A stretch of 33,689 bases of DNA from a virus. The notes beneath the pieces are model-generated. The model searched no databases. It worked only from the letters and a program-made list of their open reading frames with translations, and was not told where the DNA came from. Location of the stretch: the IMG/VR virus record IMGVR_UViG_3300045988_054881, one strand, 5' to 3'. How positions within the stretch are numbered: the stretch's first letter is position 1; each line of letters starts with the position of its first letter. Made by a program: the position numbers and the translations under genes. Positions 1 through 33,689 of this stretch are shown here, piece by piece.

Positions 1-55
1 CAAAATACTTGTCTACCTTTTCTTTCAAAGTATTCAGTACAGGTATTTCTGTACC
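1..55. repeat. 55-nt terminal overlap (1-55 identical to 33635-33689). It marks circular closure of the contig, giving a unit genome of 33,634 bp.
   Basis: Direct comparison of the two ends gives an exact 55/55 match. A minus-strand reading frame runs through the junction without interruption. Confidence 0.9.
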
Positions 56-205
56 AGCGTTAGTGCTAGTATCGGTGGCCGGTATTTCTGTACCAGCGTT
101 AGTGCTATTATCGGTGGCCGGTATTTCTGTACCAGCGTTAGTGCTATTATCGGTGACAGGCAGATCATTGTCTGCCTGTACACTCATAGTTTTTGCTTTT
201 GTCAT
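1..205 (-). CDS. 5' part of a junction-spanning gene (147 aa in total, continuing at 33634..33396). The N-terminus carries 3 x 13-aa tandem repeats. Function unknown.
   Basis: ATG at 205-203, with a second in-frame ATG at 187. Hand translation gives MTKAKTMSVQADNDL-PVTDNSTNAGTEI-PATDNSTNAGTEI-PATDTSTNAGTEI-PVLNTLKEKVDKYF, which joins in frame to the ORF 33396..33662. The combined length of 444 nt is divisible by 3. Confidence 0.65.
   Translation of the reverse strand, partial: MTKAKTMSVQADNDLPVTDNSTNAGTEIPATDNSTNAGTEIPATDTSTNAGTEIPVLNTLKEKVDKYF
42..158. repeat. Tandem repeat of 3 x 39 nt (units 42-80, 81-119, 120-158), in frame within the junction-spanning gene.
   Basis: The units 'ggtatttctgtaccagcgttagtgcta(g/t)tatcggtg(gcc/aca)' differ at 1-3 positions. 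Each encodes a 13-aa unit, P(V/A)TD(N/T)STNAGTEI. Confidence 0.95.
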
Positions 206-251
206 TAATTAAAATTTTTAAGTTGTTGACTACCCTAATGGATTTATGGGG

Positions 252-818
252 TTACGGGGTCACCCCCCCCGCAGGTACTGCGGTTGATAACGCTACATAA
301 TCGGCTTCTGATATCCGATATACAGTAGTGCCCGGTTGCCAATCTTCCACGCCAAAGGTAGTGCGGATAAAGCCATTACCATTGGTATCGCCTTCGATAG
401 ACAAGCATTCAAGCGGATAACCTAGACCGTAAACACGATATACACCGTTGCCGTGGTCTACAGCGATCACTACTCGGGAGTTCATACCCATAGCTCTAGT
501 AGCACCTAGTGAGTTGGACACAAGATCAGATGCAAAAAACGTCATTTGAAACGTGGGGTCAAGTGCTTGCGGACAAACTTCGCCGCCTTTTAAGCCCACC
601 GTTATTACAAGTGCGCCGTTAGAAGTTTCTACAGAAGTGGCTGCGGGTGTACCCGCTGCGAGGGTTATTTTAGCAAATGCGGGCGAACCAGTAATGGTAT
701 AGCTTACAATGCTTGCTGCGTTAATTATCTTTGCCGAAACAGGTCTGCCCAGTGGTCCAGCGGGAGGCACACCACATGGTAACAACTGACTCCCTGAAAT
801 AGAATCTAAACATGCCAT
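252..818 (-). CDS. Virion structural protein, paralog 1 of 3 (possibly tail-tube or major-tail-like; function not established).
   Basis: ATG start, 188 aa. Shares the N-terminus 'MAC..IS' and the C-terminal motif 'PLEC..(I/V)E(G/Y)D(T/S)N(G/A)NG' with the adjacent ORFs. Lies downstream of the capsid gene. Confidence 0.45.
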   Translation of the reverse strand: MACLDSISGSQLLPCGVPPAGPLGRPVSAKIINAASIVSYTITGSPAFAKITLAAGTPAATSVETSNGALVITVGLKGGEVCPQALDPTFQMTFFASDLVSNSLGATRAMGMNSRVVIAVDHGNGVYRVYGLGYPLECLSIEGDTNGNGFIRTTFGVEDWQPGTTVYRISEADYVALSTAVPAGGVTP

Positions 819-847
819 ATTATTTTTCCTTTCTTTTAGATTGTTAA

Positions 848-1414
848 TTAACCTACAGCTGCGGCATACAGTGCCTCATAACCTGTAATTACCTGCGTTA
901 ACGCATCTTCCCCGATAACACGTTCGGGCGTTGCCATAGTGATGGTGTACCAGGCCCCGTTATCGTGAGAACTTCTGTCTACTGCGGTAGCGGACATGCC
1001 ATAATATAAGCCAAACACTCTACAAGTATCACCTGACACTTTAGAACTGATAGCTTTCAAAGCACGAGTTAGGATAACAAAACTCCCATTCGCTACAGGG
1101 TTTATTAGGTCCTTAAGCAAGGTAGACATTACGGGAGCAGTAACCACCACGGTGGCTGAGTGTGTATAAGCATTCGGAGCACCTTCGTTTACTTTCAAAG
1201 CCTCCGTAGTTGTTAGCACATGCTTAACTGTATCAATCTTATAAGCTTTTGCACCTTCTTTCAACTTAATTGTATCAACCAGTGCCGAACTTTCAGGGAC
1301 AAAAGATATAGAGGCTATATCCTCTTTGTTTATGAGCAATGCCGAAACTAAGCTGGTACCGCCTGTATCGCAATCGTAAGCGATTGCAGATGAAATTTTT
1401 GATATGCAAGCCAT
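848..1414 (-). CDS. Virion structural protein, paralog 2 of 3.
   Basis: ATG start, 188 aa. Starts 'MACISKISS...C', has the same length as paralog 1, and contains 'AKAYKIDTVK' (compare 'AKSYRVEGYK' in paralog 3). Confidence 0.45.
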   Translation of the reverse strand: MACISKISSAIAYDCDTGGTSLVSALLINKEDIASISFVPESSALVDTIKLKEGAKAYKIDTVKHVLTTTEALKVNEGAPNAYTHSATVVVTAPVMSTLLKDLINPVANGSFVILTRALKAISSKVSGDTCRVFGLYYGMSATAVDRSSHDNGAWYTITMATPERVIGEDALTQVITGYEALYAAAVG

Positions 1415-1416
1415 AA

Positions 1417-1941
1417 TTAAACAGATTTAGCGATTATAGATGTTGTAACGTCCGGATGTGTTAATACAGCGGAATTTCCTGCCGAACCTTCGGGTGCCGT
1501 CAGGGTATAAGTAATGAGTTTACCGTTTGCATTAGAATCGTATTCAACGTTTGAGCATTCAAGCGGTGCACTGCACCCCCAAACAAAGTTAGCCCCTGTG
1601 GTTGCTGGCTCAACAGTCATCACGTAAAACTTACCAGCCATAATTGATCTTGCGAAGGCACCCGAAAGTGGCGCTTTAAACATGATCGATACATCAAAAC
1701 GCCCCGATACGTCTGTAGAACGTAAAGCGGCTGTTACCTGTATGTTCTGCTTATACCCTTCAACCCTGTAGGATTTAGCACCTACCGCAAAATCCGCAGT
1801 CAAAATCTGGGTTTGAGATGTCGAATAGGTGAATGTAACATCCTCAACGTGCATAAGATACAAATCTGTAATGCCATGAATAGGCAATGCACAGCCTACA
1901 AGTACGTTACCGGGGAGTTTATATAAACAACTTTTTGACAT
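1417..1941 (-). CDS. Virion structural protein, paralog 3 of 3.
   Basis: ATG start, 174 aa. 'APLECSNVEYDSNANGK' parallels 'YPLECLSIEGDTNGNGF' in paralog 1. It is the first gene after the capsid terminator. Confidence 0.45.
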   Translation of the reverse strand: MSKSCLYKLPGNVLVGCALPIHGITDLYLMHVEDVTFTYSTSQTQILTADFAVGAKSYRVEGYKQNIQVTAALRSTDVSGRFDVSIMFKAPLSGAFARSIMAGKFYVMTVEPATTGANFVWGCSAPLECSNVEYDSNANGKLITYTLTAPEGSAGNSAVLTHPDVTTSIIAKSV

Positions 1942-1962
1942 ATTGTTTTCTTGTTATATTAG

Positions 1963-1999
1963 TAAAAAAAAATAAGGCTAGACTAACCGCCTAGCCCTT
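1963..1999 (-). terminator. Rho-independent terminator after the capsid gene.
   Basis: The minus strand reads 'aagggctag-gcggttagt-ctagcctt' followed by 'attttttttt'. The structure lies 9 nt after the stop codon at 2008. Confidence 0.7.
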
Positions 2000-2007
2000 C
2001 ACTATAA

Positions 2008-2955
2008 TTACGGTTCACGTGCGGTTAACCACAACTGCATTTTTTCCGGTGCTACCAGCATGGCGTCAGCCGCGAATACAGTTTGTGAGTAGTACTTACG
2101 AGACTTTGCGTCTTGAATGAACGGAGCGATAACGGCTGCGGTGCTTTCCAAAGCAATCTGAATATTGTCTTTCGGAGTAAAAGCGATAAATGCAGTGTTT
2201 TTGCCGTCTGCCAAAGCAGCGTTAGAAACGTGGCGCAATTCAGTGATACGGTAGCCTTCGAAGAAGTAAACCGGGCGTCCTTCTACTATGTCACTCTGTG
2301 CAGCGCTGTTATCACGGTCTTGCAACAGGTTCTTGTAAAGACGCATAACGTTGGACGTTACGAAAAATTCGGAGTCATCCAAGGTGTCGGGACGTTGGTT
2401 GTCGATACAAGCACGCAATGCGGTTAACACGCCTGCGGTAGTCAGTGTCATTGCACCAGCGGTGCGCGTAGAATCCTCGAACTGTTTGATAATACCGCCA
2501 CGTTTGAAAATTCCGTAGCCTGTAGCGGAATCTGTTACGTCGCCGTCCAACCAAGCGAGGCGAAGCAAGTCAGCTTCAAGAACCTTCAAAACTTCTGACT
2601 GGATAAAGCCTGCCAATTCGGTATCAGAGAAATTGTCGTCTAGGTTGATACCACGGGCAACCATTTTCCCCCACAAGTTTTGCAAACAGATTTCGATAGG
2701 CAATTCGATAGGCGCATGTGTGTAGTACTTCACCTTGTCCGAAATGCTGTTGTAGAAATATTCGCCATCACAACCTGCCGAAAGACGCAACGCCTTATCT
2801 GCGGCAGTAAGAGATACAACAGGCGTGTTGTTTTCAATACCGTTCAGAACGGTGATGCCTCTTGAAATTTCACCCGCCAAACCAACGGTGAGCGAAATTA
2901 CCTCATTCAAACTGTTGAGGTTCAGTTTATTCAAGTCAGTAAAAGTAAAAGCCAT
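2008..2955 (-). CDS. Major capsid protein (putative).
   Basis: 315 aa with an ATG start, directly downstream of the protease/scaffold gene and followed by a strong terminator. The call rests on size and position only; I can cite no diagnostic motif. Confidence 0.6.
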   Translation of the reverse strand: MAFTFTDLNKLNLNSLNEVISLTVGLAGEISRGITVLNGIENNTPVVSLTAADKALRLSAGCDGEYFYNSISDKVKYYTHAPIELPIEICLQNLWGKMVARGINLDDNFSDTELAGFIQSEVLKVLEADLLRLAWLDGDVTDSATGYGIFKRGGIIKQFEDSTRTAGAMTLTTAGVLTALRACIDNQRPDTLDDSEFFVTSNVMRLYKNLLQDRDNSAAQSDIVEGRPVYFFEGYRITELRHVSNAALADGKNTAFIAFTPKDNIQIALESTAAVIAPFIQDAKSRKYYSQTVFAADAMLVAPEKMQLWLTAREP

Positions 2956-2976
2956 AATTTTCTGATTTTTAGATGT

Positions 2977-3969
2977 TTATTTCTTGTAAAAGCGTTTAGC
3001 TGCTTCGGCAACTGCCTCTTTGCTTAACTTCGTTTCCTTGGTAGGCGTTTTAGCTACAGGAACAGAAGGTTTCCCGGTCACGCGGCTGAACTGTGCCGTC
3101 ATTGCTGCAATCGAAGTTGACATAGCGGCAATCGAAGCCTCCATAGCCTGCATACGAGTTGCAAACTCTTCGGGTATTCTTTCAGAACGTGTTTCCCTTC
3201 CGATTTTTTCCTCGTCTCTGATTTCGTCCTCTTGCTCGCCTCTGTCATCTTCGGAAGGTTTTACCTCCTTGATAACTCCGTTTTCGATAACAAGCACCAA
3301 GATTGCATCGTCAACTTTGATACGTACCTCGCCATCCGGATGTACATTACCTTCGCTGTCAAACACCTTGTCACCGATAGCCATTACATCGCCTGCGGCC
3401 TCGATAGTGATCTTTGAACCGCTTACTGTTTCCACGGTTTCAGTTGCAAAGCTACTCTTTTTAAGCATAGCTGCAAATGCACTAAAAAATTTACTCATTG
3501 TTTTCTTATTAGAATTGTTATTACTGAATAGACTAGAAGTCGCTGCCGGAAGGCCTACCATGTCACATGAGTATAGCTCAACTATATTAGTGATGTTAAT
3601 CACGCCTCCGACTAGTTCTCTCTCATCCAAACTCACTATAGAAACGCCTAGCATTTCGGGTTCTTTGGAAATCATTGTTGCAATGAACGTGGCCTCGCTA
3701 GGATATGCGGTTTCTAGAGCTTCCGACATCTCTAGGTCTGCGTAGGCAACTCCATCCTCGTACACAAAGTTAGTGAACTTTCCTAGATAGCCGTCTAACA
3801 TATCCATGCCGTTGTGTGTACGTCTGCAATGAATGGGTTTTTCATTTCCCAAAGCTACAACACTTCTAACCGCCTCATCTGTAATCGACAGCGGATAAGA
3901 TACACCCTCTACCTCATCAAAGTTAGTAGTGAGCCCTGCTTGAATGATCCTTAGTTTTTCAAATTTCAT
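2977..3969 (-). CDS. Prohead protease / scaffolding fusion protein (putative).
   Basis: 330 aa. A globular N-terminal ~150 aa is followed by an acidic, helical C-terminal part ('EDDRGEQEDEIRDEEKIGRETRSE...MQAMEASIAAMSTSIAAMTAQF') typical of scaffolds. The gene sits immediately upstream of the capsid gene. Confidence 0.5.
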   Translation of the reverse strand: MKFEKLRIIQAGLTTNFDEVEGVSYPLSITDEAVRSVVALGNEKPIHCRRTHNGMDMLDGYLGKFTNFVYEDGVAYADLEMSEALETAYPSEATFIATMISKEPEMLGVSIVSLDERELVGGVINITNIVELYSCDMVGLPAATSSLFSNNNSNKKTMSKFFSAFAAMLKKSSFATETVETVSGSKITIEAAGDVMAIGDKVFDSEGNVHPDGEVRIKVDDAILVLVIENGVIKEVKPSEDDRGEQEDEIRDEEKIGRETRSERIPEEFATRMQAMEASIAAMSTSIAAMTAQFSRVTGKPSVPVAKTPTKETKLSKEAVAEAAKRFYKK

Positions 3970-3986
3970 AAATTGGTTTTTGTTGT

Positions 3987-4038
3987 AACTCGTGCAAAGA
4001 TATGGTGGTTTTTATAATTCGACATATCTGCACGAGTT
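3987..4038 (-). promoter_or_regulatory. Long hairpin (16 bp with a 2-nt bulge) whose arm contains a TAtcTTTG -7 box (3995-4002). It lies between the tape-measure-like gene and the scaffold gene.
   Basis: Arms are 3987-4004 'aactcgtgcaaagatatg' and 4023-4038 'catatctgcacgagtt'. 'caaagata' is the reverse complement of TATCTTTG. Confidence 0.55.
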
Positions 4039-4045
4039 TATTAGA

Positions 4046-7000
4046 TTAATAAGTTGCAAAAGATTGCACAACGTTCACCTCATTCTGTGCAGTATCAATG
4101 TCATGCACGGAAACGATAGGGTTAGGCATAGCCGAAACCGCTTCAATAACAACGGCTGCAAGCTGCGATATACTCTCTTTTGACAATTGTACATTGTCTA
4201 CTTGTCTTTGCAGCCTGTTAGCTTCCGAAATAGTTGATACCATACCACCGTCAGCGAACTTGTAAAGACCGGAAGACGATATGTAATTGTGCGTATTGCT
4301 CACCGCTGAGAAAACGTCTACATTAGAAATGTTGTTCAACGCCTCGTATTCGGTCGTGCTCCAAACACTTGATACACGACCGCCCTGTGAATACTTCGGC
4401 ATGTAAACGTTGCTCAGTGAATCGCCACCTCGGTATGAGTAGTTGTTATCCACTTTACCGCCATTAGCGAACTTTTGGTTCGTGCGACTGAATGTGTTGT
4501 TAGTCGTGTCGAACTTGTTGATGGTAGGCATGGATAAGACTCTCTCAACCGTTTTGCTTTTGTCATACTTCGGTGTTATCAAGCTGACGTTCATAGCCTT
4601 GTTAACTGATCCACCGTTGCCGAAACGTTCACCGGATGGTTTCACAGGTGCGCTGCTTGCCCGGAAGGACTTTCCGCCATGTTCAACATTGACATCGGAC
4701 AAAGCGTTGATCTCGTTTGAGGCGGTCTTTTTCAAGATGTATATGTTTTCACCACCTTCTGCCTCAAAAGCTTGCCCATTATCACCAACGAACTTAACGC
4801 CACCCTGCGCATGAGACTTTCCGACTATTGTACCACCCTTCGCATACTTTTTAACGCTTGTGTTAACTTTCGTATCGGGATCTTTTTGTTTCGCAATGCT
4901 CATAACCTGTTTCATACCGAAGGCAATTACGATAGCGGCCTGTGCGATACCTGCGATACCGCCTTGTGCCAAAGCTTTTGTAGCGCCTAGATATGTGTTG
5001 ATAGTTGCCTGTACAACGCCAAAGGCTTTTCCGGCTGCGCTCTCTTCTCCCAAAAGATCAGACATCTGACCTGCAAGGCCTGCCGTCATGGTTAATTCGG
5101 AGTTAACACGCTCTTTTGTTAGCTTTTCCTTTGCCTGCTCGTACTTCTGTTGTACCAACGTGGTATCAGCGCCTATCCTTTCGGCTGCGGCCATTTCCTG
5201 TTGATATTGGGCGTCCAACTGAACTTGTCTCAACTCATATTGGTTAGCGATTTCGTTCATTTCGATTTCTTTCCGGTTCGCCTCGTCCATCGCCCGGCGC
5301 TCACGGTCTAGAGCGTCCTGCTCTTCTTCCATCTTATTGCGAAGTTCACGTGCTTCTATGCGTAACTGCGTTTCGGCATTTTCGTACTCTTCACGGCTGA
5401 TCAAACCCTGCTGTAACTTGTAGTACTGGATTTCAAGCTCCTTGTTTGCCGACGCCTCGAAGTCTGCGACACGTTCAGCGTTAAATCTATCCGTCTCGTC
5501 TCTCATTACTTGAAGACGTTGGGCGTTGATTTCCTGCTCACGGGCGAAATATTCCTGTTGCGTGATCAGCCCTTGATTAAGCATTTCCTTCTCAATAGCA
5601 AGTTCTTGCTTTGCTGTCAGTTCTGCGTTTTTAATACGCTGCTCGCCTCCGTCATCGGTTACCTCTTTTTCAGCAATGGATAAGTTAAGCTTTGTGAGCG
5701 CTGTTTCCATCTGCTTGATAGTCTGTTCCTGCAAAGCCCGTTTGGCTAGTTCGGCCTCGGTGGCTGCTTTGATGGCTGCTTGTGCTTTCGCTACCTCAGA
5801 GGCCTTGTAGGCGGCTGCATTTTTGGCGTTTTCCTGTGCGATAAGTCCGCTAGCCTGATTTTCTAGTTCTTTTCGCTTATCGGTATATTCGGCTTGCTTC
5901 GCTTGAAGGTCTGCAAGCGCCTGCATTTCGGCCCGTCGGTCTTCTTTCGAGGTGTAGCTTAACTTGTTTTGCGCCTTTATCTGATCATATTTCTGCTGTA
6001 AAACCGCTACCTCGGCAGCTTCCATCTGTTTGAGGATGGAAATACCTTTTTGGGCAGCTTCGTTTCGCTCTTTTGCCGTCTTTAGCTGGTCGCCTACAAT
6101 GGTTTTTTGGTTGGCTAGCTCCCTACTCATGGCGGATAACGTAACTAAATTCTTTGTTTCTGCCTCGTATATGTCTAATTCAGCTTTAGAAAGGTCTGCT
6201 GCGGCCTGTCCTGCTTTCTTTGTTTCCTCGGAAATCAGCCCGATAGCGTCTAAAAGCCCTACTACCTTGGTGGTTATCCACTCAAAAGCGTTTGCGACAC
6301 CTGATAGCATGTTGGTAAGGCCGTCTAATATCCGGGTAAAGATCACTTGAAACGGTGCGAACGCTGCTTTTAGGGATGCCGCCGCCTCGCTATTCCGCTT
6401 TATAAGCTTCTCTATTGAAGAAACTAGCAAAAGGACTACCGACACTACCGCCACCAGTGGATTAGCTTTTAGAGCGGCTGAAAATGCTTTCACGCCTGCC
6501 GTGCCTGTGCTCATTGCGGACGCCAACGTTCCCGTGGCGCCGGATAACCCTTTGGTGTTTTTAAGAGCCTCATCTATGCTGTCCGCATAGTTACCAACGT
6601 TACGTCGGTTGTCGCCTACTGCCTTTTCCATCTCCTTTAGTCTGTCGGAGATTTCTTTAGTCTCGGTGACTAGGGCTTTGCCTTCCTCGGTGTTGTTCCG
6701 GGTAGCCGCCGACATGGCGTTTAGCTCTTTGGTATTTTTTGCAAGCTGAGCACGTAAAGCGTCTACACTGTCTTCTTGACTCAGCATTAATGTAGTATTG
6801 GCCTTGATCTCTTGATTGTTGTCCGCGATTGAACGGTTAACAACGTTGATCTGTTTAGTTAGCTCTACTTGCACCTTTGTTGAGTTTTCAACGGTCTTCT
6901 TGTAGTCATCTTGCGATATGGCGCCTGCCTTGAAAGCTTTTCCGGCGGCTTCTACCTGCTTTTGCTCGTCTTTCAAAGTGGTAGTTAACTGTTTCTTTGT

Positions 7001-7102
7001 TTCCGCCAACTCCAAGGACTTTGCAATAAGAGCGTCCAAGCCGTCCAAGCCTTTGGACGTATTGAATGTTAAGTCTAATAATGTAGCTTTTTCGTTTGCC
7101 AT
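4046..7102 (-). CDS. Tape-measure-like protein (could alternatively be an internal or ejection virion protein).
   Basis: 1018 aa with long coiled-coil-type A/E/K/Q-rich segments. Hydrophobic segments include 'LVAVVSVVLLLVSSI' and 'GIAGIAQAAIVIAFG'. The C-terminal third carries 5 '(K/R)(F/Y)xxGG' motifs. Confidence 0.6.
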   Translation of the reverse strand: MANEKATLLDLTFNTSKGLDGLDALIAKSLELAETKKQLTTTLKDEQKQVEAAGKAFKAGAISQDDYKKTVENSTKVQVELTKQINVVNRSIADNNQEIKANTTLMLSQEDSVDALRAQLAKNTKELNAMSAATRNNTEEGKALVTETKEISDRLKEMEKAVGDNRRNVGNYADSIDEALKNTKGLSGATGTLASAMSTGTAGVKAFSAALKANPLVAVVSVVLLLVSSIEKLIKRNSEAAASLKAAFAPFQVIFTRILDGLTNMLSGVANAFEWITTKVVGLLDAIGLISEETKKAGQAAADLSKAELDIYEAETKNLVTLSAMSRELANQKTIVGDQLKTAKERNEAAQKGISILKQMEAAEVAVLQQKYDQIKAQNKLSYTSKEDRRAEMQALADLQAKQAEYTDKRKELENQASGLIAQENAKNAAAYKASEVAKAQAAIKAATEAELAKRALQEQTIKQMETALTKLNLSIAEKEVTDDGGEQRIKNAELTAKQELAIEKEMLNQGLITQQEYFAREQEINAQRLQVMRDETDRFNAERVADFEASANKELEIQYYKLQQGLISREEYENAETQLRIEARELRNKMEEEQDALDRERRAMDEANRKEIEMNEIANQYELRQVQLDAQYQQEMAAAERIGADTTLVQQKYEQAKEKLTKERVNSELTMTAGLAGQMSDLLGEESAAGKAFGVVQATINTYLGATKALAQGGIAGIAQAAIVIAFGMKQVMSIAKQKDPDTKVNTSVKKYAKGGTIVGKSHAQGGVKFVGDNGQAFEAEGGENIYILKKTASNEINALSDVNVEHGGKSFRASSAPVKPSGERFGNGGSVNKAMNVSLITPKYDKSKTVERVLSMPTINKFDTTNNTFSRTNQKFANGGKVDNNYSYRGGDSLSNVYMPKYSQGGRVSSVWSTTEYEALNNISNVDVFSAVSNTHNYISSSGLYKFADGGMVSTISEANRLQRQVDNVQLSKESISQLAAVVIEAVSAMPNPIVSVHDIDTAQNEVNVVQSFATY

Positions 7103-7115
7103 AATCTTTTGATTA

Positions 7116-8735
7116 TTAATTATTTACTGCAATAAGTGTAACGTTTCCTTTACACGTTGAAGCGTTCCAGTTCTGAATACTCCGAAGGTAAAACCATGAT
7201 CCTAACTCGTCTACGTAGTACAAGGCATCCGGGCGCATATTCATTATATCGAAATACGATAAATTCATAGTTGCCTTCGCCTGCCAACCTTTGCTGAATC
7301 TTGCATAGTGTCCCGCTACCGTTGCACGGTAACCACTAGCCCGATTAAAATAGTTATCCGGGTACCACTTTCCCGTTGAATTCTTTCGGATCATCGTCGC
7401 ATACGGGCGTTTTCCTAGGCTACCGGGCGTAACGGGTAAAGCGCTCTCACCTACTGTAGAAACTACTGCAATAGCCCTGCTCGCACCGCCTACAGAGACG
7501 TTCAAGTCTCCCACCTGTGCTTTGTACGTCCGGGCTGCGCCATCCGGTTCTGAGATGTTAATCGTCGTTGTATCAATCCTTCCCGTCCAATCCTGCCGAT
7601 ACTCGGCCGTGGTTAACGGGTTTATGAAGGGTTTAAGCGTCAACGTAAACGGTCTGCTAGTAAATGAGTAAGTCCAACAAAACGCTTTGCAATAGGCTTG
7701 AATGATCTCGAACGGTGTACTAAGGCCCATATTATCCATTAACGTACGTGAATAGGTAGGCGTTCCTACTGATACTATTGTTAGGCCTATCGAATACCCT
7801 TCCGACGTCGGTACAGTGCTCACCGGGATGTGGGAGTACACAAGCGAAGACTTTGAAGATGACAAACCGAATTGCATCAACTGCCCATCGGACGGAGTAA
7901 CCGTTAAAGATGCGGTCGTTGCAGTAGGGCACGTATATTCATAGTTTCCGTCACCTCTCAAAGTGCCTCTCACGAACGGTATCGTCTGTGATCCCGAGCG
8001 GCTGCTAAACAGATATATCGTTGCAGGTGTCGAAGGCGGCAGTATGAAATAACTCCCTGTATCAACTTGCAAAACTAGATTAGTACCTGTCAATCTTTCC
8101 AAAGCTGCCGAAACTCCGTTATCGGTCGGTAGCATTATGCCGGACGGGTACGTAGCACCTAGGCAGCCATCGTGCCCACCTTTGTATGCCAAAGCTGTAG
8201 AACTATCCACGTAGTCGGCTGCGGTAACGGTCTTCACGTCTGCAAAGTATGCCGGGTATATCAAAATGCTATCGTCCTGCGTAAACAGAGAAGGCCTAGA
8301 AAACGTTCCGGGGTATGCTTCTGTTATTGCATCATCATACTTTGCCGCCCAGTAGGCTGCGGATGTGATAGACGGACGGACAGCGACAGGCCCAAGGGCT
8401 GTAGACAGTTTAGAGATAGACTCTATCAATTCAACTGTATATCCATCCGGTGACGCTGATACCCGTGCCCGATAAGAGTTTCCACCAAGGGGCGCTGCAA
8501 GTCCATCGAAATCTATCTGTGCCACGTATGGAGTTGTACGGGTGTACAAGTTAGGAAAGCGTTCCGACTTAAATACCCGGTCGTTTGTCTCCGTACGTGG
8601 TAGTGATATGCTAGCTGTATAACTCACCGTCGGATCAGTGAATTTAAGCGGGTCGGGATTGTTGATGTTCAGCTTTACAGAGCCGGGCGAAACCCCATCA
8701 ATCAAAACCCCATCTATTCGTATCTTAACTTCCAT
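7116..8735 (-). CDS. Tail-associated structural protein (putative).
   Basis: 539 aa with an ATG start, tightly packed in the late operon next to the tape-measure-like gene. No motif-level assignment is possible. Confidence 0.4.
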   Translation of the reverse strand: MEVKIRIDGVLIDGVSPGSVKLNINNPDPLKFTDPTVSYTASISLPRTETNDRVFKSERFPNLYTRTTPYVAQIDFDGLAAPLGGNSYRARVSASPDGYTVELIESISKLSTALGPVAVRPSITSAAYWAAKYDDAITEAYPGTFSRPSLFTQDDSILIYPAYFADVKTVTAADYVDSSTALAYKGGHDGCLGATYPSGIMLPTDNGVSAALERLTGTNLVLQVDTGSYFILPPSTPATIYLFSSRSGSQTIPFVRGTLRGDGNYEYTCPTATTASLTVTPSDGQLMQFGLSSSKSSLVYSHIPVSTVPTSEGYSIGLTIVSVGTPTYSRTLMDNMGLSTPFEIIQAYCKAFCWTYSFTSRPFTLTLKPFINPLTTAEYRQDWTGRIDTTTINISEPDGAARTYKAQVGDLNVSVGGASRAIAVVSTVGESALPVTPGSLGKRPYATMIRKNSTGKWYPDNYFNRASGYRATVAGHYARFSKGWQAKATMNLSYFDIMNMRPDALYYVDELGSWFYLRSIQNWNASTCKGNVTLIAVNN

Positions 8736-8739
8736 AATA

Positions 8740-9744
8740 TTAAGCCTCTACAATTTCAAATTTGCACTTAAAACTAACTGTACGTCCTAGGGTTCCGCCT
8801 TGTACGTTGTATGCGGCAGGGTTCTCTATAGTCACTTTCGCCCATTGGGTAGTGTCAATAGGGAAAACACCCATAACGGACTGCGAACGGGACAACCAGT
8901 ATAAAGCCTTGTTGTTATCCGGTGTGACTACAGTATTTACCGTTACCTTATAGGACAGTATTCGGTTACCGCCCGTTACGTTTAGCTGATATTCGGGTTC
9001 TACCCTAAAGCTATCGAAGTACATGCTATCGTAGAGCCCGTAGCTGTTAAGCCATTTAAGAGTAACACGTCTTGTAACGTTTCCGCAATACGGGTATTTC
9101 GTTGCATAACGTATATAGCCCCATATACTAGTTCCGTTCTGCGCCATCACCTGTAAGTTAGTAGGGTTGGCTACATTCCAGTATGTGCCATTCTGAATAG
9201 CCGTATTGGTGGAACCTCTGATAGTACGAGTGTACAACGTATTTGACCGGATAAGTTGACCGTAGTATATCCTGTTGTTGAAGGCCACGCCCGTTAGCGG
9301 TGAATTGTAAGTTAGCGCAAAGTCCAATTTATTAAAATTCCCATCTGCGTAATCTGTCAAATTGGCGGTTCCTGCGACATCATAGAACCTGCCATTAGCG
9401 GCAGACACATTGAATACAGGCATGAGTATTACTTTATTCGTTCCGCCTTCCTTATAAAATATGCGGATCAAATCCTCAAACCCCGCTGCTGCACTTTTGG
9501 TAGCTTCCACATAAGATGGGAAGGCGGGCGCCATTGACGACAGGTCTAGTACTGCCCGCTCATAAGGAACAACGTTAGCCTCGATAGCGTCCTCGTCATT
9601 GCGTAGGTAACTCACTATTATAGAGGTTACATTCGATACGTCTTCAAAACGGATTGGGCGGTATATCCCGGCACCGATACCACCGATAACCATCGTACCA
9701 CCGGACGTTGCTGTTGCATTAGTTAATAAATTGCGTACTACCAT
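8740..9744 (-). CDS. Tail-associated structural protein (putative).
   Basis: 334 aa with an ATG start. There is a 4-nt gap to the next gene and a 1-nt gap to the previous one. No diagnostic motif found. Confidence 0.35.
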   Translation of the reverse strand: MVVRNLLTNATATSGGTMVIGGIGAGIYRPIRFEDVSNVTSIIVSYLRNDEDAIEANVVPYERAVLDLSSMAPAFPSYVEATKSAAAGFEDLIRIFYKEGGTNKVILMPVFNVSAANGRFYDVAGTANLTDYADGNFNKLDFALTYNSPLTGVAFNNRIYYGQLIRSNTLYTRTIRGSTNTAIQNGTYWNVANPTNLQVMAQNGTSIWGYIRYATKYPYCGNVTRRVTLKWLNSYGLYDSMYFDSFRVEPEYQLNVTGGNRILSYKVTVNTVVTPDNNKALYWLSRSQSVMGVFPIDTTQWAKVTIENPAAYNVQGGTLGRTVSFKCKFEIVEA

Positions 9745-9745
9745 G

Positions 9746-10180
9746 TCATTTAGTTAAAATTGTTAATATCTCCGCCCGTACTATACGGTTGATTTCCACC
9801 ACTATACGGTTAACAAGTTCGGGCGTCAATATCTTACTTGCTACTCCACCTTCGTTATATCGGTTTGGAACCTTGATACCGTCCCGCTTGATAACATAGG
9901 CAATGGCGAACGCTGCCTCTTCCGGAATGTCGGTACCTGCGTTAGCGTTCTTGTCTTTTATCCATTGGCGGATGGCGGACACGGGCGGCATAGTGCCGGG
10001 CCTTCGTCCGTCTTCCATCTGATAAATATGCTGAGGACTCACTATCTTTATACCACCCGGGTACTCTTCAACCTGTGTGCCACGGTCGAACTCGCCCGAA
10101 GCGTTTAGCTTCATGGCGTAGTAGTGGGCAACGATTTCGTCCCGAATGGCATATATGTATCTAGTGATTTCTGCGTTCAT
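9746..10180 (-). CDS. Virion morphogenesis or head-tail joining protein (putative).
   Basis: 144 aa with an ATG start and its own TAtcTTTG box upstream. 'GRRPGTMPPVSAIRQWIKDK...AAFAIAYVIKRDG' resembles small phage morphogenesis proteins, but this rests on weak recollection only. Confidence 0.3.
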   Translation of the reverse strand: MNAEITRYIYAIRDEIVAHYYAMKLNASGEFDRGTQVEEYPGGIKIVSPQHIYQMEDGRRPGTMPPVSAIRQWIKDKNANAGTDIPEEAAFAIAYVIKRDGIKVPNRYNEGGVASKILTPELVNRIVVEINRIVRAEILTILTK

Positions 10181-10196
10181 ACTAATTAATTTTAGG

Positions 10197-10227
10197 CAAA
10201 GATACGCACCGGGATATTAGAAAACAA
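10197..10227 (-). promoter_or_regulatory. Bacteroidota-type promoter upstream of the 144-aa gene.
   Basis: The -7 box TATCTTTG is the reverse complement of 10197-10204. A 'cTTG' lies 20 nt upstream at 10225-10228. Confidence 0.5.
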
Positions 10228-10238
10228 GTACAGGGCAG

Positions 10239-10643
10239 TTAAGCCCCATACTTGTAAACGTCCAAACTTGCCTCCCATCCGGACTTTATGCTGTCATACT
10301 CGTTTTGCACCTTCCTGATTGTTACGCCTCCAACTTCATAACCGCAAATGAAGGAATGAAGGAAGTCACGCAATAACATCTCGGTACGGATAAGTGTAGC
10401 TATCTCTATTGCGTCATCGCGCATGTAGGCAGATATACCCATGCAGCGAACAACAATGCTGTAAGAGACGCTGTTAGGTACGTTGGTGTCCCTGTATGTT
10501 CCGCGTCGGATGTCAAGCGTAAAGAAGTCACCGGATAAGTCGTTGGCGGCTACATTCTGAACGTCGGTGTCACCGAATACGAGAGGCAAACCCAATTGGG
10601 TAGCTCTCGTGTTAGCTGTGTTAAGAATCGTTTCTAAATTCAT
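10239..10643 (-). CDS. Hypothetical late protein.
   Basis: 134 aa with an ATG start, compactly placed in the late operon. Confidence 0.4.
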   Translation of the reverse strand: MNLETILNTANTRATQLGLPLVFGDTDVQNVAANDLSGDFFTLDIRRGTYRDTNVPNSVSYSIVVRCMGISAYMRDDAIEIATLIRTEMLLRDFLHSFICGYEVGGVTIRKVQNEYDSIKSGWEASLDVYKYGA

Positions 10644-10646
10644 GGT

Positions 10647-11255
10647 CTACATTTTGTTTTGACGCTTTTTGGCGTCTCGTTTTTCCTTCTCCACCTCGTC
10701 ATGCTTTTTGGCAATGGCTAGGATGGCATCGGAATAATTCATTTTTTTGGCATCCTCAAAGGAACAGTGAAAAAGTTCAGCGGTGACCTGTATCAAACCT
10801 AACAGGTTCTTTGCTTTCCTTACTTCGTCTGATCCGGTGAACGTGTTTTGATCTCCTTTGCTCATCGACTGAAACAACACGCCCTCCAAGTTATCGGCAT
10901 ACTCTAGCTGTTCGGTTATAAACTTGTCAAGCTTTGCAGCGTCTATAACCGTCTTCGGTGAATACTGCTCGTCAGTCCACGCCTCTATACGTCCGATAAC
11001 ATCCTCGGCACGTCTTGTTTCAAGGACTGCCCACAAACCCATTTCGTCTAGAGACTTCAACCGATAAACGGCTTTGCCGTTACGTGTTACCACTTGTGAC
11101 GGCTTTACTAGTTTCACCATGAGTGACAATAGCTTTTCCTCGTCACCTGTCATCATTACATTGCCCGAAGGCGGAAGGTTGGCAATGTGCAGAAGCACTG
11201 CACGGTTGCGTAACATATTGAACTTCAATAGGTATTTTCTGAATCTTTTTATCAT
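10647..11255 (-). CDS. Hypothetical late protein with a lysine-rich C-terminus.
   Basis: 202 aa. Its start overlaps the TerL stop codon in an ATGA arrangement (11252-11255). The C-terminus reads 'EKEKRDAKKRQNKM'. Confidence 0.45.
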   Translation of the reverse strand: MIKRFRKYLLKFNMLRNRAVLLHIANLPPSGNVMMTGDEEKLLSLMVKLVKPSQVVTRNGKAVYRLKSLDEMGLWAVLETRRAEDVIGRIEAWTDEQYSPKTVIDAAKLDKFITEQLEYADNLEGVLFQSMSKGDQNTFTGSDEVRKAKNLLGLIQVTAELFHCSFEDAKKMNYSDAILAIAKKHDEVEKEKRDAKKRQNKM

Positions 11256-12397
11256 TTCGGCCTGTATCTTCTAATTAAGTAATCAACTCCATACCGCAAA
11301 GCGTCTAGTGCATGGTTCCATGCGTCTATCGCTTCATTGGTATAAGTGTCGGTGGACTCGTCTTTGATCCACTTGTAGTTATCCAACTCGTCTAGTAGCT
11401 TAACGGAACGCTTGGTGACGTGCAACTTAAACTGCTTCACCTGTGCGATACCGCCTGCCACTGATCCCTTGCCCTTCACACACGGAATAGCTTTGATACG
11501 TCTTTGCTGTAGCTCAACGATAGATTTCTGTTCTGCGTTGTCGCAAACCGTGATCAGCTTGTTAAGCATGTTGCCTGTTAGGTAGTCCGCTATGTGGGAA
11601 TTAAGTAAACCCGTCTCATAGCAAAGAAGGTCAACGTACAGGTCCCATCCGTGAAAACGTATATCGACGATAGCGGTCGGATCATTCACGAAACCGAAGT
11701 CAAGACCTAGGCAACGTCCTGTGTAGGTTTCCGGCATATCCTCTATAACCTCGTATGCGGGATATACATTTCCTTCGACGCCACCTGTTTCGCCTTCACC
11801 GTAAACACGCCACCAGTTAGCATCGTTCCTGTTCTTCTCGATAGCGCCTACCTGCTCTTTGGTCAAGTATGGGTTATCCTTATACGTTGATCTGATAGTT
11901 ACGTATCGGTTGCCAACAAACTCAGTCTCACCCCAGAACTTCCTAACCGGGTTAAAGTCAATGATGACTTTCTTTCTCGTACGGATGTCTAGTTGTCTGA
12001 ATATCTCTCTAGGTATGCCTTGTGCCTCGTTCACAAAAAGAATGTCGCGTGCGGGCCCGTGTACCTTGCTAGAGTTATCAACGCCAAAGAACTCGATCAT
12101 ACAGCCATTAGGGTAGGTGTACGTTCCTTCCGACTTATTGAAAGCGTTCTCGTCCCAAACCCCCTCGGTAACTAGCATGGCCTTAAAGTCACGCTGCATG
12201 CCTCGTTTCACCATCGGCAGTGTAGCGGCTACACATGAGATGATCAGCGGCTTTTCGGAGTTGGTGCATAAGATGTGAAACAGTTGAAGGGCTGCCCACG
12301 TTTTGCCGGAACGTGTTCCACCTTTCGAGGCGACACCTCGTATCTTTGGATCAACGAAAGCAGCCAGAAGCTTCTCGAATGTATAGGTTACATTCAT
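11252..12397 (-). CDS. terL: Terminase large subunit.
   Basis: Walker A 'SKGGTRSGKT' and Walker B-like 'ILFVNEA'. Nuclease-domain motifs 'GLDFGFVNDPTAIV' and 'HALDALRYG'. 381 aa, with its start overlapping the TerS stop as TAATG. Confidence 0.88.
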   Translation of the reverse strand: MNVTYTFEKLLAAFVDPKIRGVASKGGTRSGKTWAALQLFHILCTNSEKPLIISCVAATLPMVKRGMQRDFKAMLVTEGVWDENAFNKSEGTYTYPNGCMIEFFGVDNSSKVHGPARDILFVNEAQGIPREIFRQLDIRTRKKVIIDFNPVRKFWGETEFVGNRYVTIRSTYKDNPYLTKEQVGAIEKNRNDANWWRVYGEGETGGVEGNVYPAYEVIEDMPETYTGRCLGLDFGFVNDPTAIVDIRFHGWDLYVDLLCYETGLLNSHIADYLTGNMLNKLITVCDNAEQKSIVELQQRRIKAIPCVKGKGSVAGGIAQVKQFKLHVTKRSVKLLDELDNYKWIKDESTDTYTNEAIDAWNHALDALRYGVDYLIRRYRPK

Positions 12398-13017
12398 TAG
12401 ATACCTCCTAGCTTCTTTAAGTTGTCGACGGCCTCAGCTGACAGTACGTTCACCTGCATGGCTTTCGTGCCTGCTTCTTTACCGTTGGACGTTACATCCT
12501 TCAAGTCGCGAAGGCCTCGAAGTTTTGCCATATAGGTAGCGTCTACCATTCCAGCTAGCGCGCTTTCGTCCATCTCGGTTGTGATCAACTCTTTTATGAG
12601 GCAATAACCTAGATATAAGTTCTCGGCATCCGGGTTCCCATCGGCTGCAAGCTTTTCAAGCTTTTCCATATTCTTGTTGAAATCCTTGATACTCCATCCG
12701 ATAAACAGGCAGAACCCACCGACGGAAGGTGCGCGCTTCTTATCAATAGGAATTTTCTCACCTGCCATGTTGCCGCCCTTCATTACCTCGTATGAGATAA
12801 ACGGGTTCGCCTCACAGAAGTTCATATACTCGGCAACGTAATCTATACACTCATCAATAGTGTTCAGCGTTGCGCCCTTAACGCCTCGTACCTGCATCAC
12901 CTCGTAAAGTTGTGAGCATTTAGCAATACTGGGTTTAGGCGTTGGCGCCTTTCCGGTCGCCTGCCCTTTTATGATACCCGCTTTAGTTTCGGGCTCTGAT
13001 TTTCTTTTTCCGGCCAT
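12397..13017 (-). CDS. terS: Terminase small subunit (putative).
   Basis: Lies immediately upstream of and overlapping terL. 'APSVGGFCLFIGWSIKDF' resembles the HTH segment of small terminases. I chose the ATG at 13017 ('MAGKRKSEPE'); the ORF-track start at 13062 is a TTG codon. Confidence 0.6.
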   Translation of the reverse strand: MAGKRKSEPETKAGIIKGQATGKAPTPKPSIAKCSQLYEVMQVRGVKGATLNTIDECIDYVAEYMNFCEANPFISYEVMKGGNMAGEKIPIDKKRAPSVGGFCLFIGWSIKDFNKNMEKLEKLAADGNPDAENLYLGYCLIKELITTEMDESALAGMVDATYMAKLRGLRDLKDVTSNGKEAGTKAMQVNVLSAEAVDNLKKLGGI

Positions 13018-13106
13018 ATAGTTATATTGTTCGTTAGTAATGTACGTACGCACGAGGAACAACTAGTTCGCGCGCGTGCAGTCCCCTGTATGGGACGTGT
13101 GCGGCA

Positions 13107-13138
13107 CAAAAGTACACCGCCAATCCGGCATATACAAA
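13107..13138 (-). promoter_or_regulatory. Canonical Bacteroidota promoter for the late (packaging/structural/lysis) unit.
   Basis: On the minus strand, TTTG (13138-13135), then 20 nt, then TACTTTTG (13114-13107). This matches the TTTG-N19-21-TAnnTTTG consensus and lies ~90 nt upstream of the terS ATG. Confidence 0.6.
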
Positions 13139-13314
13139 TACGGCATAGTTTTTCAAATAAACTCCTTTGTCGTTGGTTTATACACACGAAATACCTACAT
13201 TTGCGGCTCTCACATACCTGTGAGGCCGTTACAAACCTATTCTAAATTAAATAATAAATTACAAAAACGGTTTGTAACACTTATCTATCTCACTTTCAAG
13301 TACTTATCTAAAAG

Positions 13315-13701
13315 TGTGACAAACTAAAAAAGTCAGTAACCACTTTTGTAACCACTTTTGTCACAGCTAATCACCTGATCTATTGCAAATTACGCGCTTT
13401 TCACAAGTATGTGACAAAGAAAACGCCTCAAACACTTCCAACAGGAAATATATAGGTATATTGCTATCTCTACATAGCAATATATTCTCTTTTCTAATAT
13501 AAGTGTTAGGGCTATTTTATATACTTACTGTAACACATATATATAAATAATTGATATAGAGGTAGTTAGCTGTGACAAAAGTGGTTACTATCCTGTGACA
13601 TCAACATTTTTCCTTTTTGTTATTTCTACTGATTATCAATTAGTTAGGTGTGACAAAGGAAAAACGCTATACTGATTATCAGCAGGTTAAGTGTGACAAA
13701 C
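13315..13701. promoter_or_regulatory. Non-coding module A. It holds 7 TGTGACA sites, a 23-bp perfect inverted repeat, a conserved hairpin, an AT-rich tract and 42-nt-period direct repeats.
   Basis: No ORF of 60 aa or more falls between 13328 and 13907. Motif coordinates are given in the findings. A stretch of 183 nt is colinear with 29965-30163. Confidence 0.75.
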
Positions 13702-13814
13702 TTTTAGGCACGTAAAATTAATTACTGTGAATTTTTTACTTTTTCTCCTTTTCGAGCGGTACGCCCGCAATCGACTTTTTGAAAGATTTGTCGACGCACC
13801 GAAAATATAAAACA

Positions 13815-13854
13815 AAAGTGCTAATCTGACATTTTGCAATCAAATTAGCACTTT
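13815..13854 (-). terminator. Putative terminator ending the early unit.
   Basis: An 11-bp stem, 'aaagtgctaat' (13815-25) pairing with 'attagcacttt' (13844-54), encloses an 18-nt loop. On the minus strand it is followed by 'tgttttatatttt'. Confidence 0.45.
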
Positions 13855-13907
13855 TTGCTATCACCTTTAAATAGAACACCCTATTCGTAAAAGGCACTAT
13901 CATTTTA

Positions 13908-14345
13908 TCACTCTACTACCTTCTTGACTACCGTTTTGACAAAAGTCCATCCGCCTATCGAACCGTCCCACCGCCAAAGCTGACCGCAAGTTCTGTTTTT
14001 ATTGAACCACGTATAGCGGATAACATTCCCTGCCCTGTCGGTTGAATACTCTCTAGGAACGTCCCGCTCGTTTCGTTTCTCTTCGGCTAGCCTGCCGAGA
14101 TCACGGAAAAGATATTGGCGCTTATTAATTTCCTGCTTATACGAGAAATCTTGTTCCTTCACATACTGGGCTAGCTTGTCAATCCACCCCCTACACTTTG
14201 CCGAACTTACATACCCTCGTCCGTACTTATCCTTGGTAACGCCTTCACTGCACCCGTACCGCCCTATAAATTCCCATATAATAAACGCATGTACGTTCAT
14301 GCTCATGGCAATGTCTATGAACTTAACCGTCGTACATTTCATCAT
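13908..14345 (-). CDS. Hypothetical protein (last gene of the early unit).
   Basis: 145 aa with an ATG start, followed by a hairpin. No motif recognised. Confidence 0.5.
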   Translation of the reverse strand: MMKCTTVKFIDIAMSMNVHAFIIWEFIGRYGCSEGVTKDKYGRGYVSSAKCRGWIDKLAQYVKEQDFSYKQEINKRQYLFRDLGRLAEEKRNERDVPREYSTDRAGNVIRYTWFNKNRTCGQLWRWDGSIGGWTFVKTVVKKVVE

Positions 14346-14466
14346 CTTTCATATTTTTAGTCATCTGCTTCGCTACCTCCCAGAGTACCACGCCAACGCC
14401 CGCCATGAACATTACAACAATCGCACCCGCAAACAACAGTTGCATTAATACTAATATTGCCTCCAT
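14323..14466 (-). CDS. Small single-pass membrane protein of 47 aa (absent from the ORF track).
   Basis: Hand translation gives MEAILVLMQLLFAGAIVVMFMAGVGVVLWEVAKQMTKNMKDDEMYDG*. Its ATG overlaps the upstream stop codon as ATGA (14464-14468). It fills an otherwise empty 120-nt gap. Confidence 0.45.
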   Translation of the reverse strand: MEAILVLMQLLFAGAIVVMFMAGVGVVLWEVAKQMTKNMKDDEMYDG

Positions 14467-14927
14467 CACATTAAAATTATTAGTTTAAACCCGTCTTTCC
14501 TCTTCGCTGCCTCTACCGGATTAATACATTCGGAGACATATATACCTCTCTCAGTTGGTATGTGATCCAAACCCGTAACGATCTGATCTATTATCGGCAG
14601 CCTGTATTTTGCCTCTATGAGTTTCGCCATCCACGACTTTCCCGTTCCGGGTTTCCCTATAATTAGAATACGCATAGGCTTTTCGTCTTCAGCGCGGTCT
14701 AGATCATATTTGCTCACGTACCAATACTTAGCCTGCTCGGTATCGGTAGACGGGATCAGTATAACATCTCCTAGGCTCAGTGCGTCCGCACTCCACCCCA
14801 CGGAAAAACCTTCTACAATTACTGATGCCCCGCGCCCTACAGAGTCATAACCTACTATCTTAACTTCTTCGCCACAAAAACAAAACGTTTCGCCTGCGTG
14901 TAGCTTCGCAAATTTAATATCATTCAT
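14466..14927 (-). CDS. Fusion of the novel 'FA..AG...VGY...GW' domain with a minimal P-loop segment.
   Basis: 153 aa. The N-terminus 'FAKLHAGETFCFCGEEVKIVGYDSVGRGASVIVEGFSVGW...YWYV' matches the domain seen in the next three genes. The C-terminal 'ILIIGKPGTGKSWMAKLIE' is a Walker A motif. Confidence 0.6.
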   Translation of the reverse strand: MNDIKFAKLHAGETFCFCGEEVKIVGYDSVGRGASVIVEGFSVGWSADALSLGDVILIPSTDTEQAKYWYVSKYDLDRAEDEKPMRILIIGKPGTGKSWMAKLIEAKYRLPIIDQIVTGLDHIPTERGIYVSECINPVEAAKRKDGFKLIILM

Positions 14928-15165
14928 ATACTTCTAATTCTTTAACGGTTGCATATCTTATTCGTCCCGCCTGCACTCTACAAGTGAAGACATGCGCGGG
15001 ATCATTTTTCATGTCTTCATATTTCCACCCACCCTTTAACCCGGTGACTATAACTCTCATGTTCCGTTCGGACTTTCTAACATATCCTACTACCCGGACT
15101 TTTTTACCTTCATACCGGGCTTCACGCCCGGCACATAAGGTTGCGAATGTCTTTGCACTTACCAC
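14920..15165 (-). CDS. Novel small-domain protein (array copy).
   Basis: 'FATLCAGREARYEGKKVRVVGYVRKSERNMRVIVTGLKGGW...IRYATVKELEVY'. The ORF-track start at 15204 is a TTG codon that overlaps the upstream gene by 46 nt. A GTG at 15165 gives an N-terminus comparable to the paralogs. The start remains uncertain. Confidence 0.5.
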   Translation of the reverse strand: MVSAKTFATLCAGREARYEGKKVRVVGYVRKSERNMRVIVTGLKGGWKYEDMKNDPAHVFTCRVQAGRIRYATVKELEVYE

Positions 15166-15449
15166 AGTGGTATTTCTTTTAGAGAAACCACCGCGGCATA
15201 CCAAAAACGTTTAGCTTTCGTTTTACACGTGAATTTGTCCTCGTAATCAAGATGGCGCCACCCCCTTCTGTGTGTTATGATTACTCTATCATAACTGTAG
15301 CCAACTACACGCACTCTACTTCCGTCTCCGTCAAATGTATAATAACGCCCCGCGTTATCCTCGGCAAACTGTCTTGCCGATACATCTTCGATTGGGATAA
15401 GCTGATCCCTGGTAACGTACAGACACCTTTCAACTTTGCCGTCCCACAT
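15159..15449 (-). CDS. Novel small-domain protein (array copy).
   Basis: 96 aa with an ATG start. 'FAEDNAGRYYTFDGDGSRVRVVGYSYDRVIITHRRGW...FWYAAVVSLKEI'. Confidence 0.55.
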   Translation of the reverse strand: MWDGKVERCLYVTRDQLIPIEDVSARQFAEDNAGRYYTFDGDGSRVRVVGYSYDRVIITHRRGWRHLDYEDKFTCKTKAKRFWYAAVVSLKEIPLW

Positions 15450-15476
15450 TCTCTCTTAAAAATTCTAGTGTTCCCA

Positions 15477-15953
15477 TTATAATACCTCCTCTAATTCTGT
15501 TTGACCTACATACCAGTATAAATCATATACGCTTTTCTTTAATACCTTATCCGTCGGGCTGAACATCTTGTGTGACCACCCCTTGAATTGTCTCCCAATG
15601 ATAATTGCCAAGTCTTCACGGTTGGCGTTTGAATACCCGCACAGGGTGACAAATTCGGGGCCCCCGCCTCTTGAAACATACTTGAACTTCTTTCCGGCTT
15701 TTTCCGTGGCAAACTCTTCGTCAGTTACGGGTTGAAGTTGATTAATCGCCGCCCACCAAAGGTGTTCGCCTCTAGAACTACAAACGAACGTTATCGGTAT
15801 GTGGGTGTACTGTGCTCCCCACCCAAGCGAAAAGCCGCTAACCAATATTTCTACACCTCGTTTTTCCTCGCTGTAACCTACTAACTTCACAATCTCATTG
15901 TGGTACCGGAAAAACTTTCCTGCATTCTCTTCTGCGAATTTTTTAGTTTCCAT
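15477..15953 (-). CDS. Protein with two tandem copies of the novel small domain.
   Basis: Copy 1 is 'FAEENAGKFFRYHNEIVKLVGYSEEKRGVEILVSGFSLGW...LWWAAINQL'. Copy 2 is 'FATEKAGKKFKYVSRGGGPEFVTLCGYS...IIIGRQFKGW...LYWYVGQTEL'. I chose the ATG at 15953 ('METKKF') because the ORF-track start at 15995 lies inside the promoter -7 box. Confidence 0.6.
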   Translation of the reverse strand: METKKFAEENAGKFFRYHNEIVKLVGYSEEKRGVEILVSGFSLGWGAQYTHIPITFVCSSRGEHLWWAAINQLQPVTDEEFATEKAGKKFKYVSRGGGPEFVTLCGYSNANREDLAIIIGRQFKGWSHKMFSPTDKVLKKSVYDLYWYVGQTELEEVL

Positions 15954-15981
15954 ATTAATTACTGTTTTTAATTTGATACTG

Positions 15982-16035
15982 CAAATATAACTCATTTAGA
16001 GATACGTTGTTTCTTTTGTTAACGTTATTTAAGAA
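15982..16035 (-). promoter_or_regulatory. Phage promoter cassette copy 1 (drives the small-domain array).
   Basis: The minus strand reads CTTAAATAAC-GTTAAC-N8-CAACGTAT-N12-TATATTTG, followed by the leader 'CAAATTAAAAAC'. The cassette overlaps the SNF2 stop codon. Confidence 0.65.
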
Positions 16036-17416
16036 CTTTGTATTTCTCCATAAGTTCTTTGATACTTTGCATTAACCCGTCCTGCGTTTCCTTCTTTTCG
16101 GAAAGCGCTTTGATTATCTTCTCGTCTACCGTACCCTTGCTTACTATGTGATGGATATACACAGGCTTTGTTTGTCCCTGCCTATATAGGCGTGCATTAA
16201 ACTGCATGTACAACTCGAGGCTCCACGTGTTACCAAACCACACAAGTATGTTACCACCTTTTTGAAGGTTAAGACCGTGCCCGGCTGATGCTGGATGCGT
16301 TACAAGCACTTGTATCTTGCCATTGTTCCATTGGGCTATGTGCTCGGGCTTTTCCAACTTCACGGGCTTATAAGCTTTCAAGGCGTCCATGATCCTATCA
16401 AGGTCGTGAATGAAGGAATACGCCACGAGAACAGGGGCACCGTTTGCCGCCTCTACAATTTCCTGCAACTTCTCTAGCTTCTCGTCATGGATATGCTTGA
16501 CATTGCGGTCGGCATCATATATGGCACCGTTGGCATACTGTTGAAGCTTATTGCTTAACGCGGCTGCGGATGCTGCGGTTATCATTTCGTCGGAGCTGAT
16601 CAACTCTAAAACCTGTTCCCGTTCAAAGTCCAAGTAGTTATCATATACTTTGTCGGAAAGTTCTACAGTATCGAACAACATGATCTTATCCGGCATCTTT
16701 AAATAGTCTTCGGCGGTCATGGATATGGTTATATCACTTATAAGGTCACTGATCTGCTTTTCCGTCTCGTCTGCGGGCTGTTTGAGTGCATAGGTATAAA
16801 CTATATCACCGTTACGCTTATCTGGGCGGAAAAACCTATCTCTGTAGCCCGTAATTGTTTTGCCCAACCGTTCCCCTTCGTCAATCAAGTACATCTGTGC
16901 AAACAGATCAATAAGCCCGTTGGGCGATGGCGTTCCAGTCAGTCCTACCACACGAGGAATAAACTTCCGGACACGTTTCATTGCCCGGAACCTTTTAGAC
17001 GCATGGTTTTTAAAGCTTGATAGCTCGTCAATAACCACCATATCAAAAGGTAATTTTATACCGCCATATTCCGTGACTAACCAAACAATGTTATCCCGGC
17101 TGACCGCATAAATATCTGCCTTCTTTGCCATCGCTGCCCTTCGGTGTTTAACGTCTCCATCTATAACAGAAATGGTTAGGTCTTGCAGGTGCGCCCAGTT
17201 CTTTATCTCGTCAGTCCAAGTTACTTGTGTAACCTTCTTCGGAGCGACAACTAGAGCGTTCGTAATTATACAGGCATCCATAAGTTCTTTGATGGCTGTC
17301 AATGTCGTAACGGTCTTCCCTAGCCCCATGTCTAGGAATAAGGCACAGAATGGGTTGTCGATAATATGCTGAACACCTCTGTTCTGATAACTATGTAATT
17401 GGTTTCTTTGTAACAT
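16025..17416 (-). CDS. SNF2/Rad54-family helicase.
   Basis: Motif I 'DMGLGKT', motif II 'VVIDELS', motif III 'LTGTPSPN', and C-terminal 'GHGLNLQ' and 'NARLYRQGQ'. 463 aa. Confidence 0.9.
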   Translation of the reverse strand: MLQRNQLHSYQNRGVQHIIDNPFCALFLDMGLGKTVTTLTAIKELMDACIITNALVVAPKKVTQVTWTDEIKNWAHLQDLTISVIDGDVKHRRAAMAKKADIYAVSRDNIVWLVTEYGGIKLPFDMVVIDELSSFKNHASKRFRAMKRVRKFIPRVVGLTGTPSPNGLIDLFAQMYLIDEGERLGKTITGYRDRFFRPDKRNGDIVYTYALKQPADETEKQISDLISDITISMTAEDYLKMPDKIMLFDTVELSDKVYDNYLDFEREQVLELISSDEMITAASAAALSNKLQQYANGAIYDADRNVKHIHDEKLEKLQEIVEAANGAPVLVAYSFIHDLDRIMDALKAYKPVKLEKPEHIAQWNNGKIQVLVTHPASAGHGLNLQKGGNILVWFGNTWSLELYMQFNARLYRQGQTKPVYIHHIVSKGTVDEKIIKALSEKKETQDGLMQSIKELMEKYKVLK

Positions 17417-17419
17417 TGA

Positions 17420-17614
17420 TTAGTCTTCGCTTAATGCGTCATCTATCACGCGAAGTAATTTCAATAACTCTATCCGGGTTTGCAGCACATCCATTACAGG
17501 AGCGTTACGTATAGATGTTATATTATTTTTATACCCGGTAACTCCGTTAACCTTAACCTGCGAGTAGCCTCTTTGAGAGGCAACTTCCACAAACAGATAA
17601 CTTGTCTTACTCAT
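17420..17614 (-). CDS. Hypothetical small protein.
   Basis: 64 aa. Its ATG overlaps the upstream stop codon (ATGA). Confidence 0.4.
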   Translation of the reverse strand: MSKTSYLFVEVASQRGYSQVKVNGVTGYKNNITSIRNAPVMDVLQTRIELLKLLRVIDDALSED

Positions 17615-17865
17615 AGCTTCATAAGTTTATCTTTGTACATGATAACCAAGTCTTTGAAATCTTGGCTTTCACTCGTACCGATGTTCAGTTCTTTTCTTAA
17701 CAGGTATCGAATGTCCCGTGATATGTCACGTTCCAAGTCTCTCATGATCTGGTCTTGGTTCCCGTACTTCTCGTCACGGACGTACAAAGCACCGGAACGC
17801 AATCCGAAATACATACCTAGCCTATACTCGATTTCTTCTCTCAGTGATTTCTTTTTAGCTTTCAT
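17611..17865 (-). CDS. Hypothetical small protein.
   Basis: 84 aa with an ATG start. It is preceded by the -7 box TATCTTTG (17892-17899, inside the end of the VRR-NUC gene) and the leader 'ACAATTAAAAACAG'. Confidence 0.45.
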   Translation of the reverse strand: MKAKKKSLREEIEYRLGMYFGLRSGALYVRDEKYGNQDQIMRDLERDISRDIRYLLRKELNIGTSESQDFKDLVIMYKDKLMKL

Positions 17866-17889
17866 ACTGATTACTGTTTTTAATTGTTT

Positions 17890-18228
17890 CTACAAAGATA
17901 GCCCACGCCCTTGCAAGTTGGTATTATCCTTAACTTTATTTAAGAAAAATCTTATTGCCTTGTCCCGGCTTTCTATGTCATCAATAACGACTACAGTAAA
18001 GCCTAGCTGCCTTAACTTGTCATGGATAACCGTCTGAATCTTGGTAGGCTTCTTTCCTGTAGTCTTTATCTCAGCGAAGCCTACAAAGCCGCCACGGCAC
18101 AAGATAAGACGGTCGGGAAGACCTTTCACGAACGTGGATAACAGTTTGATCACCCATACATTTTTTGTCTGATTAAGGTAGGCACTGAACGTTTTTTCCA
18201 GTGCCTTTTCTCCTACTACCTCTCTCAT
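17890..18228 (-). CDS. VRR-NUC domain nuclease.
   Basis: 'GLPDRLILCRGGFVGFAEIKTTGKKPTKIQ' matches the VRR-NUC pattern (PD...E.K...Q). 112 aa. Confidence 0.75.
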   Translation of the reverse strand: MREVVGEKALEKTFSAYLNQTKNVWVIKLLSTFVKGLPDRLILCRGGFVGFAEIKTTGKKPTKIQTVIHDKLRQLGFTVVVIDDIESRDKAIRFFLNKVKDNTNLQGRGLSL

Positions 18229-19034
18229 TTGAGCGAATCAAATTTTACCTGCTGTACAGCTTCGTTATGAATCTTTGACATGGAAAATGTTTCCTTGTAG
18301 CGACCGTTTCCAAGCATCTCAATATACTTGTAACCAGTTACATATTTGCCCTTTTCTAGGAATTCGCGTAATCCCATAAACCTATAAAGTCTACAGTGGG
18401 ATATGATGTATTCGCCCTTTTCGTAACTTTTACTGTGGCCACCAAGTTTTAAGGTTTTCTCTAGACTACCCGCATGGTGTCTAAACCCATCACCCAATAT
18501 AGTTAGACCTAGCCTAAATGTGTATTCCGGGAAGCCTTCATATCTTGTAAAAGTCCAACTTCCGGGCGTGCTAGCTAATCTCAGATATACGTTAGCACCG
18601 TCATCGCACCCTAGGTAAGCGTACCAAGTTCCACAGCTTGCGAACACGCCATAAACTCCATATTTCACACTTTCACAATGCAGGTATGCTACCATTGGGG
18701 GCTTGCTCCGTTCGCATTGCACATATACAGTGAACTCGTCCTCTTCGGAAACAGCCCCAGTGTCAATGGGAGGTTTTCTGTATTCAAGCACAGGCTCTTT
18801 TTTAGCGGTAGTCTCTTCGGCTAGCTGTCTGATCCGTTCTCTACAGGTGTGGATAATCTTTTGATAATCCAAACTGCGTTCCTCACCTTCTTTGGTTCTC
18901 AGCACACGTTTCACGATATCGGCATCCCACGGGTTAAGATTATATTCTTTCCAGATATCCCACGGCTGGATTTTATGCTGTGCATAGTCCGACTTTCCGA
19001 TGTTGTAATCTCTAGTTTCATTCGATTGTTTCAT
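18225..19034 (-). CDS. Protein with a DUF3310-like N-terminal domain and an unknown ~170-aa C-terminal domain.
   Basis: The N-terminus 'YAQHKIQPWDIWKEYNLNPWDADIVKRVLRTKEGEERSLDYQKIIHTCRERI' fits the remembered DUF3310 pattern. The C-terminal part is rich in W/Y/G with no recognised motif. Confidence 0.5.
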   Translation of the reverse strand: MKQSNETRDYNIGKSDYAQHKIQPWDIWKEYNLNPWDADIVKRVLRTKEGEERSLDYQKIIHTCRERIRQLAEETTAKKEPVLEYRKPPIDTGAVSEEDEFTVYVQCERSKPPMVAYLHCESVKYGVYGVFASCGTWYAYLGCDDGANVYLRLASTPGSWTFTRYEGFPEYTFRLGLTILGDGFRHHAGSLEKTLKLGGHSKSYEKGEYIISHCRLYRFMGLREFLEKGKYVTGYKYIEMLGNGRYKETFSMSKIHNEAVQQVKFDSLK

Positions 19035-19181
19035 AGTCTAATAATATTGGTTCGACATACATTCTTTGATAATACTTCCTAGCCGCTTCTACGGTCTTAA
19101 AATTCTCCTTTGTTATGGTGCAATTGGAAAAAACATTTCTTCCCAATCCGGCTATTCTTCTTCGCACCCTCAGTATTCGTA

Positions 19182-19382
19182 TCATTCGGTTACGTTTATG
19201 TATTTGAATAAATGATCAGCGGACGCGGGCGACAGTTGACGGGTGAACGTCTGTCCTAACATCCCTATGAACGGTCTGTTATCCGCAAAGAAAAAGCGGC
19301 TGATATGTTCCACGTTGGTTAATTCACATTGAATTTCACCCTTAACGATAAATTCCAATTCTACAAAATTTCCTGCTTTCAT
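19182..19382 (-). CDS. Hypothetical small protein.
   Basis: 66 aa with an ATG start, 21 nt downstream of the lipoprotein gene. Confidence 0.35.
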   Translation of the reverse strand: MKAGNFVELEFIVKGEIQCELTNVEHISRFFFADNRPFIGMLGQTFTRQLSPASADHLFKYINVTE

Positions 19383-19403
19383 AATTTAAAAAATTAAAAT
19401 GGT

Positions 19404-19799
19404 TTATAATTCTAATAACGTTTCAAATATCAAGTATCTAGGTTCCGGGTTATTTTCTCTAGTCCAGTAAAACCTAATTTTTTTCTTACTCTCTACCACT
19501 ACAAGTATATCGGAGTTGAATCTAAACACGTCCATATCCGGGAAATCTTTATATAACACTGGGCAGAATATCCTAGCTCCCGAATCTTCTATTAGCGCAT
19601 AGAACTCATTAGCGCCTACAATCCGATAGAAAATGCCTACCGTTCCGTTTATGGGACACGGTTCGCCTGTTATATCCGAATATATTTCGGGGAATTGTGC
19701 AAACTTTAGTGTAGTCTGAAAAGTGATTTCATACTCTTCGTCTTTGGAGCATCCTGTAAGTCCTGCAAGGACTACTAATAAAAATAATAACTTTCTCAT
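19404..19799 (-). CDS. Phage-encoded lipoprotein, predicted to be surface-exposed.
   Basis: Signal peptide 'MRKLLFLLVVLAGLTGC' with lipobox LTGC. The residues after the Cys, 'SKDEE', match the Bacteroidota lipoprotein export signal (K-(D/E)2). 131 aa. Confidence 0.7.
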   Translation of the reverse strand: MRKLLFLLVVLAGLTGCSKDEEYEITFQTTLKFAQFPEIYSDITGEPCPINGTVGIFYRIVGANEFYALIEDSGARIFCPVLYKDFPDMDVFRFNSDILVVVESKKKIRFYWTRENNPEPRYLIFETLLEL

Positions 19800-19926
19800 A
19801 ACTTAAATTTTAATAGTTTATAAAAAGAAGCCCGGTTATAAAATCCCTTTCACTTTTTTATATTTCCCTTTCGGGTTTCCTGTTTGCGGTTTCGGTGGCA
19901 AACAACCTTGCTTCGTTTTGGTATTG

Positions 19927-19980
19927 CAAATATAAGGGTTATTCTGATACGTTGTATATTTCGTTAACACTATTTAAGAA
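19927..19980 (-). promoter_or_regulatory. Phage promoter cassette copy (drives the lipoprotein gene), followed by a ~125-nt leader.
   Basis: The minus strand reads CTTAAATAGT-GTTAAC-N8-CAACGTAT-N12-TATATTTG. Confidence 0.65.
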
Positions 19981-20014
19981 TAAACCCTTATATTGCTTTT
20001 CTGTTAACAAGTCG

Positions 20015-22450
20015 TTAACTTTTAGCCTTTCGTACATACCCTCTTTGTTGTCCGTGAGCCTTGCAACGTCTTACACCCCTTTCCCATCCCGGCATACGGT
20101 TAAGCACGCCTGTTATGTCTGCGGCATCGGTACGTTTGATCTTTCCTATCTCGAGATCCAGTGCCTCAACTAAAACAGCGGGAGCGCTTACAAAGTCCAT
20201 GAGCATACACTTTTCCTTGTCTACCTCGTCTTCGTCATAATTGGCATAGTACATTTTCCGTTCCAGTTGGTTCATTTTATCCCAACACAAAGGTACATAC
20301 ATATCCACGTATTTCTGAATGGCAGATGTTCGCGGATCAGCTTCATAGTGTTCTTCCCTTCCGGCCTCAGCAATCATTTCAGCTTCCGGGCTTAATAACG
20401 TGCTGACCTTCCGATAGTACATCTGCACTGCTTCCGCCCAAAGTTGATCTATGTAATCGTCGAAAGCGGGCTCAAAGATAAGATGTGTGTTCGGGTTAAC
20501 CTTACATCTCACCGGAAGGAAACGCCTGCCGCCTGTTGCGTCTTTCAGAAACTCGTCCTTATTAGTTGTGCCTATGAAAACACACTGCCGCGGAAAGTTC
20601 TTTGTAACACGTCCGTAGGCAGGTCTGAAACTGTCCTCTGTCTTCGTTATGAAGTTTTTCACTAGCTCTACCTCAGCTTTTTTCATGGCTGATAGTTCGC
20701 CTACTTCAATAATCCAACTTCCCTGTAGCTGTTCAAAAGCCCGTGTTCCTTCCATTGAAATTAAACTGTCGGAAAACCAATTCTTGCCTAGCTTTTTGCA
20801 CAGTGTACTTTTTCCGGTGCCTTGATCAGCCACCATAACGAGCATACTGTCGAACTTGCATCCCTTCTGAAAGATACGCTTAACGGCACCTACAAGCATT
20901 ATCCGAAAAGCTTCCCGGGTATATATATTGTCCTCGGCACCCATTATATCAATAAGCACTGTATCTACGCGCGGCACTCCATCCCACACAAGGCCCGTTA
21001 GGTAACTTTGCACAGGGTGGAACGAGTTATGTTCAGCCGACAACGCAATGGCATCATCTATCTTTGCACTACTGTTTATCCCGTACATGTCTTCAATATG
21101 TTTGCGGACACCGGAAAAGTCAACGTCTTGAAAGTCGCTAGTGTTATCTTTCGGGCGCCAGATAGGAACACGTGTTACAACGCGTCTTTCCTTAAACAAG
21201 TCTCTAGCTATCAAACCTTTTAAGGCGGGATCATGCTGCATTATCAACCCTAGGTTCTTTGCGCTAGGCAGATAAGCACCTCGTTTATCGGTTTCTAGCC
21301 CGGCCATTGCATCCGTGTACTCTTCTGTTATGGCTTCCACGTCCGTTACTTCCGGCACTTCGTCGCTATATAGCTCCTCGAAATCGTCCACAATTGCAGC
21401 CGCTTTTGCCGTTAACCGGGTGGCCCTTGCTGCTGCTACCTTCTCATCCTTGTTAACTAGTTCAGACATGGCACCCATTGAAGGGCGCTTGTCCTGTCCC
21501 TTATCCATCTTTCCGAACAGGTGAACACGAACTAGGTCGAAAGCGTTGAATACATGGTTTCCTTGTATGGGATCATTGTTATGGAATGAATAAGCAAACA
21601 TATCGTCAAACGTCAGCATGCCACCGGACGTTGATCCGCCTGTGTAAGTCCATCGGTCTTCTTTATCTGTCGGCTCGTACACTTTCGGAAGATACTTTTC
21701 TATCGCTTCCGATATGGTGTACGCCCGGCAGAAATCGCCTACAATACCATCTTTCAGTGTAGGGTTCTGCTGTTCCTTCACTAGGTTGCGTGCTTCTCCT
21801 TTTTCGTCCTTGTGGTACGCCCATTCGGTTACATCGCGCCAATTCTCGTAATACCCCAGATACTTTTGAACGTCTAGTGTTTCCTCGTTCAGTTGGGAAA
21901 AGTCCACGAAATCAAAGTCTACATCTCGGGACACGGACGGGTAGAACATACAGCGTTCGGGTTGGAACGTGGTACGGTCGTACAAGTCAATACCTGTTAA
22001 CTCGGCTACTTTACGGGCAATCGCCTCATATTGTTCGCTGTCTACAGGCTCAGACAAGGGAATGATAACCCGATAACGGTAAACGTTCGCTTTCGGGTTA
22101 TGCTTGTGCGTGCCATGAATAATGCAGGCGCAATTAATAATGCCGTAAAACTTATCCGGGAAATCAGACTCTCCGAAATCTATGTCAAGAGCCAATAACG
22201 AGCGCTCACCGACGTTGTTCTTATTCCGCCTGTTACCGAATAGTTCGCCACCCATGAAGGCGCCAACGTCCTTAATGTTTCCCTGTTCGGTTTTGCTCGC
22301 ACTAATAAATTCACGATAGGTTTCCTCTGTAACTTTCGCCGACGTGAACTTTTCCACCAACTGCGCCCATGTAAATGACTTGTTTTTCCAAGCCGTTGAC
22401 TTCGCGTTGGTGGCGGTGGCAATCTTAAAAACCATTTTAGATAGTTCCAT
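20015..22450 (-). CDS. Primase-helicase (N-terminal primase-like domain plus a VirE/D5-type P-loop helicase).
   Basis: 'LALDIDFGE' provides an acidic catalytic-type motif. Walker A is 'ADQGTGKST'. 'ATGGRRFLPV' is the VirE-family signature. 811 aa. Confidence 0.8.
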   Translation of the reverse strand: MELSKMVFKIATATNAKSTAWKNKSFTWAQLVEKFTSAKVTEETYREFISASKTEQGNIKDVGAFMGGELFGNRRNKNNVGERSLLALDIDFGESDFPDKFYGIINCACIIHGTHKHNPKANVYRYRVIIPLSEPVDSEQYEAIARKVAELTGIDLYDRTTFQPERCMFYPSVSRDVDFDFVDFSQLNEETLDVQKYLGYYENWRDVTEWAYHKDEKGEARNLVKEQQNPTLKDGIVGDFCRAYTISEAIEKYLPKVYEPTDKEDRWTYTGGSTSGGMLTFDDMFAYSFHNNDPIQGNHVFNAFDLVRVHLFGKMDKGQDKRPSMGAMSELVNKDEKVAAARATRLTAKAAAIVDDFEELYSDEVPEVTDVEAITEEYTDAMAGLETDKRGAYLPSAKNLGLIMQHDPALKGLIARDLFKERRVVTRVPIWRPKDNTSDFQDVDFSGVRKHIEDMYGINSSAKIDDAIALSAEHNSFHPVQSYLTGLVWDGVPRVDTVLIDIMGAEDNIYTREAFRIMLVGAVKRIFQKGCKFDSMLVMVADQGTGKSTLCKKLGKNWFSDSLISMEGTRAFEQLQGSWIIEVGELSAMKKAEVELVKNFITKTEDSFRPAYGRVTKNFPRQCVFIGTTNKDEFLKDATGGRRFLPVRCKVNPNTHLIFEPAFDDYIDQLWAEAVQMYYRKVSTLLSPEAEMIAEAGREEHYEADPRTSAIQKYVDMYVPLCWDKMNQLERKMYYANYDEDEVDKEKCMLMDFVSAPAVLVEALDLEIGKIKRTDAADITGVLNRMPGWERGVRRCKAHGQQRGYVRKAKS

Positions 22451-22451
22451 A

Positions 22452-24470
22452 TTAATCTTTTTTATAGTACTCTGTTATATATCCTGCGGCCCTTAGTGGT
22501 ATATTCCTAGCCCAATCGGGAGCGGAACACATTGCATCAATCATATTCTGCAATACGGCATCCTCGTTACCGTCTTTGGGTATTTCTGCGGCTATCTCGT
22601 CATGAACATGCAAAACTATATTGTAGCCTAGATCAAACACTTTAAAGATAGCGTTCGCTAGTAAATCCCTAGATATGGCCTGTACAACGTTCTCCGTCAA
22701 TTTCCCGCCATAAGTATGTAACTTAACCCACTTTCCGGTAGTCTGATCCTGTCCCATATAGGATATATCCTGTACGTCAAAATCACCGTTAGCACCTTTT
22801 ATTGCCCTGCTACCTAAACGGGCGGACGGGTAGAACAGCTTCCTACCGGATGGCAATTCTATCGTCATTGCACCGCTCTCATATCTGAAAACCAAACGGG
22901 CAAACTCGTCTATTATGAAAACTTGATCCTGCCTAGTACTTATACACTTTTTAGCGGCCGCCTCTAATTTTTTCCACAAAGATACGATTTTTCCGTTAGC
23001 TTCCCGCCATTTTAACAAGATTTCGGGTTTTTCCTCGTCCGATAACGCTTTCTCTGAGTCCATAGTAGTTAGCGCATTTACGCCACCTCCATAACCTAAT
23101 GCAAGTTCAGCAACCTTTCCGCGTTGGCGAAGCTCGTCCCCTTTGTGAACAGGGACACCGAACATCTTTGAGGCGGATGCACAATAAATATCGGCTTTAG
23201 GGTTTTTGAACAATTCCAACCGCCAATCCTCATTCGCTACCCATGCAATAACTCGAGCCTCGATAGCTGAAAAGTCTGCCACGGAAAAGGTATATCCTTC
23301 CGGTGCTATGAAGGCAGTGCGGATAAGTTGCGATAAGATGTGCGTCGGCTTATCGTATATCATAGACATTAGGTCTAGATCATGCAATTTAGCAAGGTTT
23401 CTAGCTTCGTCCAACTCATCTATATGATTCTGCGGAAGGTTCTGCAACTGGACTAGGCGCCCAGCCCAACGGCCGGTACGGTTCGCTCCGTAATAGCGAA
23501 AAAGTCCTCGTATTCGGTCGCCATTTCCCGCGCTTGCAAGTATGGCGGTGTATTTTGCATTAGAGGTTTTTCCTACTTCGCGTCTTAAATCTATCACATC
23601 TAACACTGCGTCTTTATCCTCGTCAGATACGCCCTTTGCGCCTCGTATTTGGGCTATCACGTCATTAATGGTACTCTTATTCAAAGAATCTATAATAATG
23701 CCTGTACGGTCTTTAATGAATCTTTTCAACTGAGGCATTGACTTTAACGAAGCGATACCATACTTTTCTAGTGCGGTGTTAGTTAGTCTGATCTTATATT
23801 CTTTGTCCATATCCTGCGCTGCCTCAGCCAACTGCAAGTCAGCTTTGATACCGTAATCATTGATACGCTGATCAGCCGCATAGATTTTCTTTTCCATCTC
23901 GGGAAATTCAAACCGGGACAGCTTGTAGAATATTTCCTTTTCTGACAGAACGTCATATTTCAGATAATCTTTAAACTCTTCCCACGCCTCGAAATCGTGG
24001 TGAGGAAAGTTTCGGGTTCTCATACCGTTCGTTTTTGTGGGTTTGCAGGGAACGGAAAAGTAACGTATTAGATTTTTTCCGGTGTCTAGCTTTTTATCTG
24101 TGAGGTCTAGTATCTGAGAAACGGCATCCAATGAAGGCGGGAGCCCACAATACAAAGCCATATTGGCAGTACACAAGAAACGCATAGGATCAATGTAATA
24201 TCCGTATTCCTTCAAACAGACGCGTTCAAACGTTGCGTTATGTGCCACAATAATTATATCCGGATCGTCTTCCACTTTTGAAAACAAGGCCTCAAAAGCT
24301 TCCGCACCGCCATGTTTGGATAAGTCGATTATATGAACGTCCGTTTCGTTATCGAAAGAATACCCGCAAAGAAGTATCTCAAACGTGCTATCTTCGCAGT
24401 ACTTGTAATTCCCTGCGGTCTTTATGTCCGTCTCGGAATACGTTTCAAAGTCAATAAATAAATACCTCAT
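22452..24470 (-). CDS. Family A DNA polymerase with a 3'-5' exonuclease domain.
   Basis: Exo I 'IDFETYS', Exo II 'HNATFERV', Exo III 'YLKYDV'. Pol motif A 'ADFSAIEARVIAW', motif B 'RQRGKVAELALGYGGG', motif C 'HVHDEI'. Confidence 0.92.
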   Translation of the reverse strand: MRYLFIDFETYSETDIKTAGNYKYCEDSTFEILLCGYSFDNETDVHIIDLSKHGGAEAFEALFSKVEDDPDIIIVAHNATFERVCLKEYGYYIDPMRFLCTANMALYCGLPPSLDAVSQILDLTDKKLDTGKNLIRYFSVPCKPTKTNGMRTRNFPHHDFEAWEEFKDYLKYDVLSEKEIFYKLSRFEFPEMEKKIYAADQRINDYGIKADLQLAEAAQDMDKEYKIRLTNTALEKYGIASLKSMPQLKRFIKDRTGIIIDSLNKSTINDVIAQIRGAKGVSDEDKDAVLDVIDLRREVGKTSNAKYTAILASAGNGDRIRGLFRYYGANRTGRWAGRLVQLQNLPQNHIDELDEARNLAKLHDLDLMSMIYDKPTHILSQLIRTAFIAPEGYTFSVADFSAIEARVIAWVANEDWRLELFKNPKADIYCASASKMFGVPVHKGDELRQRGKVAELALGYGGGVNALTTMDSEKALSDEEKPEILLKWREANGKIVSLWKKLEAAAKKCISTRQDQVFIIDEFARLVFRYESGAMTIELPSGRKLFYPSARLGSRAIKGANGDFDVQDISYMGQDQTTGKWVKLHTYGGKLTENVVQAISRDLLANAIFKVFDLGYNIVLHVHDEIAAEIPKDGNEDAVLQNMIDAMCSAPDWARNIPLRAAGYITEYYKKD

Positions 24471-24498
24471 TCTTATTACATTTTTAAAATTATACCCG

Positions 24499-24532
24499 CA
24501 AAGATAATATAACTTTTTGTATATAACGCAAA
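24499..24532 (-). promoter_or_regulatory. Canonical Bacteroidota promoter for the polymerase/primase genes.
   Basis: On the minus strand, TTTG (24532-24529), then 22 nt, then TATCTTTG (24506-24499). Confidence 0.6.
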
Positions 24533-24571
24533 AAGGGCGCCTATTTGCATTTTATTAACAAATAGGCGCCC
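24530..24571 (-). terminator. Strong Rho-independent terminator after the phosphoesterase gene.
   Basis: A 13-bp perfect stem, 'gggcgcctatttg' (24535-47) pairing with 'caaataggcgccc' (24559-71), encloses an 11-nt loop. On the minus strand it is followed by TTTTT. Confidence 0.8.
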
Positions 24572-24577
24572 GCTAAA

Positions 24578-25669
24578 TCAATCTGCAAATATAGGTGAAT
24601 AAAATATGAAACCTCTCTTTTCGTTCAAAATTACATAGGTTTGCTGCGGCTCCTCGAAAGCTAGTCCGTGTCCCATCGCGAAGGCGTCAAACCCTTTCAG
24701 TGATCCGTTTACGCAAACCTCTTTAGTGTATATGGAAGTATGGTAGTGCCCGATAAATGCCTTATCAATCTTGATAGTTTGGTTCATTTTGGAATACCAT
24801 CTTAACATAGATGGGTAAATACCTCCGATACCGCCTGCCGTTCTGAATTGGTGCCCATGGGCAAAAAGCATCTTCTTTCCGTACACATCAATATAGGCAA
24901 ACTCACTTTCTGGGATAACAAACTGAAACTTTGTCATGCCCATGAGCGTAATAATATGCTCTATATCCTTGTACATAAAGTACTCGTGGTTCATTTCAAA
25001 ACCGTTACTGAATTGCATCTTTTTGGTAGTGCGCGAATGGTTACCGCAAATACCTATAACCGTGATCTTTTCGAGGTCGGGCAGACTGTCATGTACATAT
25101 TTGAGGCCCGATATGATCAGATTCTTAACAAAGGATATTCCCTGCATGGGAGACATGCTGTTTGTCTGTTCCAATTCCGGGTGTATATACCCGCCAATCA
25201 GATCACCGATAAGCCCTAGCACTAAATTATCTACAGGTTTCTTTTCAATCATGTACACGGCATTAGAAAAGAAATTTTTAATTCTCTGTTCGGCTATCTC
25301 TCTGTTATACCCGTTTTTCCCCAAAACGGTAGACGATTTTACAACCTCGTCAGCATGCCAATCGGATGCTATGAGGAAACCTGTATTTCCTTCCTTATCC
25401 TTTTTGTTTTTCGGAGTTATTTCTACCAATTCGATAGGCGCTGCGTCTTTTTTAAGACCGATTATTCCTTTGATCTCGTCATCACTGTACAGGCTGCGTA
25501 ATTCAGATAACACTGGATCAGTTTCCTGTGATTTAACTTCTGTAGGTTCTTTGCCTTCCCGTTTAGCCCAATATTCGGTATTTCTTTTGTTATAAGGCAA
25601 TACAGGTTTTCCTGTACGCTTGGATATTCTCACGCCATCGGCATTGATAAAGCTATCACTTTTTCCCAT
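24578..25669 (-). CDS. Calcineurin-like metallophosphoesterase (Mre11/SbcD-like nuclease candidate).
   Basis: The ordered motifs 'SDWHAD', 'GDLIGG', 'GNHSR', 'AHGHQF' and 'IGHYH' are all present. 363 aa. Confidence 0.75.
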   Translation of the reverse strand: MGKSDSFINADGVRISKRTGKPVLPYNKRNTEYWAKREGKEPTEVKSQETDPVLSELRSLYSDDEIKGIIGLKKDAAPIELVEITPKNKKDKEGNTGFLIASDWHADEVVKSSTVLGKNGYNREIAEQRIKNFFSNAVYMIEKKPVDNLVLGLIGDLIGGYIHPELEQTNSMSPMQGISFVKNLIISGLKYVHDSLPDLEKITVIGICGNHSRTTKKMQFSNGFEMNHEYFMYKDIEHIITLMGMTKFQFVIPESEFAYIDVYGKKMLFAHGHQFRTAGGIGGIYPSMLRWYSKMNQTIKIDKAFIGHYHTSIYTKEVCVNGSLKGFDAFAMGHGLAFEEPQQTYVILNEKRGFIFYSPIFAD

Positions 25670-25682
25670 TATCGTATAAATT

Positions 25683-25708
25683 AAAAAAGGCGGGCTGTCA
25701 CACCCGCC
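25683..25708 (-). terminator. Rho-independent terminator after the SSB gene.
   Basis: The minus strand reads 'ggcggg-tgtgacag-cccgcc' followed by 'tttttt'. The loop contains a TGTGACA sequence. Confidence 0.7.
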
Positions 25709-25720
25709 AACAGTTAGTAA

Positions 25721-26260
25721 TTAGTTAAATAAGTCGTCGTTTTCGTCCACGACATCGAAGTCGTCAACGCTTGTCCCGCCATCTAGGCGTTCACCGTCTC
25801 TAACTTTCTGCACTCCATTCAGACCGACACCGATACCGTATTTTCCAGTAAACTCATACGGGTAGAATGAAACGGCAACGTTGCCATAACAACCGCTATA
25901 CAGGTCGTTTCTTTCCGTGATATACTGTTTACTTCCGTCTATAACGATAGGTGCGCCCTGTGTAGCTTTCCGTTTGGCATTAATGAAGTAATGGCCTTGA
26001 TACTCTTCACCGTCCCGCTCCTCGTCTCCATCTCTCAACGGATTATTCCAAGTCTTTGGGTTTTTGCCTGCAAGCTTCGGAAACCTTACTTTCAGGTTCT
26101 CATATTCTGCTGCAATAGCGGCTTTGATGGCGGGTACTTCTGGGCTGTCCTTCGGGATCAGAATACAAAGACTATAAACCGGATCACCTGTACCGTTTAC
26201 TTGTTCAGCTTCAAACACTCTTACATAACTCAGTCTTACATTTTTCAACATTGCTTTCAT
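25721..26260 (-). CDS. ssDNA-binding protein (DUF2815-type).
   Basis: The N-terminus 'LKNVRLSYVRVFEAE' and the acidic tail 'DDFDVVDENDDLFN' fit this class. The gene lies between the DUF2800-type nuclease and the polymerase, as in the known cassette. Confidence 0.7.
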   Translation of the reverse strand: MKAMLKNVRLSYVRVFEAEQVNGTGDPVYSLCILIPKDSPEVPAIKAAIAAEYENLKVRFPKLAGKNPKTWNNPLRDGDEERDGEEYQGHYFINAKRKATQGAPIVIDGSKQYITERNDLYSGCYGNVAVSFYPYEFTGKYGIGVGLNGVQKVRDGERLDGGTSVDDFDVVDENDDLFN

Positions 26261-26326
26261 AACGTTTTATACTTTTTGTTTTTGGCCTCTATACGGTTCA
26301 GCCTTTCCGTTTTTAATTTGATGTTG

Positions 26327-26368
26327 CAAAGATAACAATAAAATCAATACGTTGGTTCTTTTGTTAGC
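26327..26368 (-). promoter_or_regulatory. Phage promoter cassette copy (drives the SSB gene).
   Basis: The minus strand reads GCTAAC-N8-CAACGTAT-N12-TATCTTTG, followed by the leader 'CAAATTAAAAACG'. Confidence 0.65.
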
Positions 26369-26373
26369 ATCTT

Positions 26374-27546
26374 TTATATTTTCTCGAATAAATCAAGCGT
26401 TGGCACTATTGCTTCCCGTGGATCATCTTCCAAAGCTAGAGTAGGCGCGCCTGCGGGCTTTTTGATAACGTCTTTCAGTGTTGCCGCAAATGGCTTTTTG
26501 CCTACCATCTTTTCAAGATCACCGATACCTTTCAGCTTGTGATTTTTTAGATCATCCTCAGCAAACCCTAGTCCGGTTAATAGTTCGATTGCTTTCGCTT
26601 CGTCTGATATAACCCGGACGCTTCGCCCTTCTACTAATTTCCATCCCGGCACGGTTTTTCCTTCTAGAGCTGACTTCATGGCATGTTCTTTGATAGACGA
26701 TAACCAACTGGTGAACATATCGGACTTTTTTAGCAACTCCCCTATCTCGTCTAGGGTTAGGGTGTTTGTATCGCCATGAGTTTCAAATTCAGATACTAGA
26801 GCATCCTTCTGCGCACGGCAAAGAGGTTTATGCTTGCAGAACTTGCAGTGTGATCCGGTGACACACTCACCTTCACCCTTAAAAGCTTTTTCAGCCACCG
26901 GACGCAACGTGTGGATAGCCCAATGCGTTAAATCTCGTGCAGGCATCTCGAAGGTAGGGAAGTGACCTAATCTAACTTGTGCGATATGCATACGTACTGT
27001 TTCTATTTCCGCCTGCCTTTTTGGAGGAAGTGACCGAAGGACGCCTAACGCATACATCATAAGTTGCGAATTATTTACAGCCTCTACCTTAACGCCTTTT
27101 CCGTACTTCAAGTCTATAATATCAAGCACCTTTTCCGATACTATATCGCAGTCACAACTGCCCGAACATTCCGGGACGTACATAGATAGATCAAACTTCC
27201 TCTCTAATCCCATTGTAGCGCCTTCTTTTACCTCGAAAAGATCACAGACATAGCAAACGTAATCCGTTACATACTTATCCATCTCAGGGTCGTAATAAGG
27301 GCTGCTTTTGATGTTTTCCGGTGTCGGAAGGTTATCAAGAAGCGGCATGTAGTTTCCGGCTAGATACTCAGTCAACGCATATTCGGCTAACTCGTGGGCG
27401 GTTGTTCCTTCCTCAGCCGCTGAACTGCTTGTTTCCTCGTAACTCTCTTCCAATCTTGCCGACGGTGTACAAGTCATCCACCGTTTTGATCCGGATGGAG
27501 AGAGTAGGGAATGTGCTCTCTCCGTGTGGTTTATTGTTTCTGACAC
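26374..27546 (-). CDS. PD-(D/E)XK nuclease with a C-terminal Cys cluster (DUF2800/Cas4-like).
   Basis: 'LLSPSGSKRWMTCTPS' at the N-terminus, 'DIIDLKYGKGVKVEAVNNSQLMMYALG' as the D..D.K core, and 'CKFCKHKPLC'. The start codon is GTG at 27546. Confidence 0.8.
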   Translation of the reverse strand: MSETINHTERAHSLLSPSGSKRWMTCTPSARLEESYEETSSSAAEEGTTAHELAEYALTEYLAGNYMPLLDNLPTPENIKSSPYYDPEMDKYVTDYVCYVCDLFEVKEGATMGLERKFDLSMYVPECSGSCDCDIVSEKVLDIIDLKYGKGVKVEAVNNSQLMMYALGVLRSLPPKRQAEIETVRMHIAQVRLGHFPTFEMPARDLTHWAIHTLRPVAEKAFKGEGECVTGSHCKFCKHKPLCRAQKDALVSEFETHGDTNTLTLDEIGELLKKSDMFTSWLSSIKEHAMKSALEGKTVPGWKLVEGRSVRVISDEAKAIELLTGLGFAEDDLKNHKLKGIGDLEKMVGKKPFAATLKDVIKKPAGAPTLALEDDPREAIVPTLDLFEKI

Positions 27547-27547
27547 A

Positions 27548-28036
27548 TTAGTCCTTGTAAGTGATTAGACGTTGTTTCAACAAAGCAAACTTTGCAGGCG
27601 CAATTTTCATTAAAGAAGTACCGCCAAACTCATGGAAAATACTCATGATCTCGTCTCTAGTGAGCTTGCCGGACTTGGATAGAGAAATAACTAAATCCTG
27701 CATTTCCTTCGTGGTCGGTTGTTCGTCCGTGCTCGTTTCAGTTTCCGGTGCAGGTTCAACTACAGGTTCCGGTGCAGGTTCAACTACAGGTGCAGGTTCA
27801 ACTACATGTTCCGGTGCGGGTGCTGCTTTCCCTGCTTTTACCTTTCTTGGTGCTTTCTCTGTAACGGGTACAGCGGCTATTTCCTTGACCTCTACAGGAC
27901 TTTCTACCTTTAGTTGTGCGGTTGTGTCACATGGGATATTAGAACTCAAATTTGCGCCCGAAATAACGCTTTTCACAAATTCCACCTCGTGCAAGTTGCT
28001 TGCATCGAAATCCAACTCAAAAACTTTAATTTTCAT
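27548..28036 (-). CDS. Hypothetical early protein with a Pro/Glu/Val-rich repeat linker.
   Basis: 'APEHVVEPAPVVEPAPEPVVEPAPETE' is encoded by 18-24-nt tandem repeats at ~27742-27820. I chose the ATG at 28036 ('MKIKVFELDF'); the ORF-track start at 28048 is a TTG codon. Confidence 0.5.
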   Translation of the reverse strand: MKIKVFELDFDASNLHEVEFVKSVISGANLSSNIPCDTTAQLKVESPVEVKEIAAVPVTEKAPRKVKAGKAAPAPEHVVEPAPVVEPAPEPVVEPAPETETSTDEQPTTKEMQDLVISLSKSGKLTRDEIMSIFHEFGGTSLMKIAPAKFALLKQRLITYKD

Positions 28037-28057
28037 ACGATTTTTCAATTTATATAA

Positions 28058-28324
28058 TTAATACTTGGTTTCTCTAGTCTCTAGTATGTGGGATGTAACT
28101 TCTATTACCATCTGATTGTAAAAGTCTTCATACTCTTCGGAGTTATTGTATAGTTCTTCGATTGATACCTCGAATTTTGATCCGTCCAATTCAGAGATTA
28201 GGTAGGGAGTTAAAAACCCTTCGAGAGTAGGCATACTTTCAGCCACGGACACAACATTATAGCTGTTAGCTTTGGCTGACATGTAGTCTAAAACTTCTTT
28301 CGTGATAAACTTTAGATTTTTCAT
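28058..28324 (-). CDS. Small acidic early protein.
   Basis: 88 aa with 16 D/E against 6 K/R. Contains 'SIEELYNNSEEYEDFYNQ'. Confidence 0.45.
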   Translation of the reverse strand: MKNLKFITKEVLDYMSAKANSYNVVSVAESMPTLEGFLTPYLISELDGSKFEVSIEELYNNSEEYEDFYNQMVIEVTSHILETRETKY

Positions 28325-28325
28325 A

Positions 28326-28526
28326 TTATCCGTTTTTACATGCTCTTTTTAGAGCGATTAGGTCTTTAACTTTCGGGTTATCCGAATTTTTGGTAGCGTC
28401 GATAAGTGTCATATCTGTAACGGTAGCGTACCAACACTTGCTAGTTACCGGACTCTCAAAACATACACGATAAGCACCGTGTCCGATAAGCCTAAACGAA
28501 AAGTCATAAATACTAATTCTCTTCAT
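28326..28526 (-). CDS. Small early protein, paralog of 29513..29758.
   Basis: 66 aa. The shared pattern is 'IS..DF.F...G...Y.V...SP.....W...V....LI.....NS..P...DL.AL...CKNG'. Confidence 0.55.
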   Translation of the reverse strand: MKRISIYDFSFRLIGHGAYRVCFESPVTSKCWYATVTDMTLIDATKNSDNPKVKDLIALKRACKNG

Positions 28527-28553
28527 AATTTCTACTTTTTAATTGTTATGGTA

Positions 28554-28607
28554 CAAAGACAAGGAATAAAACAATACGTTGTTCTTTTTGTTAACGTAAT
28601 TTAAGAA
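28554..28607 (-). promoter_or_regulatory. Phage promoter cassette copy.
   Basis: The minus strand reads CTTAAATTAC-GTTAAC-N8-CAACGTAT-N12-TGTCTTTG, followed by the leader 'ACAATTAAAAAG'. The upstream gene's TAA stop lies inside GTTAAC. Confidence 0.6.
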
Positions 28608-29106
28608 AGTTGTTTTTCTGAATTTTGTCAATCCATGCTTTAGGAACGATAGGGAGCGTGTCTATATACTGCTTGATATAAACCTTGCGCCCGTTTGAAT
28701 CGAAGGAATACCAACCTACGTTGCTATACTTGAAAAAAGACCTATAATCTTTGTTTAGCTTAACAACCTTACTGACTATATCGTTCACATCCACTTTCCC
28801 TACACAACCAGACTGTGCTAAATCAGATGCTTTCTTGATAAGTAGTAAGGCTTCCAAAAAGCACGGGTTGTCTCTCAAATAAACCAAGCATTCCTGCGTA
28901 TAGTGGGACGTGTCGCATAGGTCTACGGGTTTAGCTTTTTTCGATGCGCGTTTCAGTAACTCTTCGGTCATCTCTGCGGGGAAAACATACCGCCCGTTAT
29001 TGGGGAGATTTACCCGTACGATGACGGTTCCTGTTTTGGTGGAATCCATTAATTCCGGTGACACAATAATGTCGGCAATCTGATTTTTTAAACTTCTAGC
29101 TTTCAT
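28591..29106 (-). CDS. Hypothetical early protein.
   Basis: 171 aa with an ATG start and its own cassette promoter. Confidence 0.5.
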   Translation of the reverse strand: MKARSLKNQIADIIVSPELMDSTKTGTVIVRVNLPNNGRYVFPAEMTEELLKRASKKAKPVDLCDTSHYTQECLVYLRDNPCFLEALLLIKKASDLAQSGCVGKVDVNDIVSKVVKLNKDYRSFFKYSNVGWYSFDSNGRKVYIKQYIDTLPIVPKAWIDKIQKNNFLKLR

Positions 29107-29140
29107 AACGTTTACTTTTTGCTTTTTAATTTTGATACTA

Positions 29141-29194
29141 CAAAGATACGTATTATTCCGATACGTTGGTTATTTTGTTAACCTTATTTAAGAA
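29141..29194 (-). promoter_or_regulatory. Phage promoter cassette copy.
   Basis: The minus strand reads CTTAAATAAG-GTTAAC-N8-CAACGTAT-N12-TATCTTTG, followed by the leader 'CAAAATTAAAAAG'. Confidence 0.65.
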
Positions 29195-29395
29195 AATAGC
29201 CTCCATTAGCGGTTGTAAGAACTTGTAGGACTCTCCGTTAAATTGATAAGATTCTATTTTCCCTCTAAAGCGCACCTCTGAAAAAGAAGTGTTATACTCG
29301 TTACCTTTGTCATCCACATATACGAGTATGTGATTGATGATAATAAAGTCACCATCTGTTAGGTGTCCGGCATTGATACAATTTATTGCTCTCAT
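29153..29395 (-). CDS. Hypothetical small early protein.
   Basis: 80 aa with an ATG start. Its 3' end is encoded by the next promoter cassette. Confidence 0.45.
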   Translation of the reverse strand: MRAINCINAGHLTDGDFIIINHILVYVDDKGNEYNTSFSEVRFRGKIESYQFNGESYKFLQPLMEAIFLNKVNKITNVSE

Positions 29396-29465
29396 ACGAT
29401 TTTTTCCGACTAGTGCCTCGGTGGCCTTCCGCTAGGTGAAACAACGTGTTTCCCTTTCTGCTCTG

Positions 29466-29520
29466 CAAAGATATGGATAAAAACAATACGTTGTACATTT
29501 CGTTAACACTAATTAATAAT
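29466..29520 (-). promoter_or_regulatory. Phage promoter cassette copy with a ~70-nt GC-rich leader.
   Basis: The minus strand reads GTTAAC-N8-CAACGTAT-N12-TATCTTTG. Confidence 0.6.
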
Positions 29521-29758
29521 TTAGTGTTTTAATCGTTATTGAACCCTTATCGCTATATCCGTTCTTGCAAACGAAAAACAAGGCTTTTAAGTCTCTAGCT
29601 CTAGGACTATTAGAATTCATAACGGACTCTATGAGAGAAACGTTGCTGACGTGTTGACGCCATACCCGGCCCGATAGAGGGCTTTTATATTCTACTAGAT
29701 ATTTTCTACAACCCAATGAGGTGAACTCGAAATCGTGAACGCTGATTTTTGTTGCCAT
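29513..29758 (-). CDS. First early gene. A small protein, paralog of 28326..28526.
   Basis: 81 aa. 'ISVHDFEFTSLGCRKYLVEYKSPLSGRVWRQHVSNVSLIESVMNSNSPRARDLKALFFVCKNG'. Confidence 0.55.
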   Translation of the reverse strand: MATKISVHDFEFTSLGCRKYLVEYKSPLSGRVWRQHVSNVSLIESVMNSNSPRARDLKALFFVCKNGYSDKGSITIKTLNY

Positions 29759-29785
29759 TTGAATTACTTTTTAATTGTTATGCTG

Positions 29786-29840
29786 CAAAGGTAGGAAAAG
29801 ATATGGTATGTTATACATTTCGTTATGTTACATTAACACT
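29786..29840 (-). promoter_or_regulatory. Degenerate cassette-type promoter of the first early gene, overlapped by an operator-like palindrome.
   Basis: The -7 box TACCTTTG (29786-29793) is followed by the leader 'ACAATTAAAAAG'. The upstream boxes are altered (CATAAC / TAACATAC) but keep the same N8/N12 spacing. Confidence 0.55.
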
Positions 29841-30234
29841 TTTGTGCGTGTAACAGCTAAATTGTTGCATATCAAGGCATTATAAAAACGTGTGACAGAT
29901 TCAAATGTTATAGTAACATAAATGTAACACTGTAAGTTGTTGTAGGTCTGTGGGTTACTAGCGCTGTGACAAAAACACGCCTAAAATTCCCTTATACTTT
30001 TATTTCGTTGTTTTGCAATTTATACCCCTATATTGTAATCTCTGATATTACAATAATCTATTTTCTCGAATAAGTATAGGGCTATTTTTATATATTTGCT
30101 GTAACAGATATAGTTAAGTAGTTGTAATAGAGCAAGTTAGCTGTGACAAAAGTGGTTACTATCTCAAATGTTAATGTAACATAATCTCATAAGTTATTAT
30201 AAATGAGCTGTTTAACTGTGACAACGGTGTGACA
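29825..30234. promoter_or_regulatory. Non-coding module B. It holds 5 TGTGACA sites, 3 ATGTTA-N3-TAACA(T/C) palindromes, a conserved hairpin and the 29-nt core shared with module A.
   Basis: No ORF of 60 aa or more falls between 29759 and 30287. Coordinates are given in the findings. Confidence 0.75.
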
Positions 30235-30240
30235 GTCCTA

Positions 30241-30279
30241 AACGAAAACAGGGAAGCACCATTTTTGGCACCTCCCTGT
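30241..30279 (-). terminator. Terminator ending the late unit, specific to the minus strand.
   Basis: A 14-bp stem pairs 30248-61 with 30266-79. Three positions are G-U pairs in the minus-strand RNA but A-C mismatches in the plus sense. It is followed by 'uuucguuu' and lies 9 nt after the stop at 30288. Confidence 0.65.
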
Positions 30280-30287
30280 TTTTCTAT

Positions 30288-30866
30288 TTATTTGAACCGT
30301 ACTGCAACGTCTATGTTAATTTTTGTTTTCGGGTTCTTATTGGAAATATCGTAGTTAACCTTTTTTAACCCCCATCGAAAGAATAAGAATCTCTTTTTCT
30401 GAATGGAAACAACGCCTACTATCGTGTCCCTGCCAATGTATGAAAGCTTCGCTGAATCTCTTATCTGTTCTGACTTGATTGTGTTCCAAGCGTCTCTATA
30501 TTCAGCGGTTACTATCTTATTAATGGTGTCTACCCGAACAGTTTCTATCACCTCCGTTGTACTTTCGGTTCGGACGGCTGACTGAACGTCTTTTATACGT
30601 AGCTTCAACGCGCTTATTTCTTTGCGCAGATCAGCGTTAACCGATTTCAACTCTTTATGTGATAGCTCTAGAGCTTGTTTCTGCTCGGCCGCGTCTCCCA
30701 GTTTAGTAACGTATGACACCGCCTCAGAAGTTAGTCCAGATATGTTCCTTTCCTGCCTTTCAATGGTTTCTTTTTGGGCATTTATCTTTGCTACCAAACG
30801 GGATATAAGGCCCAAAGTAACCGCCACGATTGTAGCGGTTGCTATGATCTTTTGAAGCTTACTCAT
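30288..30866 (-). CDS. N-terminally membrane-anchored coiled-coil protein (spanin-like lysis accessory, putative).
   Basis: The ATG at 30866 gives 'MSKLQKIIATATIVAVTLGLISRLVAKINAQKETIERQ...', a TM helix followed by a heptad-like region. It is the last gene of the lysis cluster. The ORF-track N-terminal extension overlaps the lysin gene. Confidence 0.45.
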   Translation of the reverse strand: MSKLQKIIATATIVAVTLGLISRLVAKINAQKETIERQERNISGLTSEAVSYVTKLGDAAEQKQALELSHKELKSVNADLRKEISALKLRIKDVQSAVRTESTTEVIETVRVDTINKIVTAEYRDAWNTIKSEQIRDSAKLSYIGRDTIVGVVSIQKKRFLFFRWGLKKVNYDISNKNPKTKINIDVAVRFK

Positions 30867-31374
30867 ACTTGATAGCGTTAATTCTGTTAAGCCACCCTTT
30901 GCGGAATTTCTCGTTTGCCGGGCGGGCCTTGCAAATCTCGTCAATAAACTTGATACGGTCTGCCTTGATAGCCTCGAACAGGCGCTTTGGTTCAGCAATG
31001 TTCAGATAGGAAAGTGTAACTTTTCCTACAATGCCATCATCGGGAACACCTAGAATCCTTTGAGGTCTTTTGATACCATGAACACCGGATGCCCAAACCC
31101 AATCAACTAGGATATTGGCGACAGGCTGACTTTTGATCTCATCGCCTATCCACCTGTCCCAGTACATAGTCTTGAAAACCTCGTACCAGTCATCATCAGA
31201 TATGTTTTTCAAGTCCTCCACTGTAGGTTTAGGCATACCTTTCTTTTTCCGATACGTCTCGAACGTTCCCATTGTTATACCTTTGTTGGTCGCACCTCCT
31301 AGGTCGTCCGGATCACAAACGTAGCCACCTTCCCATTGAAGGATAAACGGCACTAATTTATTCGCTATCGCCAT
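30859..31374 (-). CDS. Endolysin: GH108 muramidase domain plus a PG_binding_3 domain.
   Basis: 'ILQWEGGYVCDPDDLGGATNKGIT' is the GH108 signature. The C-terminal 'ILGVPDDGIVGKVTLSYLN' is a peptidoglycan-binding motif. I chose the ATG at 31374; the ORF-track start at 31401 is a TTG codon. Confidence 0.85.
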   Translation of the reverse strand: MAIANKLVPFILQWEGGYVCDPDDLGGATNKGITMGTFETYRKKKGMPKPTVEDLKNISDDDWYEVFKTMYWDRWIGDEIKSQPVANILVDWVWASGVHGIKRPQRILGVPDDGIVGKVTLSYLNIAEPKRLFEAIKADRIKFIDEICKARPANEKFRKGWLNRINAIKYE

Positions 31375-31867
31375 CGTCTTTTTTCTTTTTAGGTATTTCA
31401 AATTCTCCGTCTTTGATTTTCTTTTTCATCTGAAAGTACTTGTTATTCGCAATCGAATTAAGCACCCGGATAAACTCATTAGACGGCTGTATTATTCGTA
31501 GGTTCTTTGTTATGCTACGCGCGTATATTATTAGGAATATACCCGTGAGCGTCTTTATGATCAGACTGTAATCTATCGAAGGTTCCAACATTGAACATGT
31601 GAGCGCAACAAAGAACAAAACAGCGCTCGTTAGAAACAATTCTTTCACGGCCTGCATAGTCTTCTTGTGTTGGTACTTCTCGCCCTTTTTTCGGCCTGCC
31701 ATATATCCGGCCCACCAATTTAAGAAGGTAACCAAGACAACCAATAGAATAAAATCCTTAACGTCCGAAACTGCCGTTAGAACGGTTACGGCAAAAAATG
31801 CTCGGAAGTAGGTTTCTATATGCTCTATCACTTGATAAGCCCTATTCGGGTATTCACAACTGTACAT
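31358..31867 (-). CDS. Holin-like membrane protein.
   Basis: 3-4 hydrophobic helices ('FFAVTVLTAV', 'ILLVVLVTFLNWWAGY', 'LFLTSAVLFFVALTC', 'LTGIFLIIYA') and a charged C-terminus. Lies directly upstream of the endolysin gene. An alternative GTG start at 31831 would overlap the upstream stop as GTGA. Confidence 0.6.
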   Translation of the reverse strand: MYSCEYPNRAYQVIEHIETYFRAFFAVTVLTAVSDVKDFILLVVLVTFLNWWAGYMAGRKKGEKYQHKKTMQAVKELFLTSAVLFFVALTCSMLEPSIDYSLIIKTLTGIFLIIYARSITKNLRIIQPSNEFIRVLNSIANNKYFQMKKKIKDGEFEIPKKKKDDGDSE

Positions 31868-32259
31868 GTCTTTATAAATCCGTCCTCTTGCATCTTGCGT
31901 ATAAGAGGTTGGAAAAATAAATCGGCTTTGGCCCGTTCTGCCTCAACCCGTTTGACTTTACTTGTGTCGGGAACGACAATAGAGTTTCCGTATGTCTGAA
32001 TCTTGACACCTGTAGTAGTGCTGTTCTGATCTGCAATCTGCAAATATCTAGCAAAAGCGTAGTAACATATCACTTTCTCGGCACCTGCGTAGTTCAAGCC
32101 ATCAGATATATACTGAGAAGGAATTGACTCGTACATATTACCCGATTGGGGAAGTATGTCGAGTAAGTCCGCCTCAAAAAAGGCCTTTTCAATCTTATTA
32201 TCTTTTACGTCCGCTGCAATCTCAAATAACTGCCGGAACATCGTTAGCGGGTATGCCAT
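31828..32259 (-). CDS. Hypothetical virion-associated protein.
   Basis: 143 aa with an ATG start. Overlaps the end of the portal gene by 38 nt. Confidence 0.4.
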   Translation of the reverse strand: MAYPLTMFRQLFEIAADVKDNKIEKAFFEADLLDILPQSGNMYESIPSQYISDGLNYAGAEKVICYYAFARYLQIADQNSTTTGVKIQTYGNSIVVPDTSKVKRVEAERAKADLFFQPLIRKMQEDGFIKTCTVVNTRIGLIK

Positions 32260-33379
32260 CTTCGTCGAACTTGTTTCTAATCTCCGTTAAGGAAGGATCA
32301 ATGTTAAACAATTGGGATAACTCTCGAGAAATACGCTCTCTCACCTTCAATAGGCTGTTTCTGTAGACTTTCTGCAACTCCTTGATAACTTCACCAGAAG
32401 CATTAGAAAAGGTCAGCAACGAACTGTCAATGAGCGGTAGCGGTATGTTATATGCAGCTATCGCAATATCCTTTCGTAGAGGTTCGACATAAGCCCGGTA
32501 CAAGTCCTTATCAATGGCTGTTCCTAACTGATCCACTTTGATAAATGGTTTGTCGGTGGCTACGTTCTCATCCCGGACGGTCAGAACTGATCCCGCGTTT
32601 TCACTACCCATCATTTCCTCAAGTGTCTTGCGAAACTCGTTTTGCGCTGCTTCCGTCTCAAAGTCACCGTGTGAAACAATTGAACACATGTGAAAGCCCC
32701 TGCCCAACGTACGGTTAACATAACGGCCGTTCTTGTCTTCTGCGCCCATCTCGTTACGTACTGCATGGAATAGGCTTAACGGGTACGGCCGTGTCGTTCC
32801 AAGGTTCACATACAAAAGCTGCCCTTTGTGATTTTCGATGCCGCCACACTCTTCGACTTCTGCCGCAAAGTTATTCGGATCAAAAGTTGGGTACGAAGTT
32901 GAGTTTTGTGCTATATTGGTAGCTTTAACAGACTGCCTGTCCCAGTTATTGAAAACACGCCACTTCTTCACGTGCGGATCATTCAGATAATTATCGTTCA
33001 GTTCTGCACGGACGTAATCGAAGGGGACGGGATAGATGTCAACGGGTTTGTAGCCTACAGGCGTTATCCCATATTGCACAATCCACGCCCACCCTTTGAA
33101 TCTTGAAATGTCGTTGGCAGTAAACTCGAGAATATCGTTCATGTTCAAGCCGTTTTGGTTTGTCTTGTCTGCGAAATCTTTATTCCTAAAGCCTTCACAA
33201 ATGATATTCTCGGTCATCTTTTCAACTGCCGCACTTGCCGTTTTCGAGGCATAAATAAGTTCTGCAATCTCCTGCGGATATAAATTGTTTTCTCCGTAGT
33301 TCATGATCTTATCGCCTGTGTTGGCTGTCAGCTTCAACGCCCGCTCTACAATTAAAGAAAAACGACTAAAACATGCCAT
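32222..33379 (-). CDS. Portal protein (putative).
   Basis: 385 aa. 'YGENNLYPQEIAELIYASKTASAAVEKM' and 'LRKDIAIAAYNIPLPLIDSS' resemble conserved portal segments. This rests on pattern recollection and has not been searched. Confidence 0.55.
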   Translation of the reverse strand: MACFSRFSLIVERALKLTANTGDKIMNYGENNLYPQEIAELIYASKTASAAVEKMTENIICEGFRNKDFADKTNQNGLNMNDILEFTANDISRFKGWAWIVQYGITPVGYKPVDIYPVPFDYVRAELNDNYLNDPHVKKWRVFNNWDRQSVKATNIAQNSTSYPTFDPNNFAAEVEECGGIENHKGQLLYVNLGTTRPYPLSLFHAVRNEMGAEDKNGRYVNRTLGRGFHMCSIVSHGDFETEAAQNEFRKTLEEMMGSENAGSVLTVRDENVATDKPFIKVDQLGTAIDKDLYRAYVEPLRKDIAIAAYNIPLPLIDSSLLTFSNASGEVIKELQKVYRNSLLKVRERISRELSQLFNIDPSLTEIRNKFDEDGIPANDVPAVI

Positions 33380-33395
33380 ATATTAATTCTCCTTT

Positions 33396-33689
33396 TTAGT
33401 TAAGTTGCACAAATTGTTCCGCGTATGCCGGGTTTTCTTTGATAAGACGCTCGGCAATCTCGTCCGTCATGTTGGCGGCTTTATAGATAACGCCGTCCGC
33501 ATAATGTACGATACGTGCGCCTGGTTTCATAGCCCATTTGTAAACCTGCCCGGTCAGATACTTTGACTGATACCAAAGTTCTACAAACTCCATGTCCATG
33601 TGACAGTTGTAATCCAGTTTTAAACCTGTATACTCAAAATACTTGTCTACCTTTTCTTTCAAAGTATTCAGTACAGGTATTTCTGTACC
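33396..33689 (-). CDS. 3' part of the junction-spanning tandem-repeat protein gene (see 1..205).
   Basis: The frame is open to the end of the window. The 'M' at 33662 in the ORF track is an internal TTG codon. Stop TAA at 33396-33398. Confidence 0.65.
   Translation of the reverse strand, partial: GTEIPVLNTLKEKVDKYFEYTGLKLDYNCHMDMEFVELWYQSKYLTGQVYKWAMKPGARIVHYADGVIYKAANMTDEIAERLIKENPAYAEQFVQLN

Follow-up and report, generated by a model that had tools for sequence, protein, structure and literature searches.

The question raised by this locus is why a phage genome keeps two similar non-coding modules, one ahead of each of its two transcription units and almost opposite each other on the circle. 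A first-pass annotation made from the letters of the DNA left three options for them: a replication origin, a regulatory switch common to the early and late units, or the template of a small RNA. The window, the whole stretch of 33,689 nucleotides that was analysed, holds a 33,634-bp circular genome, and its positions 1-55 are repeated as 33635-33689 (circular, permuted assembly).

Two modules at the heads of two transcription units

The window phage is a siphovirus of the human-gut Bacteroides type. The minus strand carries all real genes of the window, and no tRNA gene was found in it. The early/replication block, read in the gene direction, extends from 29758 down to 13908 and encodes a Cas4-like exonuclease, a Gp2.5-like SSB, a metallophosphatase exonuclease, PolA, an 811-aa primase-helicase and an SNF2 helicase. 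The late block begins with the small and large terminase genes, continues with tail, capsid, portal and lysis genes, and wraps around the circle to 30288. The modules, copy A and copy B, occupy the only two large intergenic regions of the window, here called regions A and B (Table 1). Neither is coding, and each follows a hairpin that ends one unit and precedes the promoter of the next, just as had been proposed at the outset. Promoters were recognized by the host-type Bacteroides -7 box pattern TAnnTTTG; the boxes stand 170-480 nt downstream of the modules, the distance from copy B to the TACCTTTG box being about 170 nt.

Table 1. Positions of the modules, their repeated words and the neighbouring features in the window
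Feature	Position	Strand	Basis or remark
Bacteroides-type -7 box TACTTTTG, late promoter	13107-13114	-	before the small-terminase gene; homologous to TACCTTTGTGCC in relatives
Iteron TTGTCACA, region A	13315-13322	-	
Inverted core copy, region A	13348-13376	+	repeat finder; adjoins tandem GTAACCACTTTT x2
Module copy A	13410-13592	-	upstream of the late (terminase/structural) operon; homologous modules in relatives
Iteron TTGTCACA, region A	13410-13417	-	the TGTGACAAA..ACGCC box of the first-pass annotation
Hairpin, copy A	13457-13484	-	11-bp stem TATATTGCTAT/ATAGCAATATA; z = -5.8
AT-rich, least stable duplex tract, module A	13498-13557		duplex stability; candidate DNA-unwinding element
Variant word TGTAACA, copy A	13529-13535	+	far side of the AT-rich tract; orientation opposite to the core iteron
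29-nt identical core, copy A	13564-13592	-	best iteron TTTGTCACAGCTAACT inside, preceded by GATAGTAACCAC
Iteron TGTCACA	13594-13600	-	11-12 nt away from that of the core, with which it forms a tandem pair to the left of the AT-rich tract
Two ~43-nt repeat units, region A	13627-13700	-	direct repeat, TTTGTCACACyTAAC...TGATAATCAG
Terminator-like hairpin	13814-13855	-	end of the early/replication unit
Primase-helicase, 811 aa	20015-22450	-	proposed iteron-binding initiator
Codons of the C-terminal wing beta-hairpin	20030-20089	-	GWERGVRRCKAHGQQRGYVR, residues 788-807
Bacteroides-type -7 box TACCTTTG	29786-29793	-	first early promoter
Degenerate inverted core copy, region B	29835-29862	+	alignment and eye; approximate limits
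Iteron TGTCACA, region B	29891-29897	-	
Module copy B	29965-30163	-	upstream of the early (replication) operon; homologous modules in relatives
Iteron TTGTCACA, region B	29965-29972	-	box with ACGCC
Hairpin, copy B	30031-30055	-	equivalent place to that of copy A; 9-bp stem TATTGTAAT/ATTACAATA; z = -4.2
AT-rich low-stability tract, module B	30036-30095		duplex stability
Variant word TGTAACA, copy B	30100-30106	+	far side of the AT-rich tract
29-nt identical core, copy B	30135-30163	-	
Two tandem TGTCACA iterons, region B	30217-30234	-	11 nt apart
Terminator hairpin and T-run	30241-30278 (hairpin 30249-30278)	-	end of the late unit; by sequence reading

The core of 29 nt that had been described as perfectly shared is identical in the two copies, which lie 16,571 bp apart on the circle and are thus almost opposite, again as claimed. 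The colinear alignment claimed for the entire module has to be narrowed. A repeat finder recovers a direct repeat of 111 nt with 79% identity (13482-13592 versus 30053-30163), whereas the outer parts (13410-13481 versus 29965-30052) have low identity and correspond by landmarks only, namely the TGTGACAAA..ACGCC box and the hairpin. Region A further contains an inverted copy of the core, absent from the earlier description, which is complementary at 27 of 29 positions to 13560-13588 and at 23 of 23 to the core of copy B, with 183 nt between it and the core of copy A.

A short word is repeated in and around the modules. TGTGACA, the inverted form of TGTCACA, occurs 16 times in the window against 3.5 expected, and 12 of these 16 occurrences are inside the two intergenic regions. 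The longer form TTGTCACA (1.1 expected) has nine copies in the genome, all of them inside these two regions. The enrichment of the word in both intergenic regions exceeds chance. Each of the two repeat units of about 43 nt in region A holds one iteron (13649-13656 and 13692-13699). In the window, the AT-rich tract has two TGTCACA words to one side and, to the other, a variant word in inverted orientation; more iterons follow farther out, giving seven words in region A and five in region B. Among the least stable 60-nt segments of the genome, the tract of module A ranks second and that of module B sixth. The hairpins of both copies fold far better than shuffled sequence, which bears out their earlier prediction. 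Their stems differ in sequence between A and B by two compensatory differences, each changing both arms, and therefore self-complementarity has been kept rather than sequence. GC skew shows a uniform bias without inflection at either module, so that composition neither favours nor places an origin.

Conservation of the module and switching of its word

The family to which this phage belongs comprises siphoviruses of 33-36 kb infecting Bacteroides, Phocaeicola and Parabacteroides. Megablast of the window gives only patchy matches of about 76% identity to 33-36 kb siphoviruses from Bacteroides uniformis and B. xylanisolvens, together with shorter matches to Parabacteroides and Phocaeicola phages. 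The proteins of the window are 33-86%, mostly 50-86%, identical to those of isolate relatives, which share its gene order. A metagenome contig from the human gut matches the window at 100% identity over 22.4 kb; one relative from the clade of the window originates from an HMP sample. The literature found on isolates of the family amounts to a genome announcement, and nothing on the start of replication was found in it.

Both large intergenic regions are present in all ten of the ten GenBank relatives fetched, with a homologous module in each and the same synteny. The ends of one record, BU2-2, seemed to match landmarks of module B, as if a direct terminal repeat or genome end lay there; this was rejected as a k-mer artefact of the assembler, because its ends overlap by exactly 141 nt, a length also seen in four other records, and the end overlaps of further records are 127 or 55 nt. 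A scan of IMG/VR for a conserved portion of the module found 51 loci on about 37 contigs, many of which have two copies. Sixty-nine further IMG/VR loci were taken as 10 kb on either side of the primase-helicase gene, with helicase identities to BU1-1 of 58-98%. The module is at the same two intergenic positions in most of the approximately 70 IMG/VR loci, on contigs whose primase-helicase identities range from 97% to 58%, and a clear word cluster was not found in the most distant clades (L143-L146, L155).

The first-pass annotation had staked its reading on conservation in close relatives, and the comparison divides its object in two. The 29-mer itself is not conserved. An exact search of viral contigs with a 21-nt core gave no match, and a 19-nt core found only chance matches in unrelated sequence of metagenome and genome collections; since nothing more was obtained outside the lineage, the 29-mer is lineage-specific. 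The module and both of its positions, on the other hand, are kept family-wide. A spacer variant specific to copy B (containing CAACTACTTA) is common to copy B of the window and copy B of EMB1-like phages. The duplication is therefore old, and both copies have been maintained.

The layout of the module is shared by the family. On the gene strand, a word is followed by an A-rich spacer, the inverted word and a second copy of the inverted word, after which CTAACT stands; beyond about 30 nt of AT-rich DNA come words pointing the other way, singly or as a pair, then a purine-rich stretch that is conserved, a region with a hairpin or repeats, and more words. The clearest form is seen in relatives, where two copies of CTGTGCAG and two of TGCACAG are separated by about 30 nt of AT-rich DNA. 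In L161 and L142, an inverted TGTGACA stands at the place of the variant TGTAACA of copy A. Between close relatives the spacers are kept while the word itself changes, at least nine word types being found (Table 2), and modules A and B carry the same word in every genome examined. As judged from these sequences, the joint switching of A and B is the signature of sites for a phage-encoded sequence-specific protein whose specificity would have changed repeatedly.

Table 2. Words of the module and the wing residues of the primase-helicase found with them
Word	Genomes	Wing
TGCACAG	most BU-like phages	ANGK-T
ATGCACAG plus TGTACAG/TACACAG		AKAK, ARQI, AGQK variants
TGACCAG	BU183P1 and three contigs	AGRR-A
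GACACAG	three contigs	ANARPV
TTACACAG	seven contigs	ADAK-S / AEAR-P / AEAK-A
TGGCACAG	one 76% clade	
TGGAACA	L131	RRR
TGTAACA	L136, L137	TRR
TGTCACA	window, L142, L161	VRR
TGGCACA	ten loci	RQR
GTTCCGACA	L148, L149	

Covariation of the word with the primase-helicase wing

Covariation with the word was scored in about 45 ortholog alignments from a closely related group, in which genes are shuffled by recombination, by counting alignment columns that perfectly separate one minority word class from all other genomes. The primase-helicase is the only family among those tested that has separating columns for all three minority word classes: columns 489 and 805 for the TGACCAG class (n = 4), columns 807 and 808 for the GACACAG class (n = 2 helicase sequences) and column 804 for the TTACACAG class (n = 7). 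Except for column 489, they cluster at 804-808 in one patch about 15 residues from the C-terminus, in the context GWQR-A-[xxxx-x]-V-GIGR. The signal was unclear with BU183P1 alone and became clear with more genomes. None of the other well-sampled families has a separating column, which covers PolA, the SNF2 helicase, the SSB, both exonucleases, the small terminase and the first early proteins, and the few columns of remaining families are single ones or come from families with only two or three class members. Well-sampled families encoded between the helicase gene and the modules also give none, so that linkage does not explain the association of word and helicase.

Several other candidates for the word-binding protein were dropped on the same score. 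The most diverged of the conserved early proteins, of 201 aa (166 aa in the window), has no separating column; the first early proteins likewise have none, nor does the small terminase for any word class.

Beyond the closely related group, the residues at the wing also go with the word; in the clade of the window itself, VRR accompanies TGTCACA and TRR accompanies TGTAACA. VRR is common to the window and L142, although many of their other C-terminal residues differ, and L136 and L137 have TRR in common. In the window, this co-varying wing position is V793-R794. The wing varies inside the TGCACAG class (ANGK, AKAK, ARQI, AGQK) and the changes of the word are subtle (a flanking base, or TACACAG/TGTACAG); the code between wing and word is not one-to-one for this reason. 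The words are very probably binding sites of the primase-helicase.

The protein itself has an N-terminal half annotated as primase (PHROGs) and a VapE-like SF3 helicase domain at residues 484-702 (Pfam, E = 1.4e-76). Its best sequence match in the PDB is 7PDS (E = 1.6e-76, query residues 396-735), an initiator-helicase Rep of SaPI (Staphylococcus aureus pathogenicity island) from a study of Rep1 and PriRep5 (PMC9371898). An AlphaFold model of the last 150 residues, of low confidence (mean pLDDT 60, alignment of seven sequences), ends in a strand-helix-helix-beta-hairpin arrangement, and its best fold matches are 7PDS chains followed by winged-helix domains including Orc1/Cdc6. In this low-confidence model, V793-R794 falls in the first strand of the hairpin. 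Neither a DnaB-type helicase nor a helicase loader was found in the window, where the fused VapE-like primase-helicase is the only candidate for the replicative helicase. Its gene lies 6-10 kb from both modules (at about 13.5 kb and 30 kb).

A probable origin element in two copies, its rivals and known systems

The modules are probably an iteron-type replication-origin element of which the genome has two. Among the options of the first-pass annotation, the origin is favoured because the words co-vary with the helicase wing, and with no other well-sampled family, and because the closest solved relative of the helicase is SaPI Rep, which binds iterons around an AT-rich region. SaPI Reps are self-loading helicases whose C-terminal winged-helix domain recognizes short iterons; their origins consist of 6-12 iterons around a central AT-rich region, with at least two on each side in opposite directions, and binding and melting by Rep are ATP-independent (PMC9371898). 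From covariation and homology, the C-terminal winged-helix of the phage's own 811-aa primase-helicase would read the words (TGTCACA here). Opposed words lie on both sides of an easily melted AT-rich tract, with the hairpin palindrome adjoining. By analogy with SaPI Rep, the helicase may load itself at the iterons without a separate loader, hexamers formed to both sides of the AT-rich tract would melt this DNA, and the fused N-terminal primase part would begin synthesis. The two elements are almost opposite on the circle, one per operon head. Both may fire as origins; alternatively, one may fire and the other serve as a second high-affinity site, like SPP1 oriR or P4 crr.

A more elaborate form of the origin reading, which we regard as doubtful, takes the modules not as redundant origins but as a functional pair placed across the circle from each other. 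One would be the origin and the other a programmed fork barrier held by the helicase, or a second loading site, switching circle-to-circle replication to concatemer formation. Helicase occupancy would couple early-to-late transcription to replication because the modules are directly upstream of both promoters, and the series of wings and words would form a readable code.

The same position upstream of the first early and late host-type promoters would suit arrays of operators, by which a phage protein, possibly the primase-helicase, represses the early and/or activates the late promoter while replication starts elsewhere. Iteron-binding initiators often autoregulate, and the absence of an origin signal from GC skew also speaks for such operators. 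This reading is nevertheless unlikely: the modules are 170-480 nt off the -7 boxes and do not overlap them, opposed words around an AT-rich tract are the origin layout of the homologous SaPI Reps, and the word co-varies with the primase-helicase alone among the proteins tested. Pfam detected no helix-turn-helix or other regulator among 19 small early/middle proteins, and the separate regulatory switch considered earlier loses ground, as a co-varying regulator was not found. Binding of the helicase may also have a secondary regulatory role, or may serve regulation instead of initiation. The place between terminator and operon also resembles that of lambda nutL/nutR, and hairpins that are significant and differ by compensatory changes between the copies would fit a small-RNA gene or an RNA element acting in cis, such as an antitermination site of the nut/put type heading each operon. 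Such an RNA is very unlikely, and the small-RNA option of the earlier reading gained no support, as no conserved promoter precedes the module or lies in it, with the host-type -7 boxes downstream, and the words are in both orientations and co-vary with the DNA-binding wing of the helicase. Moreover, the structure of the central region is not conserved across relatives, and the whole window has no Rfam 15 match at gathering thresholds, relaxed thresholds giving only chance-level matches to eukaryotic miRNAs and snoRNAs.

Another rival is a site for DNA packaging (pac or cos) read by the small terminase. Copy A is directly upstream of the small-terminase gene, a frequent location of pac; the small terminase of BU183P1 (TGACCAG class) is nonetheless 96-99% identical to those of TGCACAG-class phages and has no class-separating column for any word class, and cutting at two equivalent sites half a genome apart would yield half-genomes, all of which makes packaging a highly improbable function. 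The inverted repeat formed by the core of copy A around about 183 nt could recall a selfish MITE inserted twice, with the core as terminal inverted repeats. This is scarcely credible for two positions that are syntenic and occupied in every relative examined, with ancient A-specific and B-specific variants common to several clades and a core that has no copies elsewhere (none in viral contigs for 21 nt, chance matches only for 19 nt).

If the origin reading is true, the origins of a whole gut phage family have been located. Self-loading initiator-helicases of the SaPI type would then also operate in another phylum, in phages of the lytic type whose origin is unlinked and duplicated. The family would present many natural switches of protein-DNA specificity, and with nature supplying at least nine combinations of a DNA word and its wing residues, the specificity of a winged-helix initiator would become directly testable and possibly re-programmable. 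Replicating vectors for Bacteroides are a possible use, as is an explanation of cross-interference among co-infecting relatives.

The resemblance to SaPI extends to several features. The helicase core is homologous and the C-terminus appears winged-helix-like in the low-confidence model, primase and helicase are fused as in PriRep5, and short element-specific words flank an AT-rich tract in opposed orientation, with a specificity that differs between related elements. The SaPI arrangement of iterons, with an AT-rich centre and opposed words, is found here too, most clearly in relatives. SaPI has, however, a single origin immediately downstream of rep, whereas here two modules are 6-10 kb from the gene, and its words are of 5-6 nt instead of 7-9 nt. 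The setting also differs, this phage being a lytic-type Bacteroidota siphovirus with modules in two large intergenic regions.

For a duplicated origin, oriL/oriR of the Bacillus phage SPP1 is, by analogy, the nearest precedent. The two regions have a similar organization of repeats and AT-rich DNA and are both bound by one initiator, gp38 (PMC6316719); replication starts at oriL, and a proposal has the initiator at oriR stalling the fork, by which replication would change from the theta mode to concatemers (PMC6316719; PMC3485210). The window phage has genes that could process a stalled fork in a switch of this kind, coding for an annealing SSB, a pair of exonucleases and a protein homologous to the VRR-NUC nuclease of relatives. 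As in SPP1, there are two similar origin-like regions per genome, one of them in the late region, with what appears to be a single binder. Unlike gp38, a separate origin-binder that needs the loader gp39 and the DnaB-type helicase gp40, the binder here is presumably the helicase itself, and both modules are intergenic, whereas oriL is inside gene 38.

A second precedent is the satellite phage P4, although its ori and crr are not diametrically opposed at operon heads. Its alpha protein unites in a single polypeptide a primase, a helicase of the SF3 type and, at the C-terminus, a winged-helix domain that binds the origin, and it binds the same iteron at ori and crr, which are about 4.5 kb apart and both needed in cis. 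Alpha and the VapE-like protein of this phage belong to different primase and helicase families, and a sequence match between the two was not found. In iteron plasmids of the RepA/pi/TrfA type, as here, repeated initiator words adjoin an unwinding element rich in AT, and the initiator evolves together with its iterons. The plasmid Reps differ in that they are not helicases and recruit host DnaA/DnaB, and their iterons are direct repeats of 17-22 bp. Iteron origins are already known, and what is probably new here is their form in Bacteroidota phages of the gut, where an initiator-helicase of the SaPI type would serve an iteron origin that is both unlinked and duplicated.

Repeats preceding early and middle genes

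Seven repeats of about 80 nt each precede early and middle genes in the window. Their sequence in the gene direction is TTCTTAAATAACGTTAACAAAAGAAACAACGTAT, followed after about 15 nt by TAnnTTTGCAG. Each thus combines a Bacteroides-type -7 box and, upstream of it, a conserved element, and is likely a promoter that early and middle genes share, together with a regulator site. The same box was found at 8565-8625 of a distant relative, L013.

Repeats and hairpin of the window
Feature	Position	Strand	Details
~80-nt repeat family	15954-16036, 19900-19981, 26299-26381, 28526-28608, 29113-29195, 29438-29520, 29758-29840	minus	
Second repeat type, region A	13627-13700		two units of ~43 nt, TTTGTCACACyTAAC...TGATAATCAG
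Terminator-like hairpin	13814-13855	minus	after last early gene
12-nt periodic repeat	27725-27820		within 166-aa early ORF 27548-28048
Tandem 39-nt repeats, x3	42-158		92-100% identical

Hairpin and second repeat type in region A

In a BLAST comparison with relatives, the terminator-like hairpin (78-85% identity) was the only matched part of region A, the intergenic stretch holding one copy of the duplicated module. Its stems carry compensatory changes between the window and the relatives (AGTGCTAAT.. vs AGCCCAAAT..) and its loop, TT[A/G]CAAAATG, is conserved, which together suggest something beyond a plain terminator. The overlapping 55-aa ORF (13736-13903) is probably not a gene. At the position equivalent to the second repeat type, the clade relatives L142, L161 and L136 have TGTCACGGATAACTnATTGAGATACAG, with inverted copies further downstream. 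In L136, the word of this second repeat is still GTCACGGATAAC, although the main word (the short iteron of the module) is TGTAACA; hence the second repeat type may serve a second protein as its site.

Repeats in coding regions

The 12-nt periodic repeat codes for a low-complexity linker. No other conserved early protein has diverged as far as the 166-aa one containing it, which shares 33-48% identity with relatives and showed no covariation with the word. The 39-nt repeats are apparently 13-residue in-frame repeats of a late protein-coding region that crosses the assembly junction.

Related genomes

A human gut metagenome contig of 33,651 nt (L162; ENA ERZ916273, run ERR321572) is 100% identical to the window across the fetched 22.4 kb, so a sample of human gut has yielded the same phage genome in an independent assembly. 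In L161, which comes from an HMP sample, the primase-helicase ORF is split (644 + 141 aa). Another relative, L124 (IMG/VR contig 3300045988_021627), carries a 17-copy tandem array (12532-12996) with the words ATACCGG/ATCCCGG/ACTATCC in its intergenic region ahead of the terminase; this array is not present in the other genomes. Variable insertions of HNH endonuclease and DNA methyltransferase genes, which the window does not have, lie between conserved replication genes in the GenBank relatives BU1-1, BU183P1, BU241P1, BU2-1/2, BX788P2 and BU730P1, and this mosaicism makes the covariation test of ortholog families against word classes informative.

Follow-up and report, generated by a model that had tools for sequence, protein, structure and literature searches.

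What does it mean when two copies of a short hairpin in one phage genome pair perfectly with different bases? We addressed this for a Bacteroides siphophage in which such hairpins lie in two non-coding gaps. The window, meaning the whole stretch of DNA that was analysed, is a complete genome of 33.6 kb (33,689 nt); positions 1-55 recur as 33635-33689, indicating a complete, circularly permuted genome, and a human-gut contig in ENA is identical to it in sequence. Siphophages of this family, 33 to 37 kb in length, are abundant in human-gut Bacteroides, Phocaeicola, and Parabacteroides and have no described origins; a literature search by isolate name returned only a genome announcement.

Anatomy of the duplicated module

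All genes of the window are carried on the minus strand, and the early and late operons are separated by two gaps, of 561 nt (gap A) and 531 nt (gap B), that hold homologous non-coding modules of ~430 bp each. The two copies have the same orientation and are nearly opposite each other on the circle, the distances between them being 16.6 and 17.1 kb. Gap A is flanked by the terminator of the early operon and by terS/terL, while gap B is flanked by the lysis/late end and the early promoter (Table 1). The candidate terminator beside the gap B module is conserved in the relatives L398-L400 and L405, and the terminator scanner made no call there. The candidate late promoter is conserved in gap A of L348, L349, and L402, and the early-promoter -7 box belongs to a repeated promoter family, D1/D2. 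The Bacteroides promoter consensus is TAnnTTTG, and the sigma-70 model used to scan the window is not informative for Bacteroides. No tRNA or tmRNA was found in the window. As its GC skew is monotonic and dominated by coding-strand bias, skew is uninformative for origins and located none. In some relatives, gap A measures only 84-85 bp.

Table 1. Features of the two gaps and of the genes discussed in the text
Feature	Coordinates	Strand	Description and basis
Terminase small subunit (TerS)	12397..13062	-	First late-operon gene, directly downstream of gap A; GP3_package (weak); phrog_606, 6.2e-09
Gap A iteron-like repeat field	13228..13698		13 GT[G/T/A]ACA hexamers; 12-nt-period arrays, e.g., GTAACCACTTTTGTAACCACTTTTGTCACAGC
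Candidate late promoter, Bacteroides type	13232..13265	-	Between module and terS; TTTG, 22 nt, then TAGGTTTG; putative, read from sequence
Gap A inverted repeat of iteron arrays, left arm	13348..13376		Repeat I1, 29 nt, 93% complementary, midpoint ~13468, centred on palindrome A
Gap A AT-rich repeat-free core	13417..13528		Contains palindrome; presumed unwinding zone; A+T windows, hexamer scan
Central palindrome of gap A (copy A)	13457..13484		Arms 13457-13467 and 13474-13484; loop CTCTAC, 13468-13473
Gap A inverted repeat, right arm	13560..13588		Repeat I1; AGGTAGTTAGCTGTGACAAAAGTGGTTAC
Intrinsic terminator of early/replication operon	13814..13855	-	Just upstream (transcription direction) of gap A module; 17-bp stem, then T-rich tail; terminator scan
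Primase-helicase, candidate initiator	20015..22450	-	811 aa, PriRep type; VapE-like domain (Pfam), 1.4e-76
C-terminal winged-helix domain of primase-helicase	20030..20194	-	AlphaFold2, Foldseek
Early promoter, putative -7 box	29786..29793	-	TACCTTTG; between gap B module and first early gene; promoter consensus
Gap B iteron-like repeat field	29826..30234		16 GT[G/T/A]ACA hexamers; hexamer scan
Gap B AT-rich repeat-free core	29972..30099		Contains palindrome; A+T windows, hexamer scan
Central palindrome of gap B (copy B)	30031..30055		Arms 30031-30039 and 30047-30055; loop CTCTGAT, 30040-30046
Likely late-operon terminator	30248..30279		Just upstream of gap B module; G+C-rich hairpin between T runs; read from sequence

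Each module consists of an AT-rich, repeat-free core of about 115-130 bp flanked by GT[G/T/A]ACA repeats. This hexamer is 16-fold enriched in the two gaps, at 26.9 per kb against 1.63 per kb in the rest of the genome, and its commonest form in the window is CTGTGACAAAAG. TGTGACA occurs 16 times in the genome (3.5 expected), with 12 of these copies inside the two gaps. Hexamers lie at nearly equal offsets from the palindromes of gaps A and B (+61/+60, +104/+102, and +182/+178). In gap A, the arrays form a long inverted repeat around the palindrome, and this dyad region of 261 nt folds at -45.9 kcal/mol (z -8.9); overlapping its right arm is the 28-nt sequence GTTAGCTGTGACAAAAGTGGTTACTATC (13565-13592), which has an exact copy in gap B (30136-30163). 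Long-range dyad symmetry is absent from gap B (z 0.1). Of its sites, those with an unambiguous orientation, GTGACA, share a single direction; the rest are TGTAACA or TGTTACA, which match the hexamer on both strands. Along the gap A core, A+T content is 72-78% in 40-nt segments centred on the palindrome itself and at +40 and +80 nt, compared to 60% at -40 and 56% for the genome.

Copy A reads TATATTGCTAT-CTCTAC-ATAGCAATATA, a perfect stem of 11 bp with a 6-nt loop, and copy B reads TATTGTAAT-CTCTGAT-ATTACAATA, a perfect stem of 9 bp with a 7-nt loop. The first-pass annotation had described both hairpins correctly, including the CTCT with which either loop begins. They occupy matching positions in a duplicated module, where 13482-13592 and 30053-30163 are 79% identical (mean column identity is 75% in the alignment of the wider gaps). 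The copies indeed differ at two stem pairs, C-G/T-A and T-A/A-T, such that CT/AG in one and TA/TA in the other are complementary within each copy. As DNA, copy A folds at -7.0 kcal/mol (z -6.5) and copy B at -4.9 kcal/mol (z -5.9); the corresponding values for RNA are -12.5 and -5.2 kcal/mol. When perfect hairpins are counted across the genome (stem of 9 bp or more, loop of 3-9 nt), only three are present, two of which are copies A and B; first-order Markov simulations give a mean expectation of 1.0.

The conserved CTCT at the loop start is the sole resemblance of the element to a rolling-circle origin. Both a rolling-circle double-strand origin and an N4-type hairpin promoter were rejected because the required enzymes are absent. 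No HUH/Rep family was detected by Pfam among 39 different ORFs (a set that includes one probably spurious ORF, 13736-13903), and there are two same-orientation copies of the module per circle. No RNA polymerase family appeared in any scan, and the largest ORF of the window, of 1018 aa, lacks a polymerase domain.

Pairing among homologs and the history of the palindrome

The complementary differences between copies A and B had been taken in the first-pass annotation as covariation, arguing for selection on structure rather than on sequence. Homologs of the element were collected to place these differences in a wider sample. As the gaps diverge too fast for blastn, which was unproductive against portal-anchored loci, the gaps of relatives were reached through protein anchors. 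An exact 24-mer of the module had no match in IMG/VR, and a degenerate palindrome pattern gave mostly chance matches (at least 118), the sole addition being gap B of contig 033390.

Among the resulting 21 distinct homologs, neither pairing nor covariation exceeds that of shuffled controls: the paired fraction of cells is 73.2%, against 71.3% in shuffled alignments (the observed value is reached in 78 of 500), and the covariation score is 0.088 versus 0.068 (61 of 500 shuffles). Alignment pair 12-24 is unpaired in 16 of the 21 as a T.T mismatch, and pair 11-25 in 5 of the 21. It is the primary sequence that is kept, with TGCTATCTCT, comprising the left arm and loop start, being the same in 20/21 homologs and the palindrome core conserved whatever the repeat type of the lineage. 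The case for selection on structure over sequence thus fails once homologs are added. Stem-disrupting substitutions are left uncompensated both in close relatives and in a distinct lineage. In L405, whose primase-helicase is 98% identical to that of the window, and in L398-L400, copy B is TATTGCTAT-CTCTGAT-ATTACAATA; the left arm TATTGCTAT leaves two positions unpaired (T.T and C.A), and the folding energy of the element, -0.7 kcal/mol, does not improve on that of shuffled sequences. The contigs with TGTGCCA repeats, the largest lineage sampled for the palindromic element, combine uncompensated outer-arm changes (ACTGC, GTTGC, and AGTGC) with the T.T mismatch; here the element folds at -0.3 kcal/mol, again no better than shuffles, yet its core sequence is retained.

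These data bear directly on the reading in which purifying selection keeps the element paired by way of compensatory substitutions, whether as structured RNA or as a hairpin or cruciform in DNA. In its favor, both copies in the window are perfect while differing at two paired positions, the T.T mismatch has been resolved independently at least four times (copy A of the window's clade, copy B of the window, copy A of L352/L387, and gap B of contig 033390), and origin function in plasmid pRN1 needs an intact stem-loop (PMC4234260). The shuffle-level pairing and the failure to fold of the nearest relatives' copy B and of the entire TGTGCCA lineage speak against it, as do at least five changes away from symmetry retained among homologs, and we regard this reading as improbable. 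An RNA function of the palindromes is unlikely, as each module follows a terminator and precedes the next promoter on the sole coding strand, and neither has an Rfam match. At gathering and permissive thresholds, Rfam gave no meaningful match, only eukaryotic miRNA and snoRNA models far below threshold. These sub-threshold matches reflect dyad symmetry. For a DNA hairpin the outcome is mixed: the palindromes can fold and sit in a probably unwound zone, and since symmetry was restored independently in several lineages a hairpin form is plausible, but pairing is not conserved across homologs.

As judged from the sequences compared, compensatory evolution did not preserve a structure here; the window hairpins go back to an old, imperfect palindrome, and its two copies became perfect only recently. 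The ancestral element would have been ATTGCTAT-CTCT..-ATTGCAAT, an imperfect palindrome with a T.T mismatch. Copy A, identical in L405, would have been perfected in the window's lineage through T->A in the right arm. Copy B would have been perfected very recently through a single CT->TA change at two adjacent left-arm positions, specific to the window, that copies the complement of the opposite arm. As the source of the new arm, gene conversion from copy A was rejected because the left arm of copy A, TTGCTAT, has a different sequence; the altered bases are complementary to the right arm of copy B itself. Changes of this kind are what mutation templated by a hairpin in single-stranded DNA (quasi-palindrome mutation) produces. 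In the Ripley model of quasi-palindrome template-switch mutagenesis, multi-base changes perfect imperfect inverted repeats by copying the other arm. Both the CT->TA change of the window and the single-base T.T fixes fit this arm-copying pattern. However, most knowledge of this process comes from mutation reporters (E. coli, yeast, and T4), whereas here it is deduced from natural phage genomes only. Weak selection for pairing may also act, and the four or more symmetry-restoring events could reflect selection instead of templated mutation.

The locus therefore supports no claim of selection on structure, as denser sampling shows an imperfect ancestor perfected twice. It serves as a cautionary case, in which paralogous copies that pair perfectly with different bases mimic covariation.

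The primase-helicase and its association with the repeat type

The candidate reader of the repeats is the primase-helicase. Its helicase core is homologous to that of SaPI1 Rep1 (PDB 7PDS; phmmer, 1.6e-76 over residues 396-735). An AlphaFold2 model of the last 130 aa (mean pLDDT of 85.8) has a helix-turn-helix followed by a beta-hairpin, the wing, encoded at ~20030-20086 (GWERGVRRCKAHGQQRGYVRKA). When the winged-helix model was searched with Foldseek, the only significant matches were chains of 7PDS, in their C-terminal domain (E of 1e-5 to 1.6e-4, TM of 0.69-0.72). Relative to the gene, the gap A module lies ~6.3 kb downstream and the gap B module ~7.3 kb upstream.

The repeats are lineage specific. 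Types found across lineages are TGTGACA, TGTGCCA, CTGTGCA, CTGTGTA, CTGGTCA, CTGGCCA, CTGTGTC, TGGAACA, CGGAACA, and TGAAACA, with CTGTGCAG as an example of the type of another lineage, and gaps A and B agree in 10 of the 11 loci for which both gaps gave a type. When 5,228 variable columns from 40 protein families are ranked by their association with repeat type, the top three belong to the primase-helicase alignment (columns 803, 804, and 807 of 824), all within the wing, and wing sequences sort by repeat type across lineages. The association is imperfect, with a best AMI of 0.68 and a few mislabelled or mixed genomes, and shared ancestry or linkage could be a partial cause. The small terminase was rejected as the repeat reader, as its columns are more weakly associated with repeat type than the primase-helicase wing (best AMI of 0.44 versus 0.68).

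Putative function of the modules and comparison with known systems

Taken together, we infer that the hairpins are probably the central quasi-palindromes of two homologous iteron-type replication-origin modules. Such modules would occupy transcription-free gaps, past the terminator of one operon and ahead of the promoter of the next, with lineage-specific arrays of 6-8-nt repeats flanking each core. The primase-helicase, whose homologs include the self-loading initiator-helicases (Rep) of SaPIs, would bind these repeats via its C-terminal winged helix and melt the AT-rich core, the palindromic element lying in the stretch made single-stranded. Some features argue against an origin. SaPI origins are single and adjacent to rep, whereas here two modules lie 6.3 and 7.3 kb from the gene; gap B lacks the long-range dyad, and its oriented repeats are unidirectional; gap A is as short as 84-85 bp in some relatives; and the position of the modules, just upstream of early and late promoters, would equally suit a transcriptional switch. 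A more specific version, which we hold only tentatively, has a self-loading primase-helicase use the modules as a cooperating origin pair, or one of them as origin and the other as auxiliary site, with the quasi-palindrome extruding as a DNA hairpin at helicase loading or priming. If this were true, the repeated perfecting of the palindrome (at least four events, one a two-base templated change) would be a natural in vivo record of extrusion, and the matched repeat-type/wing pairs, at least 10 in number, would form a natural recognition code for such winged helices.

Transcriptional control is an unlikely alternative to origin function, though one with points to commend it. The repeats would be operators or enhancer sites through which a phage regulator sets the timing of the switch from early to late, and the palindrome a dimer operator; the regulator could be the primase-helicase winged helix or some small protein. 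Each module is indeed placed immediately ahead of an operon's first promoter, the half-sites ATTGYWAT are shaped like a dimer operator, and the core is conserved irrespective of repeat type, as expected for the site of a conserved factor. Yet no DNA-binding regulator was identified among the early proteins with Pfam, PHROGs, or NCBIfam, and the best co-variation with the repeats is that of a replication initiator homolog. Moreover, repeats around an AT-rich centre are the layout of a Rep-type origin, and symmetric half-site changes are not expected for one fixed operator protein.

That the modules are packaging sites (pac/cos) bound by the small terminase, or physical genome ends, seems very improbable. 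Gap A immediately precedes terS-terL, where pac/cos is usually found, and contigs of many relatives start or stop within it, one of them in sequencing adapter. But the same module recurs in gap B, 16.6 kb away and beside the early operon, and it is the primase-helicase wing rather than TerS that best follows the repeats. The contig breaks are scattered, as expected of assembly breaks at a repeated module; an example is sample ERZ25067747, where L399 and L402 are separate contigs that terminate within or close to the gaps. Assemblies of the phage family thus tend to break in the two gaps because the module is repeated in both.

Replication-origin modules read by the primase-helicase would give this phage family a concrete, testable assignment of origin and initiator, together with a natural set of co-varying repeat/wing pairs. 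Potential uses include replicons or vectors for Bacteroides and work on the specificity of SaPI-Rep-like initiators.

Paired origin regions have precedents among phages. In P4 (ori and crr) and in SPP1 (oriL and oriR), a single initiator binds repeats found in both of two widely separated cis regions; in P4 this initiator is a primase-helicase with a C-terminal DNA-binding domain. The window resembles these phages by layout, in that two separated cis regions carry the same candidate initiator-binding repeats.

The closest likeness in protein and repeats is to the SaPIs, as described in PMC9371898. There, Reps read iterons through a C-terminal winged helix, and the origin comprises 6-12 short repeats around an AT-rich centre, at least two per side and in opposite directions; it occurs once per element, immediately downstream of rep. 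The phage shares the homologous helicase core (7PDS, 1.6e-76) and C-terminal winged-helix domain (Foldseek, TM of 0.71), and its primase is fused to the helicase as in PriRep5. Short repeats likewise lie on either side of an AT-rich centre, in opposite directions in gap A, and in both systems the repeat sequence varies between elements and matches the protein (PMC9371898). In contrast, ours is a Bacteroides siphophage and not a satellite element, it has two modules per genome rather than one, and these lie 6-7 kb from the gene instead of directly downstream of it. The phage also has a conserved central quasi-palindrome, TGCTATCTCT..ATTGCAAT, which is not mentioned for the SaPI ori in the text consulted (PMC9371898), and binding and melting by the phage protein are putative.

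A hairpin-forming element as putative origin is found in the archaeal plasmid pRN1, whose initiator ORF904 has the same three-part architecture of prim-pol, SF3 helicase, and winged helix, a likeness of architecture that we draw by description (PMC4234260). Restoring the symmetry of the pRN1 stem rescued replication (PMC4234260). The two elements differ in what is conserved: the pRN1 stem-loop, of ~100 nt, conserves structure and not sequence, whereas the phage element, of 25-28 nt, conserves sequence and not pairing.

Hairpin copies and the duplicated module around them

The two hairpins described in the first-pass annotation were confirmed in the window, both in sequence and in position. Copy A reads TATATTGCTAT-CTCTAC-ATAGCAATATA and copy B TATTGTAAT-CTCTGAT-ATTACAATA, and the two stem positions that differ between them are indeed complementary within each copy. 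Upon folding, each copy forms a single hairpin on either strand, with energies of -12.5 (A) and -5.2 (B) kcal/mol as RNA and of -7.0 (A; z -6.5) and -4.9 (B; z -5.9) kcal/mol as DNA. They are two of the three perfect hairpins in the genome (stem of ≥9 bp, loop of 3-9 nt), against a mean of 1.0 in Markov simulations.

A module of ~430 bp is duplicated in the genome, with one copy in each of the two large non-coding gaps and a hairpin at the centre of each copy. Twelve of the 16 genome copies of TGTGACA fall within these gaps (3.5 expected genome-wide), and the hexamer GT[G/T/A]ACA occurs at 26.9 per kb there vs 1.63 per kb elsewhere. A site-free AT-rich centre surrounds the hairpin, from -57 to +61 in gap A and from -74 to +60 in gap B, and hexamer offsets are nearly equal in the two gaps (A/B: +61/+60, +104/+102, and +182/+178). 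In gap A the hairpin sits at the midpoint of an inverted repeat whose arms are 29-nt arrays (GTAACCACTTTTGTCACAGCT... and its complement), and a 261-nt region shows strong dyad symmetry (z -8.9); long-range dyad symmetry was also looked for in gap B, where none was found (z 0.1).

The genome is complete and circularly permuted at 33,634 bp, carries all of its genes on the minus strand, and is identical to a human-gut metagenome contig in ENA. It is one of the 33-37-kb siphophages of a family with Bacteroides, Phocaeicola, and Parabacteroides hosts, to which EMB1/EMB2 and BU183P1 also belong; coding regions in this family are ~70% identical in nucleotide sequence. Early-operon products are a DUF2800 nuclease, an Enc34-type single-strand-binding protein, an exonuclease, a family-A DNA polymerase, an 811-aa primase-helicase, and an SNF2 helicase. 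The early promoter beside gap B is a member of a repeated Bacteroides-type promoter family.

Coordinates of features in the window
Feature	Position	Remarks
Terminal recurrence	1-55; 33635-33689	Same sequence
Tandem repeat	42-158	In-gene; three 39-nt units
Gap A	about 13063-13907	After early/replication operon terminator, before terS and terL
Copy A	13457-13484	Hairpin in gap A
ORF, 55 aa	13736-13903 (-)	Overlaps terminator hairpin
Early-operon terminator hairpin	13814-13855	
Early-gene upstream repeats (~80 nt)	15965-16047; 19910-19992; 26310-26392; 28537-28619; 29124-29206; 29439-29520; about 29759-29840	Minus strand
Primase-helicase	20015-22450 (-)	
Tandem array, 12-nt period	27725-27820	Within ORF 27548-28048
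Gap B	29759-30287	After late/lysis end, before early promoter
Copy B	30031-30055	Hairpin in gap B
G+C-rich hairpin	30248-30279	At late/lysis end

Each ~80-nt early-gene repeat has a TAnnTTTG box, which we take to be the Bacteroides-type -7 box, with a conserved block (AACGTTAACAAAAG...CAACGTATC) upstream; the repeats are probably early or middle promoters sharing a regulator site. The 55-aa ORF that overlaps the terminator hairpin is probably not a gene, so that the true gap A spans terS to 13907. The true starts of the terS and DUF6549 ORFs probably lie downstream of the longest TTG-initiated forms, as homologs are 206-207 and 192 aa, respectively. Many family contigs begin or terminate in gap A or B, among them the separate contigs L399 and L402 of sample ERZ25067747, which terminate in or near the gaps, and L141 (IMGVR 3300045988_023991, locus positions 1-35), which ends within gap A in Nextera adapter sequence (CTGTCTCTTATACACATCT...). 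Assembly breaking at the duplicated module is the likely cause, the alternative being that these are physical genome ends.

Sequence and pairing of the element in relatives

Both gaps of relatives were gathered from IMG/VR, metagenome, ENA, and Logan contigs via protein anchors, yielding 21 distinct versions of the CTCT element. The form met most often is ATTGCTAT-CTCTAC-ATTGCAAT, which carries a T.T mismatch. A ATTGCTAT...ATTACAAT state with two mismatches (-0.7 to -2.4 kcal/mol) occurs in gap A of L348 and L349 and in gap B of L398, L399, L400, and L405 (loci on relatives' contigs). The TGTGCCA-repeat lineage, the largest sampled for this element, has, in addition, changes in the outer part of the left arm (ACTGC, GTTGC, and AGTGC) that are not compensated, and its element folds at -0.3 kcal/mol, which does not improve on shuffles. 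Across the 21 distinct sequences, 73.2% of cells are paired vs 71.3% in shuffles (78/500 reach the observed value), and the covariation score is 0.088 vs 0.068 (61/500). Sixteen of the 21 lack pairing at 12-24, whereas TGCTATCTCT, the left arm plus loop start, is unchanged in 20. The sequence of the element is conserved and its pairing is not. The proposal that the paired differences between copies reflect covariation under selection on structure is therefore not borne out, as stem-disrupting changes without compensation are found once more homologs are included. Seen among its homologs the hairpin is ordinary, a quasi-palindrome rather than a covarying structure.

The perfect copies arose by different routes. 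Copy B was perfected very recently by a single adjacent CT->TA change, which turned its left arm into the exact complement of the right, since L405, the nearest relative (primase-helicase 98% identical), has the same copy A as the window and still has the two-mismatch form of copy B. In the window's clade, copy A was perfected through a right-arm T->A, and the T.T mismatch was independently fixed by a left-arm T->A in gap A of L352 and L387 and in gap B of contig 033390, another relative. Other lineages retain at least five changes that depart from symmetry. Near-palindromes can be corrected by intrastrand template switching, as is familiar from quasi-palindrome mutagenesis. In DNA turning single-stranded, the element could fold back on itself and be "corrected" in this way, which would account for the change of two adjacent bases as well as for the repeated restoration of symmetry. 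The perfected palindromes may alternatively reflect weak selection for pairing.

Other palindromes are also seen. EMB1-like relatives (e.g., L113, L147, and L182) have the near-perfect palindrome ATAGTATATTTTATACCCCTCAAAATACACTAT, perfect in L147, where the CTCT element would otherwise stand in gap A, and each of their gaps has an inverted repeat pair, CTGCACAGTAGCGATTTTTTACTGTGCAG. A further perfect palindrome, AATATTATAAC-TATAT-GTTATAATATT, occurs in gap B of L067. The 64.5-kb metagenome contig OMGF01000181.1 (L352 and L387), about twice the usual genome length, has a related primase-helicase gene in two copies, each with the same gap A palindrome version, and may have been assembled as a head-to-tail dimer or concatemer.

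Repeat types and the primase-helicase

The repeats of the module differ by lineage (TGTGACA, TGTTACA, TGAAACA, TGTGCCA, TGGAACA, CGGAACA, CTGTGCA, CTGTGTA, CTGGTCA, CTGGCCA, and CTGTGTC), and the type is equal in gaps A and B at 10 of the 11 loci where it was obtained from both. This is the signature of sites co-evolving with one DNA-binding protein. When all relatives' ORFs were clustered and compared with repeat type, the best separator across all sampled genomes was the primase-helicase (AUC 0.937). Among 35 closely related EMB1-like genomes (40 families, 5,228 variable columns), the top three repeat-associated columns are primase-helicase 803, 804, and 807 of 824 (AMI 0.61-0.68), the best small terminase column reaching 0.44. 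These columns lie within the motif GW.R....G..RG..R, whose sequence sorts by repeat type: ..QRAANGKTV.. with CTGTGCA, ..KRSADAKSV.. with CTGTGTA, ..QRAAGRRAV.. with CTGGTCA, ..ERSRQRVKSY.. with TGTGCCA, and ..ERGVRRCKAH.. with TGTGACA. The primase-helicase matches the SaPI1 Rep1 initiator-helicase (PDB 7PDS; 1.6e-76). Its last 130 aa are modelled as a winged helix (pLDDT 85.8) with the co-varying residues in the beta-hairpin wing, and 7PDS chains are the sole significant structural matches of this model (E 1e-5, TM 0.71).

Gap A varies further among relatives. In L135/L209 (contig 3300045988_021627), a short unit repeated 17 times (7-mers ATAGTCC/GACTATC) brings it to 871 bp. In a sub-clade comprising L092, L129, L131, and L139-L144, it measures only 84-85 bp from the e145 homolog to terS, without a module there, and no contig of this sub-clade is among the primase-helicase matches.

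A putative origin and its rivals

The strongest rival to an origin is a transcriptional switch region, as each module lies just ahead of a promoter, early or late. Against it, searches of the early proteins in Pfam, PHROGs, and NCBIfam yielded no DNA-binding regulator, and it is an initiator homolog that co-varies with the repeats. A packaging site would suit gap A alone. An RNA structure is unlikely, as the modules occupy a terminator-to-promoter gap and the palindrome has neither an Rfam match nor covariation. Rolling-circle and N4-type hairpin models were rejected, the enzyme required by each being absent.

For an origin, the primase-helicase would bind the repeat arrays via its winged helix, assemble on both sides of the AT-rich core, and then unwind it. 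The conserved TGCTATCTCT..ATTGCAAT element would lie within the unwound DNA, where it probably acts through its sequence, either in loading or priming or as a site recognised by a conserved factor; this would account for its invariance in lineages whose repeats differ.

SaPI Reps are self-loading helicases whose C-terminal winged helix recognises 5-6-nt iterons on either side of an AT-rich centre that is then melted (PMC9371898). The phage modules match this anatomy of iterons flanking an AT-rich centre, and we propose that they are a variant form of SaPI-Rep-type iteron origin. In contrast to SaPI-Rep origins, there are two modules, neither adjacent to the primase-helicase gene. What sets this putative origin apart is its duplication at nearly opposite points on the genome of a gut phage, its conserved central element, and the naturally occurring set of repeats and wing residues that vary together.

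Follow-up and report, generated by a model that had tools for sequence, protein, structure and literature searches.

The window (the whole stretch of 33,689 nucleotides that was analysed) contains a complete, circularly permuted genome of a Bacteroides siphophage, 33634 bp in size, with every gene carried by the minus strand. Two intergenic regions, IGR1 and IGR2, which together comprise 1249 nt (3.7% of the genome), each contain an origin-like module that sits between a terminator and the next promoter. The modules are 16571 bp apart, i.e., about half the genome. Module 1 is located 160-590 nt upstream of the late -7 box at 13107, and a second candidate late -7 box is found at 13232. The features referred to below are as follows.

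12397-13062: terS (weak GP3_package match), which starts just downstream of module 1
13107..13114, minus strand: Bacteroides-type -7 box of the late promoter, TACTTTTG in coding-strand reading; relatives have it in the conserved form TAnnTTTGTGCC
13273..13698: module 1 (IGR1), between the replication-operon terminator and the late (terS) promoter, with 9 TGTNACA sites
Sites of module 1: 13273 TGTAACA; 13315; 13359 inverted TGTCACA; 13410 (A); 13529 TGTAACA (B); 13571 (C1); 13594 (D); 13649; 13692
13457..13484: hairpin/palindrome with an 11-bp stem between A and B, with a paralogue at 30031-30055
13536..13570: AT-rich core of module 1, between the reverse site B (13529) and the forward site C1 (13571)
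13571..13588, plus strand: C1 (TGTGACA) and the degenerate C2 (TGGTTAC), 11 bp apart, part of the 23-mer TTAGCTGTGACAAAAGTGGTTAC
13627..13700, plus strand: two 31-nt direct repeats, each ending in GTGTGACAAA, putative additional forward iterons towards the terminator in module 1
13814..13855, minus strand: intrinsic-terminator hairpin that closes the replication operon, beyond module 1 as seen from the late promoter
20015..22450, minus strand: VapE-like primase-helicase of 811 aa, the proposed initiator
20018..20245, minus strand: C-terminal domain of this protein (residues 736-811), the proposed iteron reader, modelled as a three-helix bundle with a beta-hairpin wing (GWERGVRRCKAHGQQRGYVRK)
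28591-29106: early protein of 171 aa without family assignment
29786..29793, minus strand: -7 box of the first early promoter, TACCTTTG; module 2 starts about 35 nt upstream of it
29826..30234: module 2 (IGR2), between the late-operon terminator and the first early promoter, with 10 TGTNACA sites
Sites of module 2: 29826; 29849; 29891; 29923; 29965 (A); 30100 (B); 30142 (C1); 30175 (D); 30217; 30228
30107..30141: AT-rich core of module 2, between B (30100) and C1 (30142)
30245..30282, minus strand: intrinsic-terminator hairpin that closes the late operon, beyond module 2 as seen from the early promoter

The GC skew is monotonic along the window and gives no origin position; it is uninformative because one strand holds all the genes.

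Clustering of TGTGACA and its variants

The initial annotation listed twelve copies of TGTGACA in the two intergenic regions, and all of its coordinates are exact: 13315, 13410, 13571, 13594, 13649, 13692, 29891, 29965, 30142, 30217, and 30228 on the plus strand, and 13359-13365 in the inverted orientation. The comparison with shuffled controls that it proposed as a check of the enrichment gave a clear result, as the window contains 16 sites, while dinucleotide shuffles contain 3.5 on average and 10 at most, and 0/100 shuffles reached 16. Twelve of the 16 sites (TGTSACA, either orientation) are located within the two intergenic regions (binomial p = 1e-14), for which a first-order Markov model of these regions themselves predicts 0.21 sites, with a maximum of 3. 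All 9 copies of TGTGACAA are in the two regions as well. The motif is concentrated in these regions, but it is not confined to them, as had been claimed, since four exact copies lie outside, at 3561(-), 25696-25702(-), 27925(-), and 33599(+). The second of them is the copy noticed earlier in the loop of the SSB terminator; it is indeed present on the minus strand, but one base away from the position assigned to it. Because the number of the outside copies equals the chance expectation, we do not treat any of the four as a functional site.

The family of sites is wider than the one recognised initially. Of 27 TGTNACA sequences in the genome, 19 are in the two regions, because the TGTAACA and TGTTACA variants gather in both of them too. 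The comparison with the 98%-related genome L071 revealed differences at 5/132 site positions and at 92/724 flanking positions (Fisher p = 0.0016), which, at the level of sequence comparison, indicates that the sites are under constraint.

Layout and geometry of the two modules

Paralogy between the two regions extends over about 200 nt (79% identity across 111 nt), and they have in common the 23-mer that contains C1 and C2: its identical copy is at 30137-30159 and its inverted copy at 13348-13370. In both modules the AT-rich core separates a reverse site from a forward one. The 40-nt windows over 13510-13569 have a GC content of 0.20-0.225, the lowest in module 1 (about 0.45 for the genome), so that the AT-richest stretch of this module falls inside the B-to-C1 pair, with its core of 35 bp. 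The reverse-oriented sites of the window are mostly the variant TGTAACA and not the exact inverted TGTCACA, and its B position is a single, variant reverse site of this type; the exact TGTCACA is present at B in L071 (one module) and in the relative L074.

A period of 42 nt was initially attributed to the long direct repeats on the terminator side of module 1, but these repeats (13627-13657 and 13670-13700) are in fact 43 nt apart. The spacing of exactly 42 bp characterises other sites, namely six TGTAACA-N35-TGTGACA pairs (13273/13315, 13529/13571, 29849/29891, 29923/29965, 30100/30142, and 30175/30217). Six identical spacings were obtained in 0/20000 random placements. The remaining spacings between neighbours (11, 23, 32-33, 43-44, and 55 bp) are near multiples of the helical turn. 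The hairpin between A and B differs in stem sequence between its two copies, with the pairing kept (z of -3.9 and -5.7).

Site exchange among related phages and covariation with proteins

About 75 related genomes share the module layout, but nine or more site sequences are in use among them. Within a genome, both modules have one and the same site sequence (21/21 cases, with one tie-break artefact that concerns the window itself). The alignment of 14 modules from 9 genomes indicates four homologous positions (A, forward; B, reverse, followed by the AT-rich core; C, forward twice; D, reverse), which hold a different 7-mer in each lineage. The non-site backbone of the modules tracks the orthology of IGR1 and IGR2. 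Most of the relatives examined have B and C1 spaced by 41-45 bp; this distance is 49-53 bp in L003, L074, and one module of BU1-1. In the case of L051, opposed iterons are clear, with CTGGTCAtCTGGTCA followed by the AT-rich core and then by TGACCAG..GCCCAG. The possibility of a structured RNA was rejected, as the search of Rfam at the gathering threshold gave no match in the window, and the exchanges of the site sequence at homologous positions follow no logic of base pairing.

The site sequence differs also among phages of one host species: B. uniformis phage BU183P1 has CTGGTCA, while C2_18_80S2P, BU1-1, and EMB1 have CTGTGCA. The reader of the sites is therefore not a host factor, and host-factor sites were rejected on this ground. 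Other elements read by the host were considered as well. As 11/12 sites give TTTG... on the transcribed strand, they might be taken for Bacteroides promoter boxes (TTTGTCACA on the coding strand); however, 0 of the TTTGTCACA sites of IGR1, the region that was read, have TA in the TAnnTTTG register, and genuine -7 boxes are located elsewhere, at 13107 and 29786, so that the promoter-box reading was rejected too. Inverted repeats of an invertible promoter are suggested by the inverted repeats that flank segments of 183 nt and 324 nt, a size typical of Bacteroides invertons. Nevertheless, these flanking repeats differ between the modules and are made of iterons, a recombinase was not found among the proteins scanned against Pfam and PHROG, and the modules of 9/9 aligned genomes are in one and the same orientation. 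Taken with the motif variation within a host species, these observations make it scarcely credible that the sites are elements read by the host. The view of the initial annotation that the pattern represents the recognition site of a DNA-binding protein can thus be upheld and narrowed to a phage-encoded, sequence-specific binder, given that the site varies between relatives and is identical in both modules of each genome.

In a comparison of 23 window-anchored protein families, the nearest-neighbour agreement with the site class was best for the VapE-like primase-helicase (48/53), the next value being 35/46. In a closely related subgroup, the relatedness-normalised AUC was 0.80 for residues 736-811 of this protein and 0.27-0.56 for the others, including its residues 1-735. 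[quoted passage not shown] Particular wing sequences go with particular site classes; for example, the window has GWERGVRR...GQQ, while L004 and BU183P1, which belong to other classes, have GWERATRR...GLQ and GRR, respectively. Among the genomes that were added later, BU183P1 and C2_18_80S2P have wings already paired with a class, and their sites are of that class; L071 has both the wing and the site of the window, and L073 and L074 have new wings, consistent with the pairing of wing and site. The overall identity of the C-terminal domain does not split the TGTGACA genomes from the TGTTACA ones (68% between the window and L074, 67% between the window and L073), and in the case of this one-base difference only individual residues of the domain could matter. 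A finer covariation, that of CTGTGCAG or CTGTGCAT (G or T as the eighth base) with the wing tripeptide, is weak, the numbers being too small.

Since the recognition regions of small terminases typically hold repeated small sites, and module 1 is immediately upstream of terS, the sites could be envisaged as pac- or cos-type packaging signals bound by the small terminase. However, TerS does not follow the site class (nearest neighbour 11/26, normalised AUC 0.37), and there is a second full module at a distance of half a genome from the genes of the terminase. We consider this reading very improbable, and terS with a pac site was rejected for these two reasons.

More attention is deserved by a dedicated regulator, i.e., an unrecognised small early protein for which the sites would be operators controlling the early and late promoters, with the helicase tail co-varying only by linkage. 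The location of both modules between terminator and promoter would suit such a regulator, as would the start of module 2, which precedes the early -7 box by about 35 nt, and the 171-aa early protein is encoded only by the three genomes with TGTGACA sites, namely those of the window, L071, and L074. Yet homologues of that protein are absent from relatives that have the same layout and iterons of their own. Neither Pfam nor PHROGs shows an HTH or regulator family among the proteins, and the small early families exhibit no covariation with the site class (whole-protein AUC of at most 0.62, and at most 0.744 for any scan window, vs. 0.82 for the helicase tail). Moreover, genes that adjoin the modules co-vary less than the helicase tail encoded 6-7 kb away, which argues against simple linkage. 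The small early proteins were therefore rejected as the binder, as they combine the lack of a DNA-binding family in Pfam and PHROGs, the lack of covariation, and, for the 171-aa protein, absence from module-bearing relatives; a dedicated regulator seems quite unlikely to us.

A candidate initiator-helicase and comparison with known systems

The product of the helicase gene matches helicase and primase families of PHROG overall, with matches to the 'DNA primase' families in its N-terminal part (residues 6-442). Residues 484-702 correspond to the Pfam VapE-like_dom (E = 1.4e-76), and the ATPase core (residues 396-735) matches the structure of the SaPI1 Rep-DNA complex, PDB 7PDS (7pds_A, E = 1.6e-76). 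In the AlphaFold2 model of residues 662-811 (pLDDT 93), helices and a beta-hairpin are predicted; its alignment came from a search with the full-length protein, as the C-terminal 162 aa gave 3 hits in a word-indexed search. The best six among the Foldseek matches listed for this model are chains of 7PDS (probability 1.0, TMq 0.64-0.68), and weak, lower matches include winged-helix DNA-binding domains, e.g., forkhead. The C-terminal tail of the helicase is thus confidently modelled as a winged helix, like the origin-binding domain of SaPI1 Rep. The earlier statement that no HTH regulator is recognisable among the gene products is accurate at the level of Pfam and PHROG families, but it overlooked the predicted winged helix at the end of this 811-aa protein. 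The helicase gene is 6.3 kb from the downstream module and 7.4 kb from the upstream one, and TGTGACA is absent between 13698 and 25696, so none of its copies adjoins this gene (20015-22450).

The closest parallel is provided by the Rep-ori systems of staphylococcal pathogenicity islands, the SaPIs (SaPI1 Rep and the primase-helicase fusion PriRep5), where the initiator itself is the SF3/VapE-like replicative helicase. The C-terminal winged helix of SaPI Rep binds iterons of 5-6 nt, and in the SaPI ori two or more iterons on either side of an AT-rich centre face in opposite directions (PMC9371898). Further hallmarks of this type of system are that the ori is bound specifically and melted without ATP and that replication depends on it. 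The predicted structure of the phage C-terminal domain superposes on that of Rep1. The iterons are short in both cases, six to twelve per SaPI ori and 9 and 10 TGTNACA in the phage modules (12 exact TGTSACA). The AT-rich centre between opposed iterons is also common to both, with a single, variant reverse site at B in the window. In both cases the iteron sequence and the C-terminal domain vary between related elements, on the phage side as judged by covariation. The differences concern the arrangement, as the SaPI has one ori immediately downstream of rep, while the phage has two full paralogous modules, one located 6.3 kb downstream of the helicase gene and the other 7.4 kb upstream, both of them bounded by a terminator and a promoter, and the element is a Bacteroides siphophage and not an island of Gram-positive bacteria. 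Additionally, the putative binding sites of the phage are 7-9 bp long and near-palindromic (TGTNACA).

The alpha protein of phage P4 and ORF904 of the archaeal plasmid pRN1 unite primase, SF3 helicase, and a C-terminal winged helix, and for ORF904 cognate sites have never been found (PMC2777425). With P4 alpha, the phage protein shares the presence of these three functions in one polypeptide, the primase being assigned by the PHROG match of residues 6-442; the P4 primase, though, is of the DnaG type. The best 50 of 280 Foldseek matches do not include 1KA8, the origin-binding domain of P4. ORF904 and other prim-pol/SF3/winged-helix replication proteins have the same domain order and a terminal winged helix proposed for origin recognition; for the phage, in contrast to ORF904, the sites are evident and the binding protein is the part that we infer. 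P4, with its small genome, has one and the same short iteron in two cis regions that are apart from each other. The occurrence of one site class in two modules 16.5 kb apart in 21/21 genomes resembles P4 ori and crr, but crr is an iteron array and not a copy of the whole ori layout. Iteron plasmids (RepA, pi, and TrfA) and the lambda O-ori system are similar in having repeated initiator sites beside an AT-rich unwinding element and specificity groups that differ between relatives. However, their initiators are not helicases and recruit host DnaB, and their iterons are direct repeats of 17-22 bp. What sets the phage apart from the SaPI and P4 initiator-helicases is that it has two complete modules and that each of them is remote from the gene of the helicase.

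Altogether, we find it probable that TGTGACA(AA) and its TGTAACA and TGTTACA variants are iterons of the phage's own VapE-like primase-helicase, which would act as a self-loading initiator-helicase of the SaPI-Rep/P4-alpha type. Of the two alternatives offered by the initial annotation, an origin iteron or the site of a global regulator, we favour the former because the C-terminal winged helix of the helicase is the sole co-varying segment, because the protein is homologous to SaPI1 Rep, and because the modules have the layout of a SaPI ori. Each module, of 400-430 bp, presents opposed sites around an AT-rich core of about 35 bp, with the helically phased 42-bp spacing, and further phased sites on both sides. 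Helicase subunits may dock via their winged helices onto the iterons and assemble on either side of the core, which they would then melt. Having loaded itself, the protein would then serve as the replicative helicase and would also prime synthesis. The two modules may be two origins or may divide the labour as one origin and an auxiliary cis element similar to crr of P4. A regulatory side-role of the sites is possible, because both modules are just upstream of the early and late promoters.

Alternatively, the winged helix of the helicase may bind the sites chiefly for regulation, in the form of autoregulation, an early-to-late switch, or 'handcuffing' for copy control, with neither or only one of the modules being an origin. 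Iteron-binding initiators of plasmids often autoregulate, and crr, the second iteron region of P4, is reportedly not itself an origin; both facts speak for such a role, as does the position of the modules at the heads of both transcription units and at a distance of 16571 bp, about half of the 33634-bp genome. On the other hand, the origin-like layout is complete in both modules, down to an AT-rich core enclosed by opposed sites, and the -33/-7 elements of the late promoter core are free of overlap with the sites. Binding for mainly regulatory purposes is therefore, in our opinion, unlikely.

Returning to the initiator-helicase with its iterons, we may also envisage, as a speculative and doubtful extension, that it uses the two modules as a pair. 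The firing of replication could then be joined to the gating or coupling of the early-to-late switch or to a looping of the genome like that of P4 ori/crr, and the winged-helix/iteron classes could represent incompatibility or anti-cross-talk types. If so, the at least nine specificity classes would keep co-circulating gut Bacteroides phages, when they co-infect a cell, from hijacking the initiator of their relatives. A duplicated module beside both promoters also raises the question of the coupling of replication and transcription in a phage coded on one strand.

In our literature search, no origin was found for these Bacteroides phages. Results of our analysis provide a candidate function for the two largest non-coding regions of a phage family that is widespread in the human gut, with isolates on B. 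uniformis and database matches also to B. xylanisolvens and Phocaeicola, and point to the VapE-like primase-helicase as the likely initiator. They may also permit a typing of replication specificity in these phages from the sequence. The approximately 75 genomes, with at least nine matched pairs of iteron and winged helix, constitute a natural data set for the reading of 7 bp by a small winged helix and for the joint change of specificity in a protein and some 20 dispersed sites.

Site arrays at the borders of the transcription units

Since bases 1-55 recur exactly at 33635-33689, the window is one complete genome with a unit length of 33634 bp, circular or circularly permuted. All its long ORFs are on the minus strand. 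Its closest database relatives are Bacteroides and Phocaeicola phages of 33-36 kb, with a patchy DNA identity of ~76%, and two of these, BU1-1 and EMB1, examined end to end, have the same gene order. The first minus-strand unit comprises small early genes from 29758, followed by those of a PD-(D/E)XK exonuclease, a DUF2815 SSB, a 363-aa protein (exonuclease, Metallophos, in the BU1-1 annotation), PolA, the 811-aa VapE-like protein, VRR-NUC, and SNF2; small genes close this replication operon at 13908. The second, also on the minus strand, comprises terS, terL, structural genes, lysis genes, and the gene of a DUF6549 protein with its end at 30288. This gene order identifies the two big non-coding gaps as the borders of both transcription units.

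Intergenic regions of the window and their transcription signals
13188-13907: IGR1, past the replication operon, ahead of terS
13814-13855: strong terminator hairpin, transcriptional start of IGR1
13107: Bacteroides-type -7 box TAnnTTTG, transcriptional end of IGR1, kept in relatives as TAnnTTTGTGCC
29759-30287: IGR2, past the late operon, ahead of the first early gene
30245-30282: strong terminator hairpin, transcriptional start of IGR2
29786: Bacteroides-type -7 box TAnnTTTG, transcriptional end of IGR2

The TGTGACA sites reported in the initial annotation are all at the positions it gave, and their enrichment is borne out by genome-wide counting against shuffled sequences (16 copies on both strands vs. 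3.5 on average and never more than 10). The two gaps, 1249 nt in total, contain twelve of the 16 (binomial p = 1e-14), against 0.2 predicted from a Markov model of the gap sequence. The proposed confinement to intergenic regions holds for these twelve but not for four exact copies outside (3561, 25696, 27925, and 33599), whose number corresponds to chance, and hence no special role has to be assumed for the copy in the SSB terminator loop. The nine copies of TGTGACAA are in the gaps only, and the same gaps contain 7 of the 11 copies of the TGTAACA/TGTTACA variants. Altogether, TGTNACA occurs there 19 times, which is 15.2 per kb vs. 0.25 per kb elsewhere. Comparison with L071, a 98%-related contig, revealed differences at 5 of 132 site bases and at 92 of 724 flanking bases (p = 0.0016).

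IGR1 and IGR2 are paralogous along about 200 nt. Aligning them with their homologues in eight other genomes defined a common module.

Arrangement of the common module (window + orientation)
Position A: one or two forward sites
Backbone after A: conserved, with a hairpin (13457-13484 / 30031-30055) in the window's clade
Position B: one or two reverse sites
Core after B: about 35 bp with a GC of 0.20-0.225, one of the most AT-rich stretches of the region
Position C: two forward sites, 11-13 bp apart
Spacer between C and D: T-rich
Position D: one or two more sites
Extra sites: beyond the A-D arrangement, on both sides

The six TGTAACA-N35-TGTGACA pairs of the window are all spaced by exactly 42 bp start to start (six equal spacings never arose in 20000 random placements), and the other neighbour distances (11, 23, 32-33, 43-44, and 55) are near whole helical turns. 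The distance within the long repeat pair, previously described as a 42-nt period, is 43 nt. Across the AT-rich core, B and C1 are 42 bp apart in both window modules and mostly 41-45 bp apart in the relatives examined; the related contigs L003 and L074 and one BU1-1 module have 49-53 bp. As the exact inverted TGTCACA occupies position B in the siblings L071 (one module) and L074, TGTAACA of the window is best read as a reverse-oriented site in which the central base is tolerated. The early promoter is 35 nt and the late promoter 160 nt downstream of the respective module.

The in-module hairpin has a stem of 11 bp in one copy and of 9 bp in the other, and the stem sequences differ (GCTAT/ATAGC vs. 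GTAAT/ATTAC) with pairing preserved. Conservation of its CTATCTCT loop region extends to the other members of the window's clade (L003, L011), but the backbone of the BU1-1 clade lacks the element. Long-range inverted repeats, made of iteron blocks, differ between the modules: 13348-13376 / 13560-13588 (29 nt at 93%) brackets 183 nt, and 29823-29841 / 30166-30184 (19 nt at 95%) brackets 324 nt. They superficially resemble Bacteroides inverton repeats and may have a role in looping or double-hexamer assembly. The modules are 16571 bp apart in the 33634-bp genome, almost diametrically opposite on the circle. A GC-rich hairpin, GGCTCTCACATACCTGTGAGGCC (13203-13225), closely follows a second candidate -7 box (13232, TAGGTTTG) in the direction of transcription and precedes the conserved -7 box of the late promoter (13107).

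Site classes and their covariation with phage proteins

Our comparison included 68 IMG/VR loci around the VapE-like gene, full BU1-1 and EMB1 genomes, four closer metagenomic contigs, and two further isolates, with site classes based on 7-mers. Both gaps and the module are present in all genomes with contigs spanning these regions, while the enriched 7-mer varies: TGTGACA (window, L071, L074), TGTTACA (L004, L073), TGGAACA, CTGTGCCAC, CTGTGCA, CTGTGTA, CTGTGTC, CTGGTCA, or CGGAACA. Both modules share the class in 21 of the 21 genomes that have both on the contig, the sole formal discordance being a tie of the window's own two variants. The non-site backbone clusters by position (IGR1 with IGR1, IGR2 with IGR2), which indicates that the duplication is old and that the sites, some ten to twenty per genome, were replaced in a concerted manner. 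The class differs between genomes even on one host species (B. uniformis isolate BU183P1 has CTGGTCA; BU1-1, EMB1, and C2_18_80S2P have CTGTGCA), and therefore the site reader should be a phage-encoded, family-wide protein.

The site, switched in concert in both modules, covaries exclusively with the C-terminal domain (residues 736-811) of the VapE-like helicase (20015-22450, minus strand). Every shared protein family was tested for agreement with site class. Among 23 window-anchored families the VapE-like protein ranked first (48 of 53 nearest neighbours shared the class, vs. 35 of 46 for the next family), and of its 25-residue windows those at residues 757-781 and 776-797, at the C-terminal end, discriminated best. 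In a subgroup of four classes with proteins 90-95% identical, where pair identity was corrected by the genome pair's median over other families, residues 736-811 split same- from different-class pairs with an AUC of 0.80, as compared to 0.45 for residues 1-735 and 0.27-0.56 for all other families; all AUC values, here and below, are descriptive, as many contigs share one source metagenome and are non-independent. De novo clustering, independent of the window, yielded 36 single-copy families and 1116 windows, of which the top five (0.78-0.82) were all within the C-terminal 45 alignment columns of the VapE-like protein; the next best window of any protein scored 0.744, and whole-protein scores reached at most 0.62. 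Linkage by proximity does not explain this pattern, because module-adjacent genes covary less strongly than the VapE-like C-terminal segment, itself 6-7 kb from either module.

The VapE-like C-terminal domain as a putative iteron reader

Both fold and homology relate the helicase C-terminal domain to SaPI1 Rep. The 811-aa protein matches the Pfam VapE-like_dom (E = 1.4e-76), PHROG 'DNA helicase' along its full length, and 'DNA primase' families at residues 6-442, while residues 396-735 match the SaPI1 Rep-DNA complex (PDB 7PDS, E = 1.6e-76). In the AlphaFold2 model of residues 662-811 (75-sequence alignment, mean pLDDT 93), the C-terminal end is predicted to form two helices plus a beta-hairpin (residues about 773-807). 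Strong Foldseek matches were confined to the six chains of 7PDS (probability 1.0, TMq 0.64-0.68); the weak ones included winged-helix DNA-binding domains, e.g., forkhead. In winged helices, the last helix is the recognition helix and the hairpin is the wing, and it is to the predicted last helix and hairpin that the co-varying residues map.

Variants of the VapE-like segment 'GWxRxxxxx...GxxRG' and paired site classes
NGK: CTGTGCAG
(D/E)A(K/R) + GW(K/R)R: CTGTGTAA
GRR: CTGGTCA
NARP: CTGTGTC
GWERSRQRVKSYGQQ: CTGTGCCAC
GWER(G/S)VRR..GQQ: TGTGACA
GWERATRR..GLQ: TGTTACA

Five genomes were fetched after this wing/class table had been made. BU183P1 and C2_18_80S2P have wings already tabled and the class as paired, L071 has both the wing and the site of the window, and the new wings of L073 (GWERATRR..GLQ with TGTTACA) and L074 (GWERSVRR..GQQ with TGTGACA) fit the table. 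Overall identity of the C-terminal domain did not discriminate TGTGACA from TGTTACA, which differ by one base, and the eighth-base covariation test was underpowered. The evidence for the origin reading, comparative throughout, covers the clustering, phasing, paralogy, and conservation of the sites, and supports the initial recognition-site proposal in its 'origin iteron' form. With moderate confidence, sequence comparisons point to the VapE-like helicase, through its C-terminal domain, as the binder.

SaPI Rep is initiator and helicase in one, with a C-terminal winged helix that reads 5-6-nt iterons; the SaPI ori contains 6-12 iterons, with an AT-rich centre and at least two oppositely pointing iterons per side, and two hexamers, one per side, probably self-load (Qiao et al., PMC9371898). 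Except for direct binding, the SaPI features listed by these authors were all found here, self-loading as part of the proposed mechanism. However, the SaPI ori is immediately downstream of rep, a defining placement that the phage does not share, as it has no sites within 6 kb of the VapE-like gene. In P4, a single iteron type, present both in ori and in the separate crr, is bound by the alpha protein; crr is an iteron array only, whereas the phage has two complete modules. The domain order of P4 alpha (primase, SF3 helicase, winged helix; PMC2777425) is that of the VapE-like protein; the best 50 of 280 Foldseek matches did not include the P4 origin-binding domain. By its likely mode of action, we place the system with the SaPI-Rep/P4-alpha origins; the proposed initiator is a SaPI1 Rep homologue, and the difference is in the number and placement of cis elements. 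The winged helices would dock onto the phased sites, and the subunits would gather to either side of the 35-bp AT-rich core, which they would then melt; the helicase would load itself, and the N-terminal primase would begin synthesis. Both modules may fire in this way, or one may act as an auxiliary or regulatory element. A limited literature search found no description of origins or iterons of these Bacteroides phages.

Other early proteins, promoter units, and repeats

The 171-aa early protein (28591-29106, minus strand) has no family match and was found in three TGTGACA genomes only (window; L071, 77%; L074, 57%), with none in other relatives covering that region. It is excluded as the conserved site reader, since relatives with the same module lack a homologue, and could be an accessory factor.

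An early/middle promoter unit of ~80 nt is present in seven copies.

Copies of the promoter unit (all read on the minus strand)
15954-16036
19900-19981
26299-26381
28526-28608
29113-29195
29438-29520
29758-29840

On the minus strand, these units contain the Bacteroides -7 box TAnnTTTGCAG, no obvious -33 TTTG, and a conserved GTTAAC(A/G)AAA...ACGTAT about 25-50 nt upstream. The enrichment of GTTAACA in relatives regardless of iteron class suggests that this element is the site of a second, conserved factor.

The 269-aa protein (18225-19034, minus strand) is a mosaic: its identity is 40-45% to the relatives that are closest elsewhere (45% to L071, the 98% sibling), and 69-75% to a distant clade (L052-L058, L069), which points to horizontal exchange of its gene. 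Two families of paralogous small proteins, both without Pfam matches, are encoded on the minus strand: a pair of 81 aa and 66 aa (29513-29758 / 28326-28526) and a four-member family (15477-15995 / 15159-15449 / 14920-15204 / 14466-14927) with the common motif V(K/R)(L/I/V)VGY...GW, one member of which (153 aa) has a P-loop.

In some relatives, the terS-side intergenic region contains an additional long array of a different repeat (L050, 12532-12996; L036, 19153-19893; L061, 18936-19639). In L050, this region has 17 copies of every 7-mer of GGACTATCCCGGTATT; the window has no array of this type. Three tandem 39-nt repeats are located at the window start (42-158), and a 12-nt-period repeat at 27725-27820 codes for a PAPEPVVE-type low-complexity linker in a 166-aa early protein.

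Follow-up and report, generated by a model that had tools for sequence, protein, structure and literature searches.

A predicted promoter cassette with an invariant CAAC box in place of the -33 TTTG in a family of Bacteroides and Phocaeicola phages

The window analysed here, i.e., the whole stretch of 33,689 nt of viral DNA, was scanned with a position weight matrix trained on 131 cassettes from related phages, the window itself having been excluded from training. The scan returned eight sites and no others, all on the gene strand and each with an ORF start 28–128 nt downstream; in shuffled versions of the window (n = 20), no site exceeded 5 bits with the same matrix. A search with the pattern GTTAAC-N8-CAACGTAT-N12-TAnnTTTG, allowing for up to three mismatches, gave exactly six matches, all on the minus strand, with a shuffle expectation of 0.01; these are the same six places at which an earlier note on this DNA had reported precise copies. 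The degenerate copy reported in addition (29786–29840) was also recovered, but one weak copy (17889–17946) had been overlooked.

Four of the eight sites, all of which are on the minus strand, lie close together at one end of the window. Copy 1 (29782–29839; 14.4 bits) is the degenerate one; it reads cATAAC-N8-tAACaTAc-N12-TACCTTTG, aligns in register with the other copies and is located upstream of orf81 (29758–29513). Because orf81 and orf66 are paralogs (39% identity, E 9e-19), copy 1 is regarded as one half of a duplicated promoter-plus-gene unit, and the leader ATAACAATTAAAAAGTA is common to copies 1 and 4. Copy 2 (29462–29519; 45.3 bits) precedes a 71-nt leader and an 80-aa ORF (29395–29153), and copy 3 (29137–29194; 65.5 bits) precedes a 171-aa ORF (29106–28591) with no relative in IMG/VR. 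Copy 4 (28550–28607; 48.8 bits), with TGTCTTTG as its -7 box, heads orf66, 88-aa and 166-aa ORFs and a DUF2800 exonuclease.

The other four copies are more widely spaced. Copy 5 (26323–26380; 67 bits), which carries GCTAAC instead of GTTAAC, lies upstream of the gene for a gp2.5-like ssDNA-binding protein (SSB; 26260–25721) and is orthologous to the SSB promoters of approximately 65 related loci; a terminator is found after the SSB gene at 25708–25689. Copy 6 (19923–19980; 66 bits) is followed by a 128-nt leader and a 131-aa lipoprotein ORF (19799–19404). Copy 7 (17889–17946; 14.6 bits), the one overlooked before, reads GTTAAG-N8-CAACTTGC-N12-TATCTTTG and lies upstream of an 84-aa ORF (17865–17611); it is embedded in the 3′ end of a VRR-NUC nuclease gene, and this embedded cassette is kept at the same place in relatives, e.g., at 23583 in L121 and at 4202 in L123. 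Finally, copy 8 (15978–16035; 60.6 bits) heads a block of small ORFs which extends from about 15947 down to 13908.

With regard to the cassette itself, the TAnnTTTG -7 box was exact in all copies except copy 4. The absence of the canonical -33 TTTG, as described in the earlier note, was confirmed, with no TTG present in the stretch formed by N8 and CAAC (-42 to -31) in any of the eight copies. The leader described there as conserved, AATTAAAAA, was present in six of the eight; copies 2 and 6 (at 29466 and 19927) have long, different leaders. The copy 2 leader contains a small 5′ hairpin, its overall fold not being significant (z = -0.5), the fold of the copy 6 leader gave z = -1.4, and an Rfam search of both long leaders returned no match; a structured RNA in these leaders was thus rejected. 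The stop codon of the upstream gene falls within GTTAAC, as proposed, in copy 4 (at 28554). In the other copies it is found elsewhere: in the distal TTAAAT-type box in copies 8, 5 and 2 (at 15982, 26327 and 29466), in the N12 spacer in copy 3 (at 29141), just past the -7 box in copy 7 (at 17893) and around 35 nt before the cassette in copy 6 (at 19927).

The geometry of the element was then defined across the family as GTTAA(C)-N8-CAAC-N16-TAnnTTTG. In a scan of 20 family loci in which the gaps were left free, CAAC-N16-TAnnTTTG occurred 91 times, while every other gap between 8 and 26 occurred at most nine times; similarly, GTTAA(C/A/G)-N8-CAAC(C/G)TA was found 59 times, with one other gap seen once. 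These values uphold the invariance of the N8 and N12 spacings that had been claimed for the window. The distances from GTTAA to the -7 box showed a second peak 10 bp beyond the main one. In the 91 family cassettes, CAAC(G/C)TAT occupies positions -34 to -27, 12 bp from TAnnTTTG. In the information profile of the element, tTAAA is located at -57 to -53 and TTAAC at -47 to -43, with an A-rich octamer thereafter. The CAAC site is devoid of dyad symmetry, and the Phocaeicola phages do not retain the GTAT half of CAACGTAT. All 108 unique cassettes (108 of 108) carried the C at -34, a degree of conservation equal to that of the -7 box, in a set that was itself chosen with a CAAC-containing pattern. 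Among orthologous SSB promoters, which were collected without any motif filter, the boxes were the least variable columns. Paralogous copies resemble each other in the boxes only, their N12 spacers and flanks being different. Recent duplication or chance as the source of the copies was ruled out on the basis of the shuffles and of the conservation, with differing spacers, across phages whose proteins are 55–80% identical.

Two further promoters of the window are of the canonical type, in line with what had been noted before. That of the DNA polymerase/primase operon (24499–24532, minus strand) reads TTTG-N22-TATCTTTG, and its equivalent in relatives is likewise not a cassette; a terminator hairpin is located directly upstream of it (approximately 24580–24545). 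The late promoter, ahead of the terminase and structural genes (13107–13138, minus strand), reads TTTG-N20-TACTTTTG. The presence of these two TTTG-type promoters beside the cassettes indicates that the genome harbors two promoter classes.

The cassette is present, at 4–9 copies per genome, in approximately 39 siphovirus isolates of Bacteroides and Phocaeicola as well as in numerous contigs from metagenomes, and is retained among relatives at the protein identities given above; the conservation of its boxes in relatives, set beforehand as a refutation test of the promoter class, was thus borne out. Parabacteroides phage PM708P2, a member of the same family, carries TTTG-N19-TAnnTTTG at the equivalent promoters, together with TTAAA/GTTAAA boxes, and one of its TTTG promoters is the orthologous one, with an identical GCAACATCAAATTAAAAA leader. 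This directly supports the view that CAAC has replaced the -33 element. The cassette as a whole can no longer be regarded as a single phage-specific unit, since PM708P2 and the unrelated Bacteroides fragilis phage B124-14 also have the upstream boxes (CTTAAAT and GTTAAC) in promoters of the TTTG type. As judged by sequence comparison, only CAAC (at about -34 to -31), and not the upstream TTAAA/GTTAAC boxes, is specific to the clade.

A scan of 185,579 genomes with the full pattern yielded eight stretches, six of which are contigs of the same phage family. The remaining two are located ahead of host genes in Prevotella MAGs, and at one of them (locus L132) the gene encodes the primary sigma factor. 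Approximately one to two chance matches were estimated for the whole collection, and the upstream regions of the sigma-A gene in three other Prevotellaceae lineages displayed an ordinary TTG and no CAAC. A host promoter class comprising the promoter of the sigma-A gene was therefore dropped, and the match is probably due to chance. A full-text search of the literature for the words of the cassette retrieved an unrelated plasmid sequence only.

We also looked for a protein that might read the CAAC box. Pfam searches of 30 ORFs of the window revealed no RNA polymerase, sigma, helix-turn-helix, MotA or AsiA domain, and neither PHROGs (20 ORFs of the early region) nor NCBIfam (10 early ORFs) gave a sigma, helix-turn-helix, MotA or AsiA match. 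Hence, of the earlier proposal of a distinct promoter class read with the help of a factor, the class devoid of a -33 TTTG stands, but no sigma factor, activator or DNA-binding protein was identified. The 84-aa protein encoded downstream of copy 7 (17865–17611, minus strand) is a weak candidate for the CAAC reader. It is basic, adopts a three-helix arrangement in an AlphaFold2 model (pLDDT 88.5) and is the sole small early protein present in all CAAC-type genomes compared yet absent from the TTTG-type relative, a link that consists of a single phylogenetic contrast. Comparison of the model with PDB and BFVD gave no informative fold match, none having E < 0.6. A conserved 88-aa early protein is an unlikely DNA binder because it is strongly acidic (pI 4.4).

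Taken together, the eight cassettes are very probably promoters, as predicted, for early and DNA-metabolism genes, and their assignment to the host sigma-A type is supported by the -7 box, by their location on the gene strand and by the short distance before the ORF start. Since the phage lacks an RNA polymerase of its own, the host polymerase with its primary sigma factor would bind via TAnnTTTG; transcription would start about 7–9 nt downstream of this box, and the short A-rich leader of six of the copies would provide the translation start site. Further upstream, tTAAA (around -57) and GTTAAC (around -48), one helical turn apart, may act together with the A-rich octamer like an UP element. 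These two boxes are probably read by the host polymerase itself, a view to which we give fair credence, since they are also present in PM708P2 and in B124-14, whose promoter works in uninfected cells. The slot of the missing -33 TTTG (-34 to -31) is filled by CAAC, at an invariant 16 bp from the -7 box. By analogy with T4 middle promoters, a dedicated specificity factor, most likely encoded by the phage like MotA, may recognise this box and contact the polymerase where region 4 of sigma normally sits; we advance this tentatively, at somewhat below even chances, and the need for a helper factor is put forward as a hypothesis. Such a reading of CAAC would separate the genes headed by cassettes from the polymerase and late operons with their TTTG-type promoters. 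In its most specific form, a small phage protein without a known fold, for which the 84-aa three-helix protein is a possible candidate, would redirect the holoenzyme with the unusual primary sigma factor of the Bacteroidota from TTTG to CAAC, a proposal that we regard as rather unlikely as it stands.

The T4 middle promoters depend on sigma appropriation, in which MotA binds a box, (a/t)(a/t)(a/t)TGCTT(t/c)A, and acts together with AsiA. The two systems are alike in that an element of the -10 type is kept, the slot of the -35 type is filled by a class-specific box centred near -30, with a fixed gap of about 12 bp to the downstream element, and many copies occur ahead of DNA-metabolism genes. 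They differ in the box, which is CAAC here, in the lack of a MotA or AsiA homolog among the ORFs scanned, in the host sigma factor, which is of the Bacteroidota type, and in that the earliest genes of all are among those headed by the CAAC class; for the cassettes, dependence on a factor is hypothetical.

The nearest parallel among Bacteroides phages is B124-14, from whose promoter family the expression tool P_BfP1E6 was reportedly derived by Whitaker et al. in 2017. For the present comparison, this family was reconstructed from the phage genome. It resembles the cassettes in having several near-identical copies per genome, TTAAA/GTTAAA boxes at about -66 to -44, a TAnnTTTG -7 box and an A-rich leader, GTCAAAAGGAAAC, which matches in type that of the long-leader copies in the CAAC phage family. 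In contrast, B124-14, an unrelated 47-kb phage, retains TTG/TTTG at about -36 and has no CAAC. The promoter of B124-14, for which UP elements and a -7 consensus are described, is established as constitutively active in uninfected Bacteroides; for the CAAC type, activity is predicted. The closely similar architecture of this promoter, active without any phage protein, counts against a CAAC factor.

Compared with canonical Bacteroides sigma-A (sigma ABfr) promoters, the cassettes share TAnnTTTG followed by a short A-rich leader without a Shine-Dalgarno sequence but lack TTTG and carry CAAC at an invariant 16 bp from the -7 box. Host promoters, in turn, keep the -33 element loosely and vary in spacer length (PMC7366714). 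As for the upstream part, the cassettes resemble UP elements in their A/T-rich boxes, at about -57 and -47 and one helical turn apart, and in the A-rich sequence down to -35, but conservation of the G and C of GTTAAC is stricter than such elements usually show, and a corresponding function here is presumed. UP elements are A/T-rich sites between -40 and -60 for the C-terminal domain of the alpha subunit at strong promoters, e.g., rrnB P1, and we know of no sequence preference of the Bacteroides alpha subunit.

Nearly as likely as a dedicated factor, and therefore to be taken seriously even though we would not bet on it, is that the unmodified sigma-A holoenzyme of the host reads the whole cassette as a strong constitutive early promoter, with TTAAA/GTTAAC serving as an UP element for the alpha subunits and CAAC being contacted non-canonically by sigma region 4 or alpha, or else tuning promoter strength. 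The order of the genes bears on this directly. Past the non-coding start region, the CAAC type comes first, in relatives as well as in the window; every promoter that opens the early region belongs to it, and something must transcribe those first. This speaks for the use of at least some of them by unmodified host polymerase, and a phage-made factor would therefore have to be either injected with the DNA or made first from the promoter of the polymerase operon. In the same direction point the upstream boxes and the leader type of the relatives' long-leader class, shared with a B124-14 promoter that is constitutive in uninfected Bacteroides, the lack of a recognisable candidate factor among the scanned ORFs, and the weak conservation of the -33 element in host promoters anyway (PMC7366714). 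Against it, CAAC matches the -7 box in invariance and is kept at one distance, unlike the host -33 element, and one genome would require a single sigma factor to recognise both TTTG, with a spacing of 19–22, and CAAC, with one of 16. Moreover, a whole clade has CAAC where its sister clade has TTTG, which suggests co-evolution with a dedicated reader, and no conserved host promoter of this kind was found, the L132 match upstream of the Prevotellaceae sigma-A gene not being kept before this gene in the other Prevotellaceae compared.

We consider it improbable that CAAC and its flanks form an operator for shut-off, bound by a phage protein which would silence the early promoters later while the host polymerase uses them unaided. 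The box, at -34 to -27, is indeed in the usual position of a repressor that blocks polymerase, occurs at every early or middle promoter and not at the polymerase or late promoters, and operator-like sites do exist inside promoters of this family, as exemplified by the GGCGG-N11-CCGCC palindromes in the spacer of three PM708P2 promoters. Yet a pure operator needs no set distance to the -7 box, this distance being invariant here, and the CAAC site shows no dyad symmetry; furthermore, the absence of TTTG would be left unexplained, and no repressor-like protein was found among the scanned ORFs. A role as recombination linkers, in which these 60–80 bp units at gene boundaries would be homology patches for the swapping of accessory genes and the promoter role would be secondary, is very improbable and at best a side effect of promoter function: although the genes between cassettes at 28.3–29.8 kb and 14.4–16 kb lack homologs in all eight isolate genomes used for comparison, and one promoter-plus-gene unit is duplicated in the window, recombination would require no -7 box and no invariant short boxes with free spacers, nor a uniform strand orientation or a constant distance to the start codon. 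An ECF-sigma-type promoter (AAC at -35 and CGT at -10, 16–17 bp apart) was rejected because the AAC of GTTAAC is 11 bp from CGT, most relatives have CCT and the downstream element is the sigma-A -7 box.

To our knowledge, hardly anything has been learned about the scheduling of transcription by Bacteroides phages that have no polymerase of their own, and the promoter rules of the Bacteroidota are built on a single -7 box plus a -33 box of loose definition. An invariant word other than TTTG in the -33 slot thus offers a handle on what contacts this slot in the phylum, and the same promoter class bears on whether gut phages re-programme the host sigma factor. A factor resembling those of sigma appropriation, if real, would be the first described for the phylum and an orthogonal switch for Bacteroides engineering, whereas unaided reading of CAAC by the host polymerase would be the more modest result, namely a strong early promoter specific to the family. 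Bacteroides engineering draws its strongest promoters from a phage, and a second family, perhaps a switchable one, would be useful to that end. Lastly, dozens of gut phage genomes are poorly annotated, and the family matrix indicates where their genes start and where their operon borders lie.

All long ORFs of the window lie on the minus strand, in an order colinear with that of isolated Bacteroides siphoviruses of 33–36 kb (e.g., EMB1, BU1-1 and C2_18_80S2P), which the proposed family Bacteroiduroviridae takes in and of which BU1-1 and BU2-1 were termed lytic (PMC12694917). In the direction of transcription, a non-coding region of 530 bp (30288-29760) is followed by small early ORFs, the genes for a DUF2800 exonuclease, a gp2.5-like ssDNA-binding protein (SSB) and an Mre11-like exonuclease, those for a family A DNA polymerase and a VapE-type primase-helicase, further small ORFs with a VRR-NUC nuclease and an SNF2 helicase, a second non-coding region (13900-13062) and, finally, the terminase, tail, head, portal, holin and lysin genes. 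Three strong terminator-like hairpins on this strand, located after the SSB gene (25689-25708), directly ahead of the polymerase promoter (about 24545-24580) and past the last early gene (13814-13855), would split the early region into separate transcription units. Since a Pfam scan of 30 window ORFs revealed no RNA polymerase or sigma domain, the host polymerase must serve the phage. Four adjoining small ORFs of 156, 96, 94 and 153 aa (14466-15947, minus strand) look like tandem paralogs with the common motif FA..NAG....(F/Y).....V(K/R)(L/V)VGY......V...G...GW, and tblastn found no homologs of them in eight isolate genomes.

The promoter cassette pattern put forward in an earlier note matched exactly the six places listed there (15982-16035, 19927-19980, 26327-26368, 28554-28607, 29141-29194 and 29466-29520), with 0.01 matches expected from shuffles, and the proposed degenerate copy (29786-29840) fell in register with the others on alignment. 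A weight matrix trained on 131 relatives' cassettes, none of them from the window, yielded eight sites in the window, each on the minus strand; in shuffles (n = 20), no site exceeded 5 bits. The additional, eighth cassette (17889-17946) is situated within the end of the VRR-NUC gene, ahead of an 84-aa ORF, and an embedded copy is present at the equivalent place in relatives. Distances from the G of the -7 box to the next ATG-started ORF were 28, 71, 35, 28, 67, 128, 28 and 35 nt. The boxes were the sole part shared among the window copies, the N12 spacers and flanks being different. One promoter-plus-gene unit was duplicated: orf81 behind the degenerate copy corresponds to orf66 behind the 28554 copy (proteins 39% identical, E 9e-19). 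GTTAAC as such occurs 25 times in the window (12.7 expected), including a pair 11 bp apart (AGTTAACGACTTGTTAAC) at 20003-20019, at the end of the primase-helicase gene and roughly 35 nt ahead of the cassette at 19927.

When the G of TTTG is set as -7, the cassette comprises tTAAA (-57 to -53), GTTAAC (-48 to -43), an A-rich octamer (-42 to -35), CAAC (-34 to -31), (C/G)TAT (-30 to -27) followed by N12, and TAnnTTTG (-14 to -7). A fuzzy scan of seven isolate genomes, whose proteins are 55–80% identical to those of the window, detected between 4 and 9 cassettes in each genome, without exception on the gene strand, and a consensus query retrieved the cassette from 39 isolate phages of Bacteroides and Phocaeicola; the core CAAC-N16-TAnnTTTG was present in essentially every fetched locus of the family. 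With free gaps, CAAC-N16-TAnnTTTG was found 91 times and no other gap exceeded 9 occurrences; GTTAA(C/A/G)-N8-CAAC(C/G)TA was found 59 times, with 1 occurrence of another gap. In orthologous SSB promoters sampled without a motif filter, the least variable columns were the boxes. In Phocaeicola phages, the second box retains CAAC only (e.g., CAACTATC, CAACCGAC). The cassettes thus represent a genuine promoter class, conserved in this gut phage family and not described before; we found no promoter analysis in the two papers naming relatives of the phage, the EMB1 and EMB2 genome announcement and the proposal of the family for the BU phages. In kind, the class is a variant of the well-known phage-specific promoter classes that keep a host -10-type element. 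On contigs L138 and L139 (L269, L270), which carry the SSB nearest to that of the window (87–88% identity), CAAC is lost at the SSB promoter (GTTAAACAGTAGGAGTAT...) and CAAC-type cassettes are retained at other places; single promoters are therefore able to leave the CAAC class.

A further member of the family, the Parabacteroides phage PM708P2 (45–70% protein identity, identical gene order), yielded no CAAC cassette in a fuzzy scan. Its equivalent promoter places read TTAAA-N5-GTTAAA-N3-TTTG-N19-TAnnTTTG, and one of them, the orthologous promoter, has an identical leader (GCAACATCAAATTAAAAA). Hence, the upstream boxes are shared, whereas a normal -33 TTTG in PM708P2 is replaced by the A-rich octamer and CAAC in the window's clade, which supports the central point of the earlier note. 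In B124-14, an unrelated phage of B. fragilis, four promoters are nearly identical, each combining three TTAAA-type boxes with TTG or TTTG at about -36, a -7 box and the leader GTCAAAAGGAAAC; long-leader copies of the window's family have a leader of this type, which in relatives begins with GTCAAAAGGAAAC. A constitutive phage promoter for uninfected Bacteroides originates from B124-14 (PMC10746243), and a preprint engineering the B124-14 promoter mentions UP elements and the -7 consensus. On the basis of both comparisons, we consider CTTAAAT and GTTAAC to be UP-like, putatively host-read elements, and CAAC would be the sole clade-specific novelty. The view in the earlier note that the whole cassette forms a single phage-specific unit, recognised with the aid of a further factor, is supported only in part. 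In three TTTG-type promoters of PM708P2 (15893, 13489 and 8649, minus strand), the -33/-7 spacer is filled by a GC-rich palindrome, GGCGG-N11-CCGCC, which resembles the operator of a dimeric repressor. Two window cassettes have long leaders that open with a short hairpin (29396-29461 and 19800-19922, minus strand; compare 2760-2800 in the relative L121), for which no Rfam match and no significantly stable fold was obtained.

Among 185,579 species (one genome each), the full pattern occurred in 8 stretches only, 6 of them mis-binned contigs of the window's phage family. The remaining two, in Prevotella MAGs, take a promoter position ahead of host genes, one of which encodes a 290-aa primary sigma factor. 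This match (4025-4066 on L132, an 80.7-kb contig of a rumen Prevotellaceae MAG), with TTTAAAAGTT before GTTAAC, sits in the correct orientation between uvrA and the sigma factor gene. Ahead of the sigma-A genes in Segatella maculosa, S. baroniae (TTGACACGTAT) and another Prevotella, an ordinary TTG was found and CAAC was absent at -34; being unconserved before the same gene, the match was rejected as a host promoter class and is probably due to chance. As we estimate that 1–2 chance matches are expected for the full pattern, both Prevotella matches were treated as such.

With regard to what reads CAAC, we tentatively prefer a dedicated factor, which the phage probably encodes. In contrast to the host -33 element, CAAC shows no more variation than the -7 box and lies at one fixed distance from it; moreover, it occurs at every early and middle promoter of the clade, versus TTTG in the sister clade. 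In its geometry, the cassette is equal to the middle promoters of T4. Two TTTG-type promoters are retained beside the cassettes, one (24499-24532) for the polymerase operon, behind a terminator, and one (13107-13138) for the late operon, which gives two promoter classes that could be timed apart. However, no recognisable DNA-binding or sigma-related protein was found in the phage, and the first promoters to follow the non-coding region are of the CAAC type, both in the window and in relatives; the relatives even drop GTTAAC there and retain ACAACCTAT. At least some of these promoters must therefore be served by the host polymerase in unmodified form, unless the factor enters the cell by injection or the polymerase-operon promoter supplies it beforehand. 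That the host polymerase alone reads the cassettes ranks a close second. A shut-off operator is improbable, a main role as recombination linker highly so, and further, unlisted readings take up the remainder.

A weak candidate for a phage-encoded CAAC reader is the 84-aa protein, the sole small protein present in all compared CAAC-type genomes and absent from PM708P2; a single phylogenetic contrast links it to CAAC. This basic protein comprises three helices, and its 349 homologs (E ≤ 0.001) come almost without exception from metagenomic contigs that are short or roughly 33 kb long; a fold search gave no informative match. Were a factor re-aiming the Bacteroidota sigma factor found, interest would be high, and otherwise moderate.

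Other elements were observed in the non-coding regions and leaders. The regions before the early (29760-30288) and late genes (13062-13900, both minus strand) have in common a stretch of about 150 bp, whose core (GATAGTAACCACTTTTGTCACAGCTAACT...) is nearly identical in both, each copy being followed by an inverted repeat of ~24 bp. TGTCACA occurs 16 times in the window (3.9 expected), 12 of them within these two regions and mostly as TTTGTCACA; stretch and sites could represent origin iterons, packaging signals or phage-regulator sites. Upstream of the early genes, the non-coding region also contains a near-perfect E. coli-type promoter, TTGTCA-N17-TATAAT (11/12 positions; 30196-30224, minus strand); because this type is not expected to function in Bacteroides, the resemblance may be fortuitous. 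Finally, the 5' leader of the SSB gene (about 26262-26320, minus strand; L141-L204) harbors a small, conserved stem-loop with GAACCGnnnAGA in the loop, in which one of four stem pairs varies between phages as UA, CG, AU and GC, and through which the SSB protein may autoregulate its own translation.

Follow-up and report, generated by a model that had tools for sequence, protein, structure and literature searches.

The window, that is, the whole 33,689-nt stretch of DNA analyzed here, represents a roughly complete phage genome of 33.7 kb with all genes on the minus strand. Its nearest cultured relatives are EMB1, BU3-1 and BX788P2, lytic and circularly permuted siphoviruses of Bacteroides uniformis and B. 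xylanisolvens that are ~70-76% identical to it in conserved genes only; BU3-1 has been placed in the proposed family 'Bacteroiduroviridae'. The region of interest is a 529-nt intergenic gap (29759-30287). On the gene strand, the late/lysis operon (portal, DUF6712, holin, lysozyme and DUF6549) lies upstream of the gap and ends at a hairpin terminator (30245-30282, minus strand; -26.7 kcal/mol, z = -6.9), which also forms the upstream boundary of a repeat-containing module. Downstream of the gap lies the first early gene (29513-29758, minus strand), encoding an 81-aa protein with a paralog in the 66-aa ORF at 28326-28526. The gap itself contains three palindromic dyads, a set of short iterons flanking an AT-rich core, and the predicted promoter P1 of the first early gene.

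Dyad sites and the first early promoter

The three dyads have the general form ATGTTA-N3-TAACAT, and their sequences and coordinates agree exactly with the first-pass annotation of this DNA. Site 1 (ATGTTAtagTAACAT, 29905-29919) and site 2 (ATGTTAatgTAACAT, 30168-30182) are perfect 6-3-6 palindromes, while the promoter-proximal site 3 (29825-29839; ATGTTAcatTAACAC on the plus strand, GTGTTAATGTAACAT on the gene strand) matches 11 of the 12 half-site positions. All three contain the 5-3-5 core TGTTA-N3-TAACA without a mismatch. Start-to-start spacing between neighboring dyads equals 80 and 263 bp. Sites 1 and 2 share a longer 21-nt repeat, TCAAATGTTA-N3-TAACATAA, with 90% identity; the 21-bp dyad site reads TTATGTTACATTAACATTTGA. 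A search of both strands allowing up to one mismatch found these three dyads in the 33,689 nt, all inside the gap, compared with a mean of 0.19 per sequence in 100 dinucleotide shuffles, none of which contained three. When two mismatches to the core were allowed, 33 matches were found against 24.7 expected, a number reached by 4 of the 100 shuffles (upper ~4%). These degenerate copies showed no clustering across the window; only the three exact sites stand out.

The symmetry of the dyads is not accompanied by stable RNA structure. Their folding energies range from -1.7 to -2.5 kcal/mol (z ~0), no better than those of shuffled sequence, and they lack the stable GC-rich stem followed by a U tract that characterizes an intrinsic terminator. 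Since such hairpins are too weak as RNA, the symmetry probably works at the level of DNA, making a dimeric protein the natural candidate. Neither the half-site nor the spacing of TGTTA-N3-TAACA agrees with the SOS boxes of Bacteroidetes, for which a non-canonical LexA recognizes GGA-N5-TCC or CTAA-N5-TTAG (PMC8565304).

P1 was predicted from consensus by its -7 box TACCTTTG (29786-29793, minus strand), located 27 nt upstream of the ATG of the 81-aa gene. This box is a perfect match to the -7 element of the Bacteroides consensus, -33 TTTG / -7 TAnnTTTG, as cited in PMC9330008. A conserved CGAAATGTA block (29814-29822, minus strand) occupies the -33 position of P1 without the canonical TTTG, and is found 20 nt from the -7 box in both P1 and P2. 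TTTG at -33 (19-21 nt from the -7 box) is likewise lacking in the other early promoters; within intergenic DNA, the full -33/-7 consensus is encountered only in a late promoter (13138-13107). The early and replication promoters instead share the family-wide sequence GTTAAC-(G/A)AAA..A(C)CAAC(G/C)TAT-N12-TAT(C/A)TTTGCA. P1 thus resembles the Bacteroides housekeeping promoter described in PMC9330008 in its perfect -7 box, but it and the other early promoters carry the family block GTTAAC-RAAA..A(C)CAAC(G/C)TAT and no -33 TTTG.

Site 3 was also compared with the other promoters of this class. On the gene strand, its half farther from the promoter reads GTGTTAA, the upstream element common to the class, and P1 corresponds to the generic promoter with a 10-nt insertion between GTGTTAA and the CGAAATGTA block. 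The insertion creates site 3, which ends 2 nt upstream of that block; its overlap is with the generic upstream element and stops short of the core promoter. The earlier description of site 3 as overlapping the upstream boxes of P1 is accurate for this upstream element but does not extend to the core promoter. The dyad centers lie at approximately -53, -133 and -396, counted from a start that is assumed ~7 nt past the -7 box, with both P1 and its start predicted from consensus only.

Two other assignments in this region were considered and rejected. The sequence TAACATTTGA as an alternative -7 box has a spacing that is off by one, and its TTTG is lost in two relatives (L049 and L050). A plus-strand promoter with the box TATATTTG at 30090, driving a small RNA that would end at the bidirectional terminator, is unsupported, given that this box is not conserved in a ~94%-identical relative, and given an Rfam search of the 529-nt gap that returned zero family matches.

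Iteron modules and the primase-helicase

The dyads are embedded in an iteron array, here termed module B. Its right, P1-proximal arm (29849-29971) contains TGTRACA iterons at 29849, 29891, 29923 and 29965 and a GGTTACTA element at 29953-29960, and these iterons are interleaved with sites 1 and 3. The left, terminator-proximal arm (30100-30234) contains iterons at 30100, 30142, 30217 and 30228, a second GGTTACTA element at 30154-30161, and site 2. Between the arms lies an AT-rich core (29984-30098; GC 0.24-0.28) with internal inverted repeats, which is the best-conserved part of the module both across relatives and in the paralogous module A. Altogether the gap holds ten TGTNACA words, two of them inside dyads, leaving eight iterons outside the dyads in addition to the two GGTTACTA elements. 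Site 1 is separated by 6 nt from the iteron CTGTCACA (gene strand), and site 2 adjoins a GGTTACTA element and one iteron.

Module A (13063-13735) precedes the small terminase gene, with a terminator (-22.5 kcal/mol) on one side and the promoter in front of the terminase genes on the other. It contains nine TGTNACA words, shares a 29-nt identical stretch with module B, and has an AT-rich core ~80% identical to that of module B. As had been noted before, module A is dyad-free, with zero copies at 13063-13735. The two modules together account for 19 of the 27 TGTNACA words in the genome. Their layout is kept in relatives, where different iteron variants occur at homologous places: TGTTTCA in L009-L014 and L054, TGTAACA in L049 and L223, TGTCACA in L050 and L056, CTGCACAG/CTGTGCA in EMB1, TACACAG in L053, GTGTTCCA in L052, and GTGGCACAG in L055.

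The likely reader of these iterons is an 811-aa primase-helicase (20015-22450, minus strand), assigned by Pfam as VapE-like/DUF5906 and homologous to the staphylococcal protein PriRep (E = 7e-118 to PDB 7pds). A model of its last 125 residues (pLDDT 87) aligns with the C-terminal domain of 7pds at TM 0.70-0.74. In PriRep origins, the C-terminal winged helix binds 6-12 short iterons flanking an AT-rich center (PMC9371898). The phage has both an initiator-helicase homologue with a C-terminal winged-helix domain and a number of iterons in this range on both sides of an AT-rich center. Given this homology and layout, modules A and B look like PriRep-type origins and are predicted as such. Among known systems, the origins of staphylococcal pathogenicity islands with their self-loading Rep/PriRep initiator-helicases (PMC9371898; 7pds) offer a close likeness, as the module around the dyads has 8-10 short iterons flanking an AT-rich center and the phage encodes a strong PriRep homologue with a similar C-terminal domain. 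Placement and iteron length differ between the two systems. The island origin is single and lies immediately downstream of rep, whereas the phage has two modules 6-7 kb either side of the gene (6.3 kb downstream and 7.3 kb upstream), and its iterons are 7 nt long compared with 5-6 nt in the islands.

The C-terminal ~80 aa are the sole hypervariable part of the primase-helicase and track the coarse iteron class, separating the CTGCACAG/TACACAG types from the TGTNNCA types. At fine scale, the matching is imperfect. For instance, the C-terminal domain of L049 is nearer to that of L054 than to that of the window, and L051/L052 have an identical protein beside two iteron types in one contig, possibly a chimeric assembly. 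A terminal-repeat junction or packaging site is an unlikely identity for this region, as the relatives are circularly permuted headful packagers and the dyads lie on the side away from the terminase genes.

Conservation of the dyads in related phages

Homologous gaps were gathered from metagenomes by means of homologues of the 81-aa protein, DUF6549 and the primase-helicase. The gap could not be aligned with those of GenBank phages, and IMG/VR scans with the 236-aa and 81-aa proteins found no relatives. Four IMG/VR matches to the 21-nt flanked dyad were rejected as chance, since the contigs that carry them show no similarity to the window at the protein level. The paired-dyad pattern was also scanned against genomes and viral contigs in search of a host regulon. 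Among the matches listed, unrelated, regularly spaced repeat arrays dominated; these scans were uninformative on a host factor but gave one true relative, L223.

The first-pass annotation had proposed a search for the dyad in related phages, and there it proved to be conserved. The exact core TGTTA-N3-TAACA occurs in four further lineages: L009-L014, L049 together with L223, L050 together with L056, and the near-identical L008. Flanks, iteron type and gene content differ among these lineages. The dyad-bearing loci, including the window, contain 21 exact cores in 113 kb, compared with 0.22 expected from base composition. Twenty of these are in the homologous gap and one in the late-side module of L049, with none elsewhere. 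The previously noted restriction of the dyads to the early side is thus correct for the window genome but not for L049. Zero exact cores were found in 38 EMB1-type loci (246 kb) and in L051-L053 and L055.

The copies vary only in the outermost base and in the central triplet (ATG or CAT, and CTA in one case); the pattern of conservation is a symmetric 5-3-5. Compared with L008, which is ~94% identical, the gap has accumulated 32 substitutions, only one of which falls within the 45 dyad nucleotides (position 29908, in site 1); site 2 is intact in L008.

The positions of the dyads relative to P1 are also conserved. The proximal core starts 45 nt upstream of the P1 -7 box in the window, L008, L049 and L223, with the same sequence in each. 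A second core is present 122-147 nt upstream of the -7 box in every dyad-bearing lineage: at 125 nt in the window, 126 nt in both L049 and L223, 129 nt in L050, 122 nt in L010, 137 nt in L012 and 147 nt in L013. Both distances are kept although the segment between them runs in the opposite direction in the window compared with L009 and L049. Most of the distal dyad copies lie 2-7 nt from an iteron. The core of site 2 starts 388 nt upstream of the -7 box, and in the L009 clade the corresponding place holds GGCAACATT-N10-AATGTTGCC instead of a dyad. The proximal site is absent in L050 and L056, and in L009-L014 it is a variant with a 2-nt spacer. The latter counts against binding of a dimer, because a rigid dimer should not tolerate such a change. 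The missing proximal site, the substitution in site 1 of L008 and the late-side copy of L049, which is far from P1, also weigh against a role of the dyads at P1. Overall, the dyads are real and under selection.

Possible roles of the dyads

The dyads are a new motif of a familiar class. Our leading, though still tentative, reading is that they are putative binding sites for a dimeric factor acting on P1 from upstream. That the dyads exist, are significant and conserved, hold their positions and lack stable hairpins is observed; that a protein binds them, that they act on P1, and in which direction, is what we infer. A dimeric, sequence-specific DNA-binding protein would dock at the three palindromes, which would belong to the upstream control region of P1, two at fixed distances from the -7 box (45 and ~125 nt) and the third at ~390 nt. 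At the proximal site, the dyad extends or takes the place of the GTTAAC-type upstream element of the family promoters, which suggests that the factor would modulate recruitment of RNA polymerase at P1 from upstream. Its effect may have either sign, activation or repression by bridging sites ~80 bp apart; steric occlusion of the core promoter would not be the mode of action. As the dyads are interleaved with the promoter-side iterons, their occupancy may also compete or cooperate with the initiator, thereby distinguishing the early-side module from its dyad-free twin.

Several known systems use dyads at a distance from the promoter. The gal OE/OI and ara O2/I1 sites are paired looping operators, and the p4 sites of phi29 lie upstream of early and late promoters. 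The phage dyads resemble these in geometry alone, being placed tens to hundreds of bp upstream at conserved distances, and differ in that no binder, looping or architectural partner was found. Upstream activation, or repression by bridging distant sites, would fit the arrangement.

Pfam and PHROGs detected no DNA-binding family among the replication, early and lysis-side ORFs tested, in agreement with the earlier remark that no repressor gene is recognizable; a protein of novel fold is possible. In a presence/absence matrix of the early and middle window proteins against the dyads, no protein occurred in every locus with dyads while missing from every locus without them. The binder may come from the host, or it may be a phage protein that escaped recognition.

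The main rival to upstream sites for P1, which we regard as rather unlikely, is that the dyads belong to the replication origin on the early side and are not transcription sites. They might be inverted pairs of half-iterons read by the C-terminal winged helix of PriRep, or an accessory origin factor might bind them to tune or license module B relative to the dyad-free module A. All 21 copies are inside iteron modules, including the one in module A of L049, and with most copies so close to an iteron, a function in the origin would be just as fitting. The iteron-like word TGTTACA occurs in two of the three window dyads. The fit of the modules to PriRep and the association of its hypervariable C-terminal domain with iteron class also accord with this explanation. 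Against it, the sequence of the dyad is unchanged in the L009 clade although the iteron there is TGTTTCA, and the dyads are absent from module A of the window and from all EMB1-type origins. The conserved distances run from the promoter, not from the AT-rich core, and no TGTTA-N3-TAACA dyads are mentioned for the staphylococcal island origins (PMC9371898).

A broader proposal, which we consider unlikely, joins the two roles. An unrecognised factor at the dyads would make two otherwise equivalent PriRep-type modules behave differently, coupling or mutually excluding origin firing and transcription from P1. If true, this would constitute an origin-selective switch between transcription and replication in a lytic gut Bacteroidales phage without recognizable regulators.

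We also consider it unlikely that the dyads are functionless and were carried along by duplication or inversion of a P1-upstream segment holding the GTGTTAA and TGTTACA words. Such rearrangements have occurred: the distal dyads of the L009 clade are contained in tandem repeats of 64 nt that copy the segment abutting P1, and the site-1 unit of the window is an inverted copy of the same segment. The 30 nt adjoining the dyad (TGTAAGTTGTTGnAGGnCTGTGnGTTA) are also conserved about as well as the dyad itself. However, the exact symmetric core persists in lineages where the flanks have diverged and the neighboring proteins, DUF6549 and the first early protein, share only 53-72% identity with those of the window. 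The restriction of variation to the spacer and the outermost base, and the retention of positions relative to the -7 box despite rearrangement, likewise speak against passive carriage.

A tripartite operator of the lambda type, at which a small dimeric early repressor (the 81-aa or 66-aa protein) would shut off or autoregulate the early promoter, appears very unlikely. In lambda, the operators are 3-7 bp apart, overlap the -35/-10 elements and flank the gene of a helix-turn-helix repressor (CI/Cro). The phage dyads resemble OR1-3/OL1-3 as three ~15-17-bp dyads in an early control region, in this case two perfect and one weaker. In contrast to lambda, all of them are upstream of the core promoter and widely spaced, and no repressor gene was detected. 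Thus, multiple dyad copies are present, but core-promoter overlap, adjacent spacing and a neighboring helix-turn-helix or ribbon-helix-helix gene are not. The first-pass suggestion of a classical repressor arrangement does not hold, as the sites miss both the -7 box and the -33 position, are 80 and 263 bp apart, and lie among iterons.

The same suggestion named the 81/66-aa paralogs as binder. In favor of this, the nearest gene downstream of the dyads is the one for the 81-aa protein, and Pfam and PHROGs revealed no conventional regulator in the ORFs tested. Among the first 46 loci, all eight with this gene family had dyads and none of the 38 without it did, a perfect co-occurrence that is confounded by shared ancestry since these loci form one clade. 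This correspondence breaks down in other loci. L049 and L223 have dyads at both conserved positions and no gene of the 81/66-aa family, whereas L057-L061, unrelated viral contigs of 27-48 kb, encode homologues of 60-63% identity and have no dyad closer than 3 kb to them. Even L008, at 94-99% identity, lacks the 66-aa copy. The 81-aa protein has no Pfam match and one weak match to an unannotated PHROG (E 0.005); the 66-aa protein has neither a Pfam nor a PHROG match. AlphaFold predicts for the 81-aa protein a fold of three strands and two helices (pLDDT 76), and a search of the PDB with this model gave nothing below E = 0.3. With a distribution that does not track the dyads and no structural match, the paralogs are disfavoured and make poor binder candidates.

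Finally, a role of the dyads as RNA or single-stranded DNA hairpins in termination, anti-termination or priming is hardly credible: the repeats are perfect, the left halves of the dyads show longer-range complementarity to the GGTTACTA elements, and the L009 clade has compensatory changes in its GGCAACATT-N10-AATGTTGCC stem at the site-2 position, but that stem (-4.2 kcal/mol, z = -0.5), like the dyads themselves, is weak, Rfam gave no match, and the region lies between a strong terminator and a promoter and so is probably untranscribed. Nothing was found in support of the anti-terminator switch that had been offered as an alternative to a repressor.

To our knowledge, almost nothing is known about the timing of gene expression in lytic siphoviruses of gut Bacteroidales. 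The 'Bacteroiduroviridae' relatives have so far been described at the level of gene content only. What the analysis adds is a 15-bp element conserved at two set distances from the first early promoter, on its upstream side, together with an extended promoter consensus shared by the family and a pair of origin-like iteron modules for which an initiator can be proposed. As a kind of feature, palindromes that bind proteins are commonplace in phage control regions; the setting here makes this one a testable entry point into the regulation of a little-understood group of gut phages. The dyad could serve as bait for a new phage or host regulator and may become a part for the engineering of Bacteroides phages.

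Paired iteron modules and the primase-helicase

The 33.7-kb phage genome carries a pair of paralogous modules, 13063-13735 (module A) and 29759-30287 (module B), placed on opposite sides of the genome at a distance of about 16.6 kb. Both follow the same order of terminator, iterons, AT-rich core, iterons and promoter, and together they contain 19 of the 27 TGTNACA heptamers found in the entire genome. The 811-aa primase-helicase (20015-22450) is a homologue of PriRep, the iteron-binding initiator-helicase of staphylococcal islands (match to PDB structure 7pds, E = 7e-118), and its C-terminal domain is hypervariable. Among relatives, the iteron sequence differs while the iteron positions stay the same. 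The modules have the appearance of a duplicated origin of the PriRep type whose specificity co-evolves.

One 75-kb ENA contig holds two phage genome copies (L051 and L052) with identical primase-helicases. On this contig, CTGCACAG iterons occur in one early-side module, and GTGTTCCA iterons occur in the other early-side module and in the late-side module. Either the contig is a chimera of the assembly, or the case speaks against the C-terminal domain as the seat of specificity. The iteron in the modules of the related loci L009-L014 and L054 is TGTTTCAC/GTGAAACA, the same sequence as one half-site of the parS consensus of bacteria, TGTTTCACGTGAAACA; this identity may be coincidental.

Repeats and complementarity around the dyads

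On the gene strand of the L009 clade, the TGTTA-N3-TAACA palindrome (dyad) is part of a 64-nt unit, 'iteron, dyad, TGTAAGTTGTTGnAGGnCTGTGnGTTA, iteron', of which 2.5 copies stand in tandem (L009, 2725-2920; likewise in L010 and L013), and a single copy, inverted relative to this clade, is present at 29901-29975 of the window. In addition, the left halves of the dyads show complementarity to neighbouring GGTTACTA elements, as GTTAC-N16-GTAAC at site 2 (30154-30182) and as TAGTAAC-N34-GTTACTA at site 1 (29905-29960). The site-2 position of the L009 clade (L009, about 2503-2535) is occupied by GGCAACATT-N10-AATGTTGCC, with the changes in both arms compensated.

Palindromes with the same core also occur as regular arrays, with a spacing of 21-90 nt and up to 20 copies, in many unrelated bacterial and viral contigs, including L065, L078, L143, L149, L192, L195 and L241. 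Most likely these arrays are tandem repeats, of CRISPR or another type, that the search pattern picked out.

Early genes and promoters

The adjacent 66-aa and 171-aa genes (28326-29106) are missing from L008, a relative with 94-99% identity. A homologous pair constitutes the first early genes of the related loci L050 (3709-4433) and L056, and homologues of the 66-aa protein are also encoded by unrelated viral contigs of 27-48 kb (L057-L061). The pair looks like a mobile small-gene cassette. At 29505-29528 an inverted repeat, AACACTAA-N8-TTAGTGTT, runs across the stop codon with which the 81-aa gene ends. The second early promoter has its GTGTTAAC element directly downstream of this repeat, which is also carried by L008.

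Only one intergenic site in the window genome matches the canonical Bacteroides promoter in full (TTTG-N20-TACTTTTG). It lies at 13107-13138 (minus strand), ahead of the terminase and structural genes, and such a match is unexpected for a late promoter. The family-wide extended promoter is GTTAAC-(G/A)AAA..A(C)CAAC(G/C)TAT-N12-TAT(C/A)TTTGCA, with a -33 region devoid of TTTG. Its -7 boxes start at 29473, 29148, 26334, 19934 and, for P1, the predicted first early promoter, 29793 (gene strand). This promoter is present in L008-L014 and is kept from the window to EMB1, a cultured Bacteroides phage. Its use may rely on an activator or on an atypical contact with the polymerase, a possible dependence that recalls the logic of T4 middle promoters.
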